A stretch of 63,491 bases of DNA, filler included, from Reclinomonas americana ATCC 50394 (lineage: Eukaryota): the NCBI GenBank assembly GCA_048213135.1. It is 15 parts of 15 records of this genome, joined end to end, with 100 filler letters (N's around TTAATTAATTAA, not from the genome) between each part and the next. Parts side by side here need not be neighbours in the genome. Positions count along the whole stretch, not along the records: positions 32,558 to 48,420 come from AFZH01020459.1; positions 48,521 to 57,173 come from AFZH01020460.1; positions 57,274 to 62,161 come from AFZH01020462.1; positions 62,262 to 63,491 come from AFZH01020465.1; 11 more parts are not named here. One strand, given 5' to 3'. The notes under the pieces are model-generated. The model saw only the letters and a list, made by a program, of their open reading frames with translations, made no database searches and was not told the origin of the DNA. Below, piece by piece: positions 1 through 63,491 of this stretch. Both the position numbers and the translations under genes were made by a program. Within the stretch, counting starts at the first letter, position 1; each line of letters begins with the position of its first letter.

Positions 1-2257
1 GGTGGTGGGAGCGGGGCGCTGGGTGCCGCGAGAAGGGGCGCGGGTCCTGCGGGCGCGGGCATGCCTTCGTCGACCCACTCGCCGCGGCGTTGGAGCAGCG
101 AGAGGTAGGATTCGGCTTTGCGGATGGCGGTGACGAGGGCGGTGAGGAGGGCCGTGGCCAGGTGGTCCTTCATCTGGAATGGGAAAAGGGGAAGGGGGTT
201 GAGGGGGAGGGAGAAGGGGGGAGCAAGGGGGGAGTAAAGAACTGAGAAGCAGGAAAGAGATCGTGCTAGTGGGTGAAGAGGAAGAATAAATAGATATGGT
301 GCTGCACCGTGTTGAATAAAAAAGAAGCACAAGCACGAGCGTGCATGGATACACTAGGACGGAGAAAACTGCCCATGCTGCAAAGTGTGTGTGGAACAAA
401 AGGGAAACCCTCAAACACAAGCACGAGCGGGCGAGGATAGGCAGGGACGATCGTGGCGCATGCCTCATGCGCCGACAAGAGCAAATACATCGACTAGGCG
501 TGAGCACGCAGGATGAATTGAACGAATAATAGCAGGAATCAATGCAAGAAGAGGAGTTGAGAAGCAGCGGAGACGCAGAAGACGTGCTCAGGGGCAGGAC
601 AGGCGACGTGAAATGGAGAGAAGAAAAGGTGAAAACTAATCCTGCTGCAAACAGAACAGTGAACGTCTCAAGCAGATACGCGGTGTGAAAGAACACACAA
701 AGGAGCGGCGGGGGACAACAATCTTCGAGTGCGAACCGTGTGCAACCGCTCCGCCGGCTTGTTGTTGATAAAGAAGAAGGAGTCGTTGGCGGCACGCGTG
801 ATCGGTCCGACCACGTGCAGCAGGTGCTCCCGCCGCCGTCGATCGAGGCCCTTGGATTTGGAAAAGACAGTGACGCAGCCGAGACCTGCGAAATCGACAC
901 ATGAGAGCAATGCCTCTCTCCCATTCAAGTCACGGGAAAGACAACGCGCCTTTTTGTCGCACTTTGAGCATCACCTCCCGAAAATCGTCGAGAGTGCGCG
1001 GATCCTTGCTGTCAAACACAAATATGCAGGCGTGCATCTGCTCCACGCGTGTGTAAGTGGTGTTGTGGGGATGAGTGGTGCACGATTCAAAGAACCTGCT
1101 CGGGGAGCGGCGCGGCGAAGCGGCGCTGGATGGAGGACGCGTCGCGAGGAATCACCGAGTCGCGCATCACGCGGCCTTCTAGGATGCCGAGGTAGACCTC
1201 GGGATGGACTGCGGACGAGAGCAGTGTTGGTGAGAGGGAAGCGCAATAAAGGGAGAAGATAAGTGACGCACCAGCACCGCGCGTGTCGTACACGGTGAAT
1301 CCGTATTCCTCGCCAAAGAAGCCCGACAGCTCCTGCGAGAGAGTGAGAAGGGATGGTGGGGCAGGAGGAGACTTCGGTGGAGAAGTTACCTGTGTGCCGT
1401 CCTCGGCCCATCTGCGGCGTGAAGAGGCGATTAGAAAAACGAGTGTCATCGAGCTCTGTTCTGCAGACACACTGCGCAGCAAACAGAGACGGAGAGGGAG
1501 AGGGAGAGGGAGAGAGGGAGAGGGAGAGAAAGAGGGAGAAGGAGAAGGAGAGAGAGAGGGAGAGGGAGAGGGAGAGCAGACAGAAAGAGCAGACATGGAG
1601 GAGCAGACAGAGAGAGCAGAGTGAGCGAGCAAGAGGGGGAGAAAGAGGGTGGGAGAGAAATGGACGGACAGAAAGATAAGCGGCGAGAAAGAAAGAAAGA
1701 TGAACACACACATACACGCAAAGACAGAGAGGGATACAAGCACAAACACACATACAGAGAGAGAGAACGAGATATAGGCAGACGCACAATGAAACACGCA
1801 CATTCGCACACACGCGTACACACGCACCCACTCACATATGCACTATCCCCCTTCGCTCTCCCTCTCTCCCTCCCTCGCTCTGCATCTCCCACTCACTTGT
1901 ACTCCTCAGTGACTGGCTCGGCAGCCTTGGCGTGCAACGCCTTGTGCAGATTGTTGATCAGCGTCGACTTGCCTGCTCGCGCGTACAATGAGCGCAAAAA
2001 TGCACAAGCAGAAGGTGGGGCGAAGACAACACGAACCGGCGCCGGGAAGCTGATGATAACCGAGTAGAATGTACATGCCCAGTGATTGGATGATACCGAA
2101 GCGTTACAAATTGGATGCAATGCAATTAGAGAGGGAAGGGGAAGGGGATAAAGGGAAGCAGGAGGAATGCGGAAGGGAAGAGACAGGGAGGGAGGGGGAA
2201 AGGAGGGCAGAGTGTGGTCGAGAAAGAGACAAGTGAGTGCATGTACGTTTGTATGCA

Positions 2258-2302
<45 letters not shown>

Positions 2303-2427
2303 ATACACTGTGAGAGACAGTGATCCTTCCTTCTGCCACACGCACCCCAGCAACGAATATGTTGATATGATGAAACATTGACGATCGCGGTCCGCGGTGG
2401 CTGACCGAATCAAACGCGCCCTGCACA
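1..2427 (-). CDS. IFI44-like P-loop GTPase (multi-exon; 5' end in gap, 3' end beyond window)
   Basis: Hand-spliced: INIFVAG|LPGA|GKSTLINNLHKAL..EEYK|WAEDGTQ|ELSGFFGEEYGFTVYDTRG|..YLGILEGRV..APLPEQ|MHACIFVFDS..|GLGCVTVFSK..FFFINN..|MKDHLATALLTALVTAIRKAESYL. Walker A, DTxG, HxxxFVFD and the C-terminal helix occur in the order I recall for IFI44/IFI44L and plant relatives. Confidence 0.7.
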
Positions 2428-2527
2428 NNNNNNNNNNNNNNNNNNNNNNNNNNNNNNNNNNNNNNNNNNNNTTAATTAATTAANNNNNNNNNNNNNNNNN
2501 NNNNNNNNNNNNNNNNNNNNNNNNNNN
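2428..2527. other. Artificial contig spacer N44-TTAATTAATTAA-N44 (first of 14)
   Basis: The same 100-nt six-frame-stop linker also starts at 6811, 9376, 11700, 14415, 16412, 17896, 20720, 23991, 27450, 32458, 48421, 57174 and 62162. Confidence 0.97.
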
Positions 2528-2863
2528 CTCCGATTGCTCTCTCTCTCTCTCTCTTGCGTCCCGTTGTCTCCACTTGCATATTGTTTGCATACTCCATGAG
2601 GCACACAGTCTTGGAGTCTCTATGCAGTCCCCCTGTCTCCAATTCTCGAACCTCGATCATGCTGATCACATATGTTCTCGCATTCTCCGACCTCCGCGCA
2701 CCACCTCCTGTGGAGTGCATTGAGTTGAGCACTTTAGCAGCTGGAGTCTCTCCCATTTCCCTATCCCTCCCTTGATCGCCTCTTTGCATCTCACTCTCTC
2801 TTCTCCGTCCCTTCTCCATCCTTTACTCTTCTCCGTTCCTCCCTCCTTACTCCCCTCATGCAG

Positions 2864-5824
2864 GGTGGAAAAGTACCGACCTCGCTACCTCCGCGACATT
2901 GTCGGCAACGAGGACGCCGTGGAGCGCCTCAAGATGATTGCCGAGGACGGCAATGTGCCCAACATTATCTTGGCGGTGAGAGCGCGCCCTCTCTCTCTCT
3001 CTCTCATTCACTCAATCACTCTGCTCTGCCTTCTCTTTCTCTTTCTCACTGTCCCTCTCTCGACCATCTCATCAGGGTCCACCCGGCATCGGCAAGACAA
3101 CAAGCATTCTGTGTCTGGCCCGAGAGATCTACGAAAAGGCGCTGATACGCGAGGGTACACCACAGGAGCAGCTGTTGCGTCACGCAGGCTCCTCCCCCTG
3201 TCCATCTCTTCGTCTCACCCTTTCCCTCTGCAAAGCGGAGCCGGCGTCGCACACTGCTTGAAGGAGGGCGTGTTGGAGCTGAACGCCTCTGATGACCGGT
3301 ACGTGCCAATCACTGTCCTTTCTCCTTCTCCTTCTCCGTTCGCTCACCGTCTCGCAGAAAACTCGACACGGTGCGCGGCAAGATCAAGATGTTTGCACAG
3401 AAGAAAGTCACACTGCCCGGCAACAGTCACAAGCTGATCATTTTGGACGAGGCCGACAGGTGACGCTGTGCGCCGCTCTCTGCTCTCCTGTGCCTAAACC
3501 GCTGATCGTGCAAACTCCGCAGTATGACCAAGGAGAGCCAGCAGGCGCTGCGTCGCATCATGGAGCAATTCTCGTCGACCACGCGTTTCGCCCTCGCCTG
3601 CAACACGAGCACAAAAGTCATTGAGCCGATTCAGAGTCGTTGCGTCACTCACTCTTTTGCCTCACAGCCACAGTCTTGTTTGCTGAACCGAATGGTCGCG
3701 CAGGATGTGCCGTGGTCCGCTTCCAACGACTGGCCGACGACGAAGTCTTGCACCGATTGACAGAAGTTGTCGAGCAGGAGCATGTACGTGGGGCTCTCTA
3801 TCTATCTCTCGCCAGTTGTGCAAGTCGGCGGCTCACCCATTTGTCGTGCAGGTGACGTGCACGGACGATGGCTACGAGGCGCTGTTGTTCTCGGCCGAGG
3901 GTGATTTGCGCAATGCGCTCAACAGCCTGCAGTCGACGGTGACGGGGTTTGGAATTGCGACTGCGGAGAATGTGTTCAAGGTGGGCAAAAGGGAGAAGGG
4001 AGGAGGAAAAGGGAGAGGGCAAAGGGGAAGAGAGAGAGAGAAAGAGAAACAGAGAGGCGCAAGCGGAGAGAGGACGAGACAGAAAGAGGGACACAGCGCG
4101 AAGAGAGATGGAGACAAAGGGCACCAATCAATCTTTCCCAGTTCTTTATCGAACATCTCGCCTCCCACCGTCCCGCGATGCTTTCTGTATGTTTTATGTC
4201 ACTGGATCCTCTCTTGATCGGTTTGGTGAAGCGTGTGTGATGAGGAGAGTGTGAGAGTGGAACGTAGCAGGGAGGTCCGCGGGACCAGAGAGAGCGACGG
4301 AGCGGGAAAAAACAGAGAAAATTGCCAGGCGCAGACACAGAATGCAGTTGTTTTGTATTGAGGGTTGATACTTATCAGGATAACTGAGTTAGAAGGCAGA
4401 GAGTGAGAGAGAGAATGAGAGAGAGACTTGGTGAGACCGTGAAGTTAGAAAATGTTTGTGCATGCAGCGGAGTGTGAATGCGTCTTGATGTGTGAGCCTG
4501 AATTGGAGACTAAAGACACACAGCTAGATGATAAATGGTTGGGAAACAGGAGAGGCAATGAGTGATACAGGAGCGCCAGCTCATGTCCCTTTATTGCTTT
4601 GCAGGTGTGCGATCAACCGCCGCCAGTCGCAGTCAAGGAAATCCTTGAGCAGTGCTTGCGGGGGCAGTTGAAGGATGCGCTGGAGACGATGTCATCGCTG
4701 TATGAACAAGGTGAGGAGGGCAAGGACGATCAACGCTTTCTCTCTCGAATTTGCTGCGAACGCAGTTGTCGTGGTCTCTTGTCGAGCTCTGCTACTTGCC
4801 AGTCCATCTTGCCCATGTCTGTGCACTCCTAGAGCTTGTTCTGTTGCTCGTTGCTATACTCTGCAGTGTCGACACTCTCCTACTCTTGAGTCTCTCAGTC
4901 TCTCAGTCTCTCTCTCAGTCTCTCTCTCTCTCTCAGTCTCTCTTAGTGTTTCCTAGTTTCTCAGTCTCTTAGTCTCACTCTCAATCTCTATTAGTCTCTC
5001 ATGTCTCTCTCAATCTCTCAGTCTCTGTCACTAATCCTCTCTCAGTCGCTCTCAGCGTCTGTCAGTCTCTCTCAGTCTCAGTCTCGACTCTCGGTTCTTC
5101 TTCTCATTGTTCTCTCTCCCCCCCCTTTGTTCCTTTCCCTTCCCCTTCTCCTTCCGCTCCCCTTCTCCTTCCGCTCCCACATTCCCTTCCCTTTCCTTCC
5201 TCCTTTCCCTTCCCCCTCGCTCCTTCCGCTCCACACCATTTCTCTCCCTTTACCCATCCATCGCCTCCCCTTTCCTTCGACATCTTTCCTCTCATAGTGA
5301 TCGGGTGAGTGTAGAAGAAGAAGCGAAGAGTAGGGGAGGCGAAGGATGGGGGAGGGATGGAGAAGGGGGGACAAGAGGAACGGTGCAGAGACGAAAGGAA
5401 GGGTGTGGAGGGGAAGAGAGAACAGCAGAGCAGAATAGAGAGGGGGAGGGAGAGTGTCACATGGAATTCCCCACGCCCATCTGTTTCCTCCCATCCTCTT
5501 TATCTGCTTCTCTACACCCTCCGTCTCACCCATCCCTTCTCTCGCATCCCCTTTAAACCCTTCCCCTTGTCAGGCTACTCCGCCGTCGACCTCATCAAAA
5601 CCATGAACCGTGTGGTGGAGTACCGCAGCGGCGATCTCAATCTCTCCGAGGCGCAGCAACTGGCGCTGCTGCGCGAGATCGGCATTGTGCACATGCGCAT
5701 CTCGCAGGGCGTCGACTCGGTGCTGCAGCTGGCGGGCCTGGTGGCACGTCTCTGTTCTGCCGCCGCGTCCACTGCGCCATCCGCCCCACCAGCACCACCA
5801 ACGGCGGCCGCAGTGCGCTCATGA
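2864..5824 (+). CDS. RFC2: Replication factor C small subunit (human RFC2 / yeast Rfc4 type); first exon not located
   Basis: [86 protein letters not shown] and [11 protein letters not shown], joined across GT-AG introns. Confidence 0.95.
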
Positions 5825-5923
5825 GCGTGGAGGGAGGGAGCAATGAAGAAGAGGACACAAAAGAAGAGAGTGGTGAGTTTTTCTCTGTTTTTTCTCTGTA
5901 TTATACTGGGGGGAGATTCTGCG

Positions 5924-6790
5924 TCAATAGTCAGCTGCTGCTGCGGCGGCGGCGGTCGCGGTCGCCGCACTGCCTCCTACACCGCCGCCCGCGCCACTGC
6001 CATATCCACCGCTGTCGACCTCGGGTGGCAGAGTGCCCATGGCCTTGCCCTCGATCCACACCAGGTCCGAGATGAAGTTGGCGATGATCTGCAGCTTCTC
6101 TCGGCGGCGGTGTTCGGGCTTGATCTCGGCCAGGCCCTGTGCGCGCTGATGCACCACCACCGAGGCACGCTCGCACAGTTCAAACATGGAGTCGCATGCG
6201 CTGTGTAATGGAGAGAACGCGGCGTCAACCTCAACTGAACGCACAGCTACTTTGTCTTTTTTCTCTGTGCGCCTCCAACGCAACAGCTCGACAGCATTCA
6301 GTCGCCTCAAGATGGTTGCCGCATGCTGGGCGTCGGACTCGCGCAGTGCCTCCACCTCCGCCGCCTTGGTCTCCAGCAACTCGCCCTGATACTGGCACGC
6401 ACGGACCACTTGGTGCTTGCCGAGCAAGGCAATTGGGTAACTCTGTGTGGATGGGAGATGAGCCAGACTCTGTCGCCATGCTGTCGCTCGTGTTGCAACG
6501 CACCTTGACTTTGGTGTTTAACCTCTGCTGCAGCTCGGCCACCTGCTGTGCGCGACTCTGCATCTTGTGGAACAGGCTGAGGTTCTTCTCGTGCAGGAAC
6601 TCGAAGCGGTCGATCACGGCCTATTGTGCGAGGGAAGAGGGAGCGCAAGCACAGTTTAGGTCAGTTCGATTGCTGTGCATCCTTTCGTCTCCCTCACCTG
6701 CACATCGTTGAACTCCTTGCTGCGGAATTCTCTGAATGCTTCGAGGAAGCGCTCGTATTTGTTGAGTGCAGTAAGGAGTCAAGGGATCAA
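5924..6790 (-). CDS. CCDC42/CFAP73-like (DUF4200) coiled-coil protein, 3' part; 5' end in gap
   Basis: Spliced LNKYERFLEAF..EFNDVQ|AVIDRFEFL..|LHSACDSMFELC..KLQIIANFISDLVWI resembles the remembered CCDC42 pattern YLEKV..EFEEI.EVIARY..QLDMIQQFIQD. Recognition is from memory only. Confidence 0.55.
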
Positions 6791-7480
6791 AACGACAAAG
6801 GGAAGTGGATNNNNNNNNNNNNNNNNNNNNNNNNNNNNNNNNNNNNNNNNNNNNTTAATTAATTAANNNNNNNNNNNNNNNNNNNNNNNNNNNNNNNNNN
6901 NNNNNNNNNNTCACCCCAGCGCACCTCCCCTCCTTCTCAGGATGGAGTAGAGAGAGCGCCTAATACTTTGCTTTCTTCCAAGTCAGCAACTCCGCTTCCT
7001 CCCTCGTAAATTGTCCTCTACTCCCTCCCTCAGTGACGTCTTCCCACTTTACCCTTGTGTACCATAAGAGAGAGAAGAGAAAGTAAAAGAGCTGGCACGA
7101 TTCGAGAAAGAAGGAGAGACAACAAGCCAATAATGTGTCACTCCGCTTCCTCCCCCACGGAGAGATGCCACCCTTCTTGAGAAAGGGAGGAGGAGTGACA
7201 CAAGCTCCTCGTCACCTTCTCGGTGAAGCGGAGAGTCATCATGTCCCCTCCCCAGTGCTCCACCCCTCCTTCTTCTTCTGTACAATTAGATAGAGAAGAG
7301 AAAAGAAGAGCGCAGCCCAATTCCTTGTTTCCCTTCAAAGTCAGCAACTCCGCTTCTTCCCTCCCAGCCTGTCCCCTCTCCTTCTCCTTGTGCATCAAAA
7401 GAAGGAGCAGGGAAAATAGCATAGAAATTCCTCGCTTCATAGTCAGCAAACTCCACTTCCTTCTTCCTGTCATCCTTCCT

Positions 7481-10387
<2,907 letters not shown>

Positions 10388-11115
10388 TTTTACGGAAGCG
10401 TGTGTGAAGTTGGCGTGTCCTACCGATGTCCTCGACGTCTCTGTTTGAAGCAGGTGGCCCATCGGAGGTTCTGCTGCTGCCCGTGGTTGTGTAATACCAG
10501 GTTCAATGGACGACCTCAGTTCAAAAACGCCAACTCAATTGCGTTCACAGCCCTTTCGTTGTTGCAATTGCCTTGGACCCTTCATGATCACCTTTGTCAT
10601 GCAACCAACCAACAAGCATGACCAAGTCCAACCATATCCAAACACCAATCTTGAGGCAGCAGCAGGTTTTCTTGTGTGTTGTGTCGGAGTTTCGAACAAG
10701 TCGAGAACTGCGATCTTCACGTGGTTGACCAGTGGATTTGACGCACTTGCATAGACGCATAGCGTTTTCTGCGATCGTACACGGCACATCGAATCTCGGG
10801 AAAAGGCCAGAGCCAGGCAAACAAAGCAAAGCCGGGTCCGGATCCGTGAAGCAGGCAAAGCAAAAGCAAACAGTGGTGGTGTCGCGATCGTACGTTGGTG
10901 GCGTGGTTGAAACGGTTGGTGAGGCTCACATCGGTGGTGGCTTGAGCAGGTGGTAGGCGCAGTTGTTGTTGTTGTTGTTGTTGTCGCAGCAGCAGTGATT
11001 TCAACACTGTGGCAGCCACTTACCTATGGGTAACAAAAACGAAAAACTTCTTTGCCTGCAGCGCCATGTTGTCAATAAACAATCGTCTACATTCTCAAAA
11101 ACTTGCATGCTCCTC

Positions 11116-17871
<6,756 letters not shown>

Positions 17872-18054
17872 CACACGACACACGACGACGACGACNNNNN
17901 NNNNNNNNNNNNNNNNNNNNNNNNNNNNNNNNNNNNNNNTTAATTAATTAANNNNNNNNNNNNNNNNNNNNNNNNNNNNNNNNNNNNNNNNNNNNACGAG
18001 ACGGACGGCGACGACCTACTCTCTCTCTCTCCTCCTCCCTCCCTCCCTCCCTCC

Positions 18055-18106
<52 letters not shown>

Positions 18107-18218
18107 CCTCCCTCCCTCCTCTGTCTCCCTCTCCTCCCCCCTCTCTCTCTCATCTCTCACTCTCTCTCCCTACCTCTCTCTCTTTCTCCCTCCCTCTCTC
18201 TCCCCTTCCTCCCCATCC

Positions 18219-21200
18219 TCAACTGTAGCTGAATGAGCCCGCCGACACATAATCGTCGCCGACATTCCAACTGATGCACACGAGGTATTCGTCTTCCGGC
18301 AGTGTACCAGTCACCGTAAAGTCAACATTAACAAAGCTGCGACTGGCTGTGGAACCGGCTCCAAAGACGGGAGTGATGGCCAATTCCGAGGTCAAATAAG
18401 GACCTGTGTCACACGAGCCCGTGGAGCTGGCGAGCGTCACGTCGTTCGGCAGCGACGCCACACCACAGCCAATCATCGACAAGGTGAACGTGGAAGTGCC
18501 AAGCACGACTGAATCCGGCGTAATGTACACGATTGACGGAGTGCTGGCAAAGATGCGGATGCGCCCCTGCATGCCGACAAGGTGTGAGCGACTTTGAACA
18601 CGCAGACACGCAATCACAAAGCTTGATTACCGTGGAGTCTGCAAACACGGGTGAGCTGGTGCGATCCAAGTACGCCAGGTGCAAGATTGTGGCTCCACTG
18701 GTGGCCGACAGCGCTGCATCGTCGCTGCTGCCAATGGCGCCGAGTGCGACAGTGGACGACACACCTGCGACAAACGATTGCCAAGTGAGTACACAGTTAC
18801 CTCCTCCAGACAAAAAATTGGACAGAGAGTGTCGCAACGTTGCATCTGGTACTGGGCATAGCCGTAAGCAGGTGACAGGTACCGCAGCGTCGGATTGCTC
18901 GATGAGCCCACATCCAACACAAACATGCCGTCTGGATCGCGAGGATTCACGGCGACCGACGACACCGCCTCGAATGGCGCGGAGACGAACGGATTGCTGA
19001 TGAAGCCGCTAATGGTGGTCACCACACCTGCCGAGAAAAACAGGAGTGAGAAGAAGAGAGAAAGTAAAAGAGAAAGGGACTGAGAGAGAGAGAGAGGAGG
19101 GAGAGAGAGAAGAAAAACAAGAGAGAAAGGGCTCTGAGAGAGAAGAGGAGAGAAATAGGAGAGAGAGAGAGGAGGGAGAGAGAGAGAAAAACAAGATAGA
19201 AAGGGGCTGTGAGTGAGAGTGAGAAAATAAGAGAGAATGGGACTGAGAGAGACAGGGAGAGAGGGAGAGAGAGAAAACAAGAGAGAAAGGCTGAGAGAGA
19301 GAGGCTGCAGAGATATTGTAGAATACACGCACCATTGGAGGCCACTCGACGCACTCCGCCAGTGGATCGGTCGCCAACAATCCAGTCGTTGTTCGAGCCG
19401 GCCACAACAGACAGCGGGTTGGTGAAACGAGCAGAGAGAGGATCTCCATCCACCGAACCTGCGCAGCGCATGTCAATGACTTCGCGTCATCGCTTTTCCT
19501 CTCCTTTCCCTTCCCCCTCTTCCTTCCCCCCTCTCTATACCCCTCCTTTCCCCCCTCTCCCTTGACCCTCTCTCTCTTGTGTTTGTGTGCGTCTCTCTCT
19601 CACTCACTCTCTCTCTCTCTCTCTCTCTCACTCTATGTGTGTGCTTGTGCGTGTGTGTGTGTGTGCACCCTCACCAGAAGAGCCAGACCCAGCCAGCACG
19701 GTGACGACGCCTGTGTCGCGATTGACACTCAGCACGCGGTGGCTCAACTGCACGCACGAGTCAGCAGAAATGAACAGGCAACCAAATATCTCTCAAAAAA
19801 GACACAACTGTGTTGGCGACCGCCAATGTGGATCCCTGCCATCCAATGCCTCGAGCTCCGTTGAGAGCAACTGACGCACTGCCACCAGCCGCGACCAATA
19901 CTTGTGTGGTACCTGTGACAAATAAAGCAGTGGGTTACAAAGATCTCTTGATCGTCATCGCCTCACGTTCGCGCTCACCGGTGAATGTGTCAATCGTGGA
20001 GATTGTGTTGGCCATCGAATCAACGACATACAGCGTGTCTTGATCGTCAACCACCATGGCAGCCGGGGCCATGAAACCAGTGGCCAGTACGGTGGTGACG
20101 CCAGCTGGCGATACCATGAACACACGCCCGGTGGTGTCACTTACGTACATGTAGTCCCACGTGTCCACGGCGACGGCGTACGGCGTCGACAGCACGACAT
20201 TGAATGGATCATCGCCGCCGTCCATGTTCGCGGCTCCAGCGTCTCCCAGGATGGTGCACACGTAAGGATCCACTGCACGGTATGTGAGGAGAAGCAAGGG
20301 CACAATCACACAGATGTAAAGAAAACGCACAGAATGTGAGATCGCCAGCGGCGACGTAATCGCAGCCGTTGCAGAGTCGGATGCACACCGAAGCATCACC
20401 GCTCGGCAACGAGGACGCATCGAAAACGAAGCCAGTGGAGGTCGGCGACGCAGTCACCATGGGCACGCTGATGAATCGTCCGTCCAGCGAGGTGCAGTCG
20501 CCGACCGTGGAGAAGGCGACGGTGGCGTCGCGAACATCGAAGCGGGCGGCCGGCGCAGCGGGTTGCACGCCAACGTATTGCAGTTGTGTGCGGTATACCG
20601 AGGTGGTGATGAGCTGCAGCGTAACTGTGGAAGGGAGAAGCGGGATTGAGGGGGAAAGAGAAGGGGAAGGTGGGGGAAAGAGGGGGAAGGAGGGGAAGGA
20701 GGGGAAGGAGGGAGGAGGGNNNNNNNNNNNNNNNNNNNNNNNNNNNNNNNNNNNNNNNNNNNNTTAATTAATTAANNNNNNNNNNNNNNNNNNNNNNNNN
20801 NNNNNNNNNNNNNNNNNNNGGAGGGGAAGGGGGAAAGAGGGGGAAAGAGGAAGAAAGAGGGGGAAGAGAGGGGGAAGAGAGAGGGGGAAGGAGGGGGAAG
20901 GAGGGGGAAAGAGGGGGAAGAGAGGGGGAAGGAGGGGAAGGGAGGGAGAAGGGAGGGAGAAGGGAGGAGGTATTAGGGGAAGGAGGGGAAGGAGGGGGAA
21001 GGAGGGGAAGGAGGGGAAGGAGGGGGATAGAGGGGGAAAGAGGGGAAGGGGAAGGAGGACGAATGAGGAGAATGCAGAGTCGGAAGAGAAGCGAAGAGAG
21101 AGAGAGAGAGAAAAAAGAATGAGAAACCGGAGGAGCGAACACGACTGGGAGAAAAGCAGGGGATGACAAAAGGGAAGGGAACAAAAAAGTGAACGAGAAT

Positions 21201-24200
21201 GTGAGGAGAGCACTGTAGAGGAGAGACATAGAGAGAGAGACACGAAGTAGAGAATTGCCGTGACAGCACAGTTGAGAAGCTGAGCACCAAAGCATGAGAC
21301 TTGAGACCAGAAGAATCTTTCAGAAAAACTGGGAATGACACAAGAAGGCACAGTCATCCTGCTCAAGCGAGGAGGGAAATAGAAAGCAACGTCATCCGCT
21401 CCTGTCTCACCCCGCATCACTCACCAAAAGATAACACGCCGATTTGCTCGAATGATCCGCCCGACGTCCACGCTACACACAGCTTGTAGTCACCCACAGT
21501 GACACCGCTAGTGGGCAGCGTGACCTGAATGCTTCCGGTCGACAGCGAGGCTGCCAGCGGTGACAATGACCGCGAGCCATTTAAATCGCTGCACGCGCCG
21601 CTCGTCATGGCCATTCCGTCGCCGAGTGTCGGGTCAGGCAGGTTGCATCTACAACAGTGCGCCGTCAGTAATTGGACAGAAAAGGGAGGACGGACAGAGA
21701 GAAAGAATGGAGCATGTGACACACCCATCCAGTCGCAATGTCACACTTCCCGTGTCCGGCAAGAATGTGGTGTGGCTCATCCACGTCACGTAGGCTGTGC
21801 GCACAGGGAGAGAGAAAGAGAGAGAGAGAAAGAGAGAAGAGAGAGAGAGAGTAGAAAAACAAAGAGAGAAAAAGAAAGAAAGAAAGAGAGAGAAGACAAA
21901 ACAACATGTCAGTGAATGGCATTGGATTCTAACGAACGACTTGTGGTACGAAACGAGAAGACGTCATGATACGGATTCGATGGTTGGCCGTGTCGGACAC
22001 GAGAACTCGGTTGCGCGACTGCCAGAGGAGACCGCCTGGAGCAAAGAGCATGGGATCGGAGGCGCTGAGGCCTTCGGTACCGCGAGTTGACATTGTGTCC
22101 ATGATTACTTGTGTCTCGTCGGCTGAAGAGGAATATATGAGAAGGGGCAAAACAGCAGCAATAAAAGCCAAGACATCATAACGCACCAGCGTAGAGCCAC
22201 ACAGTGTTGCTGAGCTGTTCACGAGAAGCGACGAAAGGGAAGTGAGCTATTGAAATCAAAGGAGAAGACATGTGGGGTCACCAACCGGCGCGGCCACGAG
22301 GACGCCACCAAAGTCATCCGCTTTGTTCCACAAGGTGGCCACATCGGACAACTACGAGAGGCACAGCGAGTGTCAAGAGGACGACTGGGAGGTGAGGGAG
22401 AGCGGTAAAATGACTCACGGGATTCGGGAACGAGTGGAGCGTGGTGATGAATCCCGGAGGACTCTCTGCGAGGTAGGTGCGATGAGAACGGTAGAAACGC
22501 AGACAGCAGTGAGTGAGATAAACGCACGGGTAATGGGGTCGCGGTACTGCAGATAGCGCAGCGATGAACTGTCGGTGGTGACGTACGACAAGAAATACGG
22601 TGCCATGGGTGCGATAGGACCCAGGGTGGAGAACGAGCCCGCGTAGCGCGAGAGACCGTCTTGCTGCCGACTGACACCGTCGCCATAGTAGCTTTGCGCT
22701 TGCACTGCGGAGGGGGGAGGAGAGTGAGAAGCAACTTGACGTGAAGCAAGTGACTGACAACGCACTATTTTGCAAGTTCACTTGGTAGACGACATGATGG
22801 GAGATCTGTGACACGCAAACCGCGATGAGCACCACCTCGACATGTGACAGAAAGGGAAAATGCAGGACTTACCGATGTGACGTACGCATAGCTCGTGCCC
22901 GAAATGAACGAGATGCCGACAATCGTGCCCATTGAATTATCACCGCCACCGGAATCCACTGTTCTCCTCGTGGTCACCGTACCTGTGTCGGTGGGGGCGC
23001 AGTGAGTCGTGATTGCAGGAGAGAGATCAAGACAATGAACATCTTACCAGCGGAGATGTCGACCTTTCGCAGCTGTCCCACACCCTGTTGCAAGAAAAGG
23101 ATAAATAAATATTATGACAGCACACATCTTCTTCACACGCACACTCACACAAATTCACGCACATGCACACATAACACGCACACAGATACAAAGATGTATC
23201 TTTCTCTCTGTCATACACACACAACACACACACGCACTCACTCTCTCTCAGTCTCTCTCACACACATATACACGCACTCTCTCTCTCACACACCTGGTCA
23301 GCAACCCACAGCTCGCTCTGTGCAACTGGAGAGAATGCGAGGCCCTTGGGGATGCCAAACAAAGCCTCCAGGCGGGGACCTGAGAATGTTAAAGGAGACT
23401 GAGTGAGTACATGCAGGCTCCGCAGGAGAATCGACATCTCCTTTTTGACGCACCATCGGCGGAACCCTGCAGCTGTGGAATGCCGGCATACAGCTCAATC
23501 ATGGACTCGGTGGTCAGGCGGCGAATGGTGCGCCCAGTGGGTTCGCTAAAGTATATGTTGCCGTAGGTATCCGTCGTCATCATCGACGGATCTTGCAACA
23601 TGGCCAGCGGTGCGTACCCGTCGGCCACCGCGTCGTCACTGGTGGACACGATAATCAATACCGAGGTGGTGACAGAAGAGAGCGAGGACAAGTGTACTCA
23701 CCCGATACCGGCGAGGACGCAGGAGGTGACCGAGGTCATGGAAAGCGTGCCCACGGAGGTGTAGGACTCGAAAGTGTTGAATCGCACACACAGCACGTAC
23801 GATGGGTTCGTCATGGAAGTGGTATCCACGACCAGCGTGTACGAAGTAGGGCCGCTGCACAGGGAGGGTGATGTGAGTGGGGGAGGAGAGGGGGGGAGAG
23901 AAGGGGGAAGAGAAGGGGGAAGAGAAAGGGGAAGGAGAGGGGAAGAGAGGGAGAGAGGGAGAGAGGGAGAGAGGGAGAGAGGGAGAGAGGNNNNNNNNNN
24001 NNNNNNNNNNNNNNNNNNNNNNNNNNNNNNNNNNTTAATTAATTAANNNNNNNNNNNNNNNNNNNNNNNNNNNNNNNNNNNNNNNNNNNNGAGATGGGGG
24101 GAAGAAAGGGGGAAGAGAGAGACAAAAAGGGAGGCAGAGGGGAGAGGGGAGAGAGAGTGAGAAGAGAAGGAATAGAGAGAGAGGCAGAGAGACAGAAAGA

Positions 24201-27200
24201 GAGAGAGGAGAGAGAAAATGAGCGAAACTGCGAGAAAGAGTCCAACAGAGAAAGAGAGAGAGGACTGAAGAAAAACGAAACTTGAAGCGCGGGGACGGAG
24301 TGGCGATCACGCTGCCGCTGCAAGACGTGTCGACAATGACAAAAGGCGCGACGAAGGAATTGCCGAGATTTGACAACTCGGTGCCTGTCAATTTCAGAAT
24401 CTCTATTGTGCGACCCGATACGAGCTCCGCGCTGACCGTCGTGAAATCGCCTGCAAACACGCAACGAATGAGCGAAACAGGACACTTAGAATATCTCGCG
24501 CACGTGCGTGCAGCTGACCAGCCGATAATACTCCCGCCAGCATGTAGAACAGCGAGTCGGTTGTGTACCGCGCGCACAGGTAGTACCTGTCATCTTCCAT
24601 GAGCAACACACAACGACCAAAACCATGAGAGTGAGGCGCAACTTTCCAGCAGACGGCGACCCACTCAGAGTGAGAACATGAGTCGCCCCGGGGGCAGTCG
24701 ACACTGGCGTCAGGGTGGGATTCGCGAGGAACGTTCCCGACTCGCATGTGGTGGAGGAGGCGATGGCGTATCGCGCTCCGTTGGTGGTGTCGCTCATGTC
24801 GGGCATCGAGCAGCCGTTAATGTTGAGAGTGATGGTGCCGACTTGTGAGGCGCGGAAGGTGTTTGGCGAAATGTACATGACGGCGGGGCCCACCTGCGAA
24901 AAGGGGGAAGGGGGGATGAGGGAAGGGACGGGAAAGGGGAAGATGAGGGAAAGGGGAAAGGGGAGAAAAAGGAAAGGAGACAGAGGAGAGAACGAGAAAA
25001 ATGAGGAGAAAATAGCATGGGGAGAGGAGAAGGACGAAGATAACGAGAGGGAGGAGAGTAAGAGGGATAAATAAAGGGGAAACAACAGTGTGGAGTAAGG
25101 AGCTTGAGAAGGAGAGGAAAGAAGTAAAGCAAAAGAAAAGAAAGAAGAAACAAGAGAGAGAGAAGAGAAGAAGCAAGTCAGTGAAGCATTCTCTGTGTGT
25201 GTAAACGTACCGAGACGAATCGCACACCGAATTGAGTTGAGTCGTACATCAGCAGCGCTCCCGTGGCGTTGTGTCGTGAAATGGACTGCGTTACGGGTCA
25301 GACGTGCACTACATACGCGTGGATGCTCGGAGACACACACACCGAAATGGACTGGAAGCGCGCAACCGAGTACGCTCCATCGGTGTATGCGCTGTTGCCG
25401 AACGAGCCAATGTACGACATGTAACCCGAATGATCGGTGGAGATTACTTGGGCAAATGAGTTTGTCTGCGCAACCAGTCGTTGAGCGCAGGGAGAATACA
25501 AGGTAGTGCAATAATGGGAGTGCGCACCTCATCGCCAATTACCAAGTCGCCTGTGGTCATCAATGCAAGACCTCGACCTGCATGCAGTGAGGTGAAAAAA
25601 AGGAACGAACATGTACATCACTGAAACTTTCACGAAACTCGCAGTAAACAGATCGGCACCCATATCACAGGTCACAGTAGGAACACACGGGGTGAAGGTA
25701 CCAGGAGTACTCGTTTGCCCGGCCAGCACCGTCCAGGCGTTGGAGATGTACTTGAGTAATCTCCCGGTGGCTGAGGCGGGAGACAAGGGACAAGGGATTA
25801 AGTGGAGAAGGAGGTGGAAACAGGGAGTGAAAAATGAGGCCAATGAGTGAACGGCGAGAAGAGCGGAGGGAGACACAAAGTGGACAATTGCAGCAGACGA
25901 GCAATGTGAGGAGATTGGCAGGGCAATGGAGAAGAAACGGAGTCGGAGAAGAATAGAAACAGAGGAGACGAGGGTGAGGAAGAGTAAGAGAAAGAGAAAG
26001 AGTTGATTAATGAGTCGGAGAGGAAGAGAACAAGACGGATAGAGAGAAGGAAGGGGTAGAAGGAGAGAGAGGAGGAAGGTAGGGTCAGGAAGGGAGAGAG
26101 AGAAAGAGAGTAAGAAGAAGAAAGGTGGCTGAGGACTGAGACTGACGGGAAGAGAAGAAGACGGGGAGTGAGAGAGGGAACGGCAACATAGAAGGAGTTG
26201 AGGACTGACTGAAGGGAGTAGGAATACAGAAAGAGAGAGAAAAGTAAGAAGAAGAGAAGGAGCTAAACTGAGACTGAGAAGGAGAGAGAGAGAGAGGGAA
26301 CGGCAAGAAGTGAGACAAACCCGAAGAAAGAAACGCTGGGGGAGAAGCGCAAGTAAGTGAAAGTAGAGAAGGACAGGCACAGCCACAGAATAAACAGGAA
26401 GTTCGTTCAGCATTCCTGCACACTCACATAGGTCGACCGTGTACAGCGCGTATCCGGCAGAAACCTTGCGAACCACCATTTCTGCTCCACACGGGTAAGA
26501 GACGCGCGCGCAAGGCAAAATCACAAAATTGAACGTACGCAACGAGAGAACTCGGGTGTTACTACACCAGGCGGCGTCGGCAGCGTTTGCACCTGGCCGT
26601 CGGTGTTGGACCAGTCGGCGAAGCGAATCACAGACGTTGATCCTTGCCTGTCGTGAATGTAGAGCGTACTCGAGGCTTCGTTGACGGCGATTTGTCTAAT
26701 TTCCGTAAACGAGGATTGGGTGAGTCGACCGTCTGCGGTGCCCGAACTGCCGGTGCCAATCAATGTGCTCGTGAATCCCGTTGTCAGATCCACGGCACGC
26801 ACACGGAAGTTGTTCTGCGAGAGGGGAGGAGAGGGAGAAAGAGAGTGAGTAACTCAGGCAGGGTGATTGGCAGGGCAAGATACGTACCGCATCGGCAATG
26901 AGCAGCACTTGGCGCACGTTGCTAATGGCCATGCCGCGGATGGTGTTGAAGCGGGCGTCCTGCGTGGGAGGGAAGGGTAATGGTGAAGCACAACAAGGAG
27001 AGGGAGAAAGGGAGAGGGAGGGGTGAGAGAGAAAGAGAGAAAATGGAGAGGAGCAGGAGAGTGTAGTGCGTGGGTGCGAGACGGCAGCCTGAGAGAGCGA
27101 AACAGAAGAAAGAACAGATAAAGACAACGACGGAAAGACAAGATGATGACGAAGATGAAGGAGGTATCAAGAGACAAGAGTACTACTGAGAGAACGCGAA

Positions 27201-27378
27201 TGAGGAGGGGCACACAGTGCAACGAGCACAACACGAGATGAGAAACGGGAGACGGAGAGAGACGGGGGGGGGGGGAGAAAGGGGACAGAGAGGAAAGAGG
27301 GTTGACAAAACACCATTCAAGAAGCAAAAACGACCAATAGTCCTGCGCAGCAACACGAACCACGGGAGATGCCAAAGG

Positions 27379-27419
<41 letters not shown>

Positions 27420-28230
27420 ACGGAGGAACAAAGAAGGAACGACCAACTANNNNNNNNNNNNNNNNNNNNNNNNNNNNNNNNNNNNNNNNNNNNTTAATTA
27501 ATTAANNNNNNNNNNNNNNNNNNNNNNNNNNNNNNNNNNNNNNNNNNNNGGCAGTGCGAGGTTGGAAGGGGGAGGAGAGGGCGACGGGGGCCTGGGTGGA
27601 GGGGAAAGGGGAGAGAGGAGAAGGGTGGTTGGAAGGGAGACGAAGAGGAAAGGAGAGAGGGTGGGAGGGTGAGTGAGTGAGCGAGTGAGTGAGTGAGTGA
27701 GTGATGAGAGAGGGAGGGAAAGGGAGGAAGGAAGAAGGAAGGAGAGTGGGCGAGTGAGGGAGTGAATGAGTGAGTGAGTGAGTGAGTGAGCGTGTTGTCT
27801 GTGTAAGAGAAAGTGAGGGAGGGGGAAGGAGAAGAGGAAGAGGAAGAAGGGAGGGAAGGGCAGGGAGTGAGTGAGTGAGAGTGAGTGAGTGTGTGTGTGT
27901 GTGTGTGAGTGAGTGAGTGAGTGAGTGAGTGAGTGAGTGAGTGAGTGAGTGAGTGTGTGTGAGAGAGAGAGAGAGAGTGAGTAAGTGAGTGAGTGAGTGA
28001 GTGAGTTTGTGAGTGAGGGAGTGTGAGAGTGAGTGAGTGAGTGAGTGAGTGAGAGTGAGAGAAAGAAGAGTGCAAGAGTGAGTAAGAGAGTGAGTGAGAG
28101 AGTGAGTGTGTGAGTAAGAATGTGAGTGAGTGTGTGTGAGAGAGACTGTTGTGTTAGTGTGAGAAGTGAGAGAGTGAGAGTGTGTGACTTTTTCACGCGT
28201 TCGTTCACACACTCTCTCTCACACACTCTC

Positions 28231-28268
<38 letters not shown>

Positions 28269-28435
28269 ACTCTCTCTCCACTCTCCCTTCTCATGTGATA
28301 TCCCCCCCGCGCTCATGACACCCTCATTTCATGCCACTTTCCTCCCTCTTTCATGCCACTCACCATCGACACCATCAGCGTCATTAATATCACCAACACT
28401 GCGCATAGCCACACACACTGTTCCCTTGTTTTCAT
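18219..28435 (-). CDS. Secreted/surface protein with NHL-repeat beta-propellers alternating with Cys-containing Ig/IPT-like domains
   Basis: Signal-peptide-like MKTREQCVWLCAVLVILMTLMVSMVSG (ATG 28435). NHL motifs: DARFNTIRGMAI..LLIADA, LQDPSMMTTDTYGNIYFSE..IRRL, VLVSDTANHRIR, LSTPYAVAVDTWDYMYVSD. Five beta-rich units end in G/DxYxLCxxW/F..GxLxF. Confidence 0.75.
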
Positions 28436-28859
28436 AGTTATATAAAAGAAAGAGACAGAGAGAGACTTTGTTTGTGTCTGACTCTGTCTGTTAATCAATC
28501 ACAGCTGCAAACAAAGAGAGACTGTTATATGTGTGTATGTCACTCTGTTACTCTTTTGTGTGAGTGCGTTTGCGCGTTGTGTTTCGTGTGTGTTTTGATG
28601 ATTATGAGTCACTGCGTGTCCGGTTTGTGAAGTGGGACCGCTTTTTTTTGCTTTCGGTTTGAGTGTCCGACTTAATTTGTTTGTTTGCGTGTGAGAGAGT
28701 GAGAGTGAGCTGCAGATGGCTGCATGAGCGTCGCGTTGTTTTCTTTGGCGCTTGCATTCGCGGGCGGACACGCATCAATGCAAAACAGGACACGATTTCG
28801 TGGAAGGGCGGCTGTTGCTTCGTGTTGGTTGGCGGAGTAGTAGGCGACTTGATTTCTAG

Positions 28860-29500
28860 TTTGCAGAAGCGAGCCGATGAGGAGAGTCATGGCGTCATCG
28901 ACTTCGATATTGCGTTCAAATTCGCTGCTCCTCTTCCATTGCAGCTGCCTCGTCTCTTTTACCACATGCAGAGTACGGACCAGGTGGCCTACTCACCAGG
29001 GAGAGGAAGCCTGCAGAAGCAAACCGAGAAGGAGGGCCGCGGTGGTACAAACTTCGACATTTGTTCAAATTCGCTGCTTGTATTCCACTGCAGCTGCCTC
29101 GTCTCTTTTACCACCTGCAGCGTACGCACGCGGCAGTGAATTCTCCAAGGAGTGGAAGTCCGCAGAACCAAACCGAGAAGGAGAGGCACGATGTCCTCGA
29201 CTTCGAATCCTGTTCGAAACTGGTGCACACCGTTTCTTGGCTGCTGCTGTGTTTGTTTCCACCTGCAAGCACGGACCAAGTGGCCTACTCACCAGGGAGA
29301 GGAAGCCTGCAGCAAAAACCGAGAAGGAGAGTCATGGCGTAGTCGACTTCGATATTGTGTTCAAATTCGCTGCTCCTCTTCCACTGCAGCTGCTGAGTCT
29401 TGTTTTTCACCTGCAGAGTACGGATCAAGTGACTTGTTCTTCCAGTGAGAGGAGGCCTGCAACAACGAGTCGACAAGGAGTGAGACTTCAAAATTCGACG
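28860..29500. repeat. Intergenic ~150-bp tandem repeat, about 4 diverged copies
   Basis: Recurring gaaggagagtcatggcgt..cgacttcgatattg.gttcaaattcgctgctcctcttcca.tgcagctgc..acggacca.gtggcctactcaccagggagaggaagcctgcag. Confidence 0.85.
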
Positions 29501-29963
29501 GTTTCTGGATACCGTTTCCTTTCCAGCGCCCAGCTGCCACCTTGCTTCGCCATGAACCTTGCACCTTCTGGAAAGTCGATCGCCTTCACGCGTCTACCAT
29601 TGTGCCCTCTACCCTCGCCAGTGAACCCGTCACTGGTGACCCAATAGCCCTCTCAGACGACGTCAATGACCAGAAGAGGTCCAGCTCCATCAACCAAATG
29701 TCAGCAAGCAACGCTGATCAGCTGACGCGGCGGCAAGCAACGCAAAGTTTCCAGATGTCCAAAGACCGCTGCATTTTTTCGGTTCCCGCAACTCCTTCAC
29801 GAGTATCGCGGCGACGGTCCCATTCGAGACCCACTCAATACTCTCTCACCCTCCACCTCCGCCCCCTCTTCCCATTCTTCTTTCCCTTCATTCCCCTCTC
29901 GCACCTTTCGCAAACAAACAAACATTATCTCCGACGACGACGACGACAACACCAAAATCCACG

Positions 29964-32900
29964 TCACAAGGCGTCCAACACCTGCAACTGAATGTGTCGT
30001 CCCGCTCTCTGTGTTCGTATTACCACCGCGAATTGCGACACAGCGGCCACCACCATGCCGACGGCGATCAGCAGGAACACGAGCTGACTTCGCAAGTCGC
30101 CAATCTGTCGCGAGAGATGAGTCACGAACCAGGAGCGGAAATCGAGGGACAGAGACGCAACTCTGAGCAGCACAAGAATAACCAGCATGTTGAGAATGAT
30201 GCGGAAGCAGTTGATCAGCGTCGAGTGCACATCGTCGGGGAAGATCTCGCTGCGCTGCGTTCCCGCCGCCGGCCAGAAGAGACCGACGCATACCTCGAAC
30301 ACCAGGAACGACAAGTACAGGGCGTAGATGTTCTGTGCGTCGCCACCGTCGGTGAGTGCAAAGGACAAAATCTCCCTCTCCACTTCCACTTATACCTGTG
30401 AAAACACCGGCACCAGCATTGACACCGACGCCGCAATGAGGGTGTACAGCAGGATGCGGTCGGGCTTGTACTGCCGGCTCCACAGCTTGAAGAGCGTCGA
30501 GCCAATCATGCAGCACACCATGAATGTGGAGAAGATGATGCCGTGGTTCAGCTCGCCATCGTCGAACTCCTCCAGCGCCGGCGTCCACATGAACACAAAG
30601 ATGAACATGCCGCCTTCGAAGATGCCAGAGGCGAGGCCGAGGAGGACGATCCGCACGTCTGCGATAAGGGGAAGGATGAGAGAGAAGGAGAAGGGGGAGA
30701 AGGGGGAGAAGGGAGAGAAGGAGGGAGAAGGGGGAGATGGGAGGAAGGAGGGAGAAGGGGAAGGAAGGATAAGGGGGAAGGGAGAGAAGAGGAGAGTGAG
30801 AAAGGAGGGATAAGGAGACATGAAGACAAGGGGGGAAAGGGGAAGTTTCAGCTTCTGAGTGCGGAGGCGTATGAAGAAGTACGTGCAGTTTAACTCCCAC
30901 TCTCTCGCGCTCTCTTCTCTTCTCATCTCTTCTTTCTCAGGTTGAGCTGAAGTTTCAACTTCCTGGCGTGTGAAGAAGTGCATGCGGTTCAACTCCCAAG
31001 TCTCTCACACTCTCGCGCTTTCTTCTCTTCTCATCTCTTCTTTCTCAGGTTGAATTGAATCTTCGGCTTCTGGGTGCGGAGGCGTGTGAACCAAATGCCA
31101 CGGCTTGAGCATGTAGACTCTCGCTCTCTCTCTCTCTCTCGCGCTCTCTTCTCTTATTTTTCAGGTTGAGTTGAAGTTTCATCTTCTGAGTGCGGAGGCG
31201 TACGAACAAGCACGTGCCGTTCAACTCCCACTCTCTCGCGCTCTCTCGCGCTCGCCTCTCTTCTCATCTTTTCTTTCTCACGTTGAGTTGACTCTTCGGC
31301 TTCGGGATGCGATGGCGCACGAACCAAATCCCACGACTTGAACGGTTAGACTCTGTCGCCCTTTCTCTCTCTTCTCGCGTTTTCTACTCTCTCTCTCTAT
31401 ATCTCACTCTTTCTCTCTCTTCACGCATTTCACTCTCTCTCTCTCTCTTTCACTCCTATTCTCACTTCCTCCCTTTCTTTTCCTCTTTCCCCGATTCCCC
31501 TCTTCGCACTCACCCGCGCGAAACGCATCGACGACCTTCTTGATCAACTGCCTGGCGTTGTTATTCGTCTGCCCGTAGTTCTCCGGCCACGATGCAGTCA
31601 ACACGAGACCGGCCGCCGCCAGCACCACCAGCGACAGGTCAAAGGGCGCGACGGGGCCTGGTGAGCCGCACAAGATCAGCATCGCTTCTCACGACGTAAG
31701 AAGAGTGGAAACTCTCGCGCACCAAACCACTCCTTGAAAAAGTAGGCCACGATGCCAGCCACAATTGCCACGACGCCGTTGCCAAAGGCGCCGTATGAGA
31801 ACGTGGACACCAGTTGCTTGTTGGTGAAGCCGCGCTGCAACAATGCGGTGAGAGAGCGAGCAAGAGAATGGGAGACACCTTCCCCCTTGTGCGCACCAAA
31901 TGATGCTCGTGCACCATCCACGTCTCAAACGCCGAGTACAGCAGCGACGTGGCCGTGCCGCCGGCGATGCGACCAATCATCAGCACAGTGAAGCTGCTGA
32001 AATGCTTCGTCACACACGCAAAGCCGTAGATGCAACAGTATGCCACGCAGCCGAATCGACGGCCCCTGCAGCGGTGGCGGGAGTGAGCAGGGCGGGAGGA
32101 AGACGGAAGCTGGGAATGCACGCAACATGACGTCCACCAGCGTGCCCGCCACCGTGCCCAGCAGCATGCTGCTGCCAAAGCCGGCGATGAAGAGCGCGCC
32201 GATCTCGCCTCGTGAGAATCCGTAGAGCTTGTACAGATCGTACACGTAGGGACCTTGCAGCCAGTCGCCGCCTGCAAGACAGAGGGGAAGTGAGCGCCGG
32301 AGAGAGGGAGACGGGAGATGGGGTGAGCAGTGTTGCTCTCTCTTCACTGGATGTGACAAGTACCAGTTCTCTTGACCTCCAAGCCGAAGGGCACGTGGCC
32401 GCCCCTCTCTGTCCCTCTCCCTCTCTCCCCCCCTCCCTCTCTCCCTCCCTCCCTCTCNNNNNNNNNNNNNNNNNNNNNNNNNNNNNNNNNNNNNNNNNNN
32501 NTTAATTAATTAANNNNNNNNNNNNNNNNNNNNNNNNNNNNNNNNNNNNNNNNNNNNACCAGTGTCGGCGGCACACGCCGAGTAGTATGATGAAGATGGC
32601 CACGTACATTCTCCCTCGTCTGCTGTACCGTACATCCGCCTTGGTCCGTACAGCAGCAACGCCGAACGGGACGACCGTCGGCCGCCCCTCCTCTCGTCCC
32701 TCCTCCCTCCTCTCCCCCCTCCCCTCCTCTCCCTCCCTCCCTCCTCTCTCTCTCTCTGCGAGAAGAATCCAATCCTCAAGGGCCTGCTCTCTGAATCCCG
32801 AACTCTCTCGCTCACGAAGCATTTCCAACAAGCCTCCCTTGCCGCATTGACCCTTCTTTCTCCACTTGGGTGACGGAGAGGAGAAGACAGAGAGGAGAAG

Positions 32901-34610
32901 ACAGGAAGGAGCGGACGAAGAACTTGTGCTTGCGGCAAGCGTGGAGGGCAGGTGATAAGCTCTTGTTCTCTCTCTCTCTCTCTCTCTGAATGTCACTCGC
33001 GATTCCTACTCAACAAAACTATCCGCCCACTCGACTCTTCCTGCTGTTGTTCACTCGGGAGACGGAAAGGGAAAGACGGAGAGGAGAAGGCAGAGGGAGA
33101 AGACAGAGAGGGGAAGACAGGAAGGAGCGGACGCAGAACTTGTGCTTGCGGCAAGCGTGGTGGGCAGGCGACAAGCTCTCTCTCTCTCTCTCTCTGAATG
33201 TCACTCACGGTTCCTCCTCAACAATACTATTTGCCCACTCGACCCTTGGTGTTGTTGTTCACTCGGAAGACAAAGACGGAGAGGAGAAGGCAGAGGGAGA
33301 AGACAGAGAGGAGAAGACAGGAAGGAGAGGACGCAGAATTTGTGCGTGCGGCAAGCGTGGTGGGCAGGTGATAAGCTCTTGTTCTCTCTCTCTCTGAATG
33401 TCACTCGCGATTCCTACTCAACAAAACTATCTGCCCACTCGACTCTGGTGTTGTTGTTCACCCGGGAGACGGAGAGGGAAACATGGAGAGGAGAAGGCAG
33501 AGAGGGACAGCTGACATACTCTCTCTCCCTCTTCCACTCGGTCTTGCTTCTCCAGCTCCACCTTTTTGCAACACATTCTCTCGCTCCAACTCTTCCTCTC
33601 TCGTTGAATGTACACTGTCTTCTTCCTCCCTCCCTCCTGCCACTCTCCAGTTCCTCCCTCCTCACCGCTTAGTCTCTCCCTCCTCTCCCTCCTCTCTCTC
33701 TCTCTCTCTCTCTCATTCCGTGAATGCAAGAAGCCTTCTGCGACTTGAGCCAAAGAGACGAGAGCAGAACTCTGTTTTCTCTCTCGCTCCCTGCTGACTA
33801 TGTCAACTTCCTTCCTCCTGAACGCTTCTTCTTCTTCTTCTTCTCTCTCATGCATGGAATGCAAGAAGCCCTCAGCGACAAGAAGGGCAGAACACTTTCG
33901 ATATCATCTTCTTCTTCGTTCGCATTCTCTGACCGCAGACAGCCTTCTGCTTGAATACCTAAGAGACAGCTGCTTTTCTCTATCTCCTGAACCCATGCTC
34001 CACTCACTCACTCTTGGCGGGAAGACAACCAAGATCCAAAACCCGAACACCGATCATTTTCTCAATTCCCTTTCCCCCCTTTGCCCCCTTTCCTTCCTCC
34101 TTCCCCCCCACATTACCACTCACCAAACGCCAACAAGAAGATGAGCAGATAGTTGAGCCGAAAATCCGCAAACGCCTTGTCCTGCGGATCGACGGTCGAA
34201 TGCCCGCCCGGCGCCGCCTCCAACACCACCAACTCAGCCGACGACGTTACGGCCGCCGCCGACGACGACGTTGACAATGACGTCCCACCGTTCGGCGTCC
34301 CAGTCGCGGCCGCGGGAGCAGCAGCGACAGTCGGCGATTCCCCAAAGCGACGCTTACTCGCGCTCGGTGACAATGGCGACGATGATGGTGTCAGTGATGA
34401 TGCCTTGGCGGGAGGCGCGAGTGTGGCGGTGCTCGCGGCGGCATTGGCCGAGGAAGGCGAGGCGAGTGGGAGTGGCTGAGGTGGAGGCGGTGAGGAGCGC
34501 AAGGCGGTGAATCCTTCGCGTCGCCGCGTGGCCGAGGCCTCCATGCGTTGCTGGTAGATCACCAGTGCGGCGCACACGCCGAGTAGTATGATGAAGATGG
34601 CCACGTACAT
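29964..34610 (-). CDS. MFSD5: Molybdate-anion transporter, MFS_5 (MFSD5/MOT2) family
   Basis: FRLNYLLIFLLAF|GDWLQGPYVYDLY..YGF..IGALFIAGFGSS, TSLLYSAFETWMVHEH, GPVAPFD, WPENYG, FEGGMFIFVFMWTPAL, HGIIFSTFM and FEVCVGLFWP. Confidence 0.93.
30850..31350. repeat. Intronic ~125-bp degenerate tandem repeat in MFSD5
   Basis: Recurring cttctgagtgcggaggcgt..gaa..tcaactccca.tctctcgcgct..tctcatctct..tttctcaggttgag. Confidence 0.75.
32860..33510. repeat. Intronic ~210-bp tandem repeat (about 3 copies) in MFSD5 intron 1
   Basis: Recurring gacggagaggagaag..gaagacaggaagga..gacgcagaa.ttgtgc.tgcggcaagcgtgg.gggcagg..aagctct..ctgaatgtcactc. Confidence 0.85.
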
Positions 34611-35439
34611 TCTCCCTGTGTGAGAGAAAACGAAGTGGAGGGCGGGTTCCCGCGCAGGACGTCGGCGACGCGTGTGGGTGGCGGCTTCCTTTTTTCTTTC
34701 TTTTCGCGGTTTTGGTGAGTGCTGAGGAGGGTGGTGCTTGTGGTGGTTCAGTGTATGTGTGGGGAGCGCGAGATTAATCAAAGGACAACATGATATTGTC
34801 GACGTCGATGAAAAGTGGAACTTCTCGCGCTCACCTCGCTGCATGCTACGTATCGCCAAGTAGCACGTAAGGCGCCCTGCACAAAGGCATGTGCTGTTCA
34901 TGGCCTTCCCTGTCATGATCCTTGACAATTTCGATTTCTGGTGAACGTCGGAATCAGAAAGCACTGCGCCAGCTGCGTCTCGATTGTTTTTCTCATGTTT
35001 TCAACTATAGCAAATGATGGAGAAGCAAACAGCGCTTGCAGAATTCGGCGTACTTGTCTCCACCGTGAGAGAAGCGACGAGCCGTGAAATTCTTGGAACG
35101 AGATTTCCGTCGCCGGCTCCTTGTAAGCCGTCTTGTAGCATGCTGTATATTGCCGAGTAGCGTACAATGTGCTGTACATGGTGGCAAGCACAGAAGCTGC
35201 TTGTTCCAGTCACCATCATCGACAGTTTCGATTTTGAACGAACTTCGGAGCATGTTCGCTCTCTGAAGCCGCGTCTCGTCAGCTCCGTGCACGTACTACC
35301 ACTTCAAAGGATGAAGAAGCGAATGCCACTTGCAGAATCCATTGTAGTGGTCTGCCTGTTGAGAAAAACGACGAGTCAAGCATTGCAGGAACAAATTTGA
35401 ATGCAATGACTGTATCGCCCTTCTCGCAACTCTCCGCGT

Positions 35440-35777
35440 TGTATGCTGCATGTCAGCGAGTAGCAAACAATGCGCTCTCCACGCCTGGCCTCACCAAAAC
35501 GTCGAGGAGAGAGTGAAATTTACTTGCAATCATCGATCATCGGCGATGCATATGAGAAGACGCATCGCGATCGCCCTTGTCATCGCCTTGCTTATCGCCT
35601 TCTCTATAGGCATCGCTCACGGCGAAGTCGACTATGACACTGACAGCGATAACACCGAGCTCAACAATCAGTGACAGCAATCATGTCACGCGCGGAGTCA
35701 CCTTCGAATTCTTCACGTGCCCAAAGAGCGGCGGGCGTGCACTTCGCGCGCAGCGCAACGCGGTGTTGAGTTGGAAA
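35440..35777 (+). pseudogene. Frameshifted, truncated tandem duplicate of the promoter and first exon of the downstream glycosyltransferase gene
   Basis: Near copy of ~35805-36124 (MRRRIAIALV..GIAHGEVDYDTD). The frame breaks at NNQ* (35674) and the copy ends at VLSWK. Confidence 0.8.
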
Positions 35778-35914
35778 GTAAATTGTCTTTGTGAGCTTCC
35801 ACACTGCATGCTGCCTGTCTACGAGTAGCAAACAATGCGCTCCCCACGCCCTGCCAACCAAAACGTCGAGAGGAGAGTGAAATTTACTTGCAATCATCGA
35901 GTCGATCTCTTGCG

Positions 35915-38900
35915 ATGAGAAGACGCATCGCGATCGCCCTTGTCGCCCTACTCATCATAGGCATCGCTCACGGAGAAGTCGACTATGACACTGACAATGA
36001 TAACAACGACCTCAGCGTAATAAGTGACAGCAATCATGTCACTCGCGGAGTCACCTTCTTCACGTGCCCGAAGAGTGGAGGGCGTGCACTGCGCGCGCAA
36101 CGCAACGCGGTGTTGAGTTGGAAGGCGATTGGTGGGCGAGTGTTGTTGGTGGCGCCCGATGTGGACAAGGAGTGGGCGGAGAGGCTGGGAGTGGGGTGGG
36201 TGCGGTCGCGGAGGGTGTCGGAGCATGGAACGCCGTTGATGGATGAGGTGTTTGAGTTGGCGCAGAGGGTGAGTGGGTGAAAGGGAGAAGGGATTCATGC
36301 AATTCCTTTGTCGTGTGTCTTGATGTGGAGGGAGTGTCATGATGGCTGTCGTGAGGTAGGACGATGAAGTGAGAATGAGGGGTGTGAGTGAGAGTGAAGA
36401 GGAGAGCGAGTGGGGATGGAGAGCACAGCGAGTGAGAGGGTGAGAGGGAATGGAGAGCACAGAGAGTGAGAACGAAGGGCACAGTGACTGGAATAGAGAA
36501 CAGAGCAGAGCTCAGCAAGTGGGAAAGAGCACAGTGAGTGGGAATGAAGGGGCTCAGCGAGTGAGAATGAAGAGCACAGTGAGTGGGAAGGGCACAGCAA
36601 GTGGGATTGAGGAGGAGAGCGAGTGGGAAGGAAGAGCAGCATGAGTAGGATTCAAGAGCACAGTGAGTGGGATTGAAGAGCACAGCGAGTGGGAATGGAG
36701 AGCACAGTGAGTGGGATTGAAGAGCACGCGAGTGGGATTGACGAGCACAGCGAGTGTGAAGGGCACAGCAAGTGGGAATGGAGAGCATGGGAATAGTGAG
36801 GAGAGCGAGTGGGATTGAAGGACATGGCGAGTGAAGAGGAAGAGCTGAGTGAGTGGGCATGGGGTGCACAGTGAGTGGGCATGGAGAGAACAGCGAGTGG
36901 GATTGAAGAGCGGAGTGAGTGGCAGGGGCACAGCAAGAGGGATTGAAGAGCGCGGCGAGTGGGATGGAAGGGCACAGCGAGTGGGAATAGAGAGCATAGC
37001 TGGGGATGGAGAGGAGCGAGTGGGAATGGAGAGCAGAATGAGTGGGAAAGAAGGTCAAGGCGAGTGGGAATGAAGTGTGAAACGAGTAAGAATGGAGAGC
37101 ACAGTGAGTGGGATTAAAGAGGAGAGCGAATGGGAATGGAGAGCGAGCGAGATTGGAGAGCACAAGCGTGTGGGAATGAAGAGGAGAGCGAGTGGGATGG
37201 AAGAGCACAGCGAGTGGGCGTGAGTTCATCGAGCGACCTTCGAGTCTGCGTGAGCTGCCTCCAACGCCTTTCTCCACGTGCAGCTTTATGTCAATGCCTC
37301 GTGCTTCGGAGAGTCTTCTTGTCTCGTCTGCCTTCTTCAGTGATCTCTGCACGCAGAAGAGCACAACTCAGAATCGCCTTCATTGCTGTTCTCGGCACAC
37401 TGTGCATGTTTTGAGTATCCGAGAATCTCACCCAGCTCGAAACGCGCATTTCGTGCAACAATGATATGGTTTCTGCGTAAATCGGGATTTCCACAGAGTC
37501 TTCACATTCTCCTCTCGTTTTTCACTCTCTTTCCTGTTGAACCCCCGTCATTGTGTTGTCTCTGATCGTTCACTGTTGAAACTCCAAGCACCAATATTTC
37601 ATCGCCCTCTTTCACCTGTCCCCTTCTTCTTTCTCGCCTCCGCGCGTGCAATCTTCCTCATCTCTCCCTGTCCCTCACCGTATCTCCCCTCACTTGCCCT
37701 CTCCTTTCCCCCGTTCCTACTTGCCTCGTTTCCCCTTTCTTTTCCCTCTGTCTCCTTTCCATTCACTCACCCTCCCACTTGCCCTCAATTACCCTCACTC
37801 TTCCCTCCTTCCTCCTCCCCCCTTCTCTCCCTTCCCCCGTTCCTATTTGCCTCTTTTCCCCTTCCTTTCCCTCTGTTTCACTTCCATTCTCTCACACTCC
37901 CGCTTGCCCTCAATTACCCTCACTCTTCCCTCCCACTCCCCCCTTCTCTCCTTTCCCCCGCTCCCACTTGCCTCTTTTCCCCTTCCTTTCCCTCTGTCTC
38001 ACTTCCATTCTCTCACCCTCCCACTTGCCCTCAATTGCCCTCACTCTTCCCCCTTCCTCCTACCCCCTTCCCTCCTTTCCCCCGTTCCCTCTTGCCTCAC
38101 TCTTTCCTCCTTCCCCCTTCCCTCATCTTCCCCCTCCCCCCGTTCCCACTTCCCCCCTTCCCCTTCCCCTTCCCACCTTCCCACCTTCCCACCTTCCCCC
38201 CTTCCCCTCTCCTCTCCCCCCTTTCCCTTATTTCCCTTATTTCCCCTTCCCAGGAATCCACCACCGACATCATGGTCTACCTCAACGCCGACATTGTGCT
38301 CACCCCCGCATTCATGCACGCCGTCGACGCGGTGTGGCGACACGCCACGCAACACCCACCACGCGGGCAGGCCGCCGCCAACTTTCTGATGATTGGCCGG
38401 CGCACCAATGTGCGCCTGGACGAGGAGCTCGATTTTGGCGCCGAGGCGGACCATCGAGTGGGTCCGCACAGCAGTCGTCGCGGCACGTGGTTGCGGCGGG
38501 TGCTGGAGGTGGTGGAGCGCACGGGCGAGTTGTACGACACGCGCGCCGTCGACTACTTTGCCTTCCGGCGCGGCTCGCTGTCGATTCGGCCGTTTGCCAT
38601 CGGCCGCATGGTGTGGGACACGTGGCTCGTGCACCACGCCTCCAACACACTCGGCTTTCTGACTGTAGTTGCGAGATTCTGCGATTGTGGGAGGTGAGGA
38701 GAGCATGTTGCTCACCAATGTTGAGGGGGGGTAGGACGCGTCGGCGGTGGTGGTGGCGGTGCACCAGGCGCACGACTACTCGCACGTGAAGAATCTGCGC
38801 GGCGGCAGCAGCAAGGACGACGTCTACCGATCCATCGAGTCGGATAACAATTATGCGGTGGCGTGTGGACCGGCGGCGTTGACGAGGTACGTTTCATGAA

Positions 38901-39500
38901 AAGAGAGAGATATTGGGAGAAGAGGTAATCACCGATTGTGGAACGCAGCGCGGCGGCTCGCAGTCAGTGCGAGTCCATTCGTTATGGCTCCACGGCGCAC
39001 GCACCGTGGGAGCTGTTGCACTCGTGTAGCACGGCGCAGTTGCCGAGAATATCGGCGACAGACGTGCAGGACAACGAGAGCACTCCGTACCTGCCCACAC
39101 GCCTCACGGCCGACATGCTGCCGTTTTGTGTCACGCGGAGATGCGCCGTGTGCCCGATTCGTAATTTTCACGGCGGCTGCTACGAGCCGCCATTCGCGCC
39201 CGTGTGTCGTGTGGCGCAAGTGAACACGGGTCCCGAGGCGTTCCGCGTGGTAAGTGCGAAGATTAATGTATGATTGCTCTGGGCTCTCACTCCGTTGTGC
39301 CACAGCCGTACGAGTCGAGTCCACGCGCCTCCGTCGAGTACAATTATACGGCGCTCGCCGGTGTGCTGGGACTGCTCGCCGGCATCATGCTGACTCTGAT
39401 TGTGATTTTGGTGCAATCGAGAAGGCGGCAGGGCGGTCGTCGGCCGAGCCGCTTGTCGCCCACGGGGTTTTTGACGACGCCCGACTCGAAGGAGTTGTAA
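35915..39500 (+). CDS. GT-A fold glycosyltransferase-like protein (RAY1 N-terminal-like / bacterial uncharacterised GT family), type I membrane topology
   Basis: Signal peptide, then TFFTCPK..QRNAVLSW..GTPLMDEVF..|MVYLNADIVL..FLMIGRRTN..AVDYFAF..PFAIGRMVWDTWL..V|DASAVVVAVHQAHDYSH. Cys-rich stalk and C-terminal TM LAGVLGLLAGIMLTLIVILV. Confidence 0.75.
36390..37220. repeat. Intronic minisatellite, ~20-30 bp unit
   Basis: Many variants of gagcacagcgagtggga(t/a)tg(a/g)a. Confidence 0.85.
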
Positions 39501-39959
39501 TGTATGGCTTAGATGGTGTGTTTATTGGAGAGGGAAGGGGGTGGGGAAAGGGGGAGACGGAGAGGGAAGGATGAAGGGAGAGAGAGAAAAAGAAAGAAAG
39601 AAAGAGAGAGAGAGAAATATACAGAGAAGCAACGAGCAGATGACAGCTGGAGTGTCTCTGGGGTTGTCAACTCTTGTGAAAAAATCACTTCACTCTTTGC
39701 GAGAGTTTGTCAAATAGCGTCGCGATCCAATATGTGCAGAGTGAAGACTGAATCGCGCAGTATCACCGACTGCAGGAGGGAAAGAAAGAAAGAAAACAGA
39801 GCGCGAAAGCAGCTCTTTGGCCGCGCGTCCGGCTTGTCACTGGCCAAAGAGCGCGACGTGCCTCAAGCACATCCTTGTCAGAAAACACCTGGCGCCCGAG
39901 ACGAATAACCAAGTCAGAAGAGCGTCCTCGCGAGCTCCAAGTGAGAGCAGCAAGGAATG

Positions 39960-40520
39960 GCAGCAGTGTCGCACAGCGTCAGAGTGAAACTGAGGCCTGA
40001 GTCGCGAAGTATTTGCCAGTCTCACGAACAAGTCACACAACGTACCGTGGCTGCGCTAAAGCGAATAAGTGCAAAACAGCCTCACGCGTCACGTTCCAAG
40101 TCAGTGACTGACAGCCAGAGTCACACAGCATCGCCAACCAGAAGCACACCCAAGTCGCAGCAAAACTGCACCGCTTCACGAGACAGACAAGCGAAGAAAT
40201 GCTTCCCAGCCAGCGGCTGACAGCCAGAGTCACACATCATCACCAACCAGAAGCACACCCAAGTCGCAGCAGAACTTCACCTCTTCACGAGACAGACAAG
40301 CGAAGAGGTGCTTCCCAGCCTGCAGCTGACAGCCTAAGTCGCGCAGTATAGTCAACACCAAGAGCCACGCCCAAGTCCAACAGCATTCAACGACGTGCAC
40401 AGCATGCTGCCAGCAGGACGTGCCCGGAGTCGCATTGTATCGCCGACAGCAAGAGTCATCCCGTCGTCGGTGTAGGAGAGAGTGGCGACGCGATACTGAG
40501 TCACGTTCCCAGCCATACTC
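39960..40520. repeat. Intergenic ~110-120 bp degenerate tandem repeat between convergent genes
   Basis: ctgacagccagagtcacaca.catc.ccaaccagaagcacacccaagtcgcagca at ~40108 and ~40218, with weaker copies on both sides. Confidence 0.7.
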
Positions 40521-40699
40521 ACTTCAAAATCACAAAAATGTCACCGAGCAAAGTAGAACTGCAGCAGCGCCGCATGAGCTCTCGTTCCAATGGCAAGAGG
40601 AGTCAACGTCCAGAGTCACGCCCGTGCCAGAAGCCACGTGCGTGTCTATGCACCGTAACTCCTCCAGAGTTCCCTTCTCCGCTACCCTTCCATCGCCGA

Positions 40700-41950
40700 T
40701 CACAATCCCCCCACAGTCTCCGCACACAACCCGTCAAACCGCCGACACAGCTGCTCCACCAAATCCCCGCCGCCCTCGTCGCCAGCGGCCAACTCTGCCA
40801 GTCGCGCCTCCGAGTGCTCGCCGAGAAATGCAGTGCGTGCGGCGCCGAGAGCAGAGGCCACCACCGCCTTTGATGACCCTGCACTTGCACTGACATGCGC
40901 GCCCACGATGCGCCGCGTGGCCAGATCGACCTTGTGACGCACGCTGCGCGCCGTGGCCAGTCGACTGGCCTCCTGCGCACGCTCGGCGGCCGCCCTCCGC
41001 TGCAGCTCGCACCACGCCACCTCCAGTGCCTCCCACAATCGCGACACGGTGCACTGCTCGGCGCAATCTGTCTCCCACCACAGCGCGCGTTCCCAGCCGC
41101 ACTCGCGCTCCGACGGCCACTCGAATCGCTGCTCCATGCGCTCCATCACTTCGTCGTCCACGCGCTCCTCCGCGCCCGTCCGCTGTGCGTTGCGTTCGCG
41201 GCACGTGGCGGGTGGCGTGCGCAAAAAGAGCTCCAGGAAGGAGCAGCTGTCGGCTGGACAGTCGCAAAGTGAGGGATGGGCTGATTGAGAAAAAGTGCGC
41301 GGAAGGGCGTACCGTGCGAGCGACACAAGGTGTAGAACTCGTGACGCATGCTGGCGTAGTAAAAGTTGTCTTCGACGAGCAGCAGGCGGCGCGAGTCTTT
41401 GTCCCCCTCCTCCTCCTCCTCCGTGAGCAACCAGTCGCGCACTCGGTCCAGGGTGTGGGCGCGTGAGAGGTGCCAGCTGTCGCGGTCGAACGCGGCAGAG
41501 GCGTGCGTGTCGCGGTAGACGTCGTCCATGAGGAGGGCGGTGAGGCGGAGGGTGGGGTTGGAGAGCTGGGAGGGTGGGGTCAGAGGGAAAGGGGAAGCAA
41601 ATGGGAAGACAAGGGGGAAGACAAGGGGGAAGCGATGGGGGAAGCGAGAAGGGAGGGGGAAGAGAAGGGGGAAGAGAAGGGGGAAGACGGAAGGGGAAGC
41701 ACAGGGGGGAGAACCATGCCTCTGAAAGTGCGCAGAGAGAGGCAGAGAGAGAGAGAGAAGAACACTGTGCAAACAGACGGAGAACGGCGAAGTGCGAGAG
41801 CTCAATGACCCACATGCATCACTCTCCCTCTTTTCTCTTTCCCTTCTGTGACTCTGTGTCCCTCACCATCAGCGAGCGCACGAGTGTGCTCTTGCCACTG
41901 CCAGGCAAGCCACACACAAGAACAACTCCGCACACACACTTCTTCTCCAT
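40700..41950 (-). CDS. PSTK: O-phosphoseryl-tRNA(Sec) kinase
   Basis: VLVCGLPGSGKSTL, LMDD, LLVEDNFYYASMRHEFYTLCR, FLELFLRTPPATCRERNAQR, MEQRFEWP..GWE and RHKVDLATRRIVG; three exons. Confidence 0.88.
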
Positions 41951-42388
41951 GGTTTGATTGCATGACAATGTGACGGGACGTCTTGAAGTCGTCAGAAAGC
42001 CTGCAAGTGGTAACTGCACACCGCCTAAGGTGGCATAGTGTACCGGCATTCACTCGACGAGGAATACTTCGTTGTGTGCCACTTGGAAGAACCGATCCTG
42101 TGTACGTAAGTCTCTCTGAAATGCAGGTAACGTTGCTCCATCAACAAACGGGACGCTTCTTTCTTTTGTAGTTCATCTTTAGCCGATCTCTTTCGTGCAG
42201 TACCTCCTCACTATCCAAAAGGTTGACGTCGCTTCCATTCACTGCATCAGAGAAACAATTGATTTCATAAAACGTAAATCGCGTCGACGTCGAATGCTCC
42301 ACTGTCGGCGCTCTGATGCAAACCACGAATGCTGCAGAGAGGCGCAATGCGTTCTGCGACTTTATGGCTCATCCACAAAGGGGGCGCA

Positions 42389-45300
42389 TCAAAATCGAAT
42401 GAGTTCGCGAAGATCCGACTCGATCATCAACTCCTCACCGTCTGCCACTCGCTCTTTTAGATCCTCCATCGACACAAAGTGTCTCCTCGATCTGCTGTCG
42501 ACAATCACGCTCGCCAGGTTAGGCGACAGCCGCTCCGTCAGCTGCGGCTCCGACATTGTGTTGACGTTGATATCTGTCGCCGACGACTGTGGGCACTCAC
42601 TCGCCATATGCATGCGGCAAGGATCCTTGAGTACATGCACGCACCGACAAAGTTGCGCTCTAGAAGAGGACCAATGATAAAGCCGAAAAACAGACTCATG
42701 TTTCGTGAGTCCACTACGAATGCGTTGCTTGGCAGCGATGCCTCCAGGTGAGGGTGAGGTCGCACGACAAACAGACCGAACCAAAAGTTCTGCGCAGGCA
42801 CAAGTTACTCACTGCTCCCACACAAACGCAACACGATGCGCATGCGCAACTGTACACGACTGAGCAACGCGTAACACCGTCTGCTTCCGCTTCCGTGACA
42901 TGTCTGCGAAGCGCAGTGCCGAATCTTTCCGCTTGCGAATAAACCGCCGAAGCTTGGTCGCCGATTCCATCTGCTCGTCAACGTACAGCAGTGGCAACGA
43001 TGAACGAGTTCCATCGATCAGCAGACAGGACTGCACAGAACGAGAACCATCAGTTGCGTGTGGCGAGCAAGTGGGTTTCAGCAGAGATTACGCACCAGAA
43101 ATGCGTTTGCATACTCCTCCAGCATTGTATGGACGCTCAACAACTTCCACCACACTCGCTTGAACTGAAACGCCATGTATCCCTGTTGCAACGGATGAGA
43201 AAAGTCTTACGCACAAGGACAGAAGCTCGAAACTCAACTGCCTGTGTGATGATCAGAGCGTCCACGGCGCACGCCCTATCTTGTATCCGAGCGATTGTAC
43301 TGTGTGGAATGTCCAGGTCCACATCCTGCGCAACAGCAAAGTGTCTCAGCTACATCCACAAAGGCAACATACTTGGAGGGCGATCGGGTTACGCACTCCG
43401 AGGTTTCGCGACAGCACGTTCACAGCAGTGTTGGCGTTGATCTGCAGCGACTCGGTGAAGCGAGATGATTCCGACGGAAAGATGGCACCCGACAGCACAT
43501 CCGTGAGCCGCGCAGTACTGCTTTCAAGGTACGACAGTTTGACTGCCAGGCCGCGGGAACATGCCGACTCAAAGTCGTTCTCGCTCCACGCCGTCGTCGG
43601 CAGCTTTAGCAGGTACTTGGCGTCTCCACTTGCACTTAGCAATGCCAACGGGTACAGTGGGAGCTGCACTAGCCCGTGCGACTGTGATGAGCGGTAGCAC
43701 GTTAGGCAGCACAATTATTCGTCACCGACAGTGCACGACCGAACCATGTGCGCTTCGTGGTAGGCGACATAGACTCCATCTCCTAACTCAATGTCGCCAA
43801 GCTGCATCTCGACTGGTCGCGTGGACATCTCGAGCAGTCGCACCTTGTCGAGATTGACGAATACGAACCCCCTGCCACGCAGCTCCACCGCGACTGCTGC
43901 CGCCAAGCGTCCTCCGGCGCCCACGAACTCTGGCACACATAACACGAGGTGGGTGACAAGGCGTTGGACCACTTGGAGTGAGTGCGCTCACCATGCTGTG
44001 GATCCTGACAGAGGGCAATGCCCGATATCAAGGACTCGACGCACCGCTGAAGCCCACCAACACTGGTCACCACTCGACGAAGCGCAGCACATGTTCGCCA
44101 CTTGTCGGCCCATGCCGGATGCGCGTCTCGTATGACGGCATCCACGAATTCGTCAACATGCTCGCTCCGCAGCAGGGGCAGTGGCACGACGCAGTACGGA
44201 TAGATCATTTGATGGAACGCGGTGCTGAGGGTGGCGAGTGACAGCGCAGAGCATGCCACGATCACCATGTCGTTGCTGCTGGCAGGTGGCCAGCACAGCA
44301 AGCCACTAAGGGTTGTCATCATGCCTATGAGATCTCCTGCACAAAGGAAACTGTCGGAGACAAGAAGTGACTAGTCTGTCGCATCTTGGCGAACCTCGTT
44401 GCTCTACCACTTTCAAACACTCGTCCACAAGAACCAATGCGACCAGGTCGTCGTCCGCGGACATGCCTACGGGGAGGCGCGGAGTCAGATCGCGTGGAAA
44501 CAATCAAAGAGAAGGTGCTTTGCTCAGTCACCTGACTGGCGACGCGCGTCGCGAATCACTGCCCCGATGGCGTCTTTGACCGACACGTCGCCCTCATCGA
44601 CCAGGGACAAACACTGGTACTCAGAGACCCACCTTCCAAAGCACGCCGCAGCGCCGAACCATGCGTGGAGAATGCGAAAGCCAATCCACGGGCTCTTGGA
44701 GGCGATCTCTCCCCGAGTCAATTCGTCAGCATTGTTGAAGGTGATGGGTATCTGCAGGTGCTGGCGTCAGAGCAGAAACATCAGACACCACACACACACA
44801 CAAACACACGCACATATACACACACATACACACACATAATGCACACGAAGCTCTCGTAACGTACCGTCAAGCAACAGGTACTTAATGCCTTGCGCAGCCT
44901 CTGCAGCGGCTCGGCGATCGTTGCCGGCCACTCGGCACGCAGATACTCATGGATTCCGAGCTGGAGAAGGTCACCGAGCGAGTCCAGCAGGCGCGACTTG
45001 CCAGAACCGGGTCCTCCGCCAACGACAAGAAACGGATGCTGCATGCGGTCTTGTGCCTCTCCCTTCCCAATGTGCATGGCGAGATCCCACAGCACATCGG
45101 ATGGAATGCTTCGATGAACGAGTGGCATTACGTCACTGGTGAACTGCGGGAGACGGTGAGGTGACGGGGATGCATGAGGTTGCGGGGAGAGAATAGTGTT
45201 ACCAGCTTGGGAGATTCGTTGAGAAGGCGAGATGAGGCTTTCCTTATCAGCAGCCTGCCTGTCTGTTTTCCCACGCGGAAGATGGTGGCCTTTATCTCGT

Positions 45301-46107
45301 CGACTGCGTGACAACAACAGTGAGCGCAGAGAAGGTACTGGATCCCACAGTGGTCAAGCAAACACGCCTAGCGTTCGCTGTCGCTTCCACAGTCGCTCAT
45401 CGTCGTCCTCAGAGTCACGGAAGGAAGCGCGTTTGGCTGCTCCACTGTGAACGAGCGAGAGAGGGAAGTGAGATGTCGGATGGAGATCACAGCAGATTCG
45501 TTCATGCACACCGTCGCGCTTGAGCTTGATGGCGGGAGTTTGAGCCGCGGCCGGAGGCATCCTGTCAAGTCAGAATGTCAGGCATTTGAAATAGGCAGGC
45601 GACAAGCAAACACGCACATATAAAGGGAGGGGCGCAGTAGAGATTGCAAACAACAAATGGAGAGAGAGAGAGACGTCGCTTGCATTCACACTCATCGAGA
45701 AAGGGGCGAGAAGAAATGAAAATCAACATAGATCTGCAGAGTGTAGTGAATGCGCAAGTTGTGCTGCTGTGGGTGCAATAAGCTTAAGTGCAGCAAGTGC
45801 ATGGTGGTAGGAGTGCGCCTAAGTTGACGCCGACGTGCAACGGCAGTTTGAGGCAGTCATTCCCTCTCGTCTTCTTCCTCTCTCTCTCTCTCTCTTTCAT
45901 TTGCTCTCCCCTTTCTCTGTCACTCACCGATAGCCACGACAGCCGCTTCTTCATCGAGCGCGATACCTTACTCTCCACACTCTCCTCCTTTACGGGCAGG
46001 TTTGCCTGCTCGAGCAACCAGTCCAGTCCACGCACGGTGAATCGGCTGGCGAGATCGTCCTCAGTCCACGACGCGAGGTTCCACATAGAGGCTAAATTGT
46101 CGCCCAT
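42389..46107 (-). CDS. Crinkler/RHS-type effector-like protein: SAP-like N-terminus, P-loop NTPase, PD-(D/E)XK REase, helix-hairpin-helix
   Basis: Walker A FLVVGGGPGSGKSRLLD; IPITFNN..RILHAWF; Walker B VALVLVDE; VGGLQRCVE; WSENDFE; REase AVDALII..|GYMAFQFK; LPSNAFVV..NMSLFFG; HhH INVNT.SEPQL..LASVIVDSR..FVSMEDLKERV. Intron phases are consistent where checked. The start codon is tentative. Confidence 0.78.
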
Positions 46108-46613
46108 CCTCCCTGAACAACGCACAATTATTCGGGACCCTGAGCACTTTACACAAAGGTCAACTACTTTTTTGTCACTCACCAAAACAAAGAGCCAACC
46201 TGTCTTGATGGCCGTCCAGTCCGTTGTTGCAACAGCCTTGCAGCAAACGTCAACCTTGGCGAGGCTGTAGCAGCATCTGCATGTTCGAAGTCGGTCGAAT
46301 TCGAAAGTCGAGAACTTCGAATTCGTTCAGCGCAGAAAGTAAGCGCGGTAGAACCACACAGAGCCACACACGTCACGTATACTCAAAGAACTCGGAGACA
46401 TGAAAACATACCGCGCCAGTTCCCCAAGATAGAGCAGCTGCAGCGTTGCCGGTGAGGGTTCAATGAAGCTGCTCCGTGGTCAACTCTGTTCTTGATTGAG
46501 AGACGCACCATGAGTGACAATACAACACAAACTTGTATTTGTTCGCCAAAGTGGTGCCTGTGCATGCAATACGGAAGACATTTGTACGACCTGGGTGCAC
46601 AGTGTTCTGGTAT

Positions 46614-47065
46614 TCACTCAACGAGGAACACTTCGTAGTCTGCCACCTGGATGGTCAGCGATCCCATCAGAGTCGTACAGTCAAGTGCTCCACCGTCGAT
46701 ACTCTGGTAATGGTAAGGGTTGCTGCCGCTGTTGCTGTTGCCGTTGCAGCTGCCAGCCAAGTAAAGGTCATTCCCGCCAAAGTCTGATCCAAGGTTAGAG
46801 CGGTGATAAACGGCACTCTGCTTGCTACCGTCCTTTAGCGCAAAGCGTCGAGCTCTTGCACCGCTCCACGATGCCGAGAACAAGAAGCTGGTGCAGGATG
46901 GGTCGGCAGCATAGGCACCTGACGGATGAGATTGCCAGGAAACAGGCGTGTATCCACCACACACTCGTCCCGTCGAGGACTTGACCACGGTCAGTGTTGC
47001 TCTGCGCGCAGACACACACTCGTCAGAAACCGAGCAACAGCAAACTCGCTCTCTCTCTCTCTCTC

Positions 47066-47113
<48 letters not shown>

Positions 47114-48870
47114 ACTTACTCACCCACGATTGTCACATCGCTGGTGGAATGTGGCTGCCGCAAACCCATCTCGACTGCCCTTGAACAGCAACGTCAACTT
47201 GGGCACACTCCCACCACCGCCACGCGCATGCTCCACCCATTGCAGCACCACTCGCCCATCCGCCGCACTTTAGAGGTCGCTGTCAATCTTCCTCTCCGCT
47301 CGCTCCCGCTCCTCTCGTTCCCCGGCCTCGCGCTCTCGTTCCTCCCGCTCTCTGGCCTGCCTCTCCCGCTCCTCCTGCTCCCTGGCCAGTCTCTCCCGCT
47401 CAGCCGCCTCTCGTTCCTGAATCGCTCTTTCTCGCATCTCCAGTGGCTCGAGACGAGCGAGCAACTGCAGATGAAAGCAAGAGACAGAATGAGGAGAAAA
47501 CGCACCCGAAATCCACCGACATTTACACAACAGACCTGAACAACACCTCTCTCAAGAGCTTCTCGCATGCGCTGCTCTTCGGCAAGTTGCTGACGAGCAA
47601 CTTGAATATCAGCTTGCCTCGCCTGTTGCTCGGCAGCGAGTTGCTGGCTGTATTGCACAAGCCGCTCGTCTGTCAAGCGCAGTCGCTCCTCAACAGCCTG
47701 CCTCGTCTGTTGCTCCATTCCAATGCACTCATTTGCAGCTTGCAGCTCACGAGTCAATCGCTCCTCAACAAGTTGTCTCGCTTGTTGCTCTTGAGCCAGC
47801 ATCCCCACACAATTGACCAGTCGCTCATCTGTCATTTGTCTCGCCTCTCTCTCCTGAGCCACCATCTGAGACACCTCCCGCACCCGACCATGCAGCTGTG
47901 GATACACAACTTACATCAGCATGAATCACCAGCACCATCTACTGCCCATCACTCAAAACTCACCTCTCGCAGTGGTCGCTCCACTCGCAACACATCGCAC
48001 ACTCGCTCATGCTCCTCCCTCTCACCAATTACACCACGCCACTCACACTCCAGATCACCACCACGACACACTGTGTGCTGCAGTCGGCATTCCGTTTCTG
48101 TCACAAGAGAACAAATCAGTGTCATGTCACACATCTCTTTCATCAAAGCACACTCACCAAGATGCCGCTGCATATCAGCCAGTGAACAATGCTGCTGGCA
48201 TCCACGCGGACACACTCGCATGCACCCACTCCAGCTGTGCTCCACCATCTCACTCAGCGCCATCCTCGCTCCACACCCGAGCGGGCACTCGCGCAAGCAG
48301 CCACTCCACTCGTGCTCCACGGTGCGATAGAGTGTCATCTGTTGTCCACATCTCTCGCAGGCATGCGGACACTGCGATGGACCGTGTGTGCGGTAGTAGT
48401 CGCCCACCGTCTGTATATATNNNNNNNNNNNNNNNNNNNNNNNNNNNNNNNNNNNNNNNNNNNNTTAATTAATTAANNNNNNNNNNNNNNNNNNNNNNNN
48501 NNNNNNNNNNNNNNNNNNNNCCTTCCCTTTACCTACACACTCTCTCTCTCTCTCTCTCTCTCTCTGTCTTCACTCACCAAACACACTGGACACACATACT
48601 CGTCCGCCATTGCCCGCGACTCTTGCACGACATGCTCCATCCACAAACGCGGTGGCTTTGCCTTCTTCTCCTCCTCCTTCTCCACTTCTGATGGAGGACG
48701 ACGATGCACAGCGCGCACGACACAGAACTCATATTGTTGTTCCTCGTCAGAGAGTCGCATCATATCACTTGCTGCTCGAGAACAATTTGACTGTCTCCAT
48801 CTGCGCGAGGAGGAGGAAGAGGAGCAGAGGCAGAGCCACTGCCTTCACCGCTACCGTCTTTGAATCCCAT
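46614..48870 (-). pseudogene. RING / TRAF-ZnF / coiled-coil / TLDc gene, copy 1 (disrupted)
   Basis: Same exons as copies 2-6, but with a 5-nt insertion near 48761-48765 and an in-frame TAA at 47270-47272 just before the TLDc domain. The middle RING exons fall in the gap. Confidence 0.75.
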
Positions 48871-49130
48871 TCTCTGTCACCAATGACGAAGGACTGATGA
48901 GTGAGGGCACCGTAATGCAGGACGTACTTTCTCCGTCGTGAAGCCGCAGTGCAGCAACAGACTGCGTTGTTGGTGATGGGGTCTGTGCGACTGCTCAATT
49001 GCCACCCCTGCTCTTGACAGAGAGATGCACAACGAGCGACAAGACACATTTGCTTCTGTTCGCCAGCTTGGTGCTTGCGCATGCACGACGGATGAATCGC
49101 GAATGACCAAGAAGCACAGTGTTCTGTTGT

Positions 49131-51885
49131 TCACTCAACGAGGAACACTTCGTAGTCTGCCACTTGGAAGTTCTTCGATCCCATCAGTGTCGCGTCGTCA
49201 TATACTCCACCGTCGGTGCTCTGGTAATTGCCAGGGACGCTGTTGCTGTGGGTGTTGATGTTGCAATTGTCTGCCAAGTAAAGGTCAGCTCCACCAGCGA
49301 AGACTGGTCCAATGTCAGAGCAGTGATAAAAGGCCTGCTGTTTCTTGTCATCCTTCAGTGCAAAGCGTCGTGAATTTGCACCACTCCACGATGCCGAAAA
49401 CAAGAAGCTGGAGCCGGATGGATCAGCAGCGTGCACGCCTAATACATGAGACTGCCACGGAATCGGCGTGTACCCGCCACACACTCGTCCGGTCGACGAC
49501 TTGACCACAGTCAGCGTCGGTCTGAACACAGCCACTCACCCATCAGCTATCTAAACAACAAACTCGCTCTCCATTCCTCCATCACTCACCCACGATTGTC
49601 ACAGCGCTGATGGAATGTGGCCGCCGCAAACCCATCTCGACTACCCTTGAACAGCAACGTCAACTTGGGCACACTGCCACCGCCACCTCGTGCCTGTTGC
49701 ACCCAGTGCAACACCACTCGCCCATCCTCTGCACTCAGCAGATCGCTATCAACTTTCACCTGTGCGAGCACGCGCTCCTCTCGTTCTCTGGCCTCGCGCT
49801 CCCGCTCCTCGCGTTCCCTGGCCTGCCTCTCCCGCTCCTCCAGCTCTCTGGCCAGCCGCTCCCGCTCAGCTGCCTCTCGCTCCTGGATTGCTCGCTCACG
49901 CACCTCCAGTGGCTCGAGACGGGCGAGCAGCTGCAGATGAAAGCAAGAGAGAGAATTAGGAGAAAACGCACTCGAACGGTCCACTGACAATCACACGACA
50001 GACCTCAGCAACACCTCTTTCGAGAGATTCACGCATGCGCTGCTCTGCAGCAAGTTGCTCGCGAGTAGCTTGACTCTCAGCTTTCCTCGCCTGTTGCTCC
50101 GTGACAATGCGCTCATTTGCAGCTTGCAGCTCGTGTGCCAATCGCTCTTCGACAACCCGCCTCGCATCCTTCTCCTGTGCCAGCTGCTCCCTGCCTTCGG
50201 CCACCATTTGAGAGAGCTCTCGCACCCGACCATGCAGCTGTACACATAACCAATAGCCACATTAGCTGCTTAAATGACCAGCAGCATCCCCTGTCCACCA
50301 TTCCAAACTCACCTCTCGCAGCGGTCGCTCCACTCGCAGCACGTCGCATACTCGCTCATGCTCCTCCCTCTCACCAATGATCCCACGCCATCCACATCCC
50401 AGTTCACCACCACGACACACTGTCTGCTGCAGTCGGCACTCCGTTTCTGCCACGAGAGAACAAAGGGAGACACCACATCAGTGTCTTTCACACTACTCTG
50501 CTCATCAAGCACACTCACCAAGATGCCTCTGCATCTCCGCCAGTGCACACTGCTGCTGACATCCACGCGGACACGCCCGCATGCACCCACTCCAGCTGTG
50601 CTCCACCATTTCACTCAGTGCCATCTTCGCTCCACACCCAAGTGGACACTCGCGCAAGCATCCACTCCACGCATGCTCAGCGGTGCGATCGAGTGTCATC
50701 TGTTGTCCACATCTCTCGCAGGCATACGGGCACTGTGTGAGGCCATGTGTGCGATAATAGTCGCCCACCGTCTGTTCTCATCCACCATGAGCGGAGAGGG
50801 AGAGAGGGAGAGAGAGGACAATGATAAGAAAGACGAAAGACAGAGAATGCGAGCGAGAGAAGAGAACGAGAGAATTCACCGAGAATGAGAGGGAGGGCAA
50901 AAGAGGTAGAGAAAATGACACGGTGCAAAGAAATGAGAGAATGACACTGAGAATGAGAGGGAGGAGAGAGAGAATGACACCACAAGATAAGAGAGAAAGA
51001 GGGCAAGGGAGAAAGAGAGAACGAGAGTGCGCAAGAGAGAGAGAGAAGCACAACAAAACACACAAACCATGGGTGCGTGGCACAGCGGGCATGTGATCTG
51101 CATTCCCACTCATAGTCAGCAAAGCAAGACAGCTATCATGCACAACGAGCACCATCTCCCCAACCTTCAAGTTGCCATACATGACCACATTCCGTCGCTG
51201 AGCCTCCTTCAGTGTGGCCAGCGATGTGACTCCATCGCCACACAGATCCGACCCGGCCTCCGTCACATGCTCACTGCCAAGTCACTCATTACCATCAGTT
51301 GTGCATGACATGGAAGACCTTGCCTCTCTCTCACTCACCGACAGATGAAGTGCAGCTCGTGGGCACACAACACGAAATCCGGAGCACACAGATCCTGTTG
51401 GCAGCACACAGAAGTCATGTCACAATAAGCACGATGAAGCAGAGCGAAGGGTGGTTGCAGGCGCGACTCATGAAAAAAGACTGTTCTCTCTCTTCATGTG
51501 ATGGGGATGTGCACGAAACACTGTTGCAACCTGACGAGAGCGCGCATGCTTCTCTCTCCCTTTCCCCTTTGCTCTCTCTCTCTCTCTCTCTCTCCCACTC
51601 TTCACTCACCAAACACACTGGACACACATACTCGTCCGCCATTATCCGCGACTCTTGCACGACATGCTCCATCCACAAACGCGGTGGCTTTGCCTTCTCC
51701 TCCTCCTTCTCCACTTCTGATGGAGGACGACGATGCACAGCGCGCACCACACAGAACTCATACTGCTCGTCGTCAGAGAGTCGCATCACTTGCTGCTCGA
51801 GAACAATCTGACTGTCACCATCTGCACGAGGAGGAGGAGGAGCAGAGGCTGAGCCACTGCCTTCACCACCGTCTTTGAATCCCAT
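49131..51885 (-). CDS. RING / TRAF-ZnF / coiled-coil / TLDc protein, copy 2 (complete)
   Basis: MGFKDG..YVCPVCL|DLCAPDFVLCAHELHFICR|EH..NLK|ITCPLCHAPM|C-C-H-C fingers|coiled coil|KLTLLFKGSRDGFAAATFHQRCDNRG|PTLTVVKS..GGYTPIPW..SFLFS..GPVF..DL..DYEVF. Confidence 0.88.
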
Positions 51886-52148
51886 TCTCAGTGAGGGAGA
51901 GTTGAGAGAGGACACATGCAGGACGTCTTTTCTCCGACGTGAAGCAGTGCATCAGCAACAACAGTCTGAGTTGCTGGTGATGGGGTCTGTGCGACTGCTC
52001 AGTGGCCGTCCCTGCTTTTGATAGAGTGATGTGCAACGAGCGACAAAACACACTTGCATGTGGTCGCCTGTGTCGCGATCGCCTGTGTCGTGCTTGAGCT
52101 GTAAGACGGATGTTGTGCACATGACCAGGCATCACAACATTATGTTAT

Positions 52149-54590
52149 TCACTCAACGAGAAACACTTCGAACTCTGCCACCTGGAAGTTTCTCGCTCCC
52201 ACCAATGACATACTGTCGTATACGTCGAAGTCAGTGATGTAATACGAGAGAAGATTGCTGTAGCTGTTGTTGTTGTTGTTGCAGCTATCAGACAAGTAAA
52301 GGCTGTGGCCACTGCCAAAGCATGGGCCGTGGTCAGAGTAGAGGCGAATGGCTCGATGTTTCTGATCATGCTTAAGTGCAAAGCGACGCGCGCTTGCATC
52401 ACTCCACGACGCCGAGAAAAGGAAGCTGGTACCCGACACATCCGCGACCCAAGAAGCCGAAGCTGGAGACTGCCACGAGACAGGCGTGTACCCGCCACAC
52501 ACTCGTCCCGTCGACGACTTGACCACAGTCAGAGTCGGTCTACACACACTCACTCACTCGTCAGTCACACAAACAACAAGCAATCTCTCTGCATCAATCA
52601 CTCACCCACGATTGTCACACAGCCGATGGAATGTCGCGGCCTTGAATCCATCCCGACTGCCCTTGAACAGCAACGTCAGCTTGGGTACACTCCCGCTGCC
52701 TCCTCGCGCCTGCTGCACCCATCGCAGCACCACTCGCGCATCTGCCGCACTCAGCAGATCGCTGTCGGTTTTCAACTTCGCCAGCTCCCGCTCCTCTCGT
52801 TCTCTGGCCTCACGCTCCAGTTCCTCTTCTTCCCTCGCCACTCTCTCCCGATCAGCTACCTCGCGTTCCTGCATCGCTCGTTCACGCATCTCCAGCGACT
52901 CGAGACGGTCAATTAGCTGGAAATTAAGAAAATGAATAAGCCAAGAGAAATCAACCACTCGGTACGCCGAAGCGTAATAAATATCACCTTAGAAACTCTT
53001 GCCTCGAGAGCTTCACGCATCTTCTGCTCTGCGGCCAATCGCTCGGTGTACAACGCAAGGCGTTCATCGGCTGCGACTACAGCAGCCTGTCGCGTCTTTC
53101 GCTCATCAGCCAACTGCTGACTACATTTGATGAGGCGCTCGTCAGCAGCTTGCAGTTCAGCCTGTCTCGCCTCCCTCTCCTGAGCCACCATCTGTGACAG
53201 CTCTCGCACCCGACCATGCAGCTGTACACATACATGCAAACCACATCAGCTGTCTGCATGACCAGCAGCATCCGCAGCCTACGCACCTCTCGCAGCGGTC
53301 GCTCCACTCGCAGCACGTCGCATACTCGCTCATGCTCCTCCCTCTCACCAACAATACCACGCCATCCACACCCCAGTTCACCACCGCGGCACACTGTGTG
53401 CTGCAGACGGCACTCCGTTTCTGCCACGAGAGACATCAAGTCAGTGTCATGATCCACCTCTCTTTCCTCTCCAAAGCACACTCACCAAGATGCCGCTGCA
53501 TATCAGCCAATGAACTCTGCTGCTGACATCCACGCGGACACTCTCGCATGCACCCACTCCAGCTGTGCTCCACCATCTCACTCAGCGCCATCCGTGTTCT
53601 ACACCCGAGTGGACACTCGCGCAAGCATCCACTCCACTCATGCTCCGCCGTGCGATCCAGCGTCATCTGCTGTCCACACCTCTCGCATGCGTACGGGCAC
53701 TGTGATGGACCATGTGTGCGGTAATAGTCGCCCACCGTCTGCTCTAATCCACAGTGAGCGGAGAGGGAGAGAGAGGGAGAGGACGATGGGAAGGAAGATA
53801 GAGACTGAGAATGAGAGGGAGTGAAGAGAGCGAGAGAAGACACCAAGAATGAGAGGGAGGGCAAGAGAGGTAGAGAGAGAGAGAGAGAGAGAATGACAGG
53901 CTGCAAGAAAAAGAGAGAATGACACCAAGAATGAGAGGGAGTGCAAGAGAAGCAGAGAGAGAGAGAGAGAGAATGACACAGTGCAAAGAAAATGAGAGAA
54001 TAACACTGAGAATGAGAGGGAGCGAGAGAGACACCACAAGAAGAGAGGCAAATAAGACGGAGAAACACAACAAGACAAACCATGGGTGCGTGGCACAGCG
54101 GGCATGTGATCTGCATTCTCACACTCGCTGTCAGCAAACAAACAAGACAGCCATCATGCACAACGAACATCATCTCCCCAACCTTCAAGTTGCCATAGAT
54201 GACCACGTTCCGTCGCTGTGCCTCCTTCAGTGTGGCCAGCGATGTGACTCCATCGCCACACAGATCCGATCCAGCGGCAGTCACATGCTCACTGTCAAGT
54301 CACGCGTTACAAACAGTTGTGCATGACACGGAAGGCCTTGCCTCTCTTCGCACACTCACCGACAGATGAAGTGCAGCTCGTGCGCACACAACACGAAATC
54401 CGGAGCACACAGATCCTGTTGCAGCACAGAAGTCATGTCACAATAAACACGACGAAGCAGAGCGAAGGGCGGTGGCAGGCGCGACTCATGAACAGAGAGT
54501 GCTCTCTCTCTCTCCATGTGATGAGGATGTGCACACGAATCAATGCTGCGGCCTGCAAAGAGTGTGTGCTTGTCTCTCCTTTCCCTACTT

Positions 54591-54626
<36 letters not shown>

Positions 54627-54914
54627 ACTCACCAAACACACTGGGCACACATACTCGTCCGCCATCATCCGCGACTCTTGCATGACATGCTCCATCCACA
54701 AACGAGGTGGCTTTGCATCTTCCTCCTTCTCCACTTCTGATGGAGGACGACGATGCACAGCGCGCACCACACAGAACACATATTGTTCCTCGTCAGAGAG
54801 TCGCATCACTTGCTGCTCGAGAACAATTTGACTGTCTCCATCTGCGCGAGCAGGAGGAGGGGGAGGAGCGGAGGCAGAGCCACTGCCTTCACCTCCGCCG
54901 TCTTTGAATCCCAT
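52149..54914 (-). CDS. RING / TRAF-ZnF / coiled-coil / TLDc protein, copy 3 (complete)
   Basis: All exons present. TLDc motifs GSRDGFKAATFHRLCDNRG, GGYTPVSW, GPCFGSG and EFEVF. Confidence 0.88.
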
Positions 54915-55190
54915 TCTCTGTCGCCGATCCTGTCGCCAATGTCGAAGGGAAGAGAGGACACGTGATGCAGGACGTCTTTTTCTCCGACGTGAAGCCGCAG
55001 TGCAGCAACAACAGTCTGCATTATGGGTTACTGTGCGACTGCTCAGTGGTCATCTCTGCTCTTGATAGTGAGATGTACACCGAGCGACAAACACATTTGC
55101 GTCTGTTCGCCAGCATGGTGCTTGAGCATGAACGATGCACGCGATCTGGATGACACCGGAACGACCAGGCAACAGAGTGTTGCCTGCTAT

Positions 55191-57038
55191 TCACTCAACA
55201 AGAAACACTTCGTAGTCGGCCACTAGGAATTTGTACGATCCCATCAACGTCGTGCTGTCACATGCTCCACCGTCGGTGCTCTGGTAATTGACAGGGTTGC
55301 TGCAGCTGTTGCTCTGGCTGTTGCAGTTGTCTGCCACGAGGAGGTCGTTGCCACCGTAGAAGATTGGTCCAAATCCAGAGTGGTGATAAACGGCCTGCTG
55401 TTTCTTGTCAGCCTTCAGTGCAAAGCGCCGCGCATGTGCACCACTCCACGACGCCGAGAACAAGAAGCTGGTGCCGGATGGATCGGCGACAACGGTGACC
55501 GTGGACTGCCACGGGACAGGGGTGTACCCGCCACACACTCGTCCCGTCGACGACTTGGCCACAGTCAGCGTCGGTCTGCACACAATCACTCACCCATCAG
55601 CCACCGAGCAATACAAGCTGTCTCCCCTTCCCTCAATCACTCACCCACGATTATCACAGCGTTGATGGAATGTGGCTGCCCTGAATCCATCTCGACTGCC
55701 CTTGAACAGCAACGTGAACTTGGGCACACTCCCACCACCTCGCACCTGCTGCACCCATTGCAGCACCACCCGTCCATCCGCAGCACTCAGCAGATCGCTG
55801 TCGACCTTCCTCTCCGCTCGCTCGCGCTCCTCTCGTTCCCTGGCCTGCCGCTCTCGCTCCTCTCGCTCCCTGGCTTGCCTCTCTCGCTCCTCCTGTTCTC
55901 TGGCCAGCCGCTCCCGCTCAGCTGCCTCTCGTTCATGGATCACTCGTTCACGCATCTCCAGTGGCTCGAGACGGGCGAGAAGCTGCAGATGAACGCAAGC
56001 GAGAGAATGAGGAGAAGACGCACTCGAACGGTCCACTGCCATTCACACAACAGACCAGTGCAAGCTGCTGGCGGCACTCGACCAGCATTCCAACGCAGTC
56101 GCCAAGACGATCGTCAGCGACTTGTCGCGCCTCTCGCTCACAGGCCACCATCTGAGAGAGCTCTCGCACTCGGCCATGAAGCTGTGCACAACAATACAAG
56201 TCGCATTAGATGCACTAAATAACCGGCAGTATCCACTGTGCATTCCAAATTCACCTCACGCAGTGGTCGTTCCACTCGCAACACGTCGCACACTCGCTCA
56301 TGCTCCTCCCTCTCACCAACAACACCACGCCATGCACACCCCAGTTCACCACCACGACACACCGTGCGCTGCAGCCGGCACTCCGTTTCTGTCGCAAGAG
56401 AACACAAGAGACACACCACATGAGTGTCATGACACACCAGATCTCCATCAAGCACACTCACCAAGATGCCGCTGCATCTCCGCCAGTGAACACTGCTGCT
56501 GACACCCACGCGGACACGCCCGCATGCACCCACTCCAACTGTGCTCCACCATCTCACTCAGTGCCACCCTCGCTCCACACCCAAAAGGACACTCGCGCAA
56601 GCATCCACTCCACTCATGCTCCGCCGTGCGATCCAGGGTCATCTGCTGTCCACATTTCTCGCATGCGTGCGGGCACTGCGTGAGGCCATGCGTGCGGTAG
56701 TAGTCGCCCACCGTCTGTTCTCACCCAAAGTGAGTGGACGGATGAAACGAGGGAGGGCACAGGGGGACGATGAAAAGGATGACCAGAGACAGAGAACGAG
56801 AGGAAGCGAAGAGAACGCGAGAAGACCGAAAATTAGAGGGAGGGTAAGAGAGGCCGAAAGAAGAAGTGAACGATGAGAAGATCAGAGTCAGAGAAGGCGA
56901 GGGCGAGAAGAGAACGAGAAGACACCAAGAATGAGAGGGAGGGCAAGAGAGGTAGAGGGAGAGAGGGAGAGAATAAGAGGATGCACAGAAATTGAGAGAC
57001 TGACACTCGGGAGAAGACAGAGAGAGAAAGACACCACA

Positions 57039-57080
<42 letters not shown>

Positions 57081-57513
57081 AGAGAGATAGACAACAACGA
57101 CACAACAACAGTGGTGCGTGACACGAGGTGGACTATGTGTTCGTGCTATTCTACACTCTATTCGTACACGAACNNNNNNNNNNNNNNNNNNNNNNNNNNN
57201 NNNNNNNNNNNNNNNNNTTAATTAATTAANNNNNNNNNNNNNNNNNNNNNNNNNNNNNNNNNNNNNNNNNNNNTTGCATGACTTGCTCCATCCACAAACG
57301 CGGAGGCTTTGCCTTGTCCTCCTCTTTCTCCACTTCTGACGGAGGACGACGATGCACAGCGCGCACCACACAAAACACATATTGTTCCTCGTCAGAGAGT
57401 CGCATCACTTGCTGCTCGAGAACAATCTGACTGTCTCCATCTGCGCGAGCAGGAGGAGGGGGAGGAGCGGAGGCAGAGCCACTGCCTTCACCTCCGCCGT
57501 CTTTGAATCCCAT
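55191..57513 (-). CDS. RING / TRAF-ZnF / coiled-coil / TLDc protein, copy 4 (RING exons in gap; short coiled coil)
   Basis: Exon 1 at 57274-57513; ZnF, coiled-coil and TLDc exons at 55191-56714. Linkage across the gap is assumed. Confidence 0.78.
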
Positions 57514-57770
57514 TCTCTGTCGCCAATGTCGAAGGGAAGAGAGGACACGTGATGCAGGACGTCTTTTTCTCCGACGTGAAGCCGCAGCGAAGCAGCAGCA
57601 ACAATCCGCGTTGTGTGGGGTCTGTGCGACTGCTCAGTGGTCATTCCTGCTCTTGATAGTGAGATGCACAACGAGCAACAAGACACACTTGCATCTGTTC
57701 GCCTTTGTGGTGCCTGTGCATGCAAGATGGATGACACCTGAACGACCAGGCAGAACAGTGTTCTTGTTAT

Positions 57771-60023
57771 TCACTCGACGAGGAATACTTCGTAGTCTGC
57801 CACTTGGAAGTTCCTCGATCCCATCAATGTCGTGTCGTCAAATACTCCACCGTCGGTGCTCTGGTAATTGACAGGTTTGCTGTAGCTATTGCTGTTGCTG
57901 TTGCAGTTGTTAGTCAAGTAAAGGTCGTAACCACCATAGAAGGCTGGTCCGTATCCAGGATAGTGGCCAACGGCCTGCTGTTTCTTGTCATCCTTCAGTG
58001 CAAAGCGTCGTGAATTTGCACCACTCCACGATGCCGAAAACAAGAAGCTGGAGCCGGATGGATCAGCAGCGTGCACGCCTAATGCATGAGACTGCCACGG
58101 AATCGGCGTGTACCCGCCACACACTCGTCCGGTCGACGACTTGACCACAGTCAGCGTCGGTCTGAACACAGCCACTCACCCATCAGCTATCTAAACAACA
58201 AACTCGCTCTCCATTCCTCCATCACTCACCCACGATTGTCACAGCGCTGATGGAATGTGGCCGCCGCAAACCCATCTCGACTACCCTTGAACAGCAACGT
58301 CAGCTTGGGCACACTGCCACCGCCACCTCGTGCCTGTTGCACCCATCGCAGCACCACTCGCACATCCTCTGCACTCAGCAGATCGCTATCAACTTTCACC
58401 TGTGCGAGCACGCGCTCCTCTCGTTCTCTGGCCTCGCGCTCCCGCTCCTCCCGCTCCTCCAGCTCTCTGGCCAGCCGCTCCCGCTCAGCTGCCTCTCGCT
58501 CCTGGATTGCTCGCTCACGCACCTCCAGTGGCTCGAGACGGGCGAGCAGCTGCAGATGCAGCAAGAGAGAGAATGAGGAGAAAACGCACTCGAACGGTCC
58601 ACTGACAATCACACGACAGACCTGAGCAACACCTCTCTCGAGAGATTCACGCATGCGCTGCTCTGCGGCAAGTTGCTCGCGAGCAGCTTGAATCTCGGCT
58701 TGCCTCGCTTGTTGCTCCATGACGATGCACTCATTTGCAGCTTGCAGCTCGCGAGTCAATCGCTCCTCAACAGCTTGTCTCACTTGCTGCTCAGCGGCTA
58801 GCCGCTCATCTGTCACTTGTCTTGCCTCCCGCTCACTGGCCACCATCTGAGACAGCTCTCGCACCCGACCATGCAGCTGTGCACACAAACACAACCCACA
58901 TCAGCTGCCTGCATGGCCAGCAGTACCCACAGCCTACACACCTCTCGCAGTGGTCGCTCCACTCGCAGCACATCGCACACTCGCTCATGCTCCTCCCTCT
59001 CACCAATTACACCACGCCATCCACACCCCAGTTCGCCACAACGACACACTGTGTGCTGCAGTCGGCACTCCGTTTCTGTCACAAGAGAACAAATCGGTGT
59101 CATGATGCACGACCCTCTCCTCCAAGCACACTCACCAAGATGGCGCTGCATATCCGCCAGTGAACACTGCTGCTGACATCCACGCGGACACGCTCGCATA
59201 CACCCACTCCAGCTGTGCTCCACCATTTCACTCAGCGCCATCCTCGCTCCACACCCGAGCGGGCATTCGCGCAAACATCCGCTCCACTCATGCTCCGCCG
59301 TGCGATCGAGTGTCATCTGTTGTCCGCATCTCTCGCATGCGTACGGGCACTGTGATGGACCGTGTGTGCGGTAATAGTCGCCCACCGTCTGTTTCATCAT
59401 CCGCAGTGAGCGGAGAGAAAGAGAGGGAGAGAGAGGATGATGGGAAGGAAGATAAGAGACAGAGAATGAGAGGGGGTGAAGAGGACGAGAGAAGACACCA
59501 AGAATGAGAGGGAGGGCAAGAGAGGTAGAGGGAGATGGAGAGAGAGAATGACACCACAAGATAAGAGAGAAAGAGGGCAAGGGAGAAAGAGAGAAAGAGA
59601 GTGCACAAGAGAGAGTGAACGAGAGTGCGCAAGAGAGAGAGAGAGGAACATCACACGAAGAGAGAGAGAGAGAGAGAGAGAGAAGCACAACAAAACACGC
59701 AAACCATGGGGGCGTGGCACAGCGGGCATGTGATCTGCATTCTCATTCCCCGTCAGCAAACAAGGCAGCCAGCAATGCACAACGAGCATCATCTCCCAAC
59801 TTTCAAGTTGCCATACATGACCACATTACGTCGCTGAGCCTCCTTCAGTGTGGCCAGCGATGTGACTCCATCGCCACACAGATCCGACCCGGCCTCTGTC
59901 ACGTGCTCACTGCCAAGTCACTCGTCACAAACAGTTGTGCATGACACGGAAGACTTTGCCTCACTCACCGACAGATGAAGTGCAGCTCGTGGGCACACAA
60001 CACGAAATCCGGAGCACACAGAT
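57771..60023 (-). CDS. TRAF-ZnF / coiled-coil / TLDc gene, copy 5, lacking exon 1 (N-truncated or pseudogene)
   Basis: Exons from DLCAPDF onward are intact. Intron-1 sequence joins upstream-region sequence directly near 60110-60135, with no gap and no MGFKDG..CPVCL exon. Confidence 0.72.
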
Positions 60024-60383
60024 CCTGCAAACAAGGGAAGTCATGCCACAATAAGCACGATGAGAAGAGAGAAGGATTGTGGCAGGCGCGACACATGAAC
60101 AAAGACTGTGCTCTCTCTCTCTGCAAATGACGATGAGAGAGGACACGGGATGCAGGACGTCGATTCTCCGACGTGAATCCGCAGCGAAGCAGGAACAGCA
60201 GACTGCGTTGTTGGTGATGTATTCTGTGCGCCTGCTCAGTGGCCATCCCTGCTCTTGATAGTGAGATACACAACGAGCGACAGAACACACTTGCATGTTT
60301 TCGCCAGCGTGGTGATCGAGCATGCAAGATGCACGCGAGACGGATGACACATGAATCACCAGGCAACAGAGTGTTCTTGTTAT

Positions 60384-62156
60384 TCACTCAACGAGGAACA
60401 CTTCGTAGTCAGCCACTTGAAAGTTCCGCGATCCCATCAGTGTCGTGGTGTCATATGCTCCACCATCAGTGCTCTGGTAATTGCCAGGTTGGCTGTAGCT
60501 GTTGCTGCTGCTGTTGCAGCTGTCGAACAAGATAAGGTCATGACTACCGTGGAACCAGGGTCCATATCCAGAACCGTGAGCAACGGCCTGTTGTTTCCTG
60601 TCAGCCTTCAGTGCAAATCGTCGCGCATTTGCACCACTCCACGACGCCGAGAACAAGAAAGTGGTGCCCGACACATCCGCGACCCAAGAAGCCGAAGCTG
60701 GAGACTGCCACGATACAGGCGTGTACCCGCCACACGCTCGTCCCGTCGACGACTTGACCACTGTCAGCGTCGCTCTGCGCACAGTCATTCATCGATCAGA
60801 CACCGCGCACAACGAACGCTCTCACTCTCCCCTCAATCACTCACCCTCGATTGTCACATCGCTGGTGAAATGCGGCTGCCTTAAATCCATCTCGACTGCC
60901 CTTGAACAGTAATGTCAACTTGGGCACAGCAGCACCGCCACCTCGCGCTTGTTGCACCCACTGCAGCACCACTCGCGCATCTGCCGCACTCAGCAGATCG
61001 CTGTCGGTTTTCACCCTCGCCCTCTCCCGCTCCTCACGTTCCCTGGCCTCACGCTCCCGCTCCTCCCGCTCTCTGGCTTGCCGCGCTCGCTCCTCCTGCT
61101 CTCTGGCCAGTCTCTCCCGCTCAGCCGCCTCGCGCTCCTGAATCGCTCGTTCACGCTCTTCCAGTGGCTCGAGACGGGCGAGCAGCTGCAGATGAGAGCA
61201 AAGGAGAGTGAGGGGAGGAGCAATGCGCTCGAATGGTCCACTGACATTCACACAACAGACCTGAGCAACACCTCTCTCGAGAGTTTCGCGCATGCGCTGC
61301 TCAGCGGCGAGTAGCTCACCAGCAGCTTGGCTCTCAGCTTGTCTCGCCTGTTGCTCGGCAGCGAGTTGCTGGCTGCATTGCACAAGCCGCTCATCTGTCA
61401 ACCGCAGTCGCTCCTCAACAGCCTGCATCGCCAATTGCTCCATTACAATGCGCTCGTTTGCAGCTTGCAGCTCACAAGTCAATCGCTCCTCAACAGCTTG
61501 TCTCGCTTGTTGCTCATCAGCCAGTTGCCGGCTGCATTGAACAAGGCGCTCATCTGCCAACTGCATGCGCTCCTCAACAACTTGTCTTGCCTCCCGCTCA
61601 GTGGCTACCATCTGCGACAGCTCTCGCATCCGACCATGCAGCTGTGCACACAAACACAACCCATATCAACTGCATGAATGACCAGCAGCATCCGCAGCCA
61701 ACTCACCTCTCGCAGCGGTCGCTCCACTCGCAACACATCGCACACTCGCTCATGCTCCTCTCGTTCACCAACAATACCACGCCATTCACACCCCAGTTCA
61801 CCACCGCGACACACTGTGTGCTGCAGTCGGCATTCCGTTTCTGCAACAAGAGACACAACATCAGTGTCATGAAAATACTTCTCTCCGCCAAGCACACTCA
61901 CCAAGATGCCTCTGCATATCCGCCAGTGAACACTGCTGCTGGCATTCACGCGGACACGCCCGCGTGCACCCACTCCAGCTGTGCTCCACCATCTCATTCA
62001 GCGCCATCCTCGCTCCACACGCGAGTGGACACTCTCGCAAGCACCCACTCCACTCATGCTCCACGGTGCGATCCAGTGCCATCTGCTGTCCACACCTCTT
62101 GCAGGCATACGGGCACTGCGTCAAGCCATGTGTCCGGTAGTAGTCACCCACCGTCT
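60384..62156 (-). CDS. TRAF-ZnF / coiled-coil / TLDc protein, copy 6 (5' exons in gap)
   Basis: ZnF exon ~61899-62156, the longest coiled-coil exon, and intact TLDc exons. Confidence 0.82.
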
Positions 62157-62624
62157 GTTCTNNNNNNNNNNNNNNNNNNNNNNNNNNNNNNNNNNNNNNN
62201 NNNNNTTAATTAATTAANNNNNNNNNNNNNNNNNNNNNNNNNNNNNNNNNNNNNNNNNNNNAGAGAGAGAGAGAGAGAGAGAGAAGAGAGAGAAGAGAGA
62301 GAGAAAGAGACGCACAAGGAACGAGGTCAGTGGCAAGAATGGAAGAGAGGCAACGAAACTCAAGCAGAGAGACAGAGACAGACAATCAAGGAAGACAATG
62401 TGAGAGAGAGAGAGAGAGAAAGAAAGAAAGAAAGAAAGAAAGACACAGGTTGTGAGCGACAGCAAACCCCAGCGGAGACAAACAAGGATGCCAACACAGT
62501 GCGTGGCAGGAGCACGCTTTGGAAACAGCGCAGCAAGCCCGTGACAAATAGAAAGAAGCACACCAAAGATGACAACACTGACAACGCCAACAGAAGAAAC
62601 ATCCCCCCTTTTCCTATTCGCGCA

Positions 62625-63372
62625 CCATCGCCGTCTTATTCTTCTGCGACAAATCATTGTTGGCGGCCACCACTCGATCAAACTTCTCCTGCGCGTCCCT
62701 GCGCTCCCGTGCACTGTCGCGCCGCAGTTCACTGCGCCCCCCGCCAACCAATGGTCACCATCACGATCACGAAAGCATGCACGGCCACCCCTGCACGCAA
62801 CTCCAACTGCGCCTTTTGCTTCTCCACCTCCCGCATCGTCAGCTCCAGCTGCTCCGACTTGCGTTTCTGCATGCCACAACTTCATCAACTATCCTCCCCC
62901 TCCGCACCCTCCCTTTGCCTTCCCCGGCCACTCACCAAGTTCCCCGACAGAGTCTCATAGTCGCACTCGAGCTTGCGGATCTTCTCCGCCGACTGCTCAC
63001 GATACCCGAGATCCACCTGCCGCTGCTGCAATAGTGCCGCCACGCAGTCGAGCACCTGACGCGCCTCGTAGTCCTCGAGCGGCTGTCGTGACGACGAGGA
63101 GGCCAGCACCGACGGCAGGGTGGGGAAGTTGTGCTCGCGCAGGGAGCGGTTGACGTAGGCCAGGCGCTCTTCCACCGAGTCGACGGCCAGGCGGTCGCCG
63201 CCGCCGCCGCCGCCCGTCAGTTCGGAGCGAGGGTAGACGAGGGCGGAGGAGCGGGCGCTACGTGTGTGGGTGTGAGGAGAGAGAGGATGGAAAGGAAGAA
63301 GGGAGGATGGGTGAATGGCACCTGCGAAAGGGACTGTCCTCGGGTTCGTCGTCGTAGGGACTGCCGTCGACC
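62625..63372 (-). CDS. ADIP/SSX2IP (Msd1)-family coiled-coil protein, internal fragment
   Basis: VEERLAYVNRSLREHNFP..VLDCVAALLQQRQVDLGYREQSAEKIRKLECD resembles the ADIP pattern YLNQ.L...GFP..NCIY.LLQQRQRD.EFRE. Coiled-coil exons follow. Confidence 0.7.
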
Positions 63373-63453
63373 TGTGAGGGAGGAGGAGGAGGAGGGCAGT
63401 GTGAGAAGCAAGAAGAGAATGATACAGCGAGTCGTTTGGGTAACGGGCCACAC

Positions 63454-63491
<38 letters not shown>

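Follow-up and report, generated by a model that had tools for sequence, protein, structure and literature searches.

Positions 46614-62161 of the window, by which we mean the whole 63,491-nucleotide stretch of Reclinomonas americana DNA analysed here, hold six head-to-tail minus-strand gene units that we interpret, with moderate confidence, as a family of modular RING-type ubiquitin ligases that is specific to its lineage and has expanded by tandem duplication. The intact copies encode, in this order, a RING-H2-like motif, four C2HC zinc fingers, a helical/coiled-coil linker and a TLDc domain, and the literature that we searched yielded no published description of a RING/TRAF-like-finger/TLDc combination.

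A tandem array of intact, disabled and incomplete copies

The stop codons of the six copies (46614, 49131, 52149, 55191, 57771 and 60384, all on the minus strand) are spaced 2517-3042 bp apart, placing the units at intervals of 2.5-3.0 kb, with 70-87% nucleotide identity among units and 8-27% divergence between copies in coding DNA. The six head-to-tail paralogues of ~2.5-3 kb each described in an earlier note on this DNA are thus borne out. The window consists of contigs joined by 44N+TTAATTAATTAA+44N linkers, three of which cut the array. Since one gap-free contig holds two complete copies together with parts of two others, the array is not a haplotype artefact, and the assembly explanation that the earlier note had entertained is excluded. 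The copies and related fragments are as follows (E1 to E9, exons 1 to 9):

46614..48870, minus strand: copy 1, from exon mapping, a probable pseudogene; E9 47001-46614, E8 47464-47124, E7 47895-47536, E6 48097-47964, E5 48410-48158, E1 48870-48578
49131..51885, minus strand: copy 2, intact, 9 exons, 607 aa, all introns GT-AG, frame open; E1 51885-51610, E2 51394-51339, E3 51273-51165, E4 51097-51068, E5 50771-50519, E6 50446-50313, E7 50237-50004, E8 49930-49590, E9 49521-49131
52149..54914, minus strand: copy 3, intact, 9 exons, 599 aa, 1800-nt CDS, all introns GT-AG; E1 54914-54633, E2 54415-54360, E3 54291-54183, E4 54110-54081, E5 53738-53486, E6 53420-53287, E7 53221-52988, E8 52916-52606, E9 52539-52149
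55191..57513, minus strand: copy 4, E5-E9 open; E9 55575-55191, E8 55982-55645, E7 56181-56056, E6 56388-56255, E5 56714-56462, E1 57513-57274
57771..60383, minus strand: copy 5, E2 (60024-59969) through E9 (58161-57771) present and open
60384..62161, minus strand: copy 6, E5-E9 open; E9 60774-60384, E8 61185-60845, E7 61641-61261, E6 61840-61707, E5 62154-61902
45662..45877, plus strand: inverted, degenerate, E8-like fragment (end of the linker and start of the TLDc) with two in-frame stops
42053..42094, minus strand: possible relic of a TLDc C-terminus, reading RFFQVAHNEVFLVE and then a stop

The complete reading from RING through fingers and linker to TLDc, which had been ascribed to all six units, holds for copies 2 and 3; the others are disabled or cut by gaps. 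Because only these two of the six are demonstrably intact, speaking of six paralogues overstates the functional set. E5-E9, which encode the zinc fingers, helical linker and TLDc, are nevertheless found in every copy, with all splice sites GT-AG and the frame open in five of six, and exons are better kept than introns (identity between copies of 0.89 for E5 and 0.91 for E6, versus 0.73-0.79 for introns 5-8). In copy 1, E2-E4 fall inside the assembly gap 48421-48520, the reading frame of E8 is interrupted by a TAA at 47272-47270, and E1 is frameshifted by 5 nt inserted near 48763-48767. Copy 4 has an E7 shortened to 42 aa, and the end of its E1 together with E2-E4 is unassembled (gap 57174-57273). 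Copy 5 has lost E1 through a ~420 bp deletion with its junction near 60136 (positions 241-663 of the copy-3 unit are missing from the blastn alignment) and consequently has neither an ATG nor the first CxxC pair, making it a probable 5'-truncated pseudogene. Copy 6 lacks E1-E4, as its contig ends at 62161 and the 5' part lies beyond, in the gap 62162-62261. The fragment at 45662..45877 (E 7e-4 and 29/73 identities in a tblastn search of the window with the copy-3 protein) is a relic of a further array copy, and the same search gave 11/14 identities for the one at 42053..42094, at an E value (3.1) that is non-significant alone. Disabled copies and two relic fragments upstream indicate birth-and-death in this family. 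The genes recognised by Pfam around the array are of housekeeping type (RPL3, MFS_5, KTI12-like and ADIP-like).

Domain architecture of the encoded proteins

In copy 3, the four modules occupy the following segments:

54081..54653, minus strand: RING-H2-like motif (spliced model)
53287..53738, minus strand: zinc-finger array (E5 and E6), four C-x2/3/6-C-x11-H-x3/4-C units
52745..53221, minus strand: helical/coiled-coil linker (E7 and the first part of E8), ~128 aa
52149..52744, minus strand: TLDc domain (last 53 codons of E8 and E9, split by the 66-nt intron 8)

The identity of the C-terminal domain as TLDc, already proposed in the earlier note, is confirmed by Pfam and by fold. E9 of copy 3 scores 47.8 bits with the Pfam TLD family (PF07534), whose cutoff is 24.5 (E 1.9e-12, profile positions 53-169), and the end of E8 matches the preceding part of the profile (positions 4-52) with 15.2 bits and E 0.021. 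A structure model of copy-2 E9, which spans the C-terminal two thirds of the TLDc, reached a pLDDT of 91.4; its top 15 Foldseek matches are all TLDc structures, and VIA retrieved ten TLDc entries at Z 9.7-13.2, the next match having Z 3.2. The model superposes on solved TLDc domains with an rmsd of 2.0-2.5 Å over 109-112 residues and 16-25% identity, and a PDB search with a profile built from all six copies of E9 reached no TLDc chain at the sequence level, even with the E value relaxed to 10. Pfam listed no MATH family for the copy-3 exon pieces, and neither zf-B_box nor SPRY for the exon pieces scanned; the TLDc occupies, as had been pointed out, the position of MATH in TRAFs and of SPRY in TRIMs.

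The fingers number four, not about five as first claimed, two more regex matches overlapping the RING region. Their 12 ligand positions in E5 are all invariant in the six copies. The label “TRAF-type”, used in the earlier note, is founded on Cys/His spacing and on language-model look-alikes (zf-TRAF/Sina clusters in the Atlas, score 0.94, 192 of 256 features in common); Pfam does not bear it out, the finger exons matching zf-TRAF (PF02176) at E 1.7 and 7.5, far below threshold, and Sina_ZnF at E 0.26-3. No zf-B_box match was found in these exons in a Pfam scan up to E 10, and a single-sequence fold of the finger region had a pLDDT of 36. The linker that follows contains an E/R-rich stretch in copy 3 and few Pro or Gly residues, its heptad score exceeds that of shuffles (z 1.1-3.8), and it measures between 102 and 187 aa depending on the copy, with visible in-frame indels.

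The RING consensus cross-brace is C-x2-C-x9-39-C-x1-3-H-x2-3-C/H-x2-C-x4-48-C-x2-C. Copies 2 and 3 share eight ligands spaced C-x2-C-x10-C-x-H-x2-H-x2-C-x39-C-x2-C, at residues 88-153 and 90-155 of the respective spliced models. This call is a motif match, not a profile-based one, and the motif is spread over four exons: in copy 3, E1 encodes CPVC, E2 the C-x-H-x2-H-x2-C block, E3 most of the 39-residue loop and E4 CPLC. An E3-ligase function of the array proteins is plausible.

Sequence evolution

Within the coding sequence of the array genes, the C-terminal TLDc exon evolves fastest, with a dN of 0.203 versus 0.045 for the fingers, that is, 4.5 times faster at non-synonymous sites. Two estimates of omega gave 0.36 and 0.469 for this exon and 0.11 and 0.136 for the fingers, which are thus strongly conserved (omega about 0.11-0.14). 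We saw no sign of positive selection: omega exceeded 1 in none of 21 fifteen-codon windows, with a maximum of 0.81. The earlier portrayal of the TLDc as the diversifying domain is supported as regards its rate but not as regards positive selection. The sites that vary between paralogues coincide with positions that are variable across TLDc domains in general (rho 0.42, p 7e-7), so that relaxed constraint fits as well as diversification. The six copies comprise four distinct TLDc types, the TLDc parts of copies 2 and 5 being 92% identical at the nucleotide level.

Possible functions of the array

As ubiquitin ligases, the proteins of copies 2 and 3 would use their RING to recruit a ubiquitin-charged E2 and act as E3 enzymes, the fingers and stalk would form a rigid, probably self-associating (oligomeric) scaffold, and the TLDc would bind the target to be ubiquitinated or tether the ligase to it. 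The family presumably evolved by tandem duplication, local gene conversion and decay, with the scaffold held constant while the outer TLDc surface would drift or diversify between paralogues. Whether the N-terminus is catalytic is the point on which a different reading turns, in which it merely binds structural zinc through two extra C2HC-like units instead of a RING and the proteins are oligomeric adaptors, like RING-inactive TRAFs. The 39 residues that separate ligands 6 and 7 make an unusually long loop for a RING, and the outer Cys pairs can be read as parts of C2HC-like units, the C2HC regex matching across the first RING pair and also across the last one into E5. However, the central C-x-H-x2-H-x2-C block with its flanking CPxC pairs fits a RING-H2 cross-brace exactly, a fit that 20000 shuffles of the first 160 residues never reached, and we consider a non-catalytic scaffold rather unlikely. 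Less probable still is that the array has fallen silent or is decaying, its copies, or the majority of them, being pseudogenes or untranscribed duplicates devoid of current function. The frameshift and stop of copy 1, the missing first exon of copy 5 and the two relic fragments agree with decay, but at a dS of 0.4-0.7 the open E5-E9 frames in five of six copies, omega values of 0.11-0.47 and the retention of all splice sites point to long-term purifying selection on several copies.

Two further readings concern what the TLDc recognises. The array might be a cell-autonomous immune restriction-factor family, in which a diversifying TLDc in the SPRY/MATH slot would recognise pathogens and direct the ubiquitination of invaders or trigger signalling. 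The birth-and-death of the array, with two copies disabled and two relics, the elevated non-synonymous rate of the TLDc exon, the variable stalk length, the existence of B-box-TLDc and BTB-TLDc relatives and the presence of NCOA7 among the solved TLDc structures that match the array fold are all consistent with this; the short isoform of NCOA7 is described as an interferon-related influenza restriction factor that acts on the V-ATPase (PMC8005160). Yet omega below 1 in all 21 windows, variable sites located where relaxed constraint predicts them, the small number of TLDc types among the copies, with 92% identity between the TLDc parts of copies 2 and 5, and the lack of any immune-type Pfam match at E <= 0.001 in the 60 flanking ORFs scanned make an immune role doubtful. 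We hold as equally improbable a regulator of the V-ATPase and endolysosome, in which the TLDc would dock on the pump as in Oxr1, NCOA7, mEAK7 and TBC1D24, the RING would ubiquitinate pump subunits or neighbouring membrane proteins, and housekeeping or stress functions would have been partitioned among the paralogues. All solved structures matching the E9 model are TLDc proteins, among them V-ATPase-bound ones (7u8o, 7u4t, 7une, 7uzg and 7fde), and TLDc proteins are described as V-ATPase binders in published papers. Nonetheless, the array TLDc belongs to a clade far from the characterised ones, as the PDB search and the low structural-alignment identity reported above illustrate, too remote in sequence for a V-ATPase function to be transferred by homology.

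Comparison with known systems

None of the 153 nearest TLDc relatives combines RING, TRAF-type fingers and TLDc (the RING regex matched none of them), and sequence searches found no relative with the array architecture. The modules found beside the TLDc in these relatives were BTB_2 in 13 (8/34 and 5/119 in the two relative sets), BACK in 3, B-box in 2 and Sina/TRAF fingers in 1, so that TLDc is repeatedly joined to ubiquitin-ligase-type modules. The claim that the architecture is undescribed holds, within the papers and relatives searched, for the exact combination, which has a partial precedent in the public cluster P0085/P0155 (516/559 aa, “hypothetical protein” in one source), the closest architecture found, with a Cys-rich N-terminus, Sina/TRAF fingers, a ~200-aa coiled coil and a C-terminal TLDc that is among the top 150 relatives of the array TLDc. 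Its profile matches are Sina_ZnF at E 1.8e-5 to 4.8e-5, zf-TRAF at E 0.004-0.006 and TLD at E ~1e-25. Unlike the array, its N-terminus has only CxxC...CxxC without the central C-x-H block, and its fingers show no significant similarity to those of the array (hhalign E 0.38, BLASTP E 0.52); the likeness of the two architectures may reflect convergence. Used as a query, the N-terminus of this cluster retrieved nothing but the cluster itself, and we found no paper describing this protein. Its proteome of origin is A/T-rich and Asn/Lys-rich.

The nearest sequence relatives of the array TLDc are BTB_2(KCTD-type)-TLDc, BACK-TLDc and multi-TLDc proteins, which, unlike the array, lack RING and fingers. 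BTB/KCTD proteins typically act as substrate adaptors for Cullin-3, which again places TLDc on the substrate side of a ligase module. OXR1/Oxr1p, NCOA7, TBC1D24/Skywalker and mEAK7 have the TLDc fold in common with the array (Z 9.7-13.2) but differ in sequence and in their partner domains, given as LysM, GRAM, TBC and EF-hand in the legend to Fig. 1 of PMC5614904. TRAF proteins such as TRAF2 and TRAF6 (RING, TRAF-type fingers, coiled coil, MATH/TRAF-C) resemble the array in the order of the first three modules, and the C-x2/3-C-x11-H-x4-C spacing of the array fingers lies inside the TRAF-type consensus, whereas the array has a RING of H2 type with its 39-residue loop and ends in a TLDc without MATH/TRAF-C; no sequence relative was found. 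TRIM factors such as TRIM5alpha (RING, B-box, coiled coil, PRY/SPRY) share with the array a RING, a helical scaffold, a faster-evolving C-terminal beta-rich domain and tandemly duplicated paralogues, but the array has four C2HC units in place of the B-box, a TLDc in place of PRY/SPRY and no evidence of positive selection. A broader and more speculative proposal, to which we give little weight, is that ubiquitin ligases of protists and invertebrates have repeatedly taken up TLDc as a target-recognition module, and that arrays like this one are diversifying cell-autonomous defence repertoires, counterparts of TRIM-SPRY and TRAF-MATH in which TLDc is the variable sensor. TLDc would then have been plugged in independently behind RING and TRAF-like fingers in the array, Sina/TRAF fingers in P0155, a B-box in P0136, and BTB/BACK in 16 of the 153 relatives.

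Six paralogous genes in a real tandem array

The array consists of six head-to-tail units on the minus strand (copies 1–6, at 46614-62161), each corresponding to a gene whose model has up to nine exons (E1–E9 hereafter). The units can be followed by a minus-strand motif, VFLVE and then a stop codon, that occurs six times (stops at 46614, 49131, 52149, 55191, 57771, and 60384) and by further peptide motifs that recur in register from one unit to the next. A blastn comparison of the copy-3 unit with the window places the six units at 70-87% identity. The DNA is eukaryotic, with a GC content of ~0.51-0.57 across the array; overall, the source organism has ~54% GC, its introns are short and of GT-AG type, and (CT)n repeats are plentiful.

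A fixed linker, 44 N + TTAATTAATTAA + 44 N, occurs 14 times in the window (e.g., 2428-2527 and 48421-48520), mostly next to (CT)n runs or simple repeats of other kinds. These linkers, with their stops in six frames, are presumably a contig-joining device and are taken to be assembly gaps. Since all 14 gaps have one form, the window is a chain of contigs. Linkers inside the array are found at 48421-48520, 57174-57273, and 62162-62261. The contig at 48521-57173 is gap-free and carries the first exon of copy 1, copies 2 and 3 in full, and two thirds of copy 4 from its 3' end, and the exon order (E1, gap, E5) is correctly continued over both internal gaps. Therefore, the tandem arrangement is real and the scaffold order consistent with it. 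A haplotype or collapsed-assembly artefact is ruled out by this gap-free contig together with the 8-27% coding divergence, so that the tandem array of six paralogues proposed in an earlier note holds.

Gene model and state of the copies

The gene model was built from the comparison of the copies, with GT-AG at each intron. In this model, copy 3 has nine exons, every intron being GT-AG, and a CDS of 1800 nt encoding 599 aa; copy 2 has nine exons likewise and encodes 607 aa. E5-E9 are found in all six copies, with all acceptors and donors retained. Identity reaches 0.887 in E5 and 0.910 in E6, in contrast with 0.73-0.79 in introns 5-8, and nucleotide identity in E9 (0.777) is barely above that of the introns. 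A short intron between E3 and E4, with the conserved acceptor ...ATGCAG/ (slashes mark splice boundaries), restores a single frame; an intron-less reading from E3 through E4 was rejected because its frame differs among copies and the GT-AG intron is common to copies 2, 3, and 5. An extension of E5 to ‘HLGEC’ was likewise rejected, as the G/GTGAGT donor that closes E5 does not vary among copies and its use provides the third finger with the H-x4-C spacing of fingers 1 and 2. Some of introns 5, 6, and 7 are open and in frame in copies 5 and 6, a possible trap for ORF-based annotation; were the 60-nt intron 5 of copy 5 retained, 20 residues would be added. Long uninterrupted ORFs run through introns at three places:

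58226-58900, minus strand, copy 5
58813-59742, minus strand, copy 5
60841-61665, minus strand, copy 6

Of the six, copies 2 and 3 are intact. In copy 1, the frame of E1 is shifted by an insertion of 5 nt (use of an ATG further downstream could save most of this exon), E8 has an in-frame TAA (47272-47270), and E2-E4 fall within a gap. In copy 4, E1 ends in a gap, E2-E4 are absent from the assembly, and E5-E9 are open, with a shortened stalk in which E7 measures 42 aa. Copy 5 lacks the equivalent of positions 241-663 of the copy-3 unit, that is, the whole of E1 with the ATG and the first CxxC pair, and is open from E2 to E9. Copy 6 is open in E5-E9 and its 5' part lies past the contig end. Two possible remnants are found upstream of the array:

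45662-45877, inverted, stop-containing E8-like remnant (tblastn E 7e-4)
42094-42053, possible TLDc-end-like remnant of 14 residues and a stop (weak, tblastn E 3.1)

These remnants and the disabled copies imply that the family gains and loses members.

The copies are tightly packed, with only ~220-280 bp from the stop of one copy to the ATG of the next (55190-54915 and its equivalents before copies 1, 4, and 5). Over ~500 bp, the spacer plus part of exon 1 of copy 3 matches copies 1 and 4 at 84-87% identity (blastn); for the spacer by itself, identity between copies 3 and 5 is 81%. Such closely spaced copies may share regulatory sequence.

Domain architecture

The N-terminal ~85 residues are of low complexity and match no Pfam family at E <= 0.1 except for one weak chance match. 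A predicted RING-like motif (CPVC-x10-C-x-H-x2-H-x2-C-x39-CPLC) extends over E1, E2, E3, and E4, interrupted by three introns. A regular expression based on the RING cross-brace consensus matches copies 2 and 3 but no sequence obtained by shuffling their N-terminal 160 residues 20000 times.

E5 and E6 encode four C2HC units (C-x2/3/6-C-x11-H-x3/4-C), and the 12 ligand positions of E5 are all invariant in the six copies. Against Pfam, these fingers gave zf-TRAF at E 1.7-7.5, Sina_ZnF at E 0.26-3, and zf_UBZ just below the cutoff. In a feature search, the finger region adjoins protein-atlas clusters in which 85-94% of the members carry zf-TRAF (score 0.93-0.94, with 182-192 of 256 features in common), which offers a lead but does not prove kinship. 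A single-sequence AlphaFold model of the copy-5 finger region, including the 20-aa read-through of intron 5, had a pLDDT of 36. The earlier claim of about five TRAF-type fingers is upheld as to the presence of C2HC fingers but not as to their number; a TRAF type is suggested by their spacing and atlas neighbours, and the Pfam zf-TRAF values are far from significant.

E7 and the beginning of E8 encode a helical linker of 102-187 residues, nearly devoid of Pro and Gly, whose heptad periodicity exceeds that of shuffles (z 1.1-3.8) and which ends in a ~45-residue stretch rich in E and R. Its length differs among copies through in-frame indels of repeat-like units.

The C-terminal TLDc domain that had been read from the sequence is confirmed by both profile and fold. 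The Pfam TLD profile scores 47.8 bits (cutoff 24.5), its positions 4-52 matching the end of E8 and 53-169 matching E9. For the model of copy-2 E9 (pLDDT 91.4, from a 50-row alignment), the first 15 Foldseek matches are all TLDc (E 1.4e-3 to 2.8e-2, the next at E 0.34), and VIA-align retrieves ten TLDc entries (Z 9.7-13.2, rmsd 2.0-2.5 A over 109-112 residues, the next at Z 3.2). At the sequence level, the E9 profile found no TLDc chain among PDB sequences even at E 10.

Relatives of the TLDc domain

With the six-copy E9 profile as query, an exhaustive HMMER search of 1.84 billion representatives yielded 3632 proteins at E <= 1e-3. Among the best 150 of them, none is close enough for this organism's own genes, so that the family is apparently absent from the collection. 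A word-index search among longer proteins gave four matches to E9, all of them TLD-only, and no relative of the finger region; against PDB sequences, the latter had only a chance C2H2 match (E 0.52). E9 gave no loci when its alignment was searched against viral contigs. Two metagenome loci obtained with the E5 alignment were discarded as spurious, since they share 99% identity and run antisense to a long ORF of a contig that looks bacterial, with dense genes and no introns.

We examined 153 relatives, namely the best 150 of the 3632 and three further word-index matches, with Pfam scans in two sets (34 and the other 119). All 153 contain TLD, and none matched a RING regular expression, a two-finger regular expression, or an HMM of the array's fingers. 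The partner families listed among them are BTB_2 (eight of the 34 and five of the 119), BACK (three), zf-B_box (two, among them P0136, a B-box-TLD protein), and Sina_ZnF (one); the set of 119 has three further families with a single member each.

Uneven evolution along the protein

Selection was estimated for each part of the protein from dN, dS, and their ratio (omega) between paralogous copies.

Nei-Gojobori means over 15 pairs of copies
Part; dN; dS; omega
Fingers; 0.045; 0.415; 0.11
Linker; 0.144; 0.680; 0.21
TLDc part in E8; 0.062; 0.524; 0.12
TLDc part in E9; 0.203; 0.568; 0.36

IQ-TREE (GY+F3X4) gave omega values of 0.136 for the fingers, 0.259 for the linker, 0.178 for TLDc-E8, and 0.469 for TLDc-E9. 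The duplicates are old. Strong purifying selection acts on their scaffold, and the outer half of TLDc is under relaxed or mildly diversifying selection, with no sign of positive selection. The highest values over fifteen-codon windows (0.65-0.81) lie in loops of the second half of E9, and none of the 21 windows has an omega >= 1. Moreover, the sites that vary among the six paralogues are those that vary in TLDc proteins elsewhere (Spearman 0.42, p 7e-7, n=129, against 44 of them). TLDc had been proposed as the diversifying domain of the family; E9 does evolve fastest, but at sub-unity omega and at sites where TLDc domains generally vary.

In codon trees of the linker and TLDc, copy 2 pairs with copy 5 and copy 3 with copy 6, whereas the finger tree differs. 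Copies 2 and 5 have a p-distance of 0.08-0.10 in their 3' half, much below that of other pairs, and are no closer than others in the fingers, which indicates block duplication, gene conversion, or both. The members of pairs 2/5 and 3/6 sit 8.2-8.6 kb apart, a spacing that hints at a duplicated three-gene block. The TLDc dS values of the two pairs are very unequal (~0.12 for 2/5 and ~0.6 for 3/6), which suggests that copies 2 and 5 have since undergone gene conversion with each other.

Possible functions of the array

The best-supported reading, which we consider somewhat more likely than not, is that of a candidate family of modular RING-type E3 ligases whose target-binding end would be TLDc; our confidence in the domain anatomy alone is higher. 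Independent of the array, the partner modules of the nearest relatives, in which TLDc stands behind BTB/BACK, B-box, or Sina/TRAF domains, suggest that TLDc may often serve ubiquitin-ligase-type scaffolds. Taken with the BTB-, B-box-, and Sina-finger-TLDc relatives, the array suggests that TLDc may be widely used as a ubiquitin-ligase binding module.

The earlier note had proposed an immune family with TLDc as variable recognition domain, and the data would be compatible with this, given the birth-and-death pattern in tandem, a stalk of variable length, and the faster evolution of the TLDc exon. The idea receives no direct support: omega stays below 1 throughout, the paralogues vary where TLDc domains vary in general, and the neighbours recognised by Pfam are the following:

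7597-8106, minus strand, ribosomal protein L3 (RPL3)
31642-32343, minus strand, MFS_5 transporter
40703-41818, minus strand, KTI12/AAA_33-like protein
62888-63490, minus strand, ADIP-like coiled-coil protein

Of 60 flanking ORFs that were scanned, not one had a match to an immune-type Pfam family at E <= 0.001. A putative NTPase ORF, recognised by its Walker-A P-loop (GGGPGSGKS), is found immediately upstream of the array, and more ORFs follow to ~42800:

44784-45353, minus strand, Walker-A ORF, with weak sub-threshold Pfam matches to AAA_16, NPHP3_N, and Zeta_toxin (E 0.03-0.24)

A role directed at the V-ATPase would be an equally live alternative. According to the titles of structure entries and to abstracts, each characterised TLDc protein that our model resembles binds this pump, although the TLDc clade of the array is remote from those characterised proteins. 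According to published work, the few TLDc members studied act on the V-ATPase, and NCOA7-AS restricts influenza entry.

The candidate E3 ligase reading is of interest beyond this array since TLDc is among the less understood conserved eukaryotic domains and occupies the presumed substrate end of the RING/TRAF-like scaffold in this family. If its use as a ubiquitin-ligase binding module is true, TLDc would have a biochemical role of a general kind; should the paralogues in addition bind different ligands, they would represent a new TRIM/TRAF-like class of immune receptors outside animals.

Comparison with known architectures

The architecture had been noted as possibly undescribed. In the openly accessible literature searched, no paper describes a TLDc protein with a RING or with TRAF fingers, and a term search in a TLDc review (PMC5614904) did not return RING, zinc finger, BTB, or protist. 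There is one public analogue. The relative with Sina_ZnF (P0085) has a longer cluster mate of 559 aa, P0155, which combines a CxxC...CxxC N-terminus, Sina/TRAF fingers, a ~200-aa coiled coil, and TLD. Its fingers have no significant similarity to those of the array, and a search with its N-terminus recovered nothing beyond the cluster to which it belongs. The modules themselves, and their order of RING, fingers, coiled coil, and a variable C-terminus, are known already, with P0155 as the nearest public counterpart, and the array is a well-defined new combination of these domains in a small, partly decayed gene cluster.

Follow-up and report, generated by a model that had tools for sequence, protein, structure and literature searches.

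The TLDc domain encoded by each copy of a six-paralog tandem array contains a 37-codon patch that is a real, discrete variable segment, and in every copy this patch is also a codon-usage island, an observation that is new here. The array lies on the minus strand of the window (the whole 63,491-nt stretch of Reclinomonas americana ATCC 50394 DNA that was analysed, from assembly GCA_048213135.1; see Table 1). The explanation to which we give about an even chance is that, in the TLDc domain of this family, of which one member is probably dead, constraint is weakest in the patch, and that gene conversion homogenises its surroundings. The six sequences do not demonstrate adaptive diversification, with omega above 1, although it is possible.

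Table 1. Coordinates of the array and of the features discussed in the text (positions in the window).
Feature	Position	Strand	Basis or remark
Six-paralog tandem array, c1–c6	46614..63000 (upper end approximate)	-	Direct-repeat families, spacing 2.4–3.0 kb
Patch, copy 1	46707..46814	-	Alignment; 36 codons, 1 codon deleted, conserved Pro replaced by Ser
Patch, copy 2	49224..49334	-	Translation; alignment columns 61–97 of last exon
Patch, copy 3	52242..52352	-	
Patch, copy 4	55284..55394	-	
Patch, copy 5	57864..57974	-	Translation
Patch, copy 6	60477..60587	-	
In-frame TAA of copy 1, at start of TLDc domain	47270..47272	-	CTG in the other 5 copies
Last exon of copy 2, stop codon included	49131..49521	-	Encodes Pfam TLD profile positions 53–169
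Second variable loop after W-Q-S, copy 2 (HVLGVHAA)	49425..49448	-	Alignment
68-nt GT..AG intron splitting TLDc domain of copy 2	49522..49589	-	Read from sequence and by script
Recent conversion tract with copy 5, copy 2 side	49335..50056	-	Identity 96–100% per 100 columns
Zinc-finger exon of copy 2, repeated C..C..H..C units, TRAF-type-like	50505..50777	-	Sub-threshold Pfam matches and ESM Atlas clusters

The units of the array are 2.4–3.0 kb each and comprise Cys/His zinc-finger exons, a coiled coil and a C-terminal TLDc domain. When the exons of copy 2 were used as tblastn queries against the whole window, the zinc-finger exon and the two TLDc exons were each found six times, with no further copy outside the array. 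The intron that splits the TLDc domain measures 122 nt in copy 1 and 66–70 nt in the copies other than 1 and 2. The last exon of copy 2 matched Pfam family PF07534 (TLDc) with an E-value of 5.4e-11 (43.1 bits, cut-off 24.5, profile positions 53–169 of 170), which agrees with the placing of the patch in this domain by the original prediction. SPRY (PRY-SPRY/B30.2) was not reported by Pfam for copy 2, TLD being found instead, and MATH/TRAF-C was absent as C-terminal domain of the array proteins, its place being occupied by TLDc. The Pfam matches of the zinc-finger exon, to zf_UBZ (E 1e-4) and zf-TRAF (E 2.3), were both below the cut-offs; the nearest ESM Atlas clusters were zf-TRAF (0.93; 10 of the 10 best matches; 166 shared features). 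No RING or B-box exceeded the Pfam threshold in the window, in which the upstream ORFs are interrupted by introns. A RING is suspected from a Cys/His pattern (CPVC...HDGCLVC...CPLC) noticed in the ORFs on reading.

Translation of the minus strand reproduced the predicted patch sequences of copies 2 and 5 exactly. In the patch 28 of the 37 columns are variable, versus 41 of the 91 other columns of the last exon (Fisher p 0.0018), and mean identity among the six copies is 0.53, versus 0.80 in the region before it. Across 43 family members the mean identity is 0.39 in the patch and 0.27 in the region before, so that at this breadth the preceding region is the less conserved of the two, which counts against weak constraint in the patch. 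The patch differs in each of the six copies while keeping a largely fixed scaffold, as had been claimed, with G, F, L, C-N, S-x-S and Y kept in six of six copies and P and D in five. A frequent toggling to Tyr, His and Trp had also been described; at the variable columns this applies to Tyr (10.8%) and His (7.2%) but not to Trp (1 of 167 residues). At these columns 67% of the residues are Asn, Ser, Gly, Tyr, His or Asp and 2% are Lys, Arg or Glu, and Lys, Glu, Gln, Trp and Met account for 4 of 167 residues, versus 34 of 244 at the variable columns elsewhere in the exon. The second variable loop expected after W-Q-S is present, in four variants among the six copies (pS 0.73 and pN 0.40, summed over 15 pairs).

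The patch is set apart by its codon usage as well. Its third positions are pyrimidines in 87% of codons, versus 47% elsewhere; per copy, this holds for 31–34 of 36–37 codons in the patch and for 37–47 of 89–91 elsewhere (p <= 3e-4 each). In four-fold codons a third-position G was counted in 0–1 of 12–15 cases in the patch and in 16–25 of 49–57 elsewhere, and serine is written as AGC in 24 of 34 versus 13 of 75 cases. In the 11 columns with at least four different residues, the third base is C or T in 60 of 65 codons. A degenerate (AAC AGC)n tract lies in the patch as well.

Between copies 2 and 5, 17 of the 37 patch codons change the amino acid and 2 differ only silently, exactly as had been counted by hand; the other 18 are identical. 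The description of these as almost only replacement changes did not survive: the 32 base differences are spread as 11, 11 and 10 over codon positions 1, 2 and 3, and by the Nei-Gojobori method Sd was 9.0, Nd 23.0, pS 0.40 and pN 0.26 (ratio 0.57). Across all 15 pairs the pN/pS ratio of the patch ranged from 0.38 to 1.17. With 17 codons replaced and 2 silent, positive selection had looked strong; most of that impression vanished when account was taken of multi-hit codons, gene conversion, local codon usage and the probable pseudogene, and the case is a warning on reading replacement and silent counts between two paralogs. At patch codons where copies 2 and 5 encode the same amino acid, 2 silent changes were found over 11.7 sites (pS 0.17), the same as in the downstream flank. 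This low silent change fits fast replacement in the remaining codons and counts against the reading of weak constraint.

Mean third-position divergence was 0.27 in the patch, 0.34 in the exon before it and 0.26 after it. Because it is no higher in the patch than in the rest of the exon, the patch is not hypermutated. Hypermutation confined to the patch was ruled out, pairs without recent conversion showing a synonymous divergence no higher than that of the flanks; in the old pair c1–c3, pS was 0.45 in the patch, 0.59 before it and 0.45 after it.

The near identity of copies 2 and 5 upstream of the patch was confirmed, with 2 differences in 49335–49700, intron included, and 6 in 49335–49800. 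Within the exon, differences between the two copies number 1 in the 183 nt that precede the patch, 32 in its own 111 nt and 6 in the 90 nt that follow. The conversion tract terminates exactly at the 5' edge of the patch (49335), and the sharp contrast arises because this recent tract of about 700 bp stops there; within it, the coiled-coil repeats at about 49780–49859 have 9–12 differing columns per 40, mainly gaps. Trees of the segments conflict, copies 2 and 5 grouping with 99% bootstrap before the patch, a grouping that is not recovered inside it. A breakpoint search (4-codon grid, 465 segments, AICc) ranked first a model with four breakpoints, at codons 16, 36, 60 and 96, of which 60 and 96 are the patch edges. 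The patch is a separate phylogenetic segment with long, star-like branches, and Rmin is 7 inside its 111 nt. Interlocus gene conversion repeatedly homogenises the gene outside the patch.

Selection was assessed with our own Python implementation, rather than codeml, of GY94/F3x4 codon models (M0, M1a, M2a, M7, M8 and M8a), with naive empirical Bayes (NEB) site posteriors. For M7, M8a and M8 with five partitions, branch lengths were fixed at the M1a estimates, and fixed branches were likewise used in the simulations. Under M0, omega before, in and after the patch was 0.28, 0.79 and 0.38 with shared codon frequencies and 0.28, 0.45 and 0.37 with region-specific frequencies. With exon-wide frequencies the patch value is indistinguishable from 1 (p 0.34); under patch-specific frequencies, which give the better fit, omega lies significantly below 1 (LRT 8.6). 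Omega of the flanks (0.28–0.38) is also significantly below 1. Fitted to the patch alone, M1a assigned omega 1 to 61% of sites; the rate is near neutral in about half of the patch codons, and the remainder are under purifying selection.

The comparison of M1a with M2a gave an LRT of 13.5 (p 0.001) on one tree, 7.2 (p 0.027) with three a-priori partitions and 3.2 (p 0.20) with five data-driven partitions (3.15, p 0.21, with region-specific frequencies). For the patch alone on its own tree the LRT was 4.4 (p 0.11), or 1.4 (p 0.5) with patch frequencies. After removal of copy 1, the values for one, three and five partitions were 11.4, 3.8 (p 0.15) and 1.8 (p 0.40). M7 versus M8 gave an LRT of 13.6 with three partitions; M8a versus M8 gave 7.4 (p 0.003) with three partitions and p ~0.04 with five and fixed branch lengths. 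The diversifying selection that had been proposed, with dN/dS above 1 after correction for recombination, is therefore not shown: patch omega is 0.45–0.79, and the M1a/M2a signal fades as recombination is accounted for. M8a/M8 stays nominally significant, so that such selection may still act.

Structural context was taken from P0015, a single-domain homolog with 48% identity whose fold was predicted with a pLDDT of 93. Its model matched the solved TLDc domains of NCOA7, OXR2 and mEAK-7 with Z 20–21, at an rmsd of 1.8–2.7 Å; for canonical TLDc structures overall Z was 17–21, and 14.2 for Rtc5p. On this model the patch corresponds to strands 117–119, 123–127, 133–136, 145–147 and 153–155 and their loops. 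The sites with high NEB posteriors for the class with omega > 1 are spaced i, i+2 (63, 65, 67; 71, 73; 79, 81; 91, 93, 95), with conserved residues between them. The patch is probably on the protein surface, judging from the strand pattern of the homolog's model rather than from coordinates of the window protein itself; the comparison with mEAK-7 (below) also fits an exposed face. When compared with solved TLDc chains, subfamily profiles align to nothing beyond the N-terminal half and the last strand, leaving the patch uncovered. Among PDB sequences a six-copy profile hit only antibody lambda chains, without significance (E 0.45 and 3.7), which we took as chance similarity, and a single-protein query gave no match to PDB sequences.

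The canonical TLDc proteins (OXR1/OXR2, NCOA7, TBC1D24/Skywalker, mEAK-7, yeast Oxr1p and Rtc5p) belong to the same Pfam family, PF07534, and have the same scaffold motifs; in the array, unlike in these, the domain lies behind zinc fingers and a coiled coil and is encoded in a six-copy tandem array. According to passages of one study (PMC9263379), mEAK-7 contacts the V-ATPase through G276/H277, P316/Q317, Y341, T354, Y367 and K384. As far as these contacts go, P316/Q317 map to the post-Trp loop (HMMER alignment), and Y341, T354, Y367 and K384 map to about residues 110–155 of P0015, at a near-constant offset of 229–231; this stretch is a short helix ahead of the patch and the patch itself. The partner-contacting elements of mEAK-7 named there (the post-Trp loop and the C-terminal half) thus coincide, at approximate positions, with the variable parts of the array copies. 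We infer that the patch and the post-Trp loop form a partner-binding face in this TLDc subfamily, and the paralogs would therefore probably bind different partners.

Under the reading of weak constraint, the patch would be a succession of short beta strands and loops in which the inward-facing scaffold (G, P, F, D-L, C-N, S-x-S, Y) is retained and the alternating, presumably outward-facing positions change. The changes are ordinary point substitutions at all three codon positions, and conversion into the patch may be selected against or blocked by the patch's own mismatch density. Besides the low silent change and the comparison of 43 family members, the M7/M8 and M8a/M8 results, the M1a simulations described below and the restricted amino-acid composition of the variable positions count against this reading.

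Recurrent diversifying selection on a recognition surface, as in the SPRY variable loops of the TRIM5 type, is a reading that we entertain tentatively; the array would then be an immune-like or conflict-driven repertoire, with the patches kept different against conversion. It draws on a site class with omega 1.5–2.4 for 15–35% of sites, the top-class point estimate in every fit, on the M8a/M8 result with three partitions, and on simulations under M1a with the three-partition trees, in which none of 30 data sets attained an LRT of 5.99 (observed, 7.2). Between copies 2 and 5 the patch stands out from more similar flanks on both sides, with breaks at its edges, its composition resembles that of binding sites, the variable sites shunning Lys, Glu, Gln, Trp and Met, and variable and conserved sites alternate in the beta strands. 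However, omega of the whole patch never exceeds 1 and is significantly below it with patch-specific frequencies, and M1a/M2a is non-significant with five partitions, for the patch alone, or without copy 1 under partitions. Imposing a star tree on the patch raised the LRT from 4.4 to 10.3; such inflation under a wrong tree is a known recombination artefact. There are six sequences in all, with heavy homoplasy in the patch.

The relatives also bear on both sides of this reading. In a representative protein library, 2090 proteins fell in the subfamily at E <= 0.001, the closest being 48% identical; a homologue search with longer proteins found none at E <= 1e-5, and two metagenome scans, one started from a single protein and the other from the six-copy alignment, found no relative. 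In relatives TLDc follows BTB_2, BTB-BACK, B-box/coiled-coil/fn3 or Sina/TRAF zinc fingers, the position at which E3-ligase scaffolds normally bear a recognition domain, and this arrangement favours diversification of a recognition surface. One relative, P0120, has hints of Sina_ZnF and zf-TRAF ahead of TLDc, both under the Pfam cut-offs; BLASTP of the zinc-finger exon against it gave no significant similarity. Two unrelated multi-TLDc proteins, P0003 and P0004, show the same variability profile in their repeat sets (Spearman 0.53 and 0.46), but in three of five multi-domain relatives such a profile is slight or absent.

Proteins of the TRIM5/TRIM22 PRY-SPRY type combine zinc fingers, a coiled coil and a C-terminal beta-sandwich, occur in paralog clusters and carry variable segments on a conserved scaffold. 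The array resembles them in this layout, in being a paralog cluster and in its discrete variable segments, and differs in having TLD instead of SPRY and no RING or B-box above the Pfam threshold; SPRY loops have a dN/dS well above 1, a level that is not shown for the array patch. TRAF proteins consist of a RING, TRAF zinc fingers, a coiled coil and a MATH domain. Like these, the array has repeated C..C..H..C fingers ahead of a coiled coil, but TLDc takes the place of the C-terminal MATH domain and the zf-TRAF match is far below threshold. In plant NLR clusters and in the MHC, conversion homogenises the framework and the recognition segments stay diverse, which the mosaic history of the array and its conversion tracts ending at the variable segment recall; in those families, unlike in the array, there is ample evidence for positive selection on the recognition residues.

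A more far-reaching proposal, which we consider doubtful, is that the array is a protist repertoire of TRAF-like ubiquitin-ligase adaptors, in which TLDc would have been recruited as a variable recognition module with a binding face written almost wholly in NNY codons, germline-encoded, tuned for evolvability and kept diverse against conversion. If so, the NNY codons would let changes at the first two positions never produce stop codons, and TLDc behind BTB, B-box and Sina/TRAF scaffolds elsewhere in eukaryotes would be a class of domains for substrate or non-self recognition that has gone unnoticed.

Decay of the array, with redundant or dead copies and a drifting patch, is unlikely. Copy 1 is probably dead, given its premature stop, and its patch has a codon deletion and Ser for the conserved Pro. 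However, copies 2–6 have open last exons, canonical GT..AG introns and all scaffold residues, the flanks are under significant constraint, omega before, in and after the patch is 0.33, 0.71 and 0.36 without copy 1, and the amino-acid composition at the variable positions is filtered.

AGY serine codons in immunoglobulin CDRs and AAY codons in diversity-generating retroelements raise the yield of amino-acid changes without giving stop codons. A local mutational or codon-level mechanism modelled on these, suggested by the NNY codon island in every copy and the mostly AGC serines of the patch, is very improbable, as the differences are shared evenly among the three codon positions, the patch has no elevated third-position divergence, the adenines of conserved AAC, AGC and TAC codons are invariant, and the bias comes partly from amino-acid composition and the (AAC AGC)n tract. 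Adenine mutagenesis like that of the retroelements was ruled out on the same invariant adenines and the changes at all three codon positions.

TLDc domains are chiefly known as V-ATPase regulators and oxidative-stress factors. A literature search of limited scope found no paper tying TLDc to hypervariability or to E3-type architectures. In passages of one report (PMC11834939), TLDc expansions in ciliates and algae are interpreted in the light of V-ATPase and oxidative stress. The present array, in which the C-terminal face varies among paralogs, suggests a different role for a large TLDc subfamily; if this holds, it would open the testable question of what these TLDc proteins recognise.

The window is eukaryotic nuclear DNA; its introns are short and of the GT..AG type, and (CT)n tracts are numerous. 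It holds six tandem paralogs of 2.4-3.0 kb each. Each unit encodes, in order, Cys/His zinc-finger repeats, a Glu/Arg-rich coiled-coil stretch and a C-terminal TLDc domain (PF07534, E 5.4e-11, over the Pfam cut-off). With the exons of copy 2 as tblastn queries, the zinc-finger exon and both TLDc exons were each found six times, and no further copies were present elsewhere in the window. The zinc-finger repeats gave only sub-threshold Pfam matches (zf_UBZ with E 1e-4 and zf-TRAF with E 2.3), and in the ESM Atlas their closest clusters were TRAF-type zinc fingers (0.93). The intron dividing the TLDc domain measures 66–70 nt, except in copy 1, where it contains a microsatellite and measures 122 nt. 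Copy 1 also carries an in-frame TAA where its TLDc domain begins (CTG in the other five copies), and its variable patch shows a one-codon deletion and a Pro replaced by Ser. Copy 1 is probably a pseudogene, or else the TAA is an assembly error.

Positions of the features in the window
Feature	Copy	Position	Strand
Tandem array	1-6	about 46.6-63 kb	minus
Variable patch	2	49224-49334	minus
Variable patch	5	57864-57974	minus
Common tract of copies 2 and 5	2	about 50056 down to 49335	
Coiled-coil length change	2	49780-49860	
Coiled-coil length change	5	58420-58500	
Degenerate (AAC AGC)n tract	2	49240-49270	
In-frame TAA	1	47270-47272	minus
ORF		2724-3437	plus
Paired N runs		2428, 6811, 9376, 11700, 14415, 16412, 17896, 20720, 23991, 27450, 32458, 48421, 57174, 62162	

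The window contains paired runs of 44 N's, 12 bases apart, at 14 places; they are taken as masked or withheld sequence. Three of these pairs are inside the array, where they adjoin zinc-finger exons (those of copies 1, 4/5 and 6) and hide parts of the gene models. The plus-strand ORF contains [37 protein letters not shown], which would be characteristic of replication factor C small subunits.

The patch comprises codons 62–98 of the last exon; its coordinates were checked by translation in all six copies. Variable columns are enriched in it (28 of 37, against 41 of 91 in the rest of the exon; p 0.0018). The six-copy alignment agreed with the first description of the kept scaffold (G, P, F, D-L, C-N, S-x-S, Y) and of a second variable loop after W-Q-S. 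Likewise, copies 2 and 5 proved nearly identical before the patch, intron included (2 differing positions in the preceding 366 nt), and the codon count between them was reproduced: 17 of 37 codons change amino acid, 2 differ silently only and 18 are identical. However, the original description of the changes as almost only replacements did not survive. By the Nei-Gojobori method this pair has 9.0 silent and 23.0 replacement differences in the patch (pS 0.40, pN 0.26), and the 32 base differences are spread 11/11/10 over the three codon positions. A codon count conceals silent changes that sit in replaced codons; 9 of the 17 replaced codons carry 2 or 3 base differences. Over all 15 pairs the Nei-Gojobori ratio was 0.38-1.17 in the patch and 0.10-0.79 downstream of it. 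Before the patch it was 0.14-0.31 in 14 pairs; the pair of copies 2 and 5 lacks silent differences in that part. The replacement-only appearance is an artefact of counting codons beside a fresh conversion tract.

The common tract of copies 2 and 5 (96-100% identity) stops at the first variable patch codon. Past the patch the two copies are similar again (6 differences in 90 nt), with about 15% divergence in the 3' flank. The otherwise near-identical common tract shows a length change in repetitive coding sequence: some of the Glu/Arg-rich coiled-coil repeat (ERQAREREE-type unit) is missing from copy 5. Trees of three segments conflicted: the groupings of copies 2 with 5 and 3 with 6 were supported at 96-99% before the patch and had no support inside it. 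A breakpoint search (iqtree HKY on each of the 465 segments in a 4-codon grid, scored by AICc) kept improving until five segments were used; its breaks fell at codons 16, 36, 60 and 96, and the final pair, 60 and 96, marks the edges of the patch. The patch tree had a star shape and much homoplasy, and the four-gamete test failed for 41 of 66 informative site pairs (Rmin 7). Synonymous divergence in the patch was not above that of the flanks in pairs without recent conversion, so the patch is not hypermutated. The patch is a real feature, and its boundaries are biologically meaningful because they coincide with conversion breakpoints. It represents old divergence that was retained, whereas conversion erased the old divergence elsewhere.

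Site models were fitted with a self-written GY94/F3x4 likelihood program. A class with omega 1.5-2.4 was estimated in every fit. Comparing M1a with M2a, the likelihood-ratio statistic (LRT) was 13.5 on one tree (p 0.001), 7.2 with three a-priori partitions (p 0.027), 3.2 with five data-driven partitions (p 0.20) and 3.15 when region-specific codon frequencies were added to these five (p 0.21). Without copy 1 the values for one, three and five partitions were 11.4, 3.8 and 1.8. For the patch alone it was 4.4 on its own tree (p 0.11) and 10.3 on a star tree (p 0.006), showing that a wrong tree inflates this test; with patch-specific frequencies it was 1.4 (p 0.5). The test is not powerless, since in simulations on the three-partition trees an LRT >5.99 was reached in 24 of 30 data sets under the fitted M2a and in 0 of 30 under M1a. 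The more liberal comparisons gave 13.6 (M7/M8, p 0.001) and 7.4 (M8a/M8, p 0.003) with three partitions, and 8.2 (p 0.017) and 2.95 (p about 0.04) with five partitions and fixed branch lengths. Overall, support for a class with omega >1 fades as recombination, the codon usage of the patch and the pseudogenic copy are accounted for, and diversifying selection on the patch is a live but unproven explanation. A TLDC2-like gene is named among positively selected genes of Symbiodinium in an excerpt of PMC12284398.

The patch is also a codon-usage island, which is new relative to the initial reading of the sequence. Codons ending in C or T number 31–34 of 36–37 per copy, against 37–47 of 89–91 elsewhere (p <=3e-4 in each copy; overall, pyrimidines hold 87% of third positions in the patch and 47% in the remaining exon), and 60 of 65 codons at the 11 most variable columns are NNY. 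G-ending four-fold codons number 0–1 of 12–15, against 16–25 of 49–57 elsewhere. Of 34 Ser codons in the patch 24 are AGC; outside it AGC accounts for 13 of 75 and TCG prevails. CpG dinucleotides are few (2-5 per 108–111 nt, against 14–19 per 177–183 nt before the patch). The island is due in part to amino-acid composition and to the degenerate (AAC AGC)n tract encoding an Asn/Ser run in the second half of the patch; conserved four-fold codons show the same bias. It matters in practice because whole-patch omega moves from 0.79 with exon-wide frequencies, indistinguishable from 1, to 0.45 with patch-specific frequencies, which is below 1 (LRT 8.6) with a fit 9 log units better. Flank omega was 0.28 and 0.37-0.38.

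Several signs indicate that the patch is not simply drifting. Its variable columns are filtered in composition: 67% of their residues are Asn, Ser, Gly, Tyr, His or Asp, and 2% are Lys, Arg or Glu, where codon frequencies predict 14%. The set of Lys, Glu, Gln, Trp and Met accounts for 4 of 167 residues there, compared with 34 of 244 in the variable columns of the remaining exon. In the comparison of copies 2 and 5, pS is 0.17 in codons keeping their amino acid, like the downstream flank, and 0.64 in replaced codons. Across 43 family members of other organisms mean identity was 0.39 in the patch and 0.27 in the region before it, and the patch was not the least conserved region. Among the six copies this order is reversed (0.53 and 0.80), partly because of the upstream conversion. 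Slippage in the cryptically simple (AAC AGC)n tract could be a further source of variation; copies 2–6 show no length change in it.

A HMMER all-against-library search yielded 2090 proteins (E <=0.001), none of them above 48% identity. In the 23 proteins scanned, the same TLDc type follows BTB_2, BTB-BACK, B-box/coiled-coil/fn3 or Sina/TRAF fingers, the place at which E3 scaffolds carry a recognition domain. Five multi-TLDc library proteins allowed a comparison of their internal repeats with the window copies. Two of them, P0003 (7 repeats) and P0004 (3 repeats), had the same variability profile (Spearman 0.53 and 0.46), with a conserved N-terminal half, a very variable post-Trp loop and a variable C-terminal half; P0142, P0007 and P0021 showed little or none of it (0.22, 0.15 and 0.21). 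P0003 is predicted as one protein of 1833 aa with seven tandem TLDc domains, near-identical in their N-terminal and variable in their C-terminal halves. Beyond these domains it has a Cys-rich region plus one hydrophobic segment, and it could be either a surface protein or a tandem array of genes fused in one gene model. A literature search of limited reach found no paper describing variable TLDc surfaces or E3-type TLDc architectures.

Because the window's domain is split by an intron, the library protein P0015 (184 residues, single-domain, 48% identical over the exon) was folded in its place with an alignment of 42 relatives (pLDDT 93, pTM 0.88). The model matched the TLDc structures of NCOA7, OXR2, mEAK-7, Skywalker and Oxr1p (Z 17-21). 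A search of PDB sequences with the six-copy profile gave non-significant matches to antibody lambda light-chain variable domains (E 0.45, 3.7), taken as chance likeness of Gly/Ser/Tyr-rich beta strands. On the model the patch forms a meander of five short strands and loops. The high-posterior sites (naive empirical-Bayes picks for the omega-above-1 class) are spaced i, i+2 with conserved residues between them, as would be expected for one exposed sheet face. In mEAK-7, residues touching the V-ATPase include P316/Q317, Y341, T354, Y367 and K384, among those given in an excerpt of PMC9263379. Of these, P316/Q317 align by HMMER with the loop past the conserved Trp, the second variable loop here, and the other four map, through a near-constant numbering offset, to the short helix before the patch and to the patch itself, an approximate assignment that holds to a few residues.

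The evidence best supports reading the patch as a TLDc-domain face under weak constraint, filtered in composition, probably exposed and remaining diverse among tandem paralogs. The strand pattern, the mEAK-7 mapping and the E3-like architectures suggest that this may be a partner-binding face that differs among the paralogs.
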